Shown here: one piece after another, positions 1 through 64,000 of the stretch
How the letters are laid out: each line of letters opens with the position of its first letter
Numbering within the stretch: the first letter of the stretch is position 1
Source of the DNA: Mesotaenium endlicherianum
Taxonomy: Eukaryota
Direction: 5' to 3'
NCBI GenBank assembly: GCA_009602735.1
Contig: WELA01001939.1
Location: 959,742 to 1,023,741 of the forward strand
DNA length: 64,000 nucleotides
The notes under the pieces: generated by a model
Seen by the model: only the letters and a program-made list of their open reading frames with translations
What the model was told of the DNA's origin: nothing
Databases searched by the model: none
Translations under genes and position numbers: made by a program

Positions 1-264
1 GGGGGGGGAAATGCTGTGTGGCCTTGGAGGTTGGGGGGGAAAGAGGGAGGGAGGGAGGGCCAACAGACCATGAGTGAATGAAATATGCCTCCTTACAAAC
101 AGCTGGCCAATCCAATCTAGACACATAATCTCATATAGCATGTCTGGAGCAGCACGAGGGCTGTGAAAGTGACACCTATAGGGCATGCTGGAGGATGGAT
201 ATGGTGTCTAGGGTCGCCTACTTTGGAATCCTGAAAAGCATGTTTGCAATTCTAAGGCACTCAC

Positions 265-571
265 CACTGTCGTCAAAGAGCTGCTGAAGGGCAGCACACC
301 AATCAGAGTGAGCTGAAGCGTCGCTGAAGTCCAGATACAGGTCCTTCTTTGCTCGACTATGGCTGGTGAAGCAGCCGCCCTGCTGCACCTGGTACGAGTG
401 TAGGGTGATTGAAGAAGCACCCTTTCGAAATCCTAGGGCGTCTTGGAGTAGCCTGAGGCTGCCTGAGGAGGTCTCTCCTCTCCAGGTCATGACACCATCA
501 GACGCAAGGGTGGCTTGAACGACAGTTCCTTCGAACTGAACGTCGGCAGTCAGCTGATGGAAGTCTGACAT
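265..571 (-). CDS. First coding exon of a putative sphingosine kinase / LCB kinase-like (DAGK-family) gene; the rest lies left of the window
   Basis: ATG at 571; the ORF ends ...KDLYLDFSDASAHSDWCAALQQLFDDSG at a GTGAGT donor (264-259). This resembles the N-terminal region of plant sphingosine kinases that precedes the kinase domain. The catalytic domain is not visible. Confidence 0.55.
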
Positions 572-1203
572 CTTTAAACAATTTGTCGATACTCTTTATG
601 CTTTAGACAGTTCGGAGTCAAAAAAAGGATTATCTTCAATTTCCGCCCATGTAAGACCCAAACGCAAGAGGTGACGGAAGGCGCTGCTGAATACTGCAAT
701 ACGGATCTTGCTTAGAGCCAGTAACAAGTTTCATCTGGCATCAAATGAGAGGACTAATCGAGCTTGTCCAGACAATGCAGATACCCATTCTTTGACCCTC
801 GTCAAAGCTGCAACAAGAATCGCATGCTGTGCACGTTAATTCTCTTACACAAATGCCGTGCATTGGACAATGTGCCCACATGTCCGTGCCAATTGCTGCC
901 CTTCTTGGTCCGCATTCTCGTTCAATTCGAAATCGTTGTAGGCATTATTCGAATGCGTACTACTGCTCGAAGTCAAGGCCATTGTTCCCGTCGGTTCACG
1001 TTTCAGGTAACTGTTCCCATTAGTTTCTTCATCTGGGGTCGTGCTCAGTCGTGCTTGTGTATCCTGCCCGATCGTGGCTCTGCGCATCGGGCAGATTACA
1101 AAACTAGCACTCGAAGTTTCGTTTAATAAAAACATGGGGTAATTACCAAACTAGCACTCCAACTTTTGTTTATTCTACAAACCAACCCGTGCTCCCAAAC
1201 TTA

Positions 1204-1945
1204 GCCCATTTTTTTGGGCAAAGTTGCCAAAAACGACATCTACTAGATGTGGGCGCTTGTGCCCACATTCACTTTTGCAAAATGTGCGCTTTGGGGCACT
1301 CGATCCAAAGGAAAGCAACTCACATTTTCCAAAATGTGAGCAGGTCACATTTATGCGTTGTACCGCGTCAGGAGCTGTCAGCTCTCGTCAGAGAGCTGAC
1401 GAGAGCTGAATCAAGCGAGAGTGTGTGAAAGACGAACAGAATCGCCATCGACGACACGCCACTGTACCGGGGATCTTCTCGAGCGACGGAAACCGCTTGT
1501 GTGGTACTAGGGGGTAATGTGCAAGCGGGAGACTGAAATGGACCGCAAGGAACCCGGTCGTCAATCGTGTGAAGCCATCAACTACGCGTGCGATCGAAAT
1601 GATAAAACGTGCGGACGATGCAAGATAGCCGACAGTAATTGAAGCATTAAAAAAACACAGATTTATCAGCCAGCTATAGACTTATATTCATTGGAAGCAG
1701 ACAAAAGGCATTCAATCCTACAAGGAGGTTGCAATGGGTGGTTCAAATAGGGTATTGCAGCTACTAAACTTCATACAGATCGAAGTTCTCACTCTCTTGT
1801 TGTAAATTTGTGTGACTCAATACCTCATAATGAGTCAATAATAACAAAAAATGGAAATTAAATTCCCCATGTAAATTGATTGATACACAAGTACTTGCAT
1901 ATTGGCACTAGGTCTTTGATTTACGACATGCAAGTCGAAGGTTAA
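1204..1945 (+). repeat. Left arm of a 742-bp near-perfect inverted repeat (partner 7633-8374)
   Basis: Reverse complement of 7633-8374 with no indels (paired coordinates sum to 9578) and only about 6 substitutions seen by eye; ORFs 1189..1428(+) and 8150..8389(-) translate almost identically. Confidence 0.95.
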
Positions 1946-2307
1946 CGAACAAAATTACTACGAGGCTGCCCACAGGATGCTATATATATTGGCCTTCACA
2001 AAGGTAACACCATCAAGCTTATGATTAAAATGAGACGAAGAAACAAAAGCGCCATTTTGCACTCAATGATGAATACCTGATCCTTGTCGACCAACAAGTG
2101 TCGCCCAAACCGCACACATGATGAATATCAAACTCATATTTCCACAAACAAAATCGAATTCCAATATCACGATTCAATATTAAAAACAAAAGAAAAATAT
2201 GACAAATAAAACACACATACATGCACAATAGATATTGATTCCATTATAAACAGTTAGTAACCTACATGAAGCATTGCATCAACGATATCAACACTAGAAT
2301 TTTCCTT

Positions 2308-2311
<4 letters not shown>

Positions 2312-2371
<60 letters not shown>

Positions 2372-2468
2372 ATCTCTCTCTCTCCCTCTCTCTCTCTCTC
2401 TCTNNNNNNNNNNNNNNNNNNNNNNNNNNNNNNNNNNNNNNNNNNNTCTCTCTCTCTCTCTCTCTCTC
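2312..2468. repeat. (CT)n microsatellite containing an assembly gap
   Basis: Direct reading; N run inside. Confidence 0.95.
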
Positions 2469-2959
2469 TCTAGTGAAACAGATAGATAAAGTACTTAGTG
2501 AAATATAATACTTTATCTATTCAAGACAAGAATCTTTGAACACAAGTGGTAGCTTCTTGAAAGAGAGATGGCTTCCTGAAAATTAATATATTTCTGAATT
2601 TTGGCCAGTGCAAGAGTGATTCTGGAATGTCTTTCTATGTTTTAGCTCTTGTTTATATACCTGCTACATAAGTAATTTCTAGGAAGGTGTATGTTGATGT
2701 GTTGGCACCCAACACATCCCAAAACTTGCCACCTCTTTCTAGAATAATGTACACATGTCTTTTTGACCTACATTTGACTTTTGCCACGTGGAGTTCTTCT
2801 AGGTCTTTCCTCTAACTTGAAAATGCCTTAGAAGGTTCAAAGGACATGAACCAAGTCACTAGAGTACCTATTCACACTTGAATCCACACAATACTACTCC
2901 AAATATATTTGAAAACATTAAAATATATGCAAACAAATATGTAATAACTCAAATCACTA

Positions 2960-2961
<2 letters not shown>
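2469..2961 (-). mobile_element. Solo LTR of chromovirus family B inserted in a (CT)n tract
   Basis: Reverse complement of the 503-bp LTRs at 39239-39741 and 45416-45918 (TAGTGAAACAGATAGATAAAGTAC...CTCAAATCACTACA), somewhat diverged; CT repeats on both sides. Confidence 0.9.
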
Positions 2962-3008
<47 letters not shown>

Positions 3009-3018
3009 NNNNNNNNNN

Positions 3019-3070
<52 letters not shown>
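2962..3070. repeat. (CT)n microsatellite
   Basis: Direct reading. Confidence 0.95.
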
Positions 3071-3073
<3 letters not shown>

Positions 3074-3991
3074 TCTATGTGATGTTTCTGCTTTTTAAGA
3101 GGATCTTTTCCTCGGTATTCAAGGAATATTTGATTGAAGTGGAAAGAAAATCTATATACTTGTGCAAATTGACAAATCCTCGAGAAAGCAAAAATGAAAA
3201 CTAACGTAGAATGTGTGCTCGTGAGAGTTGCACTCACAATGACTCTACAGGTATTTATACCTGCACAACGTGAGGCACTGGAGTGCTTCGAGTCACCACC
3301 TAGGGCACTGGTTCATGTCAACGAAATCCGGCAAAAGGGTACGACCCATTTCGGCTTAATGCTCGAAAGGCGCCGTTTGGCCGTTTGGAGACTTTTCGAC
3401 GGTTTCCGAAAAACCGTTTCGCGCCAAACGGGCGTTTTCGCGTTCTCGCGACTTTCCAAAAAGTTGTGACTGCTCGCGAAGTCGCGTACAAATGCTTTCG
3501 TCATGAATTGGTAATTTAAAAGCTACTTTGGCCAATTGGTTAGGTGTGAACGTTTCAAACAACAAGTCGTGGGTTCGAATCTGCTCGGATGCAAAGCGAC
3601 TTTGCATACTTCGTTTTGCTTAACTATTACGGCTGTTTTTCGTATTAACGACTGGTCATAAATCCGAAATCTGTGACTGTGCATTATTCGAGATAATGAC
3701 AATCAAAATAACTTAATCAAACAATGATTTATTAAATTATCACTTCATAATTTAATCAAAGTAACTTTATGAAAAATTATGTCGTACTTTTGTGAAGTAG
3801 TCAAATTACGTTACGACGCTTTTTGCAATAGTATCTCGTTTCGGCAATCGACCGGGACTTAATCGGCACACGCGTGTGACGAATAATTGAATGTGATGCA
3901 ATCATTTATCAAATAATGTATGATAAATAGTATAACATATTTTAGGTAATTTGGGAAAATATCCAAAATACGCCTAAAAAGCTCAAATCGT

Positions 3992-3997
<6 letters not shown>

Positions 3998-4045
<48 letters not shown>

Positions 4046-4046
4046 N

Positions 4047-4120
<74 letters not shown>
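3998..4120. repeat. (CT)n microsatellite
   Basis: Direct reading. Confidence 0.95.
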
Positions 4121-4122
<2 letters not shown>

Positions 4123-4738
4123 GAAGGGATTTTTGTTTGGAAGGTAGACAAGTTCATATACAGGATTTGTTTAGAGATGCTAGTGCAGGATTTGGACAAC
4201 CACCACGGGCATGCAAAAAGCACATGAAATGGTAAATTTTGTGTTAGTCTTCAAGTTTTGAAATTTGCAAATGTGTAATTGCTGGTGAGTAAGAGCAAGA
4301 TTAGCAAGGTATATCCAACAATGAACAAATGAGAAAGTCTAGCCTATCATGAAGTACTTGTGCAAGATGATTAGCAGATGGTCATTCTCAGGCAAATTGC
4401 CACATACACACGTGCAAAGGTCGGTTACCAGTGATCGACATGCAGGTGGATGGCTCCTGTGCAAGGATGCATTGACAAATTGACCAGGTCAACAAATTCA
4501 CATTTGAAGGACCACGGAGAAGTTTACTAGATCGGTAATATACGTGCTAGGAAGCACCACACGTGCTTTGGTCTTGACGTCGTTGGGCACAACAGCACTT
4601 TTATGTTTTGAAGTCAAACTCGGTAGCAAACTCTGCATATGTGAATAAAATGAGTAGAGTGCTAGACGTTAATACAATGGCACTATTTACCTGGGAGTTA
4701 AGCACGTTGGTAAGACCTCCGTTAACCAAGTGCGCAAG

Positions 4739-6093
4739 AGTAATGAGTCATTATAATAATAAATGTATTAATTTGGTTAATTGGAATAGTTGAATATTTC
4801 AGATTGCTGAACTTTAGCTAATAGTCAGTAAAGTGACTCAGCCGAGAGCAGCACGCTGAAGTCATTTTAAGTGAGCTTGGTGACACAGTTTGTGACCCTC
4901 AACTAATCGACTTAAGTGGAATCACTAAATTGCCTTGTTATGCATATACTGTGATATGCTAAATAAATATCCCATGACAATTTAGGCGGATGGCGATTTG
5001 GTATGCCGAGATCCTACCAACGTGGTTAAATCTCGGGTAGGAGGTGCCATTGCACTTGCCGTTGACATATACTCATTCCATGTACATATGCTTAGTTTGT
5101 TATCGGTTGCGGCATTTGAAACAAGGTTGACTTTTTGTACAGACTACAGAGAAAATCCAAGGCTGCAAGCCATTACACAAACTGTTTACTAACCTTGCTT
5201 ACGGATAAGTTTTACCACTTGCATGATTGACTCGTGAGAACTTCTTACGTTAGTTGTGTGTGCTTTTGCTGCTTAATGGATCAACCATAACGACCATTAA
5301 GATTACTTGCTGATATAAGATCCTCCTTTTATAGCTAATCGTTTATTGCCAATTGGTAAGTTGAAATGAATCGACTTACCAATAAGAGATTAATTATTAT
5401 TAAAATATGCTATTTAGTATGTAATCTTTAAAATAATTTCTGGTTAACTTATTAAGCAGCAAAAGACCACACAACTAGTGTAAACAATACTCACAAGTCA
5501 AATGCAAGTAACGAGCATCAATCATGTAATCAGTACACTCGTACATAAGCAAGGTTAGTAAGCAATTCGTGCAACGGCTTGCAGTTTTGGATTTAGATGT
5601 TCTCTCAGAAATGTGTATAGAGTGCTGCCCTCGTTTCCCAATTTGAACTTGATGGCTAGCATATGTACATGAATGGGTTTATTGTTCAATGGCAAGTGTG
5701 ATGGCACCACCTACCCATGAATTAACCACATTGGTAGTCCACAGTTATCTCCCATCATCCCGCAACGCCTTCCGCCTAAGGCGTCATTTGGCCCTTCATC
5801 TAGATCACACTTAAATGCATTACTAGGCAGTTCACTAGTACCACTTAAGGTGGTCGTGTGGTTGTCAAAGAATGTGTCAACATGGTAACTTAAGTTGACC
5901 TCAACCTGTTGCTACCGGCTAAATCAATATACTAAATAATACTAGAAGTCCATTACACTCAATATATTACTAAAAGTCCATTACACTTAATATTAACCGA
6001 AGTACATCAGACTAAACTTAATTAAATATTGCAGTTAACTGAAATAATATATCTACCAATATACTGATTCAATACATAAGTCGATTCATTTCA
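4739..6093 (+). mobile_element. Degenerate family-A solo LTR, interrupted by a second solo LTR
   Basis: Starts AGTAATGAGTCATTATA (consensus TGTAATGAATCAGTATA), ends GTCGATTCATTTCA; 5-bp TSD GCAAG at 4734-4738 and 6094-6098. Confidence 0.85.
5362..6076 (-). mobile_element. Degenerate family-A solo LTR nested in the previous one
   Basis: TGAAATGAATCGACTTACCAA...ATACTGATTCAATACA, 715 bp; TSD TAAGT at 5357-5361 and 6077-6081. Confidence 0.9.
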
Positions 6094-7632
6094 GCAAGTA
6101 TCTCCAGTCATTGAGTAGTGTATTTGCCCAACGTTTCACTTGGTCATTCATCTATCTGGTATATCACAATAGATGCAATACTAGGCCTTTTGTTCCTTCC
6201 GCTTAAGATGGTTAGTTGGATATTAAAGAATGTGTCAACCGGTTGACTAGAGTGGACTCAGCCGATCACAGTCAATTGGGTCACTAAACTGAATAACTAT
6301 TAGCCGATTAATCCCTTCTTTACATTGTAGGCAAGTTGGTTTATCAGTAAGATATAAAATCATTACAATAGCAAAGAACAACGATACAAATATGATAACC
6401 AATACCTTCATAGTCACCATTATAAAATTAGCCTGATTCATGCAATTACATATGAACATGGTCAGTAAGCACTTTATGTAGTGACTCGCAGTTATAGGTT
6501 TCAAAATGTGTACCTTGTGCGATGATTGTCCTCCTCTTGAATGGCTAGTTGTATAGCAATCTTAACACATGCACATGAAATGATTATATTGCTTGAAAAA
6601 AATGCATTGGCGAGGTTTACTTAAAACTTAACTTATTGATAGGATCTTGTTTAACCAACTCCACAACCATCTCTCATCAGATTAGATCGCCATTCACCTC
6701 GAGCATCAGTTGGCCAACCATATAACCGACATGTTAAATAAGTGCATCACTAGGCAATCAGGCGCAATTAGTTGACTCTTAAAGAGTGTTTCAATGAGCT
6801 CATGAGTTTCAACTTAGTGTTAAAGACTTTATTTAGCAGATCAGATCTAATTAAGCATCATGGTTTGAGATATCAACATATATCACAAATTTAATCTCTC
6901 TTCGCGAGCAAGTTGATTCAAGTTGCTCGTTGGTGAAAGATTTTACAAGGTTTTGATGCAAATTTGAGTTGTCCTTGAAACACCAAAAAGAGTACAACTT
7001 GAATTGATGATCTTTACTGATTGGTATTTGCTAATCACGAAAGCATTCTACCAATCAAGTAATGCACCATCATAGATGTGCCACTGCTTTGCAAATGATT
7101 CTTTACCTTGTTTTCTAGATTGCCACAAAGAGAATCGTAACTCAAAAGTCTGGTTATAAGAATAATACTTTGATTTCTCTAAAGTTTGAACCTCCCACCT
7201 TGTCCTTGCACTAGCAAAAAGCAAGCACAGCCAAGTAGAGCTTTCTTATTACTTCTCACTCGCGCAATGTACAATTACCAAGTAATCAAACACGTAAACT
7301 TGAATTTTGCAATACACAAAAATAAAATATCTTGGGGAAGCATTTCAAAGATGTGTCACTTTGGTCCGTTGCAAAACACAAAACACAAAGTTGTCGGCTC
7401 ACAGTTTTGGTAGGACATTTCCGCCAAAATTGGCTCCTATTTTCCATACTTGAGATTATAAATCTCACAAATGCCTGCACAATAGCTGACAATTGTTTGC
7501 AATAAAAAACATACCTATCCATCCACTCATCTTGCCCATATGAAGCTGACTAACCAATTAACGTGCCTTGTATACTGGCGACTAACTATCTTGTCATATT
7601 CACCTGGTTTATGTGTCACAGTAATTCATTAT

Positions 7633-8374
7633 TTAACCTTCGACTTGCATGTCGTAAATCAAAGACCTAGTGCCAATATGCAAGTACTTGTGTATCAATC
7701 AATTTACATGGGGAATTTAATTTCCATTTTTTGTTATTATTGACTCATTATGCGGTATTGAGTCACACAAATTTACAACAAGAGAGTGAGAACTTCGATC
7801 TGTATGAAGTTTAGTAGCTGCAATACCCTATTTGAACCACCCATTGCAACCTCCTTGTAGGATTGAATGCCTTTTGTCTGCTTCCAATGAATATAAGTCT
7901 ATAGCTGGCTGATAAATCTGTGTTTTTTTAATGCTTCAATTACTGTCGGCTATCTTGCATCGTCCGCACGTTTTATCATTTCGATCGCACGCGTAGTTGA
8001 TGGCTTCACACGATTGACGACCGGGTTCCTTGCGGTCCATTTCAGTCTCCCGCTTGCACATTACCCCCTAGTACCACACAAGCGGTTTCCGTCGCTCGAG
8101 AAGATCCCCGATACAGTGGCGTGTCGTCGATGGCGATTCTGTTCGTCTTTCACACACTCTCGCATGATTCAGCTCTCGTCAGCTCTCTGACGAGAGCTGA
8201 CAGCTCCTGACGCGGTACAACGCATAAATGTGACCTGCTCACATTTTGGAAAATGTGAGTTGCTTTCCTTTGGATCGAGTGCCCCAAAGCGCACATTTTG
8301 CAAAAGTGAATGTGGGCACAAGCGCCCAAATCTCGTAGGTGTCGTTTTTGGCAACTTTGCCCAAAAAAATGGGC
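7633..8374 (-). repeat. Right arm of the 742-bp inverted repeat
   Basis: Reverse complement of 1204-1945. Confidence 0.95.
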
Positions 8375-9591
8375 CAAAGTTGAAAACATCGTTGTAGAGC
8401 AACGTTACCCAGCTAGCTTCAAGATATGTGAACAACGTGAAACGCGTCCACTTGGGCGGCCAAAATGATGCGGCGAATCCCATCCCATGTGAAAGGCGAC
8501 CCCCTTCCTTCACGCGATTTCTTTTGGCACACACACAGTTGCGCCCGGCTCACTATTAAACTTGGGGCCAAGGGATTCATGATGCATCAGTAATAGCCTA
8601 ACTTCACTTATAGCTCAGTCTTATTGGCGAGATAAGAAACACAGTCATCCATCTCCTCGTCAACCTCACCCTCGTCCTCAGGTGCCTATCGACAACCTAC
8701 TCATCATGTTGAATATACCTATCTATCTAGCTCTATTAGCTGGTCTGCCTAGCTGTGGACCAAGACCTACTCTAAGAGAGGTCTTCATTTAACCACCGCT
8801 CTAGCTAGAATATCCTATCAAGATAGCCTGGCGAATCGTCCTCGAGTGCGTCCCACCGTCCTTTCTTAACTAATCATGTGAAATAAATCGAATTACCAAT
8901 AGGCAATTTTTATTATAAAAATATCTTCATATCACCACGTAATCTTTATGGTGTTTTTTTGGGGTTAACTCAATAAAAAGCATAAGCTAACTTGTTCTTT
9001 TTGAATCTGTTCAAGAAAATTTGAGCGCTCAAATTATAGTAATATTTTGCATAGAAGAAGGCTTAACAATCTGTATTCATAGTACAGGATAGATTGCATG
9101 AGAATCTTGCACTTATCAATGTGAGTGTAATAATTAACATCAATTTGCCAATTGCATACTTTGCACAATAAATTGCAGTTTTTCTTTCTCCAATTTATGA
9201 ACGGGCTTTGCTTGTATGCTTTTCTATTTGTCATGCTCCCAAGAATATTGATGATGCTCAACAATTTTGTAAAACAGAGGCGTGCTACAATAGTGAGTTT
9301 CCATTTTGAGCATGAGCATATGAGCGGCAAGAGGCTTATAAGATCTTTGTAACTATGTTCATTGTAAGGTTTCCTTGATCTCCTACATGTAACTCCTCGT
9401 GACTCCAATACTACAAATTGAGAAATCCTTCAATGAGCCAAACACAAATCGACAGAAGCTCCACACACTATTGCCTCCTTGGCAAAGAAAGAGAAATGCA
9501 TCGTTTAAGATAACCCAACAAAAGACTGTAAGAAGACTACTTACAGAGGTGCAATGGCAGATTCCAGCAGAGATAGCTGTGCAAAATGTAA

Positions 9592-9730
9592 GTGTATGGC
9601 ACTCAAGAAGAGTGTAACGACGAATAATTTTCTAAGTACGTGTATGGCACTCAAGAAGAGTGTAATGACGAATGGTTTTCTACGTACGTGTATGGCACTA
9701 AAGAAGAGTGTAATGAGGAATAAGTTTTCG
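9592..9730 (+). repeat. 48-bp tandem repeat, about 3 copies, upstream of RPS3
   Basis: GTGTATGGCACT(C/A)AAGAAGAGTGTAA recurs at 9592, 9640 and 9688. Confidence 0.9.
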
Positions 9731-10054
9731 AGTTTATAGCAGTCGTACGTTTGACTGGAGGCCACACACGCACTGGCTGGCAGAAGGGCACAAACCCATG
9801 GAAGTGTAGACTAGAACATTTGTGGTCGCGTCGACTACTGGGCCCGACCATGACAGAGTTTCGGGGACGTCGGGTTAACGAGAGAGAAAAACATTTCCGG
9901 CATATGTCCAGCAAAAAAGATGTCCGTCGAAGATGATGCCTATCGTAGATTATGAGTCATCGACGGCTCTCACGGATGGCACAACCTCCAATTCGTAGTC
10001 GCGCAATGCCAGGCTGACGAAGGACTCACTTAGCGTGCTATGGCGGCAATGAAG

Positions 10055-10064
10055 CTCTCTTTCC
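10055..10064 (+). promoter_or_regulatory. Candidate 5'TOP-like pyrimidine start of RPS3, followed by a possible short 5'UTR intron
   Basis: CTCTCTTTCC about 95 nt upstream of the ATG; GTGAGC donor at 10069; candidate acceptors TAG at 10122 or CAG at 10132. Confidence 0.4.
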
Positions 10065-10157
10065 TGGCGTGAGCTACTGCAGCCATCCGCCTGTCTTCCT
10101 TAACTTTTTCTTGAAGCTGTAGGGCTCTACAGCTTCGGACTTTCGAAAGCTCCAATC

Positions 10158-16029
<5,872 letters not shown>

Positions 16030-18359
16030 AGAGGATAAGATGTGTAGTAGAATGAGACACATGATCTTTTTAATTGCGCTTGTTGGAGGCATCCTTACAG
16101 CAAGCAGTGTAAAAGCGTCGTGTTTGTTGTCTATGGCCTGCTTAGCAAGACAAGCCGTGTTTGGAAACGTTGACCTATTAAGTGCTGTGTAGTGGTGCTT
16201 GTAATGCTTGCTGTAATATTTACATAAACAAAGTCCTTCACTGCTCGTGCTGCTCTTAAGCAAAATGATTTGGTGTAGTACATGTTGCTTGTGTCTTAGG
16301 CTGTTTGGGGGTTTGAAGTCGGAGTATGCATGGACTACTATCAGATTTTTCTTAACCTCTCTTTGTGGAGCACTGAGCACTGTACATAATGTCGAATTTG
16401 GTTGCGTGTATTGGTGTGAGTAGTATATAACACCAACTATGAAAACCTTTGATTGCCATCTCCACTGCTAGGCACATTACAAGCTGTGACTGCCCTGCTC
16501 CACGCAAGTTTTACTGAACAATGAGCTGTGTGTCTGACAAGGTAGTAGGTTGAGTCCTTGGCATCAAAAGATATGGCAAACAAGATTTTTAAAAAGCGCA
16601 TCGTGGTATATGTATCTGTGAGGCTAATTGATTTAAAATAAAAAGTGAGATAATTCATAAAAATTTCGAAGAGCATAGAAAGAGCAATGGAAGACAGTAT
16701 ATAGGACTACATAGTCACTGGTCAACTTAATATTGTCAAGCTGGTTCAAGAGAAGATCTTCAAGATTTTAGTAGCACACGTTATGATAGTAGACATATAT
16801 CATCAAAGTGAACTATGATGTGCTATGTAGTAGCACACGTTATGATATTGTCAGCTACACAATTGTATAATTGATTGCTATGCATCTTAAAAAATTAGGT
16901 TTAGAATGAATTCTCACAAGCATAGGCCACCTGGATACGCCACATTTACTTGCAATTACAAGACTCATGTACTAATGATATTTTGGACGGGCAGATATCG
17001 TCTCATGAATTCTTTTGGGTTGGATATCTAGGACGTAGCTGCTATTGAACGGATATCGGATCTGTCGCAGGGTCATCTTTGCTCTTGAAACACAGGTTTC
17101 AAAAGCTAACCTTGACTTAAAACCTTCATGAAAAAAACAAGCACGAATTGAGTTAGCAAGGCCACTAGCTGTGTGCTGCAGGTTCTCGACTTAAAATACA
17201 TCATTAATATTGTTAGGCACAGAGAGGGCCAGCTGCAACATGTAAAGGCATGCATACTTCACAAGTGCACTCTCAGCGGTATAGATCTTGTGTGGAGTGC
17301 AACTCGTACGTCAAACTGCTCGGTAAAAAAACGAGGCGTGGAAGACGTGCCTCCCCCTAGTCTTTGAGACTGTAATTTATTCACAATAAAAGCGTACGGA
17401 CACAAATTTGGATAGTTCCTGAATATAGTTGTGGAATCTGAAGGGAGCGTCACAGAACCAGGTTGAGTTGATTCCCTAGACACACGAGCACTACCCCATG
17501 GCAGCTTGAGCTTATGATGCATTCTATTAGCATTGAGATTGATACTTGTGCTGAGCACCACTGAGGACCAAATAACAAGCAACTGCTGCCTAAGGGCCGA
17601 TTTAGAGTGGACACTCGCAAAATGTTCTATTCCGCCAATCGCGCTATCGAGTTTTCTGCAATTCAATTTTTTAGAAACTAATTCAATTGTACAAGTGTCC
17701 GATTTTGACATGTTTTGAAGTTCTTGGTTTAAAGTGGGCACACGTCCTCGCTGTACTATTGTTTGTCTAATTCCCCGATTACGAGGGTTGCGATTTGCCA
17801 CTCTTTATTTCTCGGGGTGATTGGTTAGAACCAAAATTGTTTTGAATGTGTCGACCTCGCAAAGTTAAATATTGGACTTCCCGCTTTCTTCTTCACATTT
17901 GCTGCGCATAGCTTACAATTCTCTACCTTCTACTTTCTACTCTTCTTCTGCACCAATTCTGCACGATAGAGGTTCTACTGCAGCTTCTGCACTTCGGCAC
18001 TTGGGCACTACTGCAGCTAACGAAGGAAAGGGGAACAACGTACAAGGTGAGAGTTTACCATCTTTCATTTGGACAGGTCCTTTTGTCTTATTTGAAGTGC
18101 CATCAAATGTTGTCAAGTGAAGAGCTAGCACGTGAGCTAATGTAGCTGGGCGATGGATACTTCAGTGCATCCTAATCGCTTTGTGCCCTACTGTCTTGAT
18201 GTATTCAATATCTACTTGCTGTCATCTGTAGTTGCCTGTCTCCGTCTCTTTGCGCAGCTTGCTAACGCTAGTTGCTTAGGGACACATCCGACACTACCTG
18301 TTGCTACATTTGCCACTTCTGCAGGTTAGTACATTCATAGCCAATTCTTCTTACATTGT

Positions 18360-19500
18360 ATGTGGGTGGGCGGGCTGCTGCTCGCTGCCAGTCTGCCCTT
18401 TGGTAGCTTGCTATGTGTGTTTGCGGTCGGTATGCTGCCCGCTGGCACCTTGATTTATTTTAGCTTCCACTGCGTTTGTTTACGAGGGGGCTGCTGCTTT
18501 CTGGCAGCCTGCATTCTTTGCTTGCTCTGTGTGTTTGCGGGGGGCTTGTTGCTCGCTGGCCGATTGCATGCTTACAGTTTGCGATGTTTGTTTGCGGGCG
18601 AGCTACTGCTTGCTGGCAGCCTGTCCCTTGTTGCTTGACGTGTGTTTGCGAGCGGGCTGCTGCTCGCTAGCAGCCTGCCCCCTTGTTGCTTGATCAATGT
18701 GCTTGCAAGCTGTCTGCTGCTCGCTGGCACCCTTCCCGCTTTTACATTCAATTACGTGTGTTTGCAGGCGTGCTGCTGCTTGCTGTCAGCCTTCTGCCTT
18801 TGCTTGCTCTGGGTATTTGTGAGGGGGTTGCTGCTCGCCGGCAGATTGGTTCAATTGCTTGTGTCTTCGTATTTTTTGACTGCCTGTCTGCGTCTATTTG
18901 CGCAGGCTCACGTGGGGCTCAAGCCGGCCAGATCCTTAGGGGCACATCCAACTACCCGTTGCACTCGCCACATTCGGCACTTCTGCAGGTCAGTACATCT
19001 GTAGCCAGTTCTTCTTGCATAGTGAGTTTGAGGGGGTGCTGCTGCTCGCTGGCAGATTGCATGCTTCTTGTTTGCTTTGTGTGTTTGCCGGCGGGCTGCT
19101 GCTCGTTGGCAGCCTGCCTGCTTGTAGCTTGCTATGTGTGTTTGCGGGTGGTGTGTTGCTTGCTGGCACCCTGCCCGCTTTTACCTTCAATTGCGTGTGT
19201 TTGCGGGAGGGTTGCTGCTTGCTGGCAGGCAGCCTACCGCCTTTGCTTGCTCTGTGCGTTTAAGGGGGGGCTGCTACTTGCTGGCAGATTGCCTGCTTCT
19301 ATTTGGCTCTGTGTGTTTGCAGGCGGGCTGCTGCTCGCTGGCAGCCTGCCCCCTTTTACCTTCTTGCATGTGTTCGCTAGTAGCCTGCTCTGTGTGTTTG
19401 CAGCAGGTTGTTGAGAGCTAGCAGCCTGCTGGCTTTTACCTTGCCGCGTGTGTTTGCGGGCGGGCTGCTGCTCGCCGGTAGCCTGGCCGCTTTTAACTTG
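18360..19500 (+). repeat. Degenerate ~60-bp minisatellite (GTGTGTTTGCGGGCGGGCTGCTGCTCGCTGGCAGCCTGCC...)
   Basis: Many diverged units; two larger blocks each preceded by a similar TTAGGG..CACATCC...CTTCTGCAGGT segment (about 18277 and 18936). Confidence 0.85.
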
Positions 19501-19691
19501 CTGTGTTTTTGAACAAGGTACTTATTATGATTCGATCTTTTATGTTCTGGTCACTTATGGACTCTGGCAATGCAAGACCAAAGTTCGTCGCTGTTGTGGC
19601 CCTCGTTGTTGTTGTCTTAGCAGCCTAGCAGTGGGCCTCTGTGCAGCAAGCTTTTAACAATGTTCTCACTAGCACTATTCAGGTGATACAC

Positions 19692-20112
19692 ATGGCTGTG
19701 GAAATACAAGCCAACAAGCGTCGCCATAACCTCTCGCAGTATGCTAATCAGTATACTCTTATCTACTACTATGTCCAGAAGTCACGGGTGAGAAAGCGTA
19801 GGCAACGTAGAGTCTATATGTTACAAACGTGTCTAATGTGGTTTGACTCGTTTCCGATGGATAAGTGGGACACTACACAGTGGAAAAGCCTTTTTAGGGT
19901 GTCCAAAGACCACTTCAAAGAGCTCGTAAACCTTCTTCATCCTTATGTAGTGAAGGGTAAAACTAACTTTATTAAAGCTCCTACTAGTACTAAGGGAAAA
20001 GTTGCTGCCACACTTTTTTCAGCAGAGGGTTGTTCGCATTTGATAATAAGTGAATTATTGGGCATTGGAGAAGCAACTGTCCGTATAGCAGTTAGAGAAG
20101 TATGTGCTGCCA
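19692..20112 (+). pseudogene. N-terminal fragment of a PIF/Harbinger (HARBI1-like) transposase
   Basis: WKSLFRVSKDHFKELVNLLHP...KVAATLF.AEGCSHLIISELLGIGEATVRIAVREVCAA matches the FR(M/V)S..F and HTH motifs of Harbinger transposases; the sequence breaks at TGTCGTG before the DDE core. Confidence 0.8.
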
Positions 20113-21499
20113 TGTCGTGCCCGTTCTTGTCGTGCCCTCTTGGTGTCTGGTCGTGTTCCCAGAGGGTGGTGGGTCAATGACAGGTTCTAGTGGTGAGTCG
20201 GATTAGGGCGGTAGGCGAGGATGGTCTAGTCTATGTGTATTGGTGGTGAACACTGGGGCCCATGATGTGCTCACGAGGGTCTGCTGTTGAGCAGCTGTGA
20301 GGCTCCCTCCCAGATCACCCGCACTTCCTTTACCTTCACACATGGTGTTGCCGCCCACATGTGTGTAGGTCGACCTTCAGGTTCGCTCGCTTGAATGGTC
20401 GGCGCGGGTACCCAGTGGGATCCCCCATTGCCCATGGCTAGATCATCACTGTACCATAGGCAATTCCCATGGGTATGCCCACGGATTGCTAGGGGTTAGG
20501 GAGAGTAGCGGACATTGGGGTGTCGGGTTCCTTTTGTCTGCTCACTAGTTGTACATGTGCTTGTTAACCTCTAGGTTCACCTCTTTTTCATATTTAGTTA
20601 GTTTCGGGTTTGTGTGAGATGACGCGATGACGCGTTCATCGTAGTTAGTAGAGTCTGATGGTGTTTCGAAGGCACTGCGCTTAGCATTCAAGGGCACGCT
20701 ATTTAGGCCGCGAGCTAACACCATTTCGGTGTTAGCTTTGTATGTTCGCTACTTGTGAGTGAGTTTCTTCCTATCTTGTGACGTGATCAAATGAGTGAGT
20801 TTGTGTGATGTTGTGTCGTGTTCTTCCTCACTTCTATGTGTAGGATACTCGTAGTAAACTCCACAACTCACCTTAAGTCGCGACCTCGTTAACCTCTCTC
20901 GCGGCCATAACAACGCTTTCCACCTTAGCTCGTGCCTTGCTTATCCGCCTAGGAACTGTGCTTAGCCTAGAATGCTCGCCAGTACCTCGGCTTGTTTACA
21001 TACAAAGCTAACCTTGAGTTAAATGGGTTAAAAGCTAGGGACGGGCGGAGTTACTTTAGTGGCGGAAGTACGCCATATGACTTCACGAGGAGAACGTCCT
21101 CGTGTGTTCAATTTCCTGGCGCTTGTGAGCGGGTGGAGCTTCCAAGTTTCACCTTGTGACCTGTGAGTACATTGCGTCAATGTTAGGGCCGGTCTCTTCT
21201 TAGGGACGGTTGCGTGCGTTGTGTGATGTTGTTTTTTTCCTTGTTTGTGTGTGCCTCTACTTGGGCCGGGCACACTTTTGCTTGCAGGCTAGCCAGTGTT
21301 GCTTAGACCGGTTGTGGGTGCATTGTCAACCTAGCTTGATCTTTGTTAGTGTTTGTGCTAGTTTGTGGTTACTCCCGGCCCTTGCGTTGGCCGGATTGCA
21401 CGCTAAGTGGGTGCGTGCGAGCCCTCCCGGCCCTTTTGTTGGTCGGGGGTTGTGTACGTTGGATGTGGGCGATTGAGAAACGGGGGGGGTATACTCTAC

Positions 21500-21960
21500 A
21501 GTAGCTGCTGTACTGGCAGCAGCTACATCAGCAGCAGCTGAGTCAGGAGCAGCTGAGTCAGCAGTAGCTGATTCAGCAGCATCTGAGCCAGCAGCAGTTG
21601 GCCGGCAGCAGCTGAGTCTGCAGTAGCTGATTGAGCAGCAGCTGACCCGGCCACAGCTGAGTCAGCGCTAGCTGTCCAACAGCTGTTGTGCCGCCCGCGT
21701 CCGCGCCAGCAACTGCTGCGTCTGCAGCAGTCACGTCAACTGTAGCTGTGCCAGTGTCTGCGGGGTCCGCAGCAGCTGACTCAGCAGCAGCTGGGACAGC
21801 AGCGGCTGCGTCGCTCGCAGCTGCGGCAGTGCAGTAGCAGCATCTGCCGCCCTCGGCTGCTGACTCAGTAGCAGCTGCGACACTAGCAGATGAGCCTGCA
21901 GAAACTGAGCCAGGGCAACTGAGCCACTCCCAGCTGTGCCAGCAGCAGCAGCAGCTATTG
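21500..21960 (+). repeat. Low-complexity GCAGCAGCTGAGTCA-type repeat in the 5' region of element X
   Basis: Recurrent ~15-nt AGC-rich units. Confidence 0.75.
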
Positions 21961-22056
21961 CCCCTGTCGCTACTTGTCGTTTGTACGCTGGGAATTGGGG
22001 TCAGGTACCGCTGCTCCTGCTGCTGTAGGTAGTTTCCTCGTCGTTCGCTACTTAAT

Positions 22057-24087
22057 TTGCCTAGGCGCGTAGTCGGCAATCCTCCTCACGAACTTTTTCC
22101 GCACTCGCGAAGTTCAGGTGTTGTGGATCCCTACCTTTCGCCTCTGCGCAAGTTGCATGTTATACACCCCAAAACGTACACGGAGTGGGGCGTTGTACCA
22201 ACGAATTTTGTGCACGATCCTCTTATCTCCATTCGCACGAATGTGTTGTTTGACTCTGAGCCTGAGGAGGGGGATGACTCTGATTTGCTTCCTTTGCATC
22301 ATTCGTCCACCCTTACCATCTCGGAGCCCTTTTTTGGACTATCTTTGGACCCCACGCCCAAGTCGTTTTCTCATCATCCTGCCGACACAACGTCTCAGTT
22401 TGAGTATTGTATGATTGCATGCAAGTTTGGTTTTCCGCACGAGGGATTTCCGTTCATTTCTGAGGGAGTTTCTACCATGGCTACTTCCACGTTGCTGTCG
22501 CAGATCTATACGAGGCACTCCGATGGCATTTTCATCGTGGCACTGGAATCTAAGATTGACGCTTCGATGGCGTTGAAGCGCGCTCGTAATCACAACCTCA
22601 CGCGTAACCGGTTTTTTGACACGTTACACTCACTCTTGGATGGGGAGGCATAATTATTCTACCAGAGGTTTAGGGCTGACATCGTCCAGACGGTACCGGA
22701 CGCTGTGCCCAGTGCCGCCCCTATTCCTATAGTCGAGGCTCCTCCAGTCCTGCCGACGGACCATCCTTGAATAGCTGCTGCGGCTGCTGCTACCGCAGCC
22801 GCCATGGCTGCTGGGCTGGACGACGCCGCCGCCGCGGCAGTGGTTGTCGCAGCGGCGGGGCTAGGCCCGGTTGGGGGTGAAGGGGGGGAACTCGCACTAC
22901 TTGGGGGGGCGGCAGGGGAACCTGCAGGCCCTGGACCGGTTGAGCTCGCTCTACCGGCGTATGCCACCCCCGTCGAGCAGCTTGCAGCCCGTGTTGCGGA
23001 TCGCCATTATCGGGCCGTGCAACAGCGCCAGCAGCAGGCAGTACTTGGCATAGTTTTACCTTTGCATGGTCCTGCGCCTGGAGCTGTCTTGGATCGCATT
23101 GACACCCTTTTGCAGATGTTTTGTCAGCACTTCCCCGCTAACACTCGTTCCCGCCAGGATGAGTTGAGAGACTTTGTGCGCTCCGCGCGCGAGACTCCTA
23201 ACATGGCTTATGAGCGTTTCCAGCAGTTGAGGGAGGATACGGGTATGTACGTGGATGTGACTCAGGCTTGCATCAAGTTCATCAGTGAATTCTCTGCTTC
23301 TACTTCTCTGTGTCAGACCCTTAACCATCAGCTTGCTCTCACTACTATTCCACAGCGGAGTGTACACGAGGTTTGTCGGTGGGCTGAATAGATCGAGATG
23401 GTGCAGGCAACGTCGCTAGCCAAGCGTAGGACTGCCAAAGGGGGAGCCGTAGGACTGCATGCAGTGCAGGTACTTACTCCGCCAATCACCGCGGCCGTCC
23501 TGGGAGCGGGACCTGCTGCCGCACCCAAGCGCGTGGTTCCAGTGTGCGACTACTGCCGCCAGAAGGGTCACCTGGTGGAGAAGTGTTTTCTCCTTCATCC
23601 CCATTTGGCGCCGACGGGGTGGTCCTTCAAGCCCCAGAAGGGCACAGAGCAACCTGCAGGGTTCAGCGGCGTTCCCATAGCCTAGGTGCCATCTTACTAT
23701 GCTTCTCCACCCCCTGCGTTTTCGGGTTTTTATCCGGGAGTCTCGGGGTTTCCGTCTCCGCATAGCAATTTTGCAAGGTATCCCTCTCCCGACTCACCTG
23801 TCCCCAGTTCATTCCCATCTGCACACCAGGCTGGGGTCGCTCATCCTAACCGTACCCCTAGCCCTAACCCTAATCCTAACCCTAAATGTAACCCCACCGC
23901 GCAGGATTTCTTTATGCGCCAGCAGTTGGCTGCCATGCCAACCGGCATGCAAGACATGCATTGTCGCGTTGGGTCGCAGCCTGATCCTATTCCTGCTCAG
24001 TTCGTCGGTTTGCATCCCCTCCCGCCTCGTGGGCCTGGTTCCACCTACCCTTCCTGGTTTCCCCAACCGCCCCGACCATGCATCTAA
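22057..24087 (+). pseudogene. gag of element X, broken by in-frame stops
   Basis: ORFs 22057, 22804, 23398 and 23686 are all in one frame, separated by single stops at 22651, 23389 and 23683; CCHC knuckle CDYCRQKGHLVEKC near 23545. Confidence 0.8.
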
Positions 24088-26960
24088 TGTGACTGAGGAG
24101 GAGGACGGAGATCCAGTCGTACGTGTCCATTCAATTCACAGTTGCCGTGTGGCTGCCGCAGAGGGCCTTGCTACCCCAGCTGTAAGACCCGACCATGGGC
24201 GGAGCGTTGAGCAGTCTGCTCAGCTCCCGCGATCCTTTGACTTGTTTGAGCCCGATGATACCTTGGGGCCCTCTCATGCTCGGCTGCCCGTACCAGTCTG
24301 GGATGTGCTAGCTCGTCCTGCTCATGCAGGTACCTTGGTCATCCTCCCAGACGACGTCCCCGCGGCCCAGCTGCAGGCCCAGCTGGTGTGCGATAATTTG
24401 CGCGCGGCAGCGGCTTTCGTCAAGCGCGATTTGCTTCTTCCCCCTTCATATGCCCAACTCGTGGCGGACCTGCCCCAACCTCCTAGCCCGCCACGACCGT
24501 TGACTCCACCTCGCGCATCCCCAGGACCACTTCCTACAGCATTGATGGTGATGGAGACCGTCGCAGCTCCAGCAATTTCTACCTCGCCAGCTCCGACGAC
24601 CGTGCCCGCCGTTCGCGGCATAGCCCAGGTGGTTTCGAGTCCTCCCGAGGAATTATTGGAGTCCGCAGATGAGGGTTTGCCTTACACGGTCACCTCTTGT
24701 ATCGGTCGAGTTACTTATGCTCGCCGTGACGAGGACTTACGTCCTTCCTCACCGCAGCGGTCTGTCGGTTTCCCTACTTCGAGTGATCCGGACCAGCTAC
24801 GGCCTCGTCCGGCCCATACGGCTTCGGCTTCATTTCCCGTTGTTCCTCGTCCCGCGCTGTTCATTCCCCCTCCAGCTTCGCAGTTGCGCGCAGGCGCACT
24901 GCTCCTGAAATGAATCGACTTACCAAATAGGCGATTAACAATTAATAAAGATCTTTATATCAGCAAGTAATCTTTGTGGTATTTTCCGTTAACTGGTTAA
25001 ACGGCAAAGGACAACCCACTAGCAGGGAATAATACTCGTAAGTCAAATTCGAGTAAACTAGCATCAATAATGCAATCAGTAAACTCATACATAAGCAAGG
25101 TTAGAAGACGGTGCGTATCAATGGCTTCTCGCCTTGGATTCAGATCTCTCTCAGTAAGCTGTACAAGAGAGTTGGCCTCGTTTCCGAATGCCGAACTCGA
25201 AAGCAATGCCTGGCATAGGTACATGGAATGAGTTTACTGTTCAACGGCCAGTGCGATGGCACCGCCTACCCGGGAGTTAACCACGTTGGTAGGACCTCGG
25301 TTAACCAACTCCACCGTCATCTCCCATCATCCCGACTCGCCATCCATCATAGGGATGTCATCTGGCCATCCATCTAGCATACCACACTTAGATGCATATC
25401 GAGGCAGTTCGCTGCTACCGAGTACGAAAGTCAGCTGGCTGTCAAAGAATGTGTCAGCAAGCTGACTTAAGGTGACCTCAGCCTGCTACTTCCGGCCGAG
25501 TCATTAAACTGATATTAAATATAAAGTCCAGCAGACTGATCATAAACTAGAGTTCAGCTGGCTGAACTTATTTAACTATATTATTTGAATGAATATCATA
25601 TCAACCAATATACTGATTCATTACCATCCCTCCAACTTAACATGTTGTCGCCTCGACAACACTGACACAGGGTACAAAGGTTTCCCCAACTGAAAATACT
25701 GATCCCTCTCCCATCCAGCATGCTGTGCACTTGGCCTTCCGCCCTTAGGAGGGAGATGCCCCTGGGGCCCTATGGTCAGGGGAGTCAGTCCTCCTCCTGT
25801 CTTGGGGTCTTCTGAATCCTGTCAGAAAGGGAGGTTCCGTGTAAGGACCCGGCGGAGAACGCAATAATTGTGCTGTTTCCTCCTGCACGGTCTGAAACTG
25901 AATGGAGGCAGCCTTCTCCTGGGCATCCCTCAAACTGACTGGTACATTTACCGGCATCCCAGAAGGATGTTGCATGACATGAGCTAAGGGTACATGCCCT
26001 CTCTGCGAGGGAGATGCCGGCAGGCCTCTGGCTATTTCTCTAGCAGCCCTCCTCTCTGCCCTGTCTGACTGGGTCTCTGTGCCTGGAGATGGGCTCTATC
26101 TTCTGGCAGTTCCCAGCCAAGTGATATCCTCCTCTTTAGCGAGTTGCTGAGCCAACCCCGTCTTCTCCCTTATAGGGGATGTGGAAGGTGTCAGGATCAC
26201 GGCAGGTGTAATGAATTGGTATATTGGTTGACATAATATTCATTTAAATAATATAGTTTATTAAGTTCAGCCTGCTGAACTCTAATTAATGATCAGTCTG
26301 CTGGACTTTATATTGTATATCAGTTTAATGACTCATCCCGAAGTAGCAGGCTGAGGTCACCGTAAGTCAGCTTGCTGACACATTCTTCGACAGCCAGCTG
26401 ACTTCCGTACTCGGTAGCAGCGAACTGCCTCGATATGCATCTAAGTGTGGTATGCTAGATGAATGGCCAGATGACATCCCTATGATGGATGGCAATTCGA
26501 GATGATGGGAGATGGCGGTGGATTTGGTTAACCGAGGTCCTACCAACGTGGTTAACTCCCGGGTAGGCGGTGCCATCGCACTGGCCGTTGAACAGTGCAC
26601 TCATTCCATGTACCTATGCTAGGCATTGCTTTCGAGTTCGGCATTCGGAAACGAGGCCAACTCTCTTGTACAGCTTACTGAGAGAGATCTGAATCCAAGG
26701 CGAGAAGCCATTGATACGCACCGTCTTCTAACCTTGCTTATGTATGAGTTTACTGATTGCATTATTGATGCTAGTTTACTCGCATTTGACTTACGAGTAT
26801 TATAACCTGCTAGTGTGTAGTCCTTTGCCGTTAAACCAATTAACGGAAAATACCATAAAGATTACTTGCTGATATAAAGATCTTTATCAATTGATAATCG
26901 CCTATTTGGTAAGTCGATGCATTTCAGTGGCATCGGAGCAGTTATCACAGTCTTCTTTGT

Positions 26961-28439
26961 ATGGTAAGGACAAGGTCTCAAACTAGCAACTCCCGAGACA
27001 TGGAGAACTAGGATAACGAGAATGTCAAAAACCAGGCGGAAAGCCATGTAGCGGGAACCCGTATCTATTCTGAAGCAGTGGCAGATACTGCAGCTAGAGA
27101 GGCGGCAGATGAGGCAGCTGCTATTGCCGCAGTCGCAGCACAGCAAGCTGAGGAGGAGAGAGCCAGATTAGAAGCTGAACAATTAGCAAAGGCCGCTGAA
27201 GATACAGAAAGGAGGGAAGGACAGCCAGCTGACGAGCGCACTGTTGAAGAACTTATGGCATCAAGGGCCAATGTTCTGAACCCACCTCCTGCTGTACAAC
27301 TCAATGTACCCCTAGGTCAAATACGTGACCGGCTGAATGCGGCAGGAATTGCTGCTGCAGGAGCGAGAGGGATTGTTGAGGACACTACTCAGCGAGTAGA
27401 TGCCAATGCTGCTGCTGCATTTGCTAATCTACCACCCCAGAGTGTAGACTTGGGAGCATTGTTCGTTCAGATGCAGTCGCAAATGGCGACCATGTATCAG
27501 TCCCAGCAGGAGGACAAAAGAATCATAATGTCCCTACTGCGGGACAGAGACCAACTGGGGTCTCACACCACTAGTGGTGGTGGCCGAGGGCCTAGTAAGC
27601 CCAAGCCGAAACCTCCCCAGGACTATGATCCTGAGGGAAACAGAAAATATTACCTGATCAAGTTTCTCGCGGATGTTGAGCAGTGGCTGGAGAACTACCC
27701 AGAACTGCAAGATTACGAGAAGGTCAGGCACACCGGTGCGCTACTGAAAGGCAGTGCCGCAGACTGGTGGCTTTACTGGAAGGAAGAGCGTAAGGCTCGG
27801 CAACTCGGTGACCCTACGTGGGTAGAGTTTGTCGAGAAGTTGCATGAGAAGTTTGATGTCATCAACCAGCAGCAGAAAGCTATCTATGCGATGATCTCCC
27901 TGACACTGAAGCAGACCACTTCAGTTGCTGAGTTTGCTCAAAAGTTCCAAGAGAACATGATGAAGCAGCCAGATTTGCCAGAACGGTATAGGATAGCATA
28001 CTTCAGGTATAGCTTGAAATCCGAGGTCTCTGGTCATTTTGCTGAGAAAAAGTATGACAAACAGGCTGACTTCATCCAGGATGCGGATGCCTGGGATCAG
28101 CAGCAGTTCAATCACAAGCGCCAGAGTAATACTTTGGTGTCTAAGGTTGTCAAAAAGCCCCACGGTTCCTACAATGCAATTGAAGGAGACCAGGCTGAGG
28201 ATAATGAGGGTGATGAATATGGGTATGAGTACAATGCTATTCAGTCTAGAGGTAGAGGTGGTCCCTCTCGAGGTGGCTATGGAAGGGGTGGTGGTAGGAC
28301 TAAGCCGAGACCAGCCTCAGCAAAATCCACTTGCTACCATTGTCAACAGAAAGGCCATTACAGAGAACAGTGTCCAGTGAAGCACCTGCCCAAGGTCGAG
28401 AGAAAAGACCAACCTTTAAAAGACAGCAACAGTCAGTAG
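26961..28439 (+). pseudogene. A2 gag with a premature TAG at 27009
   Basis: MVRTRSQ start; retrotransposon-gag core (LLKGSAADWW); knuckle CYHCQQKGHYREQC. Confidence 0.9.
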
Positions 28440-31400
28440 TCCAGTCTACTGACTGTGAGGATGCTAGAGATAGTGAGTCGTCACTAGCTGCCCTCGTAGC
28501 AGGTATCATGGGTCCTGCTGAACTGGATTCACTATGCATGCCTGACAACCAGATAAAGGAGACCATCACCAATATAGACGTCCAGAGAGTGCACACTCTG
28601 GATGCTCTTGTTCCACCTGATGTCCAACATTTCTTTGCTACGTCAGGAGAACAATGCGAAAGTCAGGAAAAGACAGTACCCCCTGTCCTACTGCATTGCA
28701 TGATTGCAGGTAGGAAGGTGAGGGCATTTGTTGACGGAGGGGCGTCACATACTTTTATCCACAAGGACTTAGTTAAGCGGCTAAGGCTGCCTACTGTCAC
28801 CCAAGGGAATAGAAAAATATTCCTTGGAGATGCCTCAAGTATCCCGGGAGGAGTTATAACCAAGCCTATTGAGGTCCAGTTAGGTTCTGGCATTGCAGTT
28901 CTAACTGAAACGCTTACATTTGAGGTACTCAACATTGGCTTTTATGATCTCGTGCTAGGCAGGTCCTGGCTTATTAGACATCAAGCTGAAGTGTGTTGGA
29001 GCAGAGGTACAGTTAAAGTGAGAGGAGCCAGTGATGGGCAGACTGACTTGGCACCCACCAGTGCTCTTCCTCTTGTCCTGTGTGGATGGCAAATGAAGGA
29101 AAACAAGAGGCTTCCAGAAGGATGCAAGTTGCTGAATGCAATGGAGTTCGTCAGAAGCTGGAACCAGAAGAAAGACAGAATGGTCTGTCTGCTGCTAAGA
29201 GAGGTACCTCCTCAACCTGAAGAAGTGGTTGAGAAAAAGGTAAGCCCTCCGGAGCACCCTACTGCTGCGAAAATTGTTGCTTAGTACACGGATGTATTTA
29301 TTATGCCTCCAGGACTACCCCCTGAGAGGGAAGTGGATCATAGGATTGATTTATTACCTGGGAGTCAACCACCCTGGCAACGCACTTATGGCTTGTCTTA
29401 TGTGGAGAGCGAGAAGTCGAAAACACAGATTGCAGAGCTTGAGGAAAATGGTTATATTTCTTCCAGTAAATCATCTTACGGCGCACCCATCCTATTTGTT
29501 AAGAAAAAGGATGGCAGTATGCGGATGTGTGTGGATTACAGAGCTCTGAACAGTATTCTTGTAAAGAACAAGTATGCTTTACCCAGAATTGAGGACTTGC
29601 TTGATACCCTGTCTGGTGCTAAGGTGTTCAGTAAGATAGATCTCAAGAGTGGTTATCATCAAATCAGTATTGCTGAGGGGGACGAACACAAGACTGCCTT
29701 CCGCACACGTTATCGACACTATGAGTTCAACGTGATGCCATTCGGACTGACTAATGCTCCTGCTACCTTCATGGGTGCTATGAATGACATTTTCAGACCT
29801 TATTTGGATAAGTTTGTGCAAGTTTTCCTATATGATATTTTAATTTTCTCTAAAGATGAAGCTCAGCACACTGAACACTTAATAACAGTCCTGGACACTC
29901 TGCGGAAAAATCACTTATATGCTAAAATGAGCAAGTGTGATTTCTTTAAGGAAAGTATTGAATTCTTAGGCCACGTTGTCAGTAAAGAGGGCATCAGCGT
30001 GGATCCTAAGAAAGTCCAGACCATAAGGGACTGGCCAGTACCACAGTCTGTCTCTGAAGTTAGATCCTTCCTCGGGTTGGCTAACTACTATAGGAGATTT
30101 ATTGAGAATTATTCCACAAAGGCCAGTAAACTGACTGACCTTACTAAGAAAGACATCGGGTATGTGTGGGGGGAAGAGCAGCAGGCTGCCTTCCAGACCC
30201 TTAAAGATGCCCTTTGTTCTGCCCCAGTGCTAGCCGTGTATGACCCCAGCAAACCGGTGCAGGTGGTTACTGATGCCTCTGATTTTGCCATGGGTGCTAT
30301 TTTGTTGCAGCCTGCTGACAAAACCACAAAGGATGGTAAGGTACGGCAGGAGTGGCATCCTGTGTTGTATGAGTCTATGAAATTTAATCCAGCGGAGATT
30401 AATTACTCAGTGCATGATAAAGAGCTGCTAGCTATCATTCATGTACTCAAACAGTGGAGAGCATACTTACATGGTAAAGCTTTTAAGGTGATTACAGATC
30501 ATCTAGCTCTGACCCACTTTCAGAAGAAGTCCAAGCTGTCGAGGAGGGAGAACCGCTGGAGCCAGATGCTGGAGCAGTTCCAAGTCCAGATCGACTACAA
30601 ACCAGGGAAGTTGAATCCTGCTGATGCACTCTCTAGAAGACCTGACTTGCAAGAAAGGAACTTTAGTCAGCATGCTGTAGATAAAGTCATGTGTGCACTC
30701 ACTTCACTAAAGGTGAAAAAGTCCTTCCTAGAACAACTTAGGAAAGCCTACCTTTCTGACCCAACATTTGAGCCCAGCCCCACTACTGATGTGTGTCGTG
30801 CTACTGCACTCGGGTATAAGCTTAAGAGAGGCGTCTGGGTGACTGAAACCACTTCAGGCAGGCTGAAGCTGGTCATTCCTAATAACTTGGAAATAAGGTC
30901 TCTCTTACTGAGTCAAGCTCAGGACAGTCTCCTGGGTGGACATTTGGGGCAGGCCAAAACTGTTGGCAAACTGGCAAAACATTATCATTGGGAGGGGTTA
31001 CCCCGGGAGGTCTTGAAATATGTCAAAACCTGTGACCAGTGTCAGAGAAATAAGTCTCGGCACACACCACCCCGAGGTCTCTTGCAACCATTGCCCATCC
31101 CAGTTGGACGCTGGGAAAATATATCCATGGATTGGGTGGTCACACTGCCACGAACTGCTAATGGGCATGATTCGATATTGGTAGTCGTGGATAAACTGAC
31201 AAAAATGGTCATTTTTATCCCCACAATTGTCAAAGTAACTGTACTCGAAACAGCGAGACAGTTTTACAACCATGTAGTATGCCAACATGGGCTACCCCCT
31301 AATATCATCTCAGACAGAGACTCAAAATTCACCTCTAAGTTATGGAGAGCTTTAATGGGGTTAATGGGAGTCAAACAGCTGCTAAGCACAGCAAACCACC

Positions 31401-32239
31401 CTCAGACTGATGGGCAGACTGAAAGAACTAATCGAGTTCTGCAGGAGGTGCTGAGAGCATATATTAACCAAAAACAAGATAATTGGGATGACCTGTTGTA
31501 TCAAATTCAGTTTGGGGTCAACTGTGCGGTGCACGCGTCAACGGGCAAGACTCCTTTTGAACTCAGCCTGGGTAGAGCCCCTAAGTCTCCTTTAGATGTN
31601 AGATGTGCTAGGGGAATCTTTAACTGACCCTGAAGGGATTGACAACCCGGTCTCCCTCCAGTTAACTCAGGAGTTTGCTGACACCCTGTCAAATGTCCAA
31701 CAAAACCTGCACAAAGCCCAAGAAAACCAACAAAAATACGCTAATCAACACCGCCGGGCGCTGACATTTTCCAAGGGCNCAAGGGCGATTTAGTCAAATT
31801 GCATTCTCAGCACCTGTACCTCCCGGGCGTGGTCAACAAAAAGCTTGGCCCTGTCTTGGTCAGTCCATATTTGGTGGTACGTCGTATCGGTCAGAATGCT
31901 TACAAATTGAACATGTCAGCGGACTACAAGGGTCACCCGGTCTTTAATGTCTCCTTCTTGGAACCATACATCAAAGGTGATACACTGTTCACAGGTCGGT
32001 TACCTGTCCAACCGGGACCGGTCCCCGCTGTTCGGGACGGCGATCCTGAGGAATATGAGGTCGAGGAGATTTTAGACGCTCGCTCGGTCCGTCGATCGTC
32101 TAAATATGTCATGAAGTACCTCATCCGATGGAAGGGTTACGATGCCTCTGGGGACACTTGGGAATTTAAAGATCAGCTGACCAATGCCAAAGGGGCGTTG
32201 AAACGGTTCCACCTTCGGGCGGCTGGGGCACCTCCCTAA
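28415..32239 (+). pseudogene. A2 pol (PR-RT-RNaseH-INT-chromodomain), disrupted
   Basis: FVDGGASH protease; RT with FLDD mutated to FLYD; TAG at 29282; integrase ISDRD; chromodomain EYEVEEILD...YLIRWKGY. Confidence 0.92.
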
Positions 32240-32563
32240 CAGTCATTTCAGTTGACACGGGAAGGTGACAGGAGGTCCTGTCTCCATATAAGTTGGAGGG
32301 GGATGTGACAGTTAGTGACAGTTGTGACAGGCAGCCCACCTTTAAAATTAAGTTGGAGGGAGTGGTATTCTCTGATCACCATATTACACACTCAACCTGC
32401 GCTCACACTCACTTGCTCTCTAACTCAATTTTCCCTTATATTCACTCACACCAAGTACTCCACACTAGGAACTCTCCCGATTGTGTCCCTCTTCATCAAG
32501 GGCACTCAGTAGCGGCAAAATATCGTGACTTCACCAACTGCATTGTGTTTATGATCGAGCAGG

Positions 32564-34222
32564 ATGACTCAAAAGTCGGAACTCAAGAGGAAGAGAAGGG
32601 CGGAAGAGGCACATGCAGAATACTTGCAATTCCGTGGAGACATCGATTCATCTTTTATCTCCGCTCGGGAATCAAAACGACTCCAACAACAGCGGGATGC
32701 ACAGAAGAAGAAGGAGGAGGAGGAACAAGCCAGACTGAGGCAGGAAGAAATGGACAGAAAAGTTGCAGAGGAGGCTAAGAAAGCAGAGGAGGAGAGGCAA
32801 GCTGAGGAGAAGCGGAAGCAGCAGGCTGAAGAAGAAGAACAGAGGAGAATCAGCAGCTACCGCTACACAGTGCTGGGCAAGGGCTTTGATCTACTGGAGG
32901 AGGCCTTCAAGTATGCCCAGAGAAGTCGCAGTGAGTCGCAGAACGAAATCCTCCAGAGGGAAGGGGAGACATCAAAAACTTTGACAAGTATATAGAGGTC
33001 AGCACAGGGCTCCTCCTCTACCTCGATTACGCCAGGATGGTAGGATAAACAATCGGAGAGGCCAAGGCAATGGCCCAGGTGAACGAAGCAGGAGCTGTCT
33101 CGATTCTTGGTATCTTGGGGGCCGATAGGGTCATCAGGATGATCCCCATGGACGCGGACAGCTTCAAGGACTCAACACCCCATAACAGGTTCAAGGCCAT
33201 GTACAACGAGGTGGAGAGGAGGAGCTGGGAATTCGTGGCCAGGGAAACCAGTCAGCTGGACTTTGCAGGGCACTGATACCCTTGTACTCTTAAAAGGACA
33301 GACCCTGCCTTCTTTCAAAAGCCCTCCGATTGGCTGTGGATGACCATCAACATGAGGGACCAGCAGAATGACAGGGCGACGGATGAGGATTTCGTGACAG
33401 ACCTAAAGGGGAACATAGTATTGCCCCCTCACATTGCGGCTTGGGACCCAAGATTGGATGGAGTCACAGATTGCATGAGCCAAGAAATGCAGGGACACAG
33501 AAGCAGGGCCCGAGAGTCATTCTCCAAAGGGAAGCACGCTTATGCCAAATGGGCAAGTAAGCAGGGGGGAAAGGACCTCTATGCGGTCCGGGCTCAGCAG
33601 CCCCCACTAGCACCCAAAAGGGGAAGGTCAGTAGGATTTCTTTTTCTCGGGAAGAGCTGGAGCAGCTGACAGAAGAGACCCCAGAAGTCTCAGAGGAACC
33701 CGGGGACGGAGAGGAGGAGGAGTCAGAGGAAGACGAGGAGGAAGGCGAGGAGGAGGACACTAGCCCCGCTGTGATCCTGACGCCTGCCACATCCCCTATA
33801 AGGGAGAAGACGGGGTTGGCTATGCAGCAACTCGCTGAAGAGGAGGATATCACTTGGCTGGGGACTGCCAGAGGACAGACCCATCTCCAGGCAAGGAGAC
33901 CCAGTCAGACAGAGCAGACAGGAGGGCTGCTCGGGAGATAGCCAGAGGCCTGCCAGCATCTCCCTCGTAGAATGGGCATGTACCCTTGGCTCATGTCATG
34001 CAACATCCTTTTGGGATGCCGGTATACGTACCTGTCAGTTTGAGGGCTGCCCAGGAGAAGGCTGCCTCCCTCCTGACTGTGCAGGAGGAAACAGCCCAAT
34101 TACTGCGTTCTCCGCGGGGTCCTTACACGGAACCTCTCTCTCTCACAGGCTTCAGAAGACCCCAAGACAGGAGGAGGTCTGGCTCCCCTGAGTATAGGGC
34201 CTCAGGGACATCTCCCTCCTAG
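32564..34222 (+). pseudogene. A2 ORF3, unknown protein, frameshifted
   Basis: Pieces 32564-32995, 33070-33276, 33340-33669 and 33986-34222 are collinear with the ORF3 of A1 and A3. Confidence 0.75.
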
Positions 34223-34820
34223 TGGCAATAGGCTGGGGACGGAAGGGACAGCACGCTGTTATTAGTGTTAGTGTTGTAGAGGCGACAACATGATAAGTTG
34301 GAGGGATTGTAATGAATCAGTATATTGGTTAACATAATATTCATTTAAATAATATAGTTAAATAAGTTCAGCCTGCTGAACTCTAGTTAATGATCAGTCT
34401 GCTGGACTTTATATTTTATATTAGTTTAATGACTCATCCTGAAGTAGCAGGCTGAGGTCACCGTAAGTCAGCTTGTTGACACATTCTTTGACAGCCAGCT
34501 GACTTCCGTACTCGGTAGCAGCGAACTGCCTCGATATGCATCTAAGTGTGGTATGCTAGATGAATGGCCAGATGACATCNNNNNNNNNNNNNNNNNNNNN
34601 NNNNNNNNNNNNNNNNNNNNNNNNNNNNNNNNNNNNNNNNNNNNNNNNNNNNNNNNNNNNNNNNNNNNNNNNNNNNNNNNNNNNNNNNNNNNNNNNNNNN
34701 NNNNNNNNNNNNNNNNNNNNNNNNNNNNNNNNNNNNNNNNNNNNNNNNNNNNNNNNNNNNNNNNNNNNNNNNNNNNNNNNNNNNNNNNNNNNNNNNNNNN
34801 NNNNNNNNNNNNNNNNNNNN

Positions 34821-35897
34821 ACTGACCTTCCCCTTTTGGGTGCTGGTGGGGGCTGCTGAGTCCGGACCGCATACAGGTCCTTTTCCCCCTGCTTGCTTGC
34901 CCATTTGGCATAAGCGTGCTTCCCTTTTGAGAATGATTCTCGGGCCCTGCTTCTGTCCCCCTGCATCTCCTGGCTCATGCAGTCTCTGACTCCATCCAAT
35001 CTTGGGTCCCAAGCCGCAATGTGAGGGGGCAATACTATGTTCCCCTTTAGGTCTGTCAGGAAATCCTCATCCGTCGCCCTGTCATTCTGCTGATCCCTCA
35101 TGTTGATGGTCATCCACCGCCAATTGGTGGGCTTTTGGAAGAAGGCAGGCTCTGTCCTTTTAAGAGTACAAGGGTACCAGTGCCCTGCAAAGTCTAGCTG
35201 ACTGGTTTCCGTGGCCAAGAACTCCCAGCTGCTCCTCTCCACTTCATTATACATGGCCTTGAATCGATTATGGGGTGTAGAGTCCTTAAAGCTATCCGCG
35301 TCCATGGGGATCATCCTGATAACCCTATCTTCCCCCCAGATACCAAGAATCCATACAGCCCCTGCTTCGTTCACCTGGGCCATTGCCTTGGCCTCTCTGA
35401 CCGTATATCCTACCATCCTAGCGTAATCGTGGTAGAGGAGGAGCCCCGTGCTGACCTCTATATACTTGTCAAAGTTTTCGGATGTCTCCCCTTCCTTCTG
35501 GAGGATGTCCTTCTGTGACTCACTGCGACTTCTCTGAGCATACTTGAAGGCCTCCTCCAGTAGATCGAAGCCCTTGCCCATACCCTGTGTAACGGTAGCT
35601 GCTGAATCTCCTCTGCTCTTCTTCAGCCAGCCGCTTCCGCTTCTCCTCAGCTTGCCTCTCCTCCTCTGCTTTCTTGGCCTCCTCTGCAGCTTTTCTGTCC
35701 AGTTCTTCCTTCCACAGTCTGGCCCGTTCCTCCTCCTCCTTCTTCTTCTGTGCCTCCCGCTGTTGTTGGAGTCGTTGTGATTCCCGAGCGGAGATGGAGG
35801 ATGATTCGATGTCTCCACGGAATTGCAAGTATTCTGCATGTGCCTCTTCCGCCCTTCTCTTCCTCTTGAGTTCCGACTTTTGAGTCATCCTGCTCAA
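34821..35897 (-). pseudogene. A1 ORF3, 5' part (3' part at 25745-26206)
   Basis: Coiled-coil N-terminus followed by the conserved domain; split by A2. Confidence 0.75.
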
Positions 35898-36236
35898 TCA
35901 TAAACACAATGCAGTTAGTGAAGTCATGATATTTTGCCGCTACTGAGTGCCCTTGATGAAGAGGAACGCGATCGGGAGAGGTCCTAGCGTGAAATACGTG
36001 GTGTGAGTGAATATACGGGAAAATTGAGTTAGAGAGAAAGTGAGTGTGAGCGCAGGTTGAGTGTGTAATATGGTTATCAGAGATTTTCCGGTTGATCCCG
36101 AAACATAATACCACTCCCTCCAACTTAATTTTAAAGGTGGGCTGCCTGTCACAACTGTCACTAACTGTCACATCCCCCTCCAACTTACATGGAGACAGGA
36201 CCTCCTGTCACCTTCCCAGGTCTACTGAAGGGACAA

Positions 36237-39200
36237 TTAGGGCGGTGCCCCAGCCGCCCGAAGGTGGAACCGTTTCAACGCCCCTTTGGCATTGGTCAAA
36301 TGGTCTTCAAACTCCCAAGTGTCCCCAGAGGCATCGTAACCCTTCCATCGGATGAGGTACTTCATGACATATTTAGACGATCGACGGACCGAGCGAGCGT
36401 CTAAAATCTCATCGACCTTGTATTCCTCAGGGTCGCCGTCCCGGACAGCGGGGACCAGTCCTGGTTGGACAGGTAACCGACCTATGAACAGTGTATCACC
36501 TTTGATGTATGGTTCCAGGAAGGAGACATCAAAGACTGGGTGACCCTTGTAGTCCGATGATATGGTCAGTTTGTAAGCATTCTGACCGACACGACGCACC
36601 ACCGAATACGGACCGACCCAGACAGGGCCAAGCTTTTTCTTGACCACACCAGGGAGGTACAGGTGCTGAGAATGCAGTTTGACTAAATCGCCCTTGGAAA
36701 ATGTCAGCGCCCGGCGGTGTTGATTAGCGTATTTTTGTTGGTTTTCTTGGGCTTTGTGCAGGTTTTGTTGGACTTCTGACAGGGTGTCAGCAAACTCCTG
36801 AGTTAACTGGAGGGACACCGGGTTGTCAATCCCTTCAGGGTCAGTTAAAGACTCCCCCAGTACATCTAAAGGAGACTTAGGGGCTCTACCCAGGCTGAGT
36901 TCAAAAGGAGTCTTGCCCGTTGACGCGTGCACCGCACTGTTGACCGCAAACTGAATTTGAGGCAACAGGTCATCCCAATTATCTTGTTTTTGGTTAATAT
37001 ATGCTCTCAGCACCTCCTGCAGAACTCGGTTAGTTCTTTCAGTCTGCCCATCAGTCTGAGGGTGGTTTGCTGTGCTGAGCAGCTGTTTGACTCCCATTAA
37101 CCCCATTAAAGCTCTCCATAACTTAGAGGTGAATTTTGAGTCTCGGTCTGAGATGATATTAGAAAATAGCCCATGTTGGCATACTACATGGTTGTAGAAC
37201 TGTCTCGCTGTTTCGAGTGCAGGTACTTTGACAGTTGTGGGGATGAAAATGACCATTTTTGTCAGTTTATCCACGACTACCAGTATCGAATCATGCCCAT
37301 TACCAGCTCGTGGAAGTGTGACCACCCAGTTCGTTGATATACTTTCCCAGCGTCCCGCTAGGATGGGCAGCGGTTGCAAGAGACCTCCCTGTGGTGTGTG
37401 CCTAGACTTATTTCTTTGACACTGATCACAGAACTTCACATATTTCAAGAGCTCCCGGGGCATCTTCTCCCAATGATAATGTTTTTCCACTTTGCCAACA
37501 GTTTTGGCCTGCCCCAAATGCCCACCCAGTAAACTGTCATGTGCTTGACTCAATAAAAGGGACCTTATTTCCAAGTTATTAGGAATGACCAGCTTCAGCC
37601 TGCCTAAAGTGGTTTTAGTCACCCAGATCCCTCCTTTAAGCTTATACCCGAGTGTAGTAGCACGACACATACCAGTAGTGGGGCTGGGCTTAAATGTTGG
37701 GTTAGAAAGGTAGGCTTTCCTAAGTTGTTCAAGGAAGGACTTTTTCACCTTCAGTGAAGTGAGTGCACACATGACTTTATCTACAGCATGCTGACTAAAG
37801 TTCCTTTCTTGCAAGCCAGGTTTTCCCGAGAGTGCATTAGCAGGATTCAACTTTCCTGGTTTGTAGTCGATCTGGACTTGGAACTGCTCCAGCATCTGGC
37901 TCCAGCGGTTCTCCCTCCTCAACAGCTTGGACTTCTTATGAAAGTGGGTCAGAGCTAGATGATCTGTAATCACCTTAAAGGCTTTACCATGTAAGTATGC
38001 TCTCCACTGTTTGAGCACATAAATGATAGCTAGCAGCTCTTTATCATGCACTGAGTAATTAATCTCCGCTGGATTAAATTTCATAGACTCGTGCAACACA
38101 GGATGCCACTCCTGCCGTACCTTACCATCCTTTGTGGGTTTGTCAGCAGGCAACAACAAAATAGCACCCATGGCAAAGTCAGAGGCATCAGTAACCACCT
38201 GCACCGGTTTGCTGGGGTCATACACGGCTAGCACTGGGGCAGAACAAAGGGCATCTTTAAGGGTCTGGAAGGCAGCCTGCTGCTCTTCCCCCCACACATA
38301 CCCTATGTCTTTCTTAGTAAGGTCAGTCAGTTTACTGGCCTTTGTGGAATAATTCTCAATAAATCTCCTATAGTAGTTAGCCAACCCGAGGAAGNGGTTA
38401 GCCAACCTGAGAAAGGATCTAACTTCAGAGACAAACTGTTGTACTGGCCAGTCCCTTATGGTCTGAACTTTCTTAGGGTCCACACTGATGCCCTCTTTAC
38501 TGACAACGTGGCATAAGACTTCGATACTTTCCTTAAAGAAATTACACTTGCTCATTTTAGCATATAACTGATTTCTTCTCAGAACGTCCATGACTGTCTT
38601 CAAGTGTTCAGCGTGCTGAGTCTCATCTGTAGAGAAAATTTAAATATCATCCAGGAAAACTTGCACAAATTTATCCAAATAATGCGTGAAAATGTCATTC
38701 ATAGCACCCGTGAAGGTTGCGGGAGCATTAGTCAGTCCAAATGGCATCACGTTGAACTCATAGTGTCCATAACGTGTGCGGAAGGCAGTCTTGTGTTCGT
38801 CCCCCTCAGCAATTCTGATTTGATGATAACCACTCTTGAGATCTATCTTACTGAACACCTTAGCGCCAGACAGGGTATCAAGCAAGTCCTCGATTCTGGG
38901 TAAAGCATACTTGTTCTTTACTGTAATTCTGTTCAGGGCTCTGTAATCCACACACATCCGCATACTGCCATCCTTTTTCTTAACAAATAGGATGGGTGCG
39001 CCGTAAGGTGATTTACTGGGGAAAATATAACCATTTTCCTCAAACTCTGCAATCTGTGTTTTCAACTCCTCGCTCTCCACGTAAGACAAGCCATAAGTGC
39101 GTTGCCAAGGTGGCTCACTACCCGGTAATAAATCAATCCAATGATCTACTTCCCTCTTAGGGGGTAGTCCTGGAGGCACATTAAATACATCCGTATACTG

Positions 39201-39238
39201 AGCAACGATTTTTGCAGCAGTAGGGTGCTCAGGAGGGC
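36237..39238 (-). pseudogene. A1 pol, RT-RH-INT-chromodomain part
   Basis: ORFs 38640-39263 and 36237-38603; FLDD motif, then a frameshift. Confidence 0.9.
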
Positions 39239-39778
39239 TGTAGTGATTTGAGTTATTATACATTAGTTTGCATATATTTTAATGTTTTCAAATATATTTG
39301 GAGTAGTATTGTGTGGAGTCAAGTGTGAATAGGTACTCTAGTAACTTGGTTCATGTCCTTTGAACCTTCCAAGGCATTTTCGAAGTTAGAGGAAAGACCT
39401 AGAAGAACTCCATGTGGCAAAAGTCAGATGTGCCATTTTTAGGTCAAAAGGACATGTGTACATTATTCTAGAAAGAGGTGGCAAGTTTTGGGATGTGTTG
39501 GGTGCCAACACATCAACATACACCTTCCTAGAAATTACTTATGTAGCAAGTATATAAACAAGAGCTAGAACATAGAAAGACATTCCAGAATCACTCTTGT
39601 ACTTGCCAAAATCCAGAAATATATTAACTTTCAAGAAGCCATCTCTCTTTCAAGAAGCTACCACTTGTGTTCAAAGATCCTTGTCTTGAATAGATAAAGT
39701 ATTCTGTTTTACTAAGTACTTTATCTATCTGTTTCACTACAGTGGTATCGGAGCTAGGCACTTTGGTAGCACAAGAAG

Positions 39779-41059
39779 ATGGCCGATCCTCAAGACCAAC
39801 AGCAAGCTTTCGAAGGAAGCCCTTCCTCTCCAAGACACCCTCCTCCAGCGCCGATGGGAGAGCCCACTCAAGAAAATCTGCAACAACAAGAAGCACCACA
39901 AGGAGGAGCACACCCTCCTCCAGCGTCGATGGGAGAGCCTACTCAAGGAAATCTGCAACAACAAGAAGCACCACAAGGAGGAGCACCGTCAAATCCCGTG
40001 GCAGCCGCTATAGCAAAGTTGACCCCACCACAAGGAGTTCCCGCAAATGAGTGGGCAGCCTTCCTAATGACCGTCCACAACCAAGTGGGCTTGGCCACCT
40101 ATGAAGCAACCGTGCAAGCGTCAAGAGAAGCTATGGCTGCCATGGTTGCCCCTATTGCGAGCAATGCTCAAAATCCAGCCCCGGCTCAAGCGCCTCCACA
40201 AGAGCCAACGAGAGCAAGGAAACTCATCAAGCCCGGCAAACCCGACACTTTCAACCCCGGGAAAGGTGCCAACCTGAATTTATGGCTCTACCAAGTGGAG
40301 ACGTACCTCGCGTTCCTTGAAGTACCCGAGGAGGACTACGTTCCCTTTGCCGTTACCTTACTTAGAGGAGCAGCAACATCATGGTGGCGTAACTATCAAG
40401 CGGCTATATATCAAGCTATGGCGCACCCCATGCTCGGCCAAGAGCCCCCACCATCATATGCAAGATGGGCAGATTTTCGTGAGGCCCTCAAGAAGCAATT
40501 CATGCCCATCAATGCGGAGAAGATTGCCCGAGGAAAGCTCCACCATCTCAAGCAAACGACGTCCGTTCAAGAGTATACATCCAGATTTCACGCCCTCACT
40601 CTTGAGATCCCCAACATGTCTCTCGAGGAGAAGATTGACCGTTACATCTTTGGCCTCAAACCCAAGGTGGCAAAGGAAGTGGAGTTACGCGACTTGACGG
40701 ACTTCTCAAAGATCATTGAAGTGGCCCAAAAGGTGGATACCTTGGATTTCAAGCACTCCGTGCCTTCATCTTCACGGGTACCGACGACGCGGGTGTACGC
40801 AGCCCCTTCCACATCCGAATCTGGACCCACACCCATGGAAATCGGAGTTATTAAAAGGGACCCCGCGGCTGCCCGGAAGAGTGGAAGACCCTCCAATGAC
40901 ACTTATGATGCAAGAAACCAGCAAGGAGTGAAAGCAAGACTCTCCCCGGCTGAAAAAGAAGCTCTCATGACGGCTGGACTATGCTTCTATTGCAAGGAAA
41001 AGGGCCATCGTGCACTTTCATGCCCCAAAAAGTTGTCAAAAAACGGACAGCGCCGGTAG
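39779..41059 (+). CDS. Family B gag, intact
   Basis: 426 aa; [36 protein letters not shown]; 75-nt tandem duplication near the N-terminus. Confidence 0.93.
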
Positions 41060-44000
41060 GCCAGGAGCCTACCACCCCAAGACCCACTTCACGAGAAGGC
41101 AACACGCCAAGTGAGGTGGAGACCCCCGTTGAAGACGACGTTCCAGCCCCAATGAGTTTGAGAGGTTACCTTGGAGGAGAGAAGGTCCACATCTTGGTGG
41201 ATAGCGGAGCTCAAGGCAACTTCATTGCTGCAGATTTTGCCACCAAGCACGGTATTACTATGCGAACTCTTGACCACGACGAGGAGATTATGATGCCCGA
41301 TGGATTCTCCTATACTACCCCTTCCAAGAAGACGTACCCCTTGGCACTCTCTATCAAGTCCTTCAAGGATAGAGTAGTGTTCTCCCCCATGCAATTGGGC
41401 AAGTACGACGTCATCCTAGGGACGCCTTGGTTGACCAAGCACAACCCCCAAGTTGATTGGAGGACCGGTACTATCAAGATCAAGAATGACATCACTTCAA
41501 GAATCTGTATTTTGCGCGCAATCCAGAATATCCAGACCCAAGACATCCAGAAGCCGGCACACGAGATACTATTGTCCGCCCTCCAACTCAAGAGACTTGT
41601 GAGGAAGGGACACGAGCTTCTTTTGGCCTTGATCACGCCAAAAGACATCAAGAAAGACATCGAGAGTCAAGAAGGCAGCCCCGTTCCCAAGGAGATACAA
41701 GAAGTCTTTGAGGACTACAAAGAAGTGTTCTCCCCGGAATTGCCCAAGGGCCTACCCCCCAAAAGATTCGTAGACCACAAGATAGAGTTGGAGCCCGGAA
41801 GCAAGCCCATCTCTCGGCCTACGTTCAAAATGTCATACACGGAGCTAGACGAAGTCAAGAAGCAAATCAAGGAGCTACTGGAGCATGGCTTCATTCGACC
41901 TAGCAAGTCGCCATTTGGAGCCCCGGTGCTATTTGTCAAGAAGAAAGATGGTACCTTGAGGATGTGTGTGGACTATCGCGCCCTCAACAAGATCACCATC
42001 AAGAATCGATACCCGCTGCCGCGCATGGATGAGCTCATGGACCGGCTGGTTGGAGCCAAGTACTTCACGAAGATTGACTTACGGAGCGGCTACCACCAGA
42101 TTCGCATCGCAGAACCGGACATAGAGAAGACGGCATTCAGGACAAGATATGGACATTTTGAGTTCATGGTCCTGCCATTTGGACTCACCAACGCGCCAGC
42201 AACTTTCATGACTATGATGAACACCATATTTCAGCCCATGTTGGACAGATTTGTGGTGGTATTCATCGATGACATCCTTATCTACAGCAAGACCCTTGAA
42301 GAGCATGCGAGACACTTGAAAGAAGTCCTTGAAGTATTGAAGCAAAACAAGCTGTTTGCGAAGGAGTCAAAATGCGAGTTTGCCAAACAAGAAGTGGAGT
42401 TCCTAGGTCTCCACGTGACTGCTGATGGCATCAAGATAGACCCCAAGAAGACCACGGTGGTGGAGGAATGGCCAACCCCCACGACCAAGAAAGAACTCCA
42501 GTCATTCTTGGGATTTGCCAATTGGTACAGAAAATTCATCCAAGGCTTCTCGCACATAGCAGCCCCCCTGACAGATCTACTCAAGAAGGACAGGCTATAT
42601 ACATGGACCGAGAAAGAGGAAGAGGCATTTCAAGAGTTAAAGCGAAGATTGACCACATCCCCGGTGCTCACACTCCCAAGTCCAAACCCAGATTGGCCCT
42701 TCCACGTCATCACCGATGCATCTTCCTATGCAATAGGAGCAATCCTGCTTCAAGACCAAGGCAAGGGACTGCAGCCCATCGCCTACGAGTCAAGGAAGCT
42801 AAATCCAGCCGAGCAAAATTATACAACCACGGAGCGAGAGGCATTGGCGATTGTACATGCCTTGAAGGTTTGGCGCTGCTACGTTGAAGGACGCAAAGTA
42901 CTGGTCACCACGGACCACGAGGCGTTAAAGCACCTCCAGACGCAGCCGTATCTCTCAAGGAGACAAGCAAGATGGAGCGGATACTTGCAACAATACAACA
43001 TCACGATTCAGTACCAGCCCGGCAAGACAAACCCGGCTGACCCCCTCTCAAGACTGCAATTAAATGCAGTGATGGTATCCCTGAAGACAGATCTGGAAGC
43101 TCGATTTTCAGCCGCCTATGAAAGAGACCCTTACTACAAGAACGGAGAAGCAGCCTTGGACCCATGCAAGAAGCAAGAAGGCAATTATTGGGTGAGGCAA
43201 GATACGGGCCAGAGATGTGTTCCTAATGACTTAGACCTCCGGCTCTTGCTTCTACGAGAAGCACACGACAACCCTCTTGGAGGACACTTTGGAATCCTAA
43301 GGACCACGGGCGTTCTAGCTAGGACTTATTGTTGGCCAGGCATGTCTAAGCAAGTCAAGGAGTACTGCAGGAGCTGTGACACATGCCAAAGAATCAAGCC
43401 ATCATCGCAAAAGGCGGGAGGACTCCTCCAACCACTACCAATCCCCGAAAGACAATGGACGGACATCTCAATGGACCTTATCGTGGACTTGCCCGTGACA
43501 CCTCGAGGCCATAATGCAATACTCACGGTGGTGGACAGACTTACCAAGATGGCTCATTTTATTCCCACGACGACTAAGGCTACAGCACCACAACTTGCAA
43601 GACTCATCTTTGACAACATCTTCCGACTCCATGGACTACCATCAAGAATTGTGTCAGATAGAGATCCAAGATTCACAAGCCATTTCTGGAAAAATCTCTT
43701 CAAGAACTTGGGTACATCGCTGGATATGTCTACTGCCTACCACCCACAATCAGATGGGCAAACCGAGCGTATGAATCGTACCCTAAAGACCTCTCTAAAG
43801 GCCTACGTGTCTACCCTCGAGCAAGACTGGGACATGTACTTGACCCCCCTCGAGTTTGCCTACAACAACACTACGCAGGCCTCTACCCAAGAGTCCCCAT
43901 TCTTCCTCAACTATGGCTTCCATCCGACCACGCCACTGAGCTTCACGGCTGGCCATGATGAAGTACCTGCAGCCACAGATTTTATGGAGACATTAGAAGC

Positions 44001-44646
44001 AGCCCTTACAGCAGCGAAGAAAGCTCTACAACACGCGCAAGATGCTCAAGCAAGAGTGGCGAACAGATCCAGAAGAGAAATTACGTACAGAGTGGGTGAC
44101 AACGTGTTACTATCATCCAAGAACATTTCCCTGAACAACAGGCCTGCCGGCAGCAAGTTCTCTCCCAAGTATTTGGGACCCTTCAAGATTATCCAGCAAG
44201 TCAACCCCGTTGCTTTCAAGCTAGAACTTCCCCAGACTATGCACATCGACCCCGTATTCCACGCTTCCCTCTTCAAGCCATATGTGCAACCCGACAACAA
44301 GTTCCCAGGACGTGTGACAACCCCACCAGCCCCAACAATAGTGGATGATCATTTGGAGTACGAAGTGGAAGACATAGTGGCTATGAGAAATTTCAGGAGA
44401 CAGCAGCAATACTTGATCAAGTGGAAAGGATATCCAGATTCGGAGAATAGTTGGGTGGCGGCGCACTACCTTGACAAAGTTCAGAGAAAGTTGAAGCGCT
44501 TCCATGCCGCCAACCCCCATCTTGGACCAGCCCCAAGTCTCTCTACTAAAAGCCCGAAGACTTCAGGGAGGCAGCCTGCCACCATCAAGAAGCAGCAGAA
44601 GACCCCTTGGAGGCAGCCTGCAAGAACCACAAAGAGGAAAAAATGA
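41038..44646 (+). CDS. Family B pol (PR-RT-RH-INT-chromodomain), intact, -1 frame relative to gag
   Basis: LVDSGA, FIDD, TDAS, HHCC zinc motif, VSDRD, GPF, chromodomain EYEVEDIV...YLIKWKGY; no internal stops. Confidence 0.95.
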
Positions 44647-45255
44647 CATTAGACACTCTTCTCTTCTTGCAGTTTCTGGACAGTAAACTAAAACTGCTAC
44701 TGGCAATAGTTCTCTTCATAATAAATTCTGAAAATTTACGTGGCTGTAGTCCATGAGTAGCCAGTCATTTAGAGTCCAAGTTTGCTCAATTTGGAGCACT
44801 GGTGAGAGAGATATGATGCTCTAAGTAGAAGGGGGTCAGGTTGCTGGCATTGTTAGGACAGAATATGCCTTCTGACATTGTGCCCTCCCCTGAACTTGGA
44901 ATGCTTTGAAACTCAAGACGCTGGTAGAACATCTTACAGCGCCCATTTTGAGACTTAGTTTGCAGAATTTAGAGAAGTATAGAAGGACTTATGATTTTCA
45001 GAAGTTTCTGCACAGATTTGGAGGAGTGCCTACTCTCTCAGCTCTCAACGACACTCCAGAAATGAGAATGCTCTCAAATTTGGTGACCCGGTAGAGTTCT
45101 CCGACGCGGTCCGTCTGGCACTCAAATTTTCAGATTTGGAGCAGTTCTGTGGCCGCTATAAATTTTTGAATTCGTGGCAGATTTTGGGCCAACTTGTACA
45201 ATTTTCTTTATCATTAAGGAGTAGGCTAGCCAATAAGGTCACACCACCTACGACC

Positions 45256-45385
45256 TTGCCTAGTCTACCTTACATGTGTAGCACCTGACTTGGCGCCTTT
45301 GACTAGTCCTCTTCACATGTGTGGCATCTGACTTGAAACTGTTGACTAGTTTGCTCCACATGTGTAAGACCTGACTTGACGCGCC
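45256..45385 (+). repeat. 43-bp tandem repeat x3 in the family B 3'UTR just before the PPT
   Basis: TTG(A/C)CTAGT...CACATGTGT...CTGACTTG units at 45256, 45299 and 45342. Confidence 0.8.
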
Positions 45386-46195
45386 GAGACGTCGCTTTTT
45401 CTATCGGGGGGGTGATGTAGTGATTTGAGTTATTATATATTAGTTTGCATATATTTTAATGTTTTCAAATATATTTGGAGTAGTATTGTGTGGAGTCAAG
45501 TGTGAATAGGTACTCTAGTAACTTGGTTCATGTCCTTTGAACCTTCCAAGGCATTTTCGAAGTTAGAGGAAAGACCTAGAAGAACTCCATGTGGCAAAAG
45601 TCAGATGTGCCATTTTTAGGTCAAAAGGACATGTGTACATTATTCTAGAAAGAGGTGGCAAGTTTTGGGATGTGTTGGGTGCCAACACATCAACACACAC
45701 CTTCCTAGAAATTACTTATGTAGCAAGTATATAAACAAGAGTTAGAACATAGAAAGACATTCCAGAATCACTCTTGTACTTGCCAAAATCTAGAAATATA
45801 TTAACTTTCAAGAAGCCATCTCTCTTTCAAAAAGCTACCACTTGTGTTCAGAGATCCTTGTCTTGAATAGATAAAGTATTCTGTTTTACTAAGTACTTTA
45901 TCAATCTGTTTCACTACAAGGGCTCCTGCAATCATGCAATGCAGTAGGATAGGGGGGACTGTGTTTTCCAGACTTTTGCATTGTTCTCCTGACTCAGCAA
46001 AGAAATGTTGGACATCAGGTGGAACAAGAGCATCCAGAGTGTGCACTCTCTGGACGTCTATATTGCTGATGGTCTCCTTTATCTGGTTGTCAGACATGCA
46101 TTGTGAATCCAGTTCAGCAGGACCCATAATACCTGCTACGAGGGCAGCTAGTGACGACTCATTATCTCTAGCATCCTCACAGTCAGTAGACTGGA

Positions 46196-47674
46196 TTACT
46201 GACTGTTGCTGTCTTTTAAAGGCTGGCCTTTTCTCTCGACCTTTGGGAGGTGCTTGACTGGACACTGCTCTCTGAAGTGACCTGGCTGCTGGCAATGGAA
46301 GCAAATTGATTTTGCTGAGGCTGGTCTCGGCTTAGTCCTACCACCACCTCTTCCATAGCCGCCTCGAGGGAAACCACTTCTACCTCTAGACTGTATGGCA
46401 TTATACTCATACTCATATTCATCACCCTGATCATCCTCAGCCTGGTCTCCTTCAAATGCATTGTAGGAACCATGGGGCTTTTTGACAATCTTAGACACCA
46501 AAGCATTACTCTGGCGCTTGTGATTGAACTGCTGCTGATCCCAGGCATCAGCATCTTGAATCAAGTCAGCCAGTTTCTCATACTTCTTCTCAGTGAAATG
46601 ACGAGAGACTTCGGATTTCGAGCCATACCTGAAGTATGCTATCCTATACCGTTCTGGCAAGTCTGGCTGCTTCATCATGTTCTCCTGGAACTTTTGAGCA
46701 AACTCAGCAACTGAAGTGGTCTGCTTCAGTGTCAGGGAGATCATCGCATAGATAGCTTTCTCCTGCTGATTGATGACATCAAACTTCTCATGCAACTTCT
46801 CGACAAACTCTACCCACGTAGGGTCACCGAGTTGCCGAGCCTTACGCTCTTCCTTCCAGTAAAGCCACCAGTCTGCGGCACTGCCTTTCAGTAGCGCACC
46901 GGTGTGCCTGACCTTCTCGTAATCTTGCAGTTCTGGGTAGTTCTCCAGCCACTGCTCAACATCCGCGAGAAACTTGATCAGGTAATATTTTTTGTTTCCC
47001 TCAAGATCATATTCCTGGGGAGGTTTCGGCTTGGGCTTACTAGGCCCTCGGCCACAACCACTAGTGGTTTGAGACCCCAGTTGGTCTCTGTCCCGCAGGA
47101 GAGACATTATGATTCTTTTGTCCTCCTGTTGGGACTGATACATGGTCGCAATTTGCGATTGCATTTGAACGAACAATGCTCCCAAGTCTACACTCTGGGG
47201 TGGTAGTCTAGCAAATGCAGCAGCAGCATTGGCATCTACTCGCTGAGTAGTGTCCTCAACAGTCCTTCTCGCTCCTGTAGCAGCAATTCCTGCCGCATTC
47301 AGCCGGTCACATATTTGACCTAGGGGTAAATTGAGTTGTACAGCAGGAGGTGGGTTCAGAACATTGGCCCTGGATGCCATAAGTTCTTCAACAGTGCGCT
47401 CGTCAGCTGGCTGTCTTTCCCTCCTTTCTGTATCTTCTGCGGCCTTTGCTAACTGTTCAGCTTCTAATCTGGCTCTCTCCTCCTCAGCTTGCTGTGCTGC
47501 GACTGCAGCAATAGCAGCTGCCTCATCTGCAGCTTCTCTAGCTGCAGTATTCGCCACTGCTTCAGAATAGGTACGGGTTCCCGCTACATGGCTTTCCGCC
47601 TGGTTTTTGACATTCTCGTTATCCTGGTTCTCCATGTCTCGGGAGTTGCTAGTTTGAGACCTTGTGCTTACCAT
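46196..47674 (-). CDS. A1 gag (open, 492 aa)
   Basis: MVSTRSQ... to CFHCQQPGHFREQC...SNSQ. Confidence 0.9.
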   Translation of the reverse strand: MVSTRSQTSNSRDMENQDNENVKNQAESHVAGTRTYSEAVANTAAREAADEAAAIAAVAAQQAEEERARLEAEQLAKAAEDTERRERQPADERTVEELMASRANVLNPPPAVQLNLPLGQICDRLNAAGIAATGARRTVEDTTQRVDANAAAAFARLPPQSVDLGALFVQMQSQIATMYQSQQEDKRIIMSLLRDRDQLGSQTTSGCGRGPSKPKPKPPQEYDLEGNKKYYLIKFLADVEQWLENYPELQDYEKVRHTGALLKGSAADWWLYWKEERKARQLGDPTWVEFVEKLHEKFDVINQQEKAIYAMISLTLKQTTSVAEFAQKFQENMMKQPDLPERYRIAYFRYGSKSEVSRHFTEKKYEKLADLIQDADAWDQQQFNHKRQSNALVSKIVKKPHGSYNAFEGDQAEDDQGDEYEYEYNAIQSRGRSGFPRGGYGRGGGRTKPRPASAKSICFHCQQPGHFREQCPVKHLPKVERKGQPLKDSNSQ

Positions 47675-48759
47675 ACAAAGAAGACTGTGATAACCGCTTC
47701 GATACCACTGAAATGAATCGACTTACCAAATAGGCGAGTAACAATTAATAAGGATCTTCATATCAGCAAGTAATCTTTGTGGTATTTTTCGCTTACTGCT
47801 TAAACGGCAAAGGACAACACACTAGCGGGGAATAATACACGTAAGTCAAATGCGAGTAAACTAGCATCAATAATGCAATCAGTATACTCATACATAAGCA
47901 AGGTTAGAAGACGGTGCGTATCAATGGCTTCTCGCCTTGGATTCAGATCTCTCTCAGTAAGCTGTACAAGAGAGTTGGCCTCGTTTCCAAATGCCGAACT
48001 CGAAAGCAATGCCTAGCATATGTTCATGGAATGAGTTTACTGTTCAACGGCTAGTGCGACGGCACCGCCTACCCGGGAGTTAACCACATTGTTAGGACCT
48101 CAGTTAACCAAATCCACCGCCATCTCCCATCATCCCGAATCGCCATCCATCATAGGGATGTCATCTGGCCATCCATCTAGCATACCACACTTAGATGCAT
48201 ATCGAGGCAGTTTGCTGCTACCGAGTACGGAAGTCAGCTGGCTGTCAAAGAATGAGTCAGCAAGCTGACTTAAGCTGACTTCAACCTGCTACTTCCGGCC
48301 GAGTCATTAAACTGATATTAAATATAAAGTCCAGCAGACTGATCATAAACTAGAGTTCAGCTGGCTGAACTTATTTAACTATATTATTTGAATGAATATC
48401 ATATCAACCAATATACTGATTCATTACAGCTCCCTCCCTCCTTATTCACTGTATCTTCTGCTACTCTCACGCAGGCCCAGGACGAGATTACGCACGAGCT
48501 CCTACGCCGGCGTCCACGGTCCGCCATCCCACCTGGGCCAGCTTCCCTCGTGACCCCAGCGGCTCCCACCAGTTGTCCACATGGGGCCCCCTGGACGTCT
48601 GCCTCGCGAGATCGTCTCCGTCAGCAGCCTCGACGTCGACGCCAGGTGGGTTGTCTCCTTTTGCCCCCTCTTTCACTCCTTCTCCATTGCAGGGCCTGTC
48701 CCCTCTCAGGTCAGTTCCCTCTTCCTCCTTCCTCACCCCTCTCGAACGGCAACGTGCAT

Positions 48760-49120
48760 TGCCTCGTAATGTCATGCTCGACAACCAACATGCTTGTCTC
48801 CTTCTGGCCGGTCTAGCCCCTCATGTGGTCATTCTTGACACGGGTGCTCAGCCAGTCCTTTTGGGTGCAGTCATGTGTCGACACCTTAACATCACCGCAA
48901 CCAATCTCGAGCCTTGTCCAAACCCCGTCTCTACCGCCATGTCTTCTTTAAATTAAAATGCATATCAAACCCGTCGCCGCATCCCTATCACCCTCAATGC
49001 CCACACTCCCGCCGCTGTCACCCTTTACGCCCAATGCATGGTCACCAAATCCACCGCTTATGATATCCTTCTCGGTCAGGAATTGAACTTCCTCATTCGG
49101 CTCACTATTGACTTGTGGCA
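48760..49120 (+). pseudogene. Aspartic protease of element X
   Basis: VVILDTGAQPVLLG catalytic motif and downstream YDILLG in the same frame, with one stop at 48954. Confidence 0.8.
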
Positions 49121-49523
49121 AGGGATTGCTACGTATCGGGTTGACTTCGAGTCTCTGGGCCACCATCTGGGTTACCTTCCCCTCCTTCTTACACATACCC
49201 CTTCTACTCTCGTGTGCTCTGTGGCCACGGCTTTCACAGTCACTGTCCATGATCTTAGTCCTAGTGATCTCACCGATCCTACATACCTCCTTCTCCATGA
49301 CGTTGCACCTGACGCCCTTCCTGTTTGTTTAGCTCAAACTACCCTTCTTTCACCGCTGCCCTCCTACCCTATCCCTCCTGCTACCCTTCAGCAGATCCAC
49401 ACAGCCTTGCACTACCCCTCTCCTCCCATGGTTTCTCCCCCAGCCCCTCCCCCTTCACCTCTTACATCCCCTCCCCCGGTCGTTAACACCCCGCCCATCC
49501 GTTGGCTGCCTCCCCCCGCAGGG

Positions 49524-50381
49524 ATTACCGTGCTGGACTTGTTTGCCGGGGTGTCTTCTACTGTTGCGGGTCTTCTGCAGAGTGGCCACCGTATTGCCCA
49601 CTACTACTACTGTGATGTGGACCTCGTGGCCCAGCTGGCGAGTCAAACACACCTGGGTGCTTTACACCTCGCCTTCCCCACTTTACTCCCTACGACTTCC
49701 TATCACACCGTCTATTCCGCATTGCCTCAGGATATTCGTCTCCTCCACAGAGATCACTTGCTCGCTATCGGACCAGTTCATCTTTGCGTCGGCGGTTGGG
49801 AGTGTCAGGGGCATTCTAGGGCTGGGCATGGGGGAGGGCTGGCTGACCCGCGTTCCCAATCATTTTTCGAGATGATATGCGTCTTAGGCCTCCTCCAGAC
49901 TTCTCAGTCCTCGCCACCTGCATACTTACTCGAAAACGTGAACTCCGCGGATGATGATCGTGCTCACATCCGGGCTGACTTCTTCACCATCACATCCATT
50001 CTGGGGCCCGACGTTACTCTCGACGCCGCAGCCGTGGGGTCTTACGCTCATCGTTCGCGTGCTTACTGGCAAAACCTTGTCCCTTCCACTACCCTTTAGC
50101 CTATCTTTCACAACATACACTCGCATCCCACTCGCATCACCGTCACCTCCATCTTGGCCCCGCACCGTTGCCCCATGGAAGTCAGTCGCGCTGACCACGC
50201 TTCTTTCAGTCAAGTCAACTTCCCGGATGACCCTCGGGCCGCATTCCCCACTCTGGTCAGCCGTCCCCACTCTTTTGCATTCGTAACTATGGGCCTGGCA
50301 TGTTATTTGAATCTCCCACTCACCAGTATGTGGAGCCCTTCGCGTCCAAACGTAAGCTCATTCTGAGTTTTATTCCCCACG
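49524..50381 (+). pseudogene. DNMT3-like C5-cytosine methyltransferase domain of element X, motifs I-IX
   Basis: I TVLDLFAG; II YYYCD; III QDIR; IV GGWECQGHS; VI YLLENV; VIII AHRSRAYWQNL; after a stop (50097) and a frameshift, IX-like EPFASKRKLILSFIPH. Confidence 0.9.
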
Positions 50382-51215
50382 TGAAATGAATCGACTTACC
50401 AAATAGGCGATTAACAATTAATAAAGATCTTTATATCAGCAAGTAATCTTTATGGTATTTTCCGTTAACTGGTTTAACGGCAAAGGACAACACACTAGCA
50501 GTGAATAATACTCATCAGTCAAATGCGAGTAAACTAGCATCAATAATGCAAATCAGTAAACTCATACATAAGCAAGGTTAGAAGACAGTGCGTATCAATG
50601 GCTTCTCGCCTTGGATTTGGATCTCTCTCAGTAAGTTGTACAAGAGAGTTGGCCTCGTTTCCGAATGCCGAACTCGAGAGCAATGCCTAGCATATGTACA
50701 TGGAATGAGTTTTACTGTTCAACGATCAGTGCGATGGCACCGCCTACCCGGGAGTTAACCACGTTGGTAGGACCTCGGTTAACCAAATCCACCGCCATCT
50801 CCCATCATCCCGAATTGCCATCCATCATAGGGATGTCATCTGGCCATTCATCTAGCCTACCACACTTAAATGCATATGAGGCAGTTCGCTGCTACCGAGT
50901 ACGGAAGTCAGCTAACTGTCAAAGAATGTGTCAGCAAGCTGACTTAAGTTGACTTCAGCCTGCTGCATCCGGCTGAGTCATTAAACTGTTATTAAATATA
51001 AAGTCCAACAAATTGATTATTTAATTAAAGTTCAACAGGCTGAACATAATTTACTATTACATCTAAATGAATATTATATCTACTAATATACTGATTCATT
51101 ACAATCCCTCTAACTTAACTTGTTGTCGCCTCGACAACATTAAGCTTCAAGAGTTGTTATTCAGCAAACTGGACCTGACCCGCCTTTCCCAGTGACTGCT
51201 CCTTCAGCCTTTTGC

Positions 51216-52892
51216 CTAGGGGGTTGTTGCTGGGGCTTCAGGATCAGGAGACGGAGATCTGGACCTGGATCTGGACAGCCCTCTAGGTCTGTCAGCTGGC
51301 CTTCTAAAGAACCCCGTTTGCTCTAAAGTTGGACCGCGAGGAGAACGAAGGATGGTAGCCTGCTCTTCACCCACTTGGGTGTTGATCCCCACATAGACAG
51401 GCATTCCAGTAGGATGCTGAAACACATTGGCAAGAGGTACATGCCCCTGAGCGAAGGGAGAGGCCGGCATACCTCTGGCCACCCCGCGGGTCCCTCTTCT
51501 GGCACCCCTGTCCTCTGGGGATTTCTGCCTGTGTCTGCTGCCAAGTACAGTCAAATCAGCTTCTTCCCCTGCTTGGGCAGGAGGGCTGGGGGAGCGAGTG
51601 CGGGGTCCAGTTGCCTCCATGACAGGGATCACGTTCCAAATACCTGATCGTGGTTCTTTAGGAAGTGCCCCTGCCTGCCCCTGGGTCTCCTGAGTACCAG
51701 CTGCTGATGCTTCTCCTCTGCCCTGTTCTTCTTCCTCATCCTCCTCATCCTCCTCCTCGGAGAGAGTAGGAGTCTCGTCCACTAAATCGTCCTGCTCCCT
51801 AGTGGACATGGAGTAGTCTACCGACCTCCCTTTCTTAGGGCGCGCTGGAGGTTGCTTGGCCTTCAGCCTGCTGATATCTATCCGGCCTGCATTCTTTGCC
51901 CATTTGACAAAGGCATGCTTTCCCTTAGAGAAGTAGTCTCTTCCCCTCCTCCTATGCTCCTTGGTCTCGGCATTCATATTGCTCAGGCATCCATTCAGCC
52001 TGGGGTCCCAAGGGGCAATGTGAGGTGGTAGGATGAGATAGCCGTCTAGGCCATAGTGGAAGTCATCCGGTTGGGCTCGGTCACACTCCTGCTTCTTATT
52101 TGTGACGGTCATCCACCTCCAGTCTGTTGGCTGCTGGTAGTACTGGGGTCCGTGCTCAACCTTCCTCAGTTTACACGGGAACCAATGGGGAGAGAACATC
52201 TGCTGTCCTGCTTCCCTGGCCAAGTACTCCCAGCTCCTTCTCTCAACTTCATTGTAAGCTGGCAAGAGTGTGAGGTAGAATACCGTATCCTTAAAGCTAT
52301 CGGACCGCATGCTCACCATCCGGATGAGTCTCTGATCTCCCACTATTCCCGGTATGGGGACCGGCTTGTCCTCTAAATCATCTGCAAGGTAGCGGGCCTG
52401 CTCTGCTGTATAGCCCACCATCTTGGCATAATCTTCGTAGAGGACCACACCAGTGTGTGTCTCGATGTACCTCTCCAGTGCTGCAGCTCCTTCCCCTTGT
52501 AGCAGTGTTGTCTGTTCCAGCTTGTTGATTTCCTGGGCTGCCAGCAATGCTTCCTTCAAGTTATCAGAGTTTTGGCCACCCACCACAGTATATCTGTAAG
52601 TGGCCAAGCTCTTCTGTCTGTCCGCTTCAATCTTTTTCCATCTCTCCTCCTCTGCCGCTGCTGCTTCCTCTTATTGTTTCTTCTGTCTCTCCTCCTCAGC
52701 TTTTCTGAGGTTTTCTGCTTCCTCATCCTTCTTCCTCTGTGCCTCTTCTGCCGCCTCTTGTTGTCTGCGGACCCTTTCTTGTTCTCTCCTGGTGAGGGAC
52801 GTCGCCGCTAGCTCCTTCTGGTATTGCTCCATTGTCCTCCTGGCTTCTTCTGCCTTGCGCTTTCTGTCCTCCTTTTGTGTGGTGGGAGCCAT
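51216..52892 (-). pseudogene. A3 ORF3, divergent variant, about 558 aa with one premature stop (52671)
   Basis: ORFs 52671-52913 and 51216-52607 are in the same frame; MAPTTQKEDRKRKAEEARR start. Confidence 0.8.
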
Positions 52893-53284
52893 TCTGCACA
52901 TGTGACCAGGCACAAGTTAGTAGGATATTGACCTTTGTCATAGGAGTTGCAGGAGAGAGTAAGTTCATATTACTATGGTATATTCGTTCCTGTTTACCTT
53001 ACAGGGTGATTGCTAGGAGTTAACGTAGTTGCGGTGCGCCAGACATAAACGTATGAATGTGTTTTCAGGTGGGTCAAGTGATGTATTGCTGTGCGAGGCC
53101 CTTATTCGTTCAGCCAAAGGTGCTTTATGTGGGCCAGGCTGTCCCCTATGTCACTATGCTGACACTTAGGATTCACATAACCGTCCCTTTCGCACTCTCG
53201 CACACTAACTGTCATATATTTTCCCCTCCAACTTAAATGGAGACAGGACCTCCTGTCACCTTCCCGTGTCAACTGAAATGACTG

Positions 53285-56200
53285 TTAGGGAGGTGCTCCA
53301 GCCGCCCGAAGGTGGAACCGTTTCAACGCCCCTTTGGCATTAGTCAAATGGTCCTTAAATTCCCAAGTGTCCCTAGAGGCATCGTAACCTTTCCATCGAA
53401 TGAGATACTTCATGACATATTTAGACGATCGACGGACCGAGCGGGCGTCTAAAATTTCATCGACCTCATATTCTTCAGGATCGCCGTCCCGGACAGCGGG
53501 GACCGGTCCCGGTTGGACAGGTAACCGACCTGTGAACAGTGTATCACCTTTGATGTATGGTTCCAGGAAGGAGACATTAAAGACAGGGTGACCCATATAT
53601 TCGGCTGACATATTCAGTTTGTAAGCATTCTCACCGACACGACGTACCACCGAATATGGACCAACCCAGACAGGACCAAGCTTTTTCTTGACCACGCCCG
53701 GGAGGTACAGGTGCTGAGAATGCAGTTTGACTAAATCGCCCTTGGAAAATGTCAGCGCCCGGCGGTGTTGATTAGCGTATTTTTGTTGGTTTTCTTGGGC
53801 TTTGTGCAGGTTTTGTTGGACATTTGACAGGGTGTCAGCAAACTCCTGAGTTAACTGGAGGGAGACCGGGTTGTCAATCCCTTCAGGGTCAGTTAAAGAC
53901 TCCCCCAGTACATCTAAAGGAGACTTAGGAACTCTACCCAGGCTGAGTTCAAAAGGAGTCTTGCCCGTTGACGCGTGCACCGCACTGTTGACCGCAAACT
54001 GAATTTGAGGCAACAGGTCATCCCAATTATCTTGTTTTTGGTTAATATATGCTCTCAGCACCTCCTGCAGAACTCGGTTAGATCTTTCAGTCTGCCCATC
54101 AATTTGAGGGTGGTTGGCTGTGCTGAGAAGCTGTTTGACTCCCATTAACCCCATTAAAGCTCTCCAGAACTTAGAGGTGAATTTTGAGTCTCTGTCTGAG
54201 ATGATATTAGAAGGGAGCCCATGTTGGCATACTACATGGTTGTAGAACTGCCTCGCTGTTTCGAGTGCAGTTACTTTGACAGTTGTGGGGATAAAAATGA
54301 CCATTTTTGTCAATTTATCAACGACTACCAGTATTGAATCAGCCCATTGGCAGTTCTTGGTAGTGAGATCATCCAGTCCATGGATATCGTTTCCCAGCGT
54401 CCAGCTGGGATGGGCAGTGGTTGCAAGAGACCTCTTGGTGGTGTGTGCCGAGACTTATTTCTGTGACACTGATCGCAGGACTGACATATTTCAAGACCTC
54501 CCGGGGTAACCCCGCCCAATGATAATGTGTTGCCAGTTTGCCAACAGTTTTGGACTGCCCCAAATGTCCACCCAGGAGACTGTCACGCGCTTGACTCAGT
54601 AAGAGAGACCTTATTTCCAAGTTATTAGGAATGACCAGCGTCAGCCTGCCTGAAGTTGTTTCAGTCACCCAGACGCCTCTCTTAAGCTTATACCCGAGTG
54701 CAGTAGCACGACACTCACCAATAGTGGGGTTGGGCTCAAATGTTGGGTCAGAAAGGTAGGCTTTCCTAAGTTGTTCTAGGAAGGACTTTTTCACCTTTAG
54801 TGAAGTGAGTGCACACAGGACTTTATCTACAGCATGCTGACTAAAGTTCCTTTCTTGCAAGTCAGGTCTTCTAGAGAGTGCATCGGCAGGATTCAACTTC
54901 CCTGGTTTGTAGTCGATCTGGACTTGGAACTGCTCCAGCATCTGGCTCCAGCGGTTCTCCCTCCTCGACAGCTTGGACTTCTTCTGAAAGTGGGTCAGAG
55001 CTAGATGATCTGTAATCACCTTAAAAGCTTTACCATGTAAGTATGCTCTCCACTGTTTGAGTACATGAATGATAGCTAGCAGCTCTTTATCATGCACTGA
55101 GTAATTAATCTCCGCTGGATTAAATTTCATAGACTCATACAACACAGGATGCCACTCCTGCCGTACCTTACCATCCTTTGTGGTTTTGTCAGCAGGCTGC
55201 AACAAAATAGCACCCATGGCAAAATCAGAGGCATCAGTAACCACCTGCACCGGTTTGCTGGGGTCATACACGGCTAGCACTGGGGCAGAACAAAGGGCAT
55301 CTTTAAGGGTCTGGAAGGCAGCCTGCTGCTCTTCCCCCCACACATACCCGATGTCTTTCTTAGTAAGGTCAGTCAGTTTACTGGCCTTTGTGGAATAATT
55401 CTCAATAAATCTCCTATAGTAGTTAGCCAACCCGAGGAAGGATCTAACTTCAGAGACAGACTGTGGTACTGGCCAGTCCCTTATGGTCTGGACTTTCTTA
55501 GGATCCACACTGATGCCCTCTTTACTGACAACGTGGCCTAAGAATTCAATACTTTCCTTAAAGAAATCACACTTGCTCATTTTAGCATACAAGTGATTTT
55601 TCCGCAGAGTGTCCAGCACTTTCTTTAAGTGTTCAGTGTGCTGAGCTTCATCTTTAGAGAAAATTAAAATATCATCCAGGAAAACTTGCACAAACTTATC
55701 CAAATAAGGTCTGAAAATGTCATTCATAGCACCCATAAAGGTAGCAGGAGCATTAGTCAGTCCAAATGGCATCACGTTGAACTCATAGTGTCCATAACGT
55801 GTGCGGAAAGCAGTCTTGTGTTCATCCCCCTCAGCAATTCTGATTTGATGATAACCACTCTTGAGATCTATCTTACTGAACACCTTAGCGCCAGACAGGG
55901 TATCAAGCAAGTCCTCGATTCTGGGTAAAGCATACTTGTTCTTTACTGTAATTCTGTTCAGGGCTCTGTAATCCACACACATCCGCATACTGCCATCCTT
56001 TTTCTTAACAAATAGGATAGGTGCGCCGTACGGTGATTTACTGGGAGAAATGTAACCATTTTCCTCCAGCTCTGCAATCTGTGTTTTCAACTCCTCGCTC
56101 TCCAAATAAGACAAGCCATAAGTGCGTTGCCAGGGTGGCTGGCTACCAGGTAATAGATCAATCCTATGATCTACTTCCCTTTTAGGGGGTAGTCCTGGAG

Positions 56201-57095
56201 GCATGTTAAACACATCAGTGTACTGAGCAACAATTTTTGCAGCAGTAGGGTGCTCCGGAGGGCTTACCTTTTTCTCAACCACTTCTTCAGGTTGAGGAGG
56301 TACCTCTCTTAGCAGCAGACAGAACATTCTGTCTTCCTTCTGGTTCCAGCTTTTGACGAACTCCATTGCATTCAGCAACTTGCATCCTTCTGGAAGCCTC
56401 TTCTTTTCCTTCATTTGCCATCCACACAGGACAAGAGGAAGAGCACTGGTGGGTGCCAAGTCAGTCTGCCCATCACTGGCTCCTCTCACTTTAACTGTAC
56501 CTCTGCTCCAACACACTTCAGCTTGATGTCTATTAAGCCAGGACCTGCCTAGCACGAGATCATAAAAGCCAGTGTTGAGTACCTCAAATGTAAGCGTTTC
56601 AGTTAGAACTGCAATGCCAGAACCTAACTGGACCTCAATAGGCTTGGTTATAACTCCTCCCGGGATACTTGAGGCATCTCCAAGGAATATTTTTCTATTC
56701 CCTTGGGTGACAGTAGGCAGCCTTAGCCGCTTAACTAAGTCCTTGTGAATAAAAGTATGTGACGCCCCTCCGTCAACAAATGCCCTCACCTTCCTACCTG
56801 CAATCATGCAATGCAGTAGGATAGGGGGGACTGTCTTTTCCTGACTTTCGCATTGTTCTCCTGACGTAGCAAAGAAATGTTGGACATCAGGTGGAACAAG
56901 AGCATCCAGAGTGTGCACTCTCTGGACGTCTATATTACTGATGGTCTCCTTTATCTGTTTGTCAGGCATGCATAGTGAATCCAGTTCAGCAGGACCCATA
57001 ATACCTGCTACGAGGGCAGCTAGTGACGACTCACTATCTCTAGCATCCTCACAGTCAGTAGACTGGATTACTGACTGTTGCTGTCTTTTAAAGGC
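53285..57095 (-). pseudogene. A3 pol (PR-RT-RH-INT-chromodomain), frameshifted in integrase
   Basis: ORFs 54369-56999 and 53285-54313. Confidence 0.92.
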
Positions 57096-58578
57096 TGGTC
57101 TTTTCTCTCGACCTTAGGCAGGTGCTTGACCGGACACTGTTCTCTGTAGTGGCCTTTCTGCTGACAATGGTAGCAAGTAGATTTTGCTGAGGCTGGTCTC
57201 GGCTTAGTCCTACCACCACCCCTTCCATAGCCACCTCGAGAGGGACCACCTCTACCTCTAGACTGAATAGCATTGTACTCATACTCATATTCATCACCCT
57301 GATTATCCTCAGCCTGGTCTCCTTCAATTGCATTGTAGGAACCGTGGGGCTTTTTGACAATCTTAGACACCAAAGCGTTACTCTGGCGCTTGTGATTGAA
57401 CTGCTGCTGATCCCAAGCGTCAGCATCCTGGATCAAGTCAGCCAGTTTCTCATACTTTTCTCAGCGAAATGACCAGAGACTTCGGATTTCAAGCCATACT
57501 TGAAGTATGCTATCCTATACCGTTCTGGCAAGTCTGGCTGCTTCAACATGTTCTCCTGGAACTTTTCAGCAAACTCAGCAACTGAAGTGGTCTGCTTCAG
57601 TGTCAGGGAGATCATCGCATAGATAGCTTTCTCCTGCTGGTTGATGACATCAAACTTCTCATGCAACTTCTCGACAAACTCTACCCACGTAGGGTCACCG
57701 AGTTGCCGAGCCTTACGCTCTCTTTTCCAGTAAAGCCACCAGTCTGCGGCACTGCCTTTCAGTAGCGCACCGGTGTGCCTGACCTTCTCGTAATCTTGCA
57801 GTTCTGGATAGTTCTCCAGCAACTGCTCAACATCAGCGAGAAACTTGATCAGGTAGTATGTTCTGTTACCCTCAGGATCATATTCCTGGGGAGGTTTCGG
57901 CTTGGGCTTACTAGGCCCCCGGCCACCACCACTAGTGGTTTGAGACCCCAATTGGTCTCTGTCCCGCAGGAGAGACATTATGATTCTTTTGTCCTCCTGT
58001 TGGGACTGATACATGGTCGCCATTTGCGACTGCATTTGAACGAATAATGCTCCCAAGTCTACACAATGGGGTGGTAGTCTAGCAAATGCAGCAGCAGCAT
58101 TGGCATCTACTCGTTGAGTAGTGTCCTCAACAGTCCCTCTCGCTCCTGCAGCAGCAATTCCTGCCGCATTCAGCCGGTCACGTATTTGACCTAGGGGTAC
58201 ATTGAGTTGTACAGCAGGAGGTGGGTTCGGAACATTGGCCCTTGATGCCATAAGTTCCTCGACAGTGCGCCAGTCAGCTGGCTGTCTTTCCCTCCTTTCT
58301 GTATCTTTAGCGGCCTTTGCTAATTTTTCAGCTTCTAGCCTGGCTCTCTCCTCCTCAGCTTGCTGTGCTGTGACTGCGGCAATAGCAGCTGCCTCATCTG
58401 CAGCCTCTCTAGCTGCAGTATCTGCCACTGCTTCAGAATAGGTACGGGTTCCCGCTACATGGCTTTCCGCCTGGTTTTGGACATTCTCGTTATCCTGGTT
58501 CTCCATGTCTCGTGAGTTGCTAGTTTGAGACCTCGTCCTTACCATANAGTTGCTAGTTTGAGACCTCGTCCTTACCAT
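57068..58578 (-). pseudogene. A3 gag with a frameshift near 57455
   Basis: ORFs 57433-58578 and 57068-57436. Confidence 0.9.
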
Positions 58579-59335
58579 ACAATGAAGATTGTGATAACCG
58601 CTCCGATACCACTGAAATGAATCGACTTACCAAATAGGCGATTAACAATTAATAAAGATCTTTATATCAGCAAGTAATCTTTATGGTATTTTCCGTTAAC
58701 TGGTTTAACGGCAAAGAACAACACACTAGCAGTGAATAATACTCGTCTGTCAAATGCGAGTAAACTAGCATCAATGATGCAAATCAGTAAACTCATACAT
58801 AAGCAAGGTTAGAAGACAGTGCGTATCAATGGCTTCTCGCGTTGGATTCGGATCTCTCTCGGTAAGCTGTACAAGAGAGTTGGCCTCGTTTCCGAATGCC
58901 GAACTCGAGAGCAATGCCTAGCATATGTACATGGAATGAGTTTTACTGTTCAACGGTCAGTGCGATGGCATCGCCTACCCGAGAGTTAACCACGTTGGTA
59001 GGACCTCGGTTAACCAAATCCACCGCCATCTCCCATCATTCCGAATTGCCATCCATCATAGGGATGTCATCTGGCCATTCATCTAGCCTACCACACTTGA
59101 ATGCATATCGAGGCAGTTCGCTGCTACCGAGTACGGAAGTCAGCTGGCTGTCAAAGAATGTGTCAGCAAGCTGACCTAAGTTGACTTCAGCCTGCTGCAT
59201 CCGGCTGAGTCATTAAACTGTTATTAAATATAAAGTCCAGCAAACTGATTATTTAACTAAAGTTCAACAGGCTGAACATTATTTACTATTACATCTAAAT
59301 GAATACTAAGTCAAGCAATATACTGATTCATTACA

Positions 59336-59440
59336 CCACGCCACTGCCTCTCTTGCCTTATCCCCCTCTCAACGTTGTCGACTCCTCGGTCGAGTTATGG
59401 ACATTCATGCTCTCACCTTGCTTTTCTCTGTCCTCCCTGT
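59336..59440 (+). pseudogene. C-terminal end (motif X) of the element X DNMT domain
   Basis: After the TSD it reads ATASLALSPSQRCRLLGRVMDIHALTLLF, comparable to DNMT3 motif X (RQRLLGRSW). Confidence 0.8.
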
Positions 59441-59608
59441 CCTGAACGCACGGCTTCCTGATCCTCTCCTTCACACTCCAGCCTACCCCTTGCCTGCTTT
59501 CGGCTGGGGGGGGGGAGTTCCGTCGGAATTTTCACGCCTGCATAGCAGTTACAGCCATCAGGTCCACCTCCCGACCCTTCTGCATCCAAACTTAAGGACG
59601 AGTGGGAC

Positions 59609-61811
59609 TTGGGCACACAGTTAACTAAGGAGGAAACCCTACAGTTCACTCAAATGCTGGAACGGAATGAGGCTTGTTTTGCACGTTCAGTCATGGATCT
59701 AGGACGGTGTATAATCTCTCAATTCACCATTGATCTTACTAGCAAAGGATCGGTTTTTTTGAGGGATTATTGTCACGCTAAGGTCAAACAAGATATTATG
59801 CGGGAGAAAGTCACAGAGTTGTTAAAGGTGGATATGATTGAGGAGTCAATGTCGGATTTTGCAGCCCCACTGTTATGCCTGCTAAGAAGGACGCAATGGG
59901 TAATTATACGGAAAAACGTATGTGTGGAGATTATCGGGGACTCAACCCTATTACAAAATTGGATCGCTACCCTATGCCCATGCCTGAGGATATCTTTGAT
60001 TTCCTTGAGGACGCCTGCGTCTTCAGTGTGTTCGACCTGCGGCAGGGGTTTAACCAAATCCTCATTGATCCTAAGGATAAACATAAGACAGCTTTTTGGG
60101 CAAATCGTCGTTTGTATCAGTGGAAAGTCATGCCGTTTGGGTTAAAGAACGCACCTGCCCGTTTCCAGCGCATTATGGACCGAGTGCTTAGTGGGTTGCC
60201 TTTTGCTTGTTGTCACATTGATGATGTGCTCATTTTTAGCCGTACCGTAGAGGAACACTTGACACATGTTGAACGGGTCCTACAATGCTTGAGGTATGGG
60301 GGTTTGAAGTGTCATCCAGGGAAATGTAAGATTGCGACCCTTTTCGTTCCTTACCTGGGCCACCATATCGTCCCTGAAGGGTTAAAGTCGCAGCAAGTTA
60401 AGGTCGATGCTATCCGACGACTACCAGTTCCGACGGATGTGTCTAGGTTGAGGGCCTACATGGGGATCACGGGGTATTATCGTCGTTTTGCCCTGATTTT
60501 AGTGCGATTGCTGCCCCTTTGAATGAACTCCTGAAGAAGGATGTGCCTTGGGAATGGACTGGGGAACGTCAAGTAGCTTTTGACAAATTGAAGGATATCC
60601 TATTCTCTTCTCCTATCTTGCGTAGACCAAACTACAGTAAGCCGTTTTCCCTTCACACTGATTGCAGTCATCTCGATTTGGGGGCCGTTCTTGCTCAGGA
60701 GGATGAGGAAAGTCATGAATATGTTGTTGCGTATGCCAGTCGTAGTAAAAACTATACCGTATGAAAGGGAATGCTTGGCTGCAGTATGGGCTGTAGTGCA
60801 CTTTTGTCCATACCTCTATGGTACTCATTTCACACTCATCACTAATCACCAACCCCTTAAATGGCTGATGACTAAGCAAAAACTCACGGGTAAACACGCA
60901 CGTTGGGCTCTCATACTTCAAGAGTACGATTTCACCATTGAACATAAGGCTGGGTTAAGTAACCAGGATGCGGATGGCCTTAGCCGCAACCCTAACCCCT
61001 TGGACGTTGATCTCACCGGGGCTCGTTTTGCCTCTAGCCAGCAAGTACATATCCTGCCAGCCTGGCATGCTGCCTATTATCTCGGTCTTCTTTCTACTCC
61101 TATTGGCGCATGTGCGGTCAGCCCGGTTGTCCTCCCGCATGCAGTGCCTGATGTGTGGTCTGATTCTGCTATGATGGAGTATTTGCGCACTCATACCTGG
61201 TCTTCTCCCCTCTCGTCGCGTGAACAAGACCGAGTTTTGCATCGTTGTGTTTGATATTACTGGTATGAGGGGACGTTGTAACGTGTCTTCCCTCACCACA
61301 CCCGAGTCATTCCACCCCCTCCTGAACGCATACCTCTTATTCGTAAAATCCATAAAGTGTCTGGGCAATTCTGAGTTAAACGCACGAGTTCTCTTCTGCA
61401 AACCGAGTTTTGGTGGGAGGGGTTGGTCGCTCAAGTCAACGATTTTGTTCGTTCATGCACGTCGTGTGACCGCGTTAAGAACACTTTCAATGCACTCGCC
61501 TCCGTTCTCAATCCTCTTCCCCTCCGTGGGCTTTTCTAACGATGGTCACTGGATTTGGCTGGGCCGTTACCCCTCTCTAAGTGTGGGATGCGCTACGTCC
61601 TTGTGATGATTGAGCACCTCACCAAGTGGATCGAGTTGGTGAGTATTCCTGATAAGTCCAGTGCCTACATTGCTAGAGCGTTCACGGAGCGAGTCCTATG
61701 TCGCTATGAGGCGTGTGCTGAGGTCCTCACTGATCAAGGGTCGGAGTTTCAGGGTGATTTGGCCGAGTTGCTTGATAAGTCATTTATTGATCATTGCACT
61801 ACCTCTCGAGA
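59609..61811 (+). pseudogene. RT, RNase H and partial integrase of element X, multiply frameshifted
   Basis: RMCGDYRGLN, MPFGLKNAPA, HIDD; LHTDCS, YASRS, ERECLAAVWAV; integrase WIELV...VLTDQGSEF, cut at 61812. Confidence 0.9.
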
Positions 61812-64000
61812 TGTAATGAATCAGTATATTGGTTGACCTAGTATTCATTTAAATAATACAATTAAATAAGTTCAGCCTGCTGAACTCTAGTTAATGATCA
61901 GTCTGCTGGACTTTATATTTACTATCAGTTTAATGACTCAGCCGGAAGCAGCAGGCTGATGTCAGCTTTAGTCAGCTTGCTGACACATTCTTTGACAGCC
62001 AGCTGACTTCCGTACTCGGTAGCAGCGAACTGCCTCGATATGCATCTAAGTGTGGTATGCTAGATGAATGGCCAGATGATATCCCTATGATGGATGGCGA
62101 TTCGGGATGATGGGAGATGGCGGTGGATTTGGTTAACCGAGGTCCTACCAACGTGGTTAACTCCCGGGTAGGCGGTGCCATCGCACTGACCGTTGAACAG
62201 TAAACTCATTCCATGTACATATGCTAGGCATTGCTCTCGAGTTCGGCATTCCGAAACAAGGCCAGCTCTCTTGTACAGCTGACTGCGAGAGATCTGAATC
62301 CAAGGCGAGAAACCATTGATACGCACTGTCTTCTAACCTTGCTTATGTATGAGTTTACTGATTTGCATTATTGATGCTGGTTTACTAGCATTTGACTTAC
62401 GAGTATCACTCCCTGCTAACGTGTTGTCCTTTGCCGTTTAACCAGTTAAAGAAAAATACCATAAAGATTACTTGCTGATATAAAGATCTCTATTAATTGT
62501 TCATCGCCTATTTGGTATGTCGATTCATTTCAGTGGTATCGGAGCGGTTATCACAATCTTCATTGTATGGTAAGGACAAGGTCTCAAACTAGCAACTCAC
62601 GAGACATGGAGAACCAGGATAACGAGAATGTCAAAAACTAGGCGGAAAGCCATGTAGCGGGAACCCGTACCTATTCTGAAGCAGTGGCAGATACTGCAGC
62701 TAGAGAGGCTGCAGATGAGGCAGCTGCTATTGCCGCAGTCGCAGCACAGCAAGCTGAGGAGGAGAGAGCCAGATTAGAAGCTGAACAAGTAGCAAAGGCC
62801 GCTGAAGATACAGAAAGGAGGGAAGGACAGCCAGCTGACGAGCGCACTGTTGAAGAACTTATGGCATCAAGGGCCAATGTTCTGAACCCACCTCCTGCTG
62901 TACAACTCAATGTACCCCTAGGTCAAATACGTGACCGGCTGAATGCGGCAGGAATTGCTGCTGCAGGAGCGAGAGGGACTGTTGAGGACACTACTCAGCG
63001 AGTAGATGCCAATGCTGCTGCTGCATTTGCTAGACTACCACCCCAGAGTGTAGACTTGGGAGCATTGTTCGTTCAAATGCAGTCGCAAATGGCGACCATG
63101 TATCAGTCCCAACAGGAGGACAAAAGAATCATAATGTCTCTCCTGCGGGACAGAGACCAATTGGGGTCTCAAACCACTAGTGGTGGTGGCCGGGGGCCTA
63201 GTAAGCCCAAGCCGAAACCTCCCCAGGAATATGATCCTGAGGGTAACAGAACATACTACCTGATCAAGTTTCTCGCTGATGTTNGGATGTTGAGCAGTGG
63301 CTCGAGAACTATCCAGAACTGCAAGATTACGAGAAGGTCAGGCACACCGGTGCGCTACTGAAAGGCAGTGCCGCAGACTGGTGGCTTTACTGGAAGGGAG
63401 AGCGTAAGGCTCGGCAACTCGGTGACCCTACGTGGGTAGAGTTTGTCGAGAAGTTGCATGAGAAGTTTGATGTCATCAACCAGCAGGAGAAAGCTATCTA
63501 TGCGATGATCTCCCTGACACTGAAGCAGACCACTTCAGTTGCTGAGTTTGCTCAAAAGTTCCAGGAGAACATGTTGAAGCAGCCAGACTTGCCAGAACGG
63601 TATAGGATAGCATACTTCACGTATGGCTTGAAATCCGAGGTCTCTGGTCATTTTGCTGAGAAAAAGTATGAGAAACTGGCTGACTTGATCCAGGATGCTG
63701 ACGCCTGGGATCAGCAGCAGTTCAATCACAAGCGCCAGAGTAATGCTTTGGTGTCTAAGATTGTCAAAAAGCCCCACGGTTCCTACAATGCAGTTGAAGG
63801 AGACCAGGCTGAGGATAATCAGGGTGATGAATATGAGTATGAGTATAATGCCATTCAGTCTAGAGGTAGANCATACAGTCTAGAGGTAGAGGTGGTTTCC
63901 CTCGAGGCGGCTATGGAAGAGGTGGTGGTAGGACTAAGCCGAGACCAGCCTCAGCAAAATCGATTTGCTTCCATTGCCACCAGCCAGGTCACTTCAGAGA
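61812..64000 (+). mobile_element. Chromovirus family A copy A4 (5' LTR 61812-62532, PBS, gag from 62567 with TAG at 62639); runs off the window
   Basis: 721-bp TG...CA LTR, GTGGTATCGGAGCGG, gag homologous to A1-A3; predicted TSD CGAGA (61807-61811). Confidence 0.92.

Follow-up and report, generated by a model that had tools for sequence, protein, structure and literature searches.

A decayed Ty3/Gypsy element of Mesotaenium endlicherianum with a predicted DNMT3-like methyltransferase between protease and reverse transcriptase

The window analysed here, 64,000 nucleotides (64 kb) of Mesotaenium endlicherianum DNA, almost certainly holds a decayed Ty3/Gypsy element of non-chromovirus type in which a DNMT3-like C5-methyltransferase (DNMT) sits between the protease (PR) and the reverse transcriptase (RT). 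Motifs, profile matches and relatives all point to this identity, which an earlier sequence-only reading of the same DNA had proposed. The DNMT is shown to be a trait of the family, co-inherited with the RT. The copy in the window is dead, as that reading held, with stops, frameshifts and three insertions, and as DNA it is unremarkable. For its live relatives we lean, at somewhat better than even confidence, to the view that the DNMT carried in Pol methylates newly made cDNA within the particle, ahead of integration.

Layout of the element and its insertions

Pfam and tblastn searches gave a Pol order of PR-RT-RH-INT with a DDE integrase, and the parts of the element in the window contain no introns and no Ns. 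The features are listed below, with relatives under their P and L numbers.

10158..16029, + strand: host RPS3 gene, six exons, the last exon 100% identical to jgi/Mesen1/3724
20113..20124, + strand: likely 5' terminus and start of repeat A, TGTCGTGCCCGT, inferred from relatives
22033..24905, + strand: gag and gag-pol linker, both decayed; CCHC knuckle at 23545-23586
24906..48428, - strand: insertion 1, a chromovirus with further nested elements; duplication GCTCC at 24901-05/48429-33
48744..49290, + strand: aspartic protease, LDTGA at 48834-48848, stop at 48954
49509..50381, + strand: DNMT3-like C5-methyltransferase, motifs I-VIII, target-recognition region and degenerate motif IX
50382..59335, - strand: insertion 2, a chromovirus (gag, PR, RT, RH, INT, SH3, chromo); duplication CCACG at 50377-81/59336-40
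59341..59441, + strand: C-terminal portion of the DNMT, holding motif X (RLLGRVMD, 59379-59402)
59506..59516, + strand: G-run 3' of the DNMT, in a location similar to those in L003 (11093), L006 (6056) and L005 (546)
59842..60519, + strand: reverse transcriptase (RVT_1, E 4e-29)
60486..61030, + strand: RNase H, frameshifted (RT_RNaseH, E 4e-18; tblastn)
61135..61811, + strand: DDE integrase, H2C2 remnant and core (rve, E 4e-10; tblastn)
61812..64000, + strand: insertion 3, a chromovirus LTR and gag, continuing past the window

The protease was matched by tblastn with an L003 ORF (E 7e-25) and with P0005 (E 3e-10), and weakly by Pfam gag-asp_proteas (E 0.036). The RT has the active-site motif CHIDD (60211-60225) and is 67% identical to that of P0063, while the integrase carries four stops and is truncated by insertion 3. 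The gag and linker region had no Pfam match and only weak tblastn matches to the Gag of relatives (E 0.002-0.07), and its knuckle signature, CxxC..H....C[FW]xLHP, is common to the window element and P0001, P0024 and P0033. The span of 48429..61811 first assigned to the element does contain the core domains; the element itself is larger, with a likely 5' end at 20113, the zinc knuckle at 23545-23586 and a 3' end beyond the window.

Judging from the sequence, position 20113 is likely the 5' end of the element. The TGTCGTGCCCGT at this site has its counterpart where repeat A starts in L001, L003 and L006 and in the L002 junction motif, and the site coincides with a break in a transposase-like ORF. 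The pattern has a single match in the window against 0.05 expected, having been defined after the site was seen. Split repeats of the form A-coding-B-A-B were found in two of the four related loci examined (L001 and L006), both of which also have a G-tract and a B-A junction; L003 has the A start and one B only, and L002 the junction motif. No partner terminal repeat for the 5' region was found inside the 64-kb window, as is expected because the 3' end of the element lies outside it.

All three insertions described in the sequence-only reading were recovered, two of them with exact 5-bp target duplications in view. The LTR pairs of insertions 1 and 2 are mutual best matches among six LTR copies, with identities of 95.8% and 96.4% (the latter for insertion 2). 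The three chromovirus insertions are younger than the DNMT-bearing element that they interrupt. That element was itself considered as a chromovirus and rejected, as its RT falls in a separate 56-row clade (100/100) away from the nested chromoviral RTs and its relatives terminate in a PHD finger, not a chromodomain. A DIRS order was likewise rejected, with a DDE integrase standing where DIRS elements have a tyrosine recombinase.

RPS3, whose exons all map at 95-100% and whose last exon is identical to jgi/Mesen1/3724, a protein of M. endlicherianum, places the host among the zygnematophyte algae; a fern host was rejected on this gene. In one sample, 435 and 424 host contigs lay over PR-DNMT and 788 and 816 over RT-INT, the DNMT being covered about as deeply as the PR; the DNMT-bearing element is thus multi-copy in the host, and its copies are diverged. 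Searches of RNA runs X7, X10 and X13 (6-24% of each) matched 4, 43, 2 and 24 reads, too few to judge expression, and since none reached 95% identity they come from diverged relatives and not from the window copy.

The methyltransferase domain and its inheritance

The motif positions that had been read from the sequence are correct (DLFAG 49536, GGWECQ 49791-49808, LENV 49929-49940, AHRSRAYWQNL 50046-50078 and RLLGRVMD 59379-59402, with LDTGA of the protease at 48834-48848), except that motif IX, although present, is degenerate in this copy. A shared frame of protease and DNMT holds for motifs I-VIII, with the stop at 48954 separating the two. Besides insertion 2, two lesions break the DNMT: a stop at 50097 and, near 50281, a frameshift. 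The motifs run linearly from I to X, and the domain is unrearranged and intronless inside Pol.

Pfam DNA_methylase (PF00145) matched the domain at E 3e-5 to 8e-6. ORF callers had been thought to miss the split domain, but the ORF at 48957-50096 alone scores 24.1 bits, above the cut-off of 22, so the domain is visible to ORF-based scans. When the six-frame translation of the window was cut into 2505 segments, a family profile made from 17 relatives, with the window row left out, matched three of them, in model order: 48957-50096 (model 4-200, E 4e-71), 50100-50363 (model 210-265, E 8e-11) and 59310-59621 (model 294-328, E 6e-5). With its pieces rejoined and an X placed at every break, the domain can be aligned with P0063 over residues 1-317 (41.5% identity, E 3e-72), and the alignment runs on across insertion 2 into the C-terminal piece.

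The best PDB matches of the window domain were DNMT3C, DNMT3A and DNMT3B. With the family profile, DNMT3A was matched at 1e-23, DRM2-type chains at 6e-13, HhaI at 8e-10 and DNMT2 at 8e-8, so that in this PDB comparison DNMT3A exceeds the DRM-type chains by 10 orders of magnitude. For the domain of P0063, the closest intact relative, the AlphaFold model has a pLDDT of 92.8, and its top fold matches are DNMT3B and DNMT3A (TM 0.70-0.72).

Residues C99, E142, N143 and R184 are invariant in all 18 aligned rows, and the Cys, ENV and RxR are retained in both the window copy and its relatives, with the Pro preceding the Cys replaced by Glu. This replacement had been pointed out before, together with the retained catalytic Cys, and WECQ is found in 17 of the 27 family representatives (PC is retained in six), with P0063 and P0024 of WEC type and P0081 of WPC type; the WEC catalytic loop is the family norm rather than decay. 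The Glu at motif IV, compared with the Pro of DNMT3A, counts against reading the domain as active. In loci L001, L003, L004 and L006, which belong to a related family and are not the host's own copies, dN/dS was 0.21-0.39 for the DNMT versus 0.29-0.66 for RT, RH and INT, which shows purifying selection on the DNMT in that family.

Same-lineage RTs carry the DNMT in all eight relatives long enough to judge, so the sign of a one-off insertion named in the sequence-only reading was not seen there. Identity in the DNMT rises and falls with identity in the RT (Mantel rho 0.60-0.64, p<0.001), and for both domains the closest relative is P0063. The relatives were found in Mesostigma, Closterium and bryophyte-like contigs, and the metagenome scan gave at least six clear family members among the best 80 loci. 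Four RT relatives with 191-214 residues ahead of the RT show no DNMT tail, and one subclade may therefore manage without the DNMT. A PHD finger follows the integrase throughout the clade (in the window element that region lies off the window), and the full-length P0024, of the same domain order, ends at this finger. In a sister lineage the DNMT has moved behind RNase H, directly before the integrase, and a second methyltransferase fold is present, C-terminal in P0003, P0033 and L002. The DNMT tree is poorly resolved at its base and has no starred set that includes the window row; in the RT tree, P0057 is flagged as a long branch. In viral contigs, the methyltransferases among the best 80 of 176 loci were all distant (best E 1e-12, 32% identity), and no close donor was seen among them.

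Proposed function and its alternatives

From the conserved sequence, we consider it probable that the DNMT is an active enzyme in live relatives. By analogy, there is an even chance that cDNA would be its main substrate: in yeast, the DNMT3 borne by a DIRS element adds CG methylation de novo, and cDNA methylation has been proposed for it (de Mendoza 2018, PMC5890265). Pol would be packaged together with the RNA, and the domain would act on double-stranded cDNA with SAM and with its invariant residues (Cys, ENV and RxR), so that a new copy would enter the genome pre-marked in the manner of host DNA. At the target, the PHD finger that follows the integrase in relatives may recognise histone tails. 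Replication would proceed via the split repeats: plus-strand synthesis would be primed at the G-rich tract immediately ahead of B1, and the B-A junction inside the element, which reads CA, two bases, TG, would serve as template for both integrase ends. In this one window, the CpG observed/expected ratio of the DNMT element was 0.75-0.88 versus 0.43-0.62 in the neighbouring chromoviruses and 0.54 in RPS3, the opposite of what heavy CG self-methylation would predict.

It is unlikely, though it is the best of the alternatives, that the DNMT is kept for a non-catalytic role (binding of cDNA or SAM, a DNMT3L-like partner or a decoy of host DNMT3) and that WEC reflects lost or altered chemistry. The Pro-to-Glu change in 17 of 27 representatives and the absence of CpG depletion would agree with this, as would the Klebsormidium element KnitGypsy, whose DNMT gave no methylation in yeast, a result that its authors deem inconclusive (PMC5890265). 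However, Cys, ENV and Arg of the catalytic site never vary although overall identity is about 35-45%, six of 27 representatives retain PC and the predicted model suggests a complete fold.

A shade less likely again is that the enzyme is active but works during or after integration, with the PHD finger directing it to the new provirus and its insertion site, and that it possibly methylates CHH like moss DNMT3b. The finger behind the integrase and the sister lineage with its DNMT directly ahead of the integrase speak for such timing, moss PpDNMT3b is described as methylating CG and CHH de novo (PMC6453930), and the high CpG content fits a non-CG preference. In the lineage of the window, however, the DNMT lies between PR and RT, distant from the integrase, and cleavage would probably release it.

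It is highly improbable that the domain is a host DNMT3 fragment captured only once, or that the assembly is chimeric here: no single host contig covers the whole element stretch, but the reading is already refuted by homologues with the same order (PR-DNMT-RT in P0024, L001, L003 and L006; DNMT-RT in P0063, P0081, P0088 and Closterium proteins), and the lack of introns and Ns, the exact target duplications and the similar contig cover of DNMT and PR also stand against it.

Methylation of cDNA before integration stays our preferred reading. The element poses the puzzle of a transposon that bears the very enzyme by which transposons are normally silenced. Mesotaenium is sequenced and cultured, belongs to the algal group closest to land plants and has public RNA data, and therefore offers a system for testing cDNA methylation and dating the capture. 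If the lineage spans the streptophytes, the DNMT would have been under selection across the whole history of the group, which would argue for a real function.

Comparison with known systems

The kind of element is already known from KnitGypsy-Dnmt3 of Klebsormidium (de Mendoza 2018), and the link to that class drawn in the sequence-only reading holds. As described in PMC5890265, KnitGypsy-Dnmt3 of K. nitens likewise combines a Gypsy Pol with an intronless DNMT3-related domain in a charophyte alga, shows purifying selection on the DNMT (here in loci L001, L003, L004 and L006) and has a DIRS-like repeat layout (here in relatives L001 and L006). The host of the window element, in contrast, is one of the Zygnematophyceae, and while that paper places the capture within the K. 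nitens lineage, the present relatives span Mesostigma, Closterium and bryophyte-like contigs; no Klebsormidium-labelled sequence was among the relatives returned by database searches. In the open-access literature we found no paper on a DNMT-bearing Gypsy element in ferns, Mesotaenium, Sphagnum or liverworts, nor on Gypsy with split direct repeats. Added here are the Zygnematophyceae host, the relatives in Mesostigma and Closterium, the split repeats in relatives, the likely 5' end at 20113 and the sister lineage with its DNMT behind RNase H and second methyltransferase fold.

It is possible, at slightly less than even confidence, that KnitGypsy is one member of an ancient Gypsy lineage with a single DNMT3 capture before Mesostigma split from the land-plant line. 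The WEC loop and PHD-tipped integrase would then have been kept through Zygnematophyceae into bryophytes, with split-repeat replication joined to DDE integration, and the sister branch, with its DNMT behind RNase H and an adenine-type second fold, would be a third kind of dual-methyltransferase element.

SymbioDIRS-Dnmt3 of Symbiodinium, as presented in PMC5890265, also has a DNMT3 inside Pol, A-coding-B-A-B repeats and two domain orders, but it carries a tyrosine recombinase, in contrast to the DDE integrase and Gypsy RT of the window element; in that account methylation activity is demonstrated for the DIRS enzyme only and not for any Gypsy-borne DNMT. The EpiLTRs and DAM-LTRs (bioRxiv 10.64898/2026.05.21.726589) are likewise described as LTR retrotransposons with DNA methyltransferases and a histone reader. 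The EpiLTR DNMTs are sisters of DNMT4 with DAM and a chromodomain, whereas the window DNMT is DNMT3-like in the PDB comparison with DNMT3, DRM2-type, HhaI and DNMT2 chains; the same preprint names the streptophyte Gypsy-DNMT3 as a separate capture and gives DAM-LTRs as absent from Streptophyta. Phygy and Selgy (Neumann 2019, PMC6317226) are, by their description, also non-chromovirus Gypsy elements of non-seed plants, and a link of Selgy to the PHD finger was dropped, as the main text of that paper mentions neither a methyltransferase nor a PHD for the two. The catalytic domains of human DNMT3A, 3B and 3C and of moss PpDNMT3b share with the window DNMT the fold, the motif order, ENV, HRxRxxWxNL and LLGR. 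Unlike them, the window DNMT (about 21% identity) has WEC instead of SPC at motif IV and an insertion after motif II, and is without a PWWP or ADD domain.

The DNMT domain of the decayed copy

The DNMT domain in the window is real. The sequence-only reading had reported cytosine methyltransferase motifs downstream of the protease (PR) of a Ty3/Gypsy element, and all of these motifs were located, with the protease and DNMT motifs I-VIII sharing one frame.

Protease and DNMT motifs of the element (window coordinates)
48834, protease motif LDTGA
49536, DNMT motif I, in the frame of the protease
49791, DNMT motif IV (GGWECQ), in the frame of the protease
49929, DNMT motif VI, in the frame of the protease
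50046, DNMT motif VIII, in the frame of the protease
59379, DNMT motif X (RLLGRVMD), past the 9-kb insertion

The ORF at 48957-50096 matched Pfam DNA_methylase unaided (24.1 bits, cut-off 22), and a profile of 17 relatives, with the window row excluded, matched three of the 2505 six-frame segments of the window; these correspond to 4-200, 210-265 and 294-328 of the model and keep its order on either side of the insertion. Rebuilt with an X at the stop, frameshift and insertion, the domain was 41.5% identical over 317 residues to that of P0063, the closest intact relative in the databases. Among solved structures the family profile placed DNMT3A first (1e-23), followed by DRM-type enzymes (6e-13), HhaI (8e-10) and DNMT2 (8e-8), and the predicted structure of the domain, folded from P0063 rather than from the window copy (pLDDT 92.8), had DNMT3B and DNMT3A as its first matches (TM 0.70-0.72). 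Judged from the alignment, the glutamate of motif IV is a family trait, because WECQ is found in 17 of the 27 representatives (PC form in six, four uncovered).

The copy itself is dead, as had been proposed: it has stops at 48954, 50097, 61252, 61279, 61372 and 61537, several frameshifts and three insertions, and its RT motif reads CHIDD. Several of the breaks differ in other host contigs, and the damage is therefore specific to the window copy. The host has many diverged copies with the DNMT. At identities of at least 80%, mostly below 95%, PR-DNMT was found in 435 and 424 host contigs in two DNA runs from one sample, and RT-INT in 788 and 816, counts that do not equal copy number; the summed contig depth of the DNMT was of the same order as that of PR. 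RNA reads on the element were few and came solely from diverged relatives. Reads from such a relative covered 59397-59452 (motif X region) and 48954-49050 (part of the protease), with depth up to 10 in RNA run X13 and 43 reads in X10.

Nested insertions and the ends of the element

Mesotaenium endlicherianum is a zygnematophyte, and the window is a retrotransposon nest adjoining its RPS3 gene, of which all six exons map to protein jgi/Mesen1/3724 (last exon 100% identical, versus 75% to Closterium). An RPS3 intron (11373-12737) has a near-perfect 200-bp tandem array. The two insertions proposed to split the element were borne out: 24906-48428 is flanked at both ends by GCTCC and 50382-59335 by CCACG, each having its own best-matching LTR pair (95.8% and 96.4%, respectively). 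At 61812 a third insertion interrupts the integrase and continues past the window edge. The three insertions have a 720-bp LTR in common (six copies, 91-96% alike) and belong to a chromovirus family encoding SH3 and chromo domains; the element's parts contain 0 Ns. A second chromovirus family is represented at 39239-45918: the LTRs there measure 503 bp and are 98.6% alike, the target duplication is AGGGC, and the gag and pol ORFs are open. We also observed an inverted repeat pair (1196-1945 and 7633-8382; 750 nt, 99% complementary, with old LTR remnants between) that is probably a DNA transposon.

In the metagenome loci L001 and L006 the repeats are split in the arrangement A-coding-B-A-B, where A starts with TGTCATG, B ends with CAYGACA or a near variant, and a G-tract immediately precedes B1. 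The B-A junction (CA, two bases, TG) resembles a retroviral circle junction. These split repeats lie at 8084-8728 in L001 and 11175-11824 in L006, and locus L002, with an RT of only about 41% identity, shares the junction motif (9315). The window has a single TGTCGTGCCCGT, located at 20113, the point at which a transposase-like ORF is interrupted; the pattern was composed after the site was seen, and the chance figure of 0.05 is therefore generous. The 5' end of the element is likely at 20113, and the 3' end lies beyond the window. The ORF fragment broken at this apparent start (19629-20112) has a weak Pfam helix-turn-helix match (E 0.024), and may be Harbinger/HARBI1-like. The 5' region carries a 15-nt-period GCAGCAGCTGA-type repeat (21486-21926), whose 170-aa minus-strand ORF had no match in a Pfam search. 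A G-run 50-140 nt 3' of the DNMT (window 59506-59516, L003 11093, L006 6056, L005 546), is shared by elements of either domain order and might serve as a central purine tract or mark a frameshift site.

Inheritance and possible role of the DNMT

Searches with the DNMT and with the RT recovered 19 and 65 proteins, respectively. The RT tree, made after omission of partial RTs, later cluster members and seven near-duplicates, has 71 rows; in it the window RT pairs with P0063 (100/92), within a 56-row clade (100/100) separate from chromoviruses. DNMT sequence is present in 12 of the 27 clade members having at least 100 residues before RT, and the remaining 15 have at most 214 residues there. The view that the DNMT belongs to the RT lineage was upheld, as all eight members with at least 250 residues before RT show it, four of these having been in the profile training set. 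In one RT subclade (P0082, P0093, P0102, P0104) the 191-214 residues ahead of RT contain no DNMT tail, and the domain may have been lost there. The annotated ORFs of many relatives start about 100 residues before RT.

The complete order Gag-PR-DNMT-RT-RH-INT-PHD was found in P0024. The relative from Mesostigma viride has PR-DNMT in a record without RT, and that of Closterium has DNMT-RT; in Coleochaete and the liverwort Calypogeia just the RT was found. Loci L001 and L003 have PR-DNMT-RT-RH-INT-PHD, with RTs 78% identical to that of Calypogeia, and are presumably of bryophyte origin. A second order, RT-RH-DNMT-INT-PHD, forms a separate branch in both the DNMT and RT trees, joined in the larger DNMT tree by P0013, itself of the first order. 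DNMT and RT identities are correlated (rho 0.64 for 15 elements; 0.60 for 10 with close pairs thinned), but the pairs are non-independent owing to shared ancestry, and the covariation therefore shows co-inheritance, not function. In loci L001, L003, L004 and L006 the dN/dS of the DNMT (0.21-0.39) was as low as that of RT, RH and INT (0.29-0.66).

Most likely, the DNMT domain would be made within Pol, then packaged, and would methylate the new cDNA, which could thus enter the genome with a host-like mark; the PHD finger would guide integration. Against cDNA methylation counts the inactivity in yeast of the DNMT of KnitGypsy-Dnmt3, the Gypsy element of Klebsormidium nitens, as stated in the available text of PMC5890265. 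That the domain is kept for a non-catalytic role seems unlikely to us, and the cysteine, ENV and the second arginine of motif VIII are invariant in all 18 rows. The CpG observed/expected ratio of the window element (0.75-0.88, versus 0.43-0.62 in its chromoviral neighbours) also counts against cDNA methylation; that it is the insertion site which is methylated, perhaps at CHH positions, would be less probable again. A one-off DNMT capture is excluded. Methylation of new cDNA is still the reading we prefer.

Comparison with known elements

In the sister lineage (P0003, P0004/P0033, P0018 and L002 1400-7480) the order RT-RH-DNMT3-INT-PHD is extended at the C-terminus by a further domain, some 240 aa long. 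The structure modelled for it (pLDDT 79.7, 5 rows) resembles class I SAM methyltransferases, and the tied top structural rows include N6-adenine enzymes (METTL5, Z 11.5, rmsd 4.3, 148 aligned; type I HsdM, Z 11.0; M.TaqI, Z 10.8). The Pfam MethyltransfD12 match is weak (E 0.18, three of five rows) and the NPPY-type motif is degenerate.

Among the papers listed by the literature search, none describes this element from Mesotaenium or land plants, and published supplements may already list Mesotaenium. The Gypsy-DNMT3 kind of element has been published, with KnitGypsy repeats called DIRS-like in the available text (PMC5890265), and streptophyte DNMT3 retrotransposons are mentioned in general terms in the accessible parts of PMC12344493 and bioRxiv 2026.05.21.726589. 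In a bolder reading, the relatives may form a single ancient streptophyte-wide lineage that combines split repeats with a DDE integrase and has a sister branch bearing a second methyltransferase fold. The sister lineage, according to its modelled C-terminal domain, is possibly a dual-methyltransferase element beyond the account of LTR elements with DNMT (EpiLTR) in the accessible part of that preprint.

Follow-up and report, generated by a model that had tools for sequence, protein, structure and literature searches.

Extra ORFs are common in LTR retrotransposons of the plant lineage, and their function is an open question (PMC7264820; PMC6317226). A 64,000-nucleotide stretch of DNA from Mesotaenium endlicherianum, hereafter the window, poses this question for one family of chromoviruses, family A, which carries a third ORF, ORF3, between pol and the 3′ LTR. 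Is ORF3 a gene, how is it expressed, and what might its product do? The ORF occurs in two versions on the same backbone, a natural comparison in which the shared parts mark the functional core and in which version differences in copy number, methylation or insertion sites are readable from the full genome. Without a function, ORF3 stays one more orphan aORF.

Element A3 (50382..59335, minus strand) has LTRs at 58612-59335 and 50382-51103 that are 96.3% alike, and its 5-bp target duplication, CGTGG, marks it as a single insertion. It has a Met-type PBS, a gag that overlaps pol in another frame, and a pol with the order PR-RT-RH-INT-chromodomain. By profile search, family A encodes a Ty3 capsid, protease, RT, RNase H, integrase and chromodomain; together with LTRs ending in TG..CA, a PBS, a PPT and 5-bp target duplications, these features identify it as a Ty3/gypsy chromovirus. 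The chromodomain lies at the integrase C-terminus (PF00385, E 5.6e-10), with its aromatic Y, W and Y residues visible in the sequence. Among green plants, such aromatic-cage chromodomains are confined to non-seed plants, according to PMC6317226; in Additional file 5 of that source, 83% of Tcn1 elements are self-priming, so a Met-type PBS would be atypical there. At the gag/pol overlaps (57100-57130 and 28405-28440) the two genes lie in different frames, and a TTTAAAA heptamer preceding the gag stop is likely a -1 ribosomal frameshift site. A scan of A3 against Rfam gave no matches.

The right half of the window is a nest of Ty3/gypsy elements. Self-comparison and target duplications delineate three family-A copies that reach the 3′ region, and a fourth starts at 61812 and leaves the window. 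Element A2 (48428 to 24906, minus strand, target duplication GCTCC) contains both family B and element A1, the latter (from 26207, plus strand) inserted within A2's own ORF3. Family B is a young chromovirus (39239-45918; LTRs 98.6% alike, duplication AGGGC) located at a deletion junction in the protease region of A2; its pol is a single long ORF, and it lacks a counterpart of ORF3, the longest frame after pol measuring 97 aa. A 623-nt run in A1 pol (29999-30621) is identical in A3 pol, with the rest of pol 93-97% identical, reflecting either recent gene conversion or collapsed assembly. The family-A insertions are hosted by a gypsy-like element with a cytosine methyltransferase (22771-24904, 48433-50381, 59336-61811). 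Its methyltransferase domain, PF00145 at 49038-50099, has below-average support (E 2.5e-5) and is followed by RT and RNase H; the element resembles gypsy elements with a methyltransferase (KnitGypsy-Dnmt3) known from a charophyte (PMC5890265). Taken with the aromatic-cage chromodomain, it makes a streptophyte alga or a non-seed plant the likely host. Elsewhere in the window, inverted repeats of 745 nt (1201-1945 and 7633-8377, 99% alike, 5.7 kb between them) enclose LTR fragments about 70% like family A and are possibly a DNA transposon with long terminal inverted repeats; no ORF3 adjoins the distant LTR relative at 4787-6300. An intron-flanked KH_2-domain exon, which we take to belong to ribosomal protein S3 and which marks the window as eukaryotic, is directly followed at 11373-12737 by about 6.8 copies of a 200-nt unit (98-100% identity), an array that is either a young minisatellite or an assembly artefact.

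The original prediction placed a 1.7-kb ORF between the chromodomain and the PPT in A1, A2 and A3. The position stands; the ORF itself is broken in every window copy. In A3 (51216..52892, minus strand, 558 codons, version 2), ORF3 follows pol, which ends in the chromodomain and stops at 53285, and precedes the 3′ PPT and LTR; it has a single in-frame stop at 52671-52673 (codon 74). ORF3 of A1 (32564..34222, plus strand, version 1) has frameshifts near 32973, 33637 and 33879 and three stops, at 33046, 33274 and 33968. A2, also of version 1, retains the 5′ part and core (34821..35888, minus strand), with one frameshift before the core and an end in an N gap (34580-34820), and a tail (25745..26206, minus strand) severed by the A1 insertion. 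These lesions are mostly private to the window copies. The A3 stop is absent from the four contigs of sequencing run X4 that cover 52673 (45/45 depth) and from 4/4 reads of run X16. Among the matches listed (40 of 397), all contigs over the A1 stops differ from A1 at at least two of the three. At the A1 frameshifts, the depth with another length is complete in X1 and partial in X4 and X7 (10/54.6 and 15.8/20.7, respectively, at 33637). ORF3 is present in all three window copies that reach the region, and it is covered in X4, X7 and, partly, X1. Over the core, the sense frame contains no stop in A3 or A2 and two in A1; the other sense frames have 7-12 and the antisense frames 3-12. The A3/A2 alignment score is 550 in the ORF3 frame vs 96-280 in the other five. 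An antisense ORF as the cause of the conservation was rejected because the other frames carry stops and align poorly.

The predicted protein comprises four parts. The E/K/R-rich N-terminus (residues 1-105; 52578..52892, minus strand) had been read as a coiled coil, but with L/I/V/M/F at 6-11%, a best heptad a/d occupancy of 0.11-0.19 and enrichment of opposite-charge pairs at i+3/i+4 (p<=0.0005, 2000 shuffles), it instead fits a predicted charged single α-helix. The predicted domain of about 250 aa corresponds to a conserved, aromatic-rich, globular core of about 240 aa (residues 106-345; 51858..52577, minus strand) common to both versions, with a single shared cysteine and no known family. 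Downstream, a basic PKKGR patch, a candidate nuclear localisation signal, precedes an acidic tract with 52% D+E (51708..51875, minus strand). The P/R/S-rich tail (51219..51707, minus strand) contains seven SP and six RS dipeptides and holds a second conserved block, with 53-60% aa identity between versions. An acidic tract, an SP/RS tail and a conserved PKKGR/PKRGR patch together suggest that the product may be nuclear. The expectation that it is not env-like is borne out: by hydropathy scan, without a dedicated predictor, the 19-residue maximum reaches 0.73 in A3 and 0.88 in the A2 core, giving no TM segment, and Pfam yields no env family match. In the same scan a charged N-terminus occupies the place of a signal peptide, so that neither env feature, signal peptide or TM segment, is seen; A3 ORF3 also has no N-glycosylation sequon.

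The core is under purifying selection and is as constrained as pol. A codon model of the core in the three copies gave an omega of 0.138 and rejected omega=1 (lnL -1760.2 falling to -1820.8, 2dlnL about 121). Between A1 and A2, core pN/pS is 0.20 (bootstrap 95% interval 0.10-0.36; 210-215 codons), similar to int-chromo (0.21, A3/A2) and RT-RH (0.27, A3/A1), with gag at 0.37. For A3 against A1 or A2, core pN is 0.33 and pS 0.75-0.77, which is saturated, with identities of 0.63, 0.69 and 0.40-0.42 at the three codon positions; protein-guided alignment could bias this between-version estimate, a concern that does not extend to the A1/A2 value. Constraint is weaker in the N-terminus (A1/A2 pN/pS 0.62, interval including 1) and intermediate in the tail (A1/A2-tail pN/pS 0.43, 0.22-0.95). 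ORF3 had been proposed to be selected, and a dN/dS near 1, named beforehand as the contrary result, was not observed in these three copies. We are highly confident that ORF3 is a real selected gene.

ORF3 lies within a divergent cassette (51144..53202, minus strand) of spacer, ORF and short 3′ UTR on the family-A backbone, delimited by self-BLAST, sliding identity and junction alignments. As anticipated, the DNA of A1 and A3 is 84-100% identical over LTR, gag and pol and 45-59% over spacer and ORF3. In 250-column windows the backbone measures 91-100% except for two edge windows at 87% and 84%, and spacer and ORF3 span eight windows. The predicted shared motifs recur in the A3 and A1/A2 versions, except that in A1 WRWMT appears as WLWMT and a stop replaces the W of HWxPC, and core amino-acid identity between versions is 47-49%. 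On the backbone, A3 is separated from A1/A2 by a dS of 0.07-0.15, but pS in the ORF3 core is saturated, which makes the two ORF3 versions far older than their backbones. Both cassette edges adjoin a PPT motif. Identity falls about 20 nt past an internal copy of the motif (53224..53235, minus strand), which sits 50-60 nt after the pol stop, and returns about 25 nt before the true 3′ PPT (51106..51117, minus strand); a short hairpin precedes each, and version 1 carries a third copy. The cassette has a GC content of 53-54% vs 46-49% in pol.

In all three copies the junction of pol and ORF3 is free of N, and both junction types recur in independent runs. Run X1, which bears another organism label, shows both spacer types after the same pol end: it contains version-1 spacer contigs, one of which departs at 32301 into letters like the A3 spacer. 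X4 covers both versions in every bin, version 2 at depth 23-61 and version 1 mostly at 31-122, with one low-complexity bin at 350. This arrangement, seen in three copies, suggests that recombination between element lineages likely exchanged the cassette. Template switching between co-packaged RNAs is established retroelement biology, and the simplest reading would be exchange by such switching during reverse transcription, at the shared flanking sequences.

Searches for relatives of ORF3 were largely blank. In Pfam the best E value was 0.06, with nothing useful for the N-terminus and tail, and PDB sequences gave no matches at E<=10. A word-based protein search returned none of 2588 candidates of 266-847 aa and none of 7996 of 41-454 aa; the control, family-A gag, also returned 0/1022. 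These blanks are therefore weak evidence of novelty, due in part to poor coverage of the lineage. HMMER against 1.84 billion representatives gave two matches (E 1e-7 and 8e-5), one a TPR protein and the other a bacterial repeat protein; both were discarded because their scores add up over repeats. The best ESM atlas score, 0.77, fell inside the range of shuffled proteins and gave no usable match. AlphaFold models are of low confidence (pLDDT 39 and 33), and a Foldseek search with the first, which found nothing at E<=0.001, carries no weight. Related loci sought by the ORF3 pattern were confirmed in 0/101 metagenome and 0/57 viral cases; an integrase query yielded three of 62 metagenome loci (33-39% identical, 1.1-1.6 kb) and none of five viral ones. 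A match to a described env or accessory family had been named as the finding that would remove novelty, and Pfam and the sequence searches produced none.

To the extent that transcripts can be traced, they point to splicing upstream of ORF3. A 104-nt GT-AG intron (52894..52997, minus strand) ends 1 nt before the ATG of A3 ORF3, its joint (52892/52997) occurring in one X4 contig with a short side of 27 letters, one of which must differ from the window copy. After a one-base shift, the boundaries read AAG/GTAAAC and GTGCAG/. Removal of this intron takes out three upstream ATGs, and the intron holds a branch-like CTAAC motif. In both versions a GCAG acceptor sits one base ahead of the ATG and a CTAAC-like motif (one mismatch in A1) lies some 20 nt upstream, in spacers that are otherwise unalignable. 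The kind of run X4 represents is not on record, but GT-AG ends lie within 3 nt at eight of its 13 skip joints, vs 5.6% per joint expected by chance, which indicates that X4 holds spliced RNA. Six of these eight run antisense to the element, a sign that cryptic splicing is frequent here. Within pol, a sense GT-AG joint (55197-56303, 1107 nt) is present in a single X4 contig, and an antisense one (53518-53806, 289 nt) in X4 and in eight reads of run X13. Element transcripts are spliced in both directions.

No leader-intron joint for version-1 ORF3 was found in X4, X7, X1 or X17, and at least three contigs (from X4, X7 and X1) cross its spacer or acceptor unspliced. Raw RNA reads from three studies, sampled at 6-24% of each run, give little core coverage: X10 has depth 0 in all eight bins from 51110 to 53093, X16 and X13 reach at most 2.5 and 2.4 over 51854-52845, and X17 at most 0.75 over 33050-33637. 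Assuming conventional library strandedness, most reads at the pol 3′ end run antisense; loose read ends suggest truncated copies. Removal of a 5′-leader intron just before the ATG is partly shown, and expression of ORF3 from a separate spliced message is likely, though not established. An internal promoter or a read-through transcript would supply that message.

What might the product do? We tentatively favour, at less than even confidence, the reading that ORF3 is a conserved, selected accessory gene, likely a swapped cassette with its own spliced message, encoding a nuclear factor that keeps the element transcribed against silencing. That the protein is nuclear and acts in trans is, taken by itself, somewhat probable. 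The basic patch would carry it into the nucleus, the core would recognise its target, nucleic acid or chromatin, and host factors would be recruited through the acidic tract and SP/RS tail, as in a transactivator or anti-silencing factor. There is precedent for a nuclear aORF product in Grande GENE23 (PMC7264820), and a Tekay 5′ aORF has a predicted NLS (PMC11728184). The family-A insertions sit inside another transposon and hence give no sign of heterochromatin escape. A bolder form of this reading, which we regard as improbable, is a new counter-silencing family carried as an exchangeable cassette between duplicated polypurine tracts, where a host arms race would keep two ancient versions together on one backbone, in the way that retroviruses trade env.

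The competing readings are, like the favoured one, ranked from anatomy and precedent. The RS/SP-rich tail and basic patch would also suit a regulator resembling Rev or CERV, which would bind element RNA in the nucleus so that unspliced genomic RNA escapes splicing and exits; its RNA target could lie within the cassette and travel with ORF3. The sense joint in pol shows that element RNA can be spliced, and CERV, a 517-aa nuclear protein that a Gypsy-type element expresses through a spliced mRNA (PMC10309623), provides the precedent. However, that joint is a single contig, Pfam recognises no RNA-binding motif, and CERV has a cysteine loop and exons in common with gag, whereas ORF3 is separate with one shared core cysteine; we consider such a role unlikely, if worth entertaining. 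ORF3 could instead be a captured host or viral gene of unrelated activity, such as an enzyme or an RNA-silencing suppressor, whose family is missing from libraries. Placement between duplicated PPT motifs, as 3′-end capture could leave, the raised GC content and the poor coverage of the lineage revealed by the gag control fit this origin, but Pfam, PDB and the ESM atlas gave no match and the 1.84 billion representatives only the two summed repeats, and we judge it doubtful. Doubtful to a slightly greater degree is a particle or integration cofactor aiding nuclear entry of the pre-integration complex, or target choice alongside the chromodomain. It would use the candidate NLS, with the long charged helix as a possible spacer arm, and the role has been proposed for aORFs (PMC7264820), yet the integrase already has a chromodomain, and the pairing of one Gag and integrase with two versions that are 48% identical speaks against tight contact with either. 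An env-like fusion or movement protein would account for the env position and the acceptor directly before the ATG, but is very improbable given the low maximum hydropathy, the charged N-terminus, the missing sequon in A3 and the lack of an env family match. Least credible, and already largely refuted, is an assembly chimera or non-functional sequence: single-N joins occur inside A1 and A3, the two share the 623-nt identical pol run, and all copies are broken, against which stand the A3 target duplication, the N-free junctions, an omega of 0.14 and both junction types in independent runs.

In position, the nuclear accessory factor that we tentatively favour belongs to a known architectural class. 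Sense ORFs between pol and the 3′ LTR (aORF-3S or eORF-3′F) have diverse products, mostly of unknown function, and splicing is reported for barley Bagy2 (PMC7264820 and PMC6317226). ORF3 is sense, longer than the 250-codon minimum, located from pol to the 3′ LTR and separate from pol, its frame being open in the family and broken in the window copies; it resembles the class in position, orientation, presence in most copies, conservation and an acceptor before the ORF. It differs in having no TM segment, plant mobile domain, Transposase_28 or Athila ORF-1 match. In Additional file 5 of PMC6317226, some rows of which look column-shifted, REXdb lists eORFs for Tekay but none for Chlamyvir, Tcn1, Reina, Galadriel, CRM or unclassified chromoviruses. 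Literature searches turned up no description of this family, nor of a pair of saturated versions sharing a backbone between PPT copies, and subscription literature may hold related ORFs. Fungal chromodomain Gypsy elements with an 'add. ORF' of unknown function likewise combine a chromovirus with an extra ORF (PMC2864245), in hosts other than the streptophyte alga or non-seed plant that is likely here.

More distant systems offer further parallels. CERV of C. elegans Cer1 is likewise an orphan accessory of similar size, made from a spliced mRNA of an LTR retrotransposon, and is nuclear; it differs in its exons shared with gag, its cysteine loop and its G-protein-like domain, and no similarity to ORF3 is shown (PMC10309623). 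Foamy viruses are retroviruses with env and no homology to ORF3, but their Tas/Bel2 accessory ORFs also lie between the enzyme genes and the 3′ LTR, with an internal promoter and a second, central PPT that primes plus-strand DNA (PMC7828637); for ORF3, an internal promoter and use of the internal PPT copy are putative. VANC proteins belong to VANDAL MuDR DNA transposons and are related to MAIN (PMC13547354, PMC11728184), whereas Pfam finds no MAIN/PMD-related domain in ORF3. By analogy they nevertheless resemble the role proposed here, as factors encoded by a transposable element that shield their own family from silencing.
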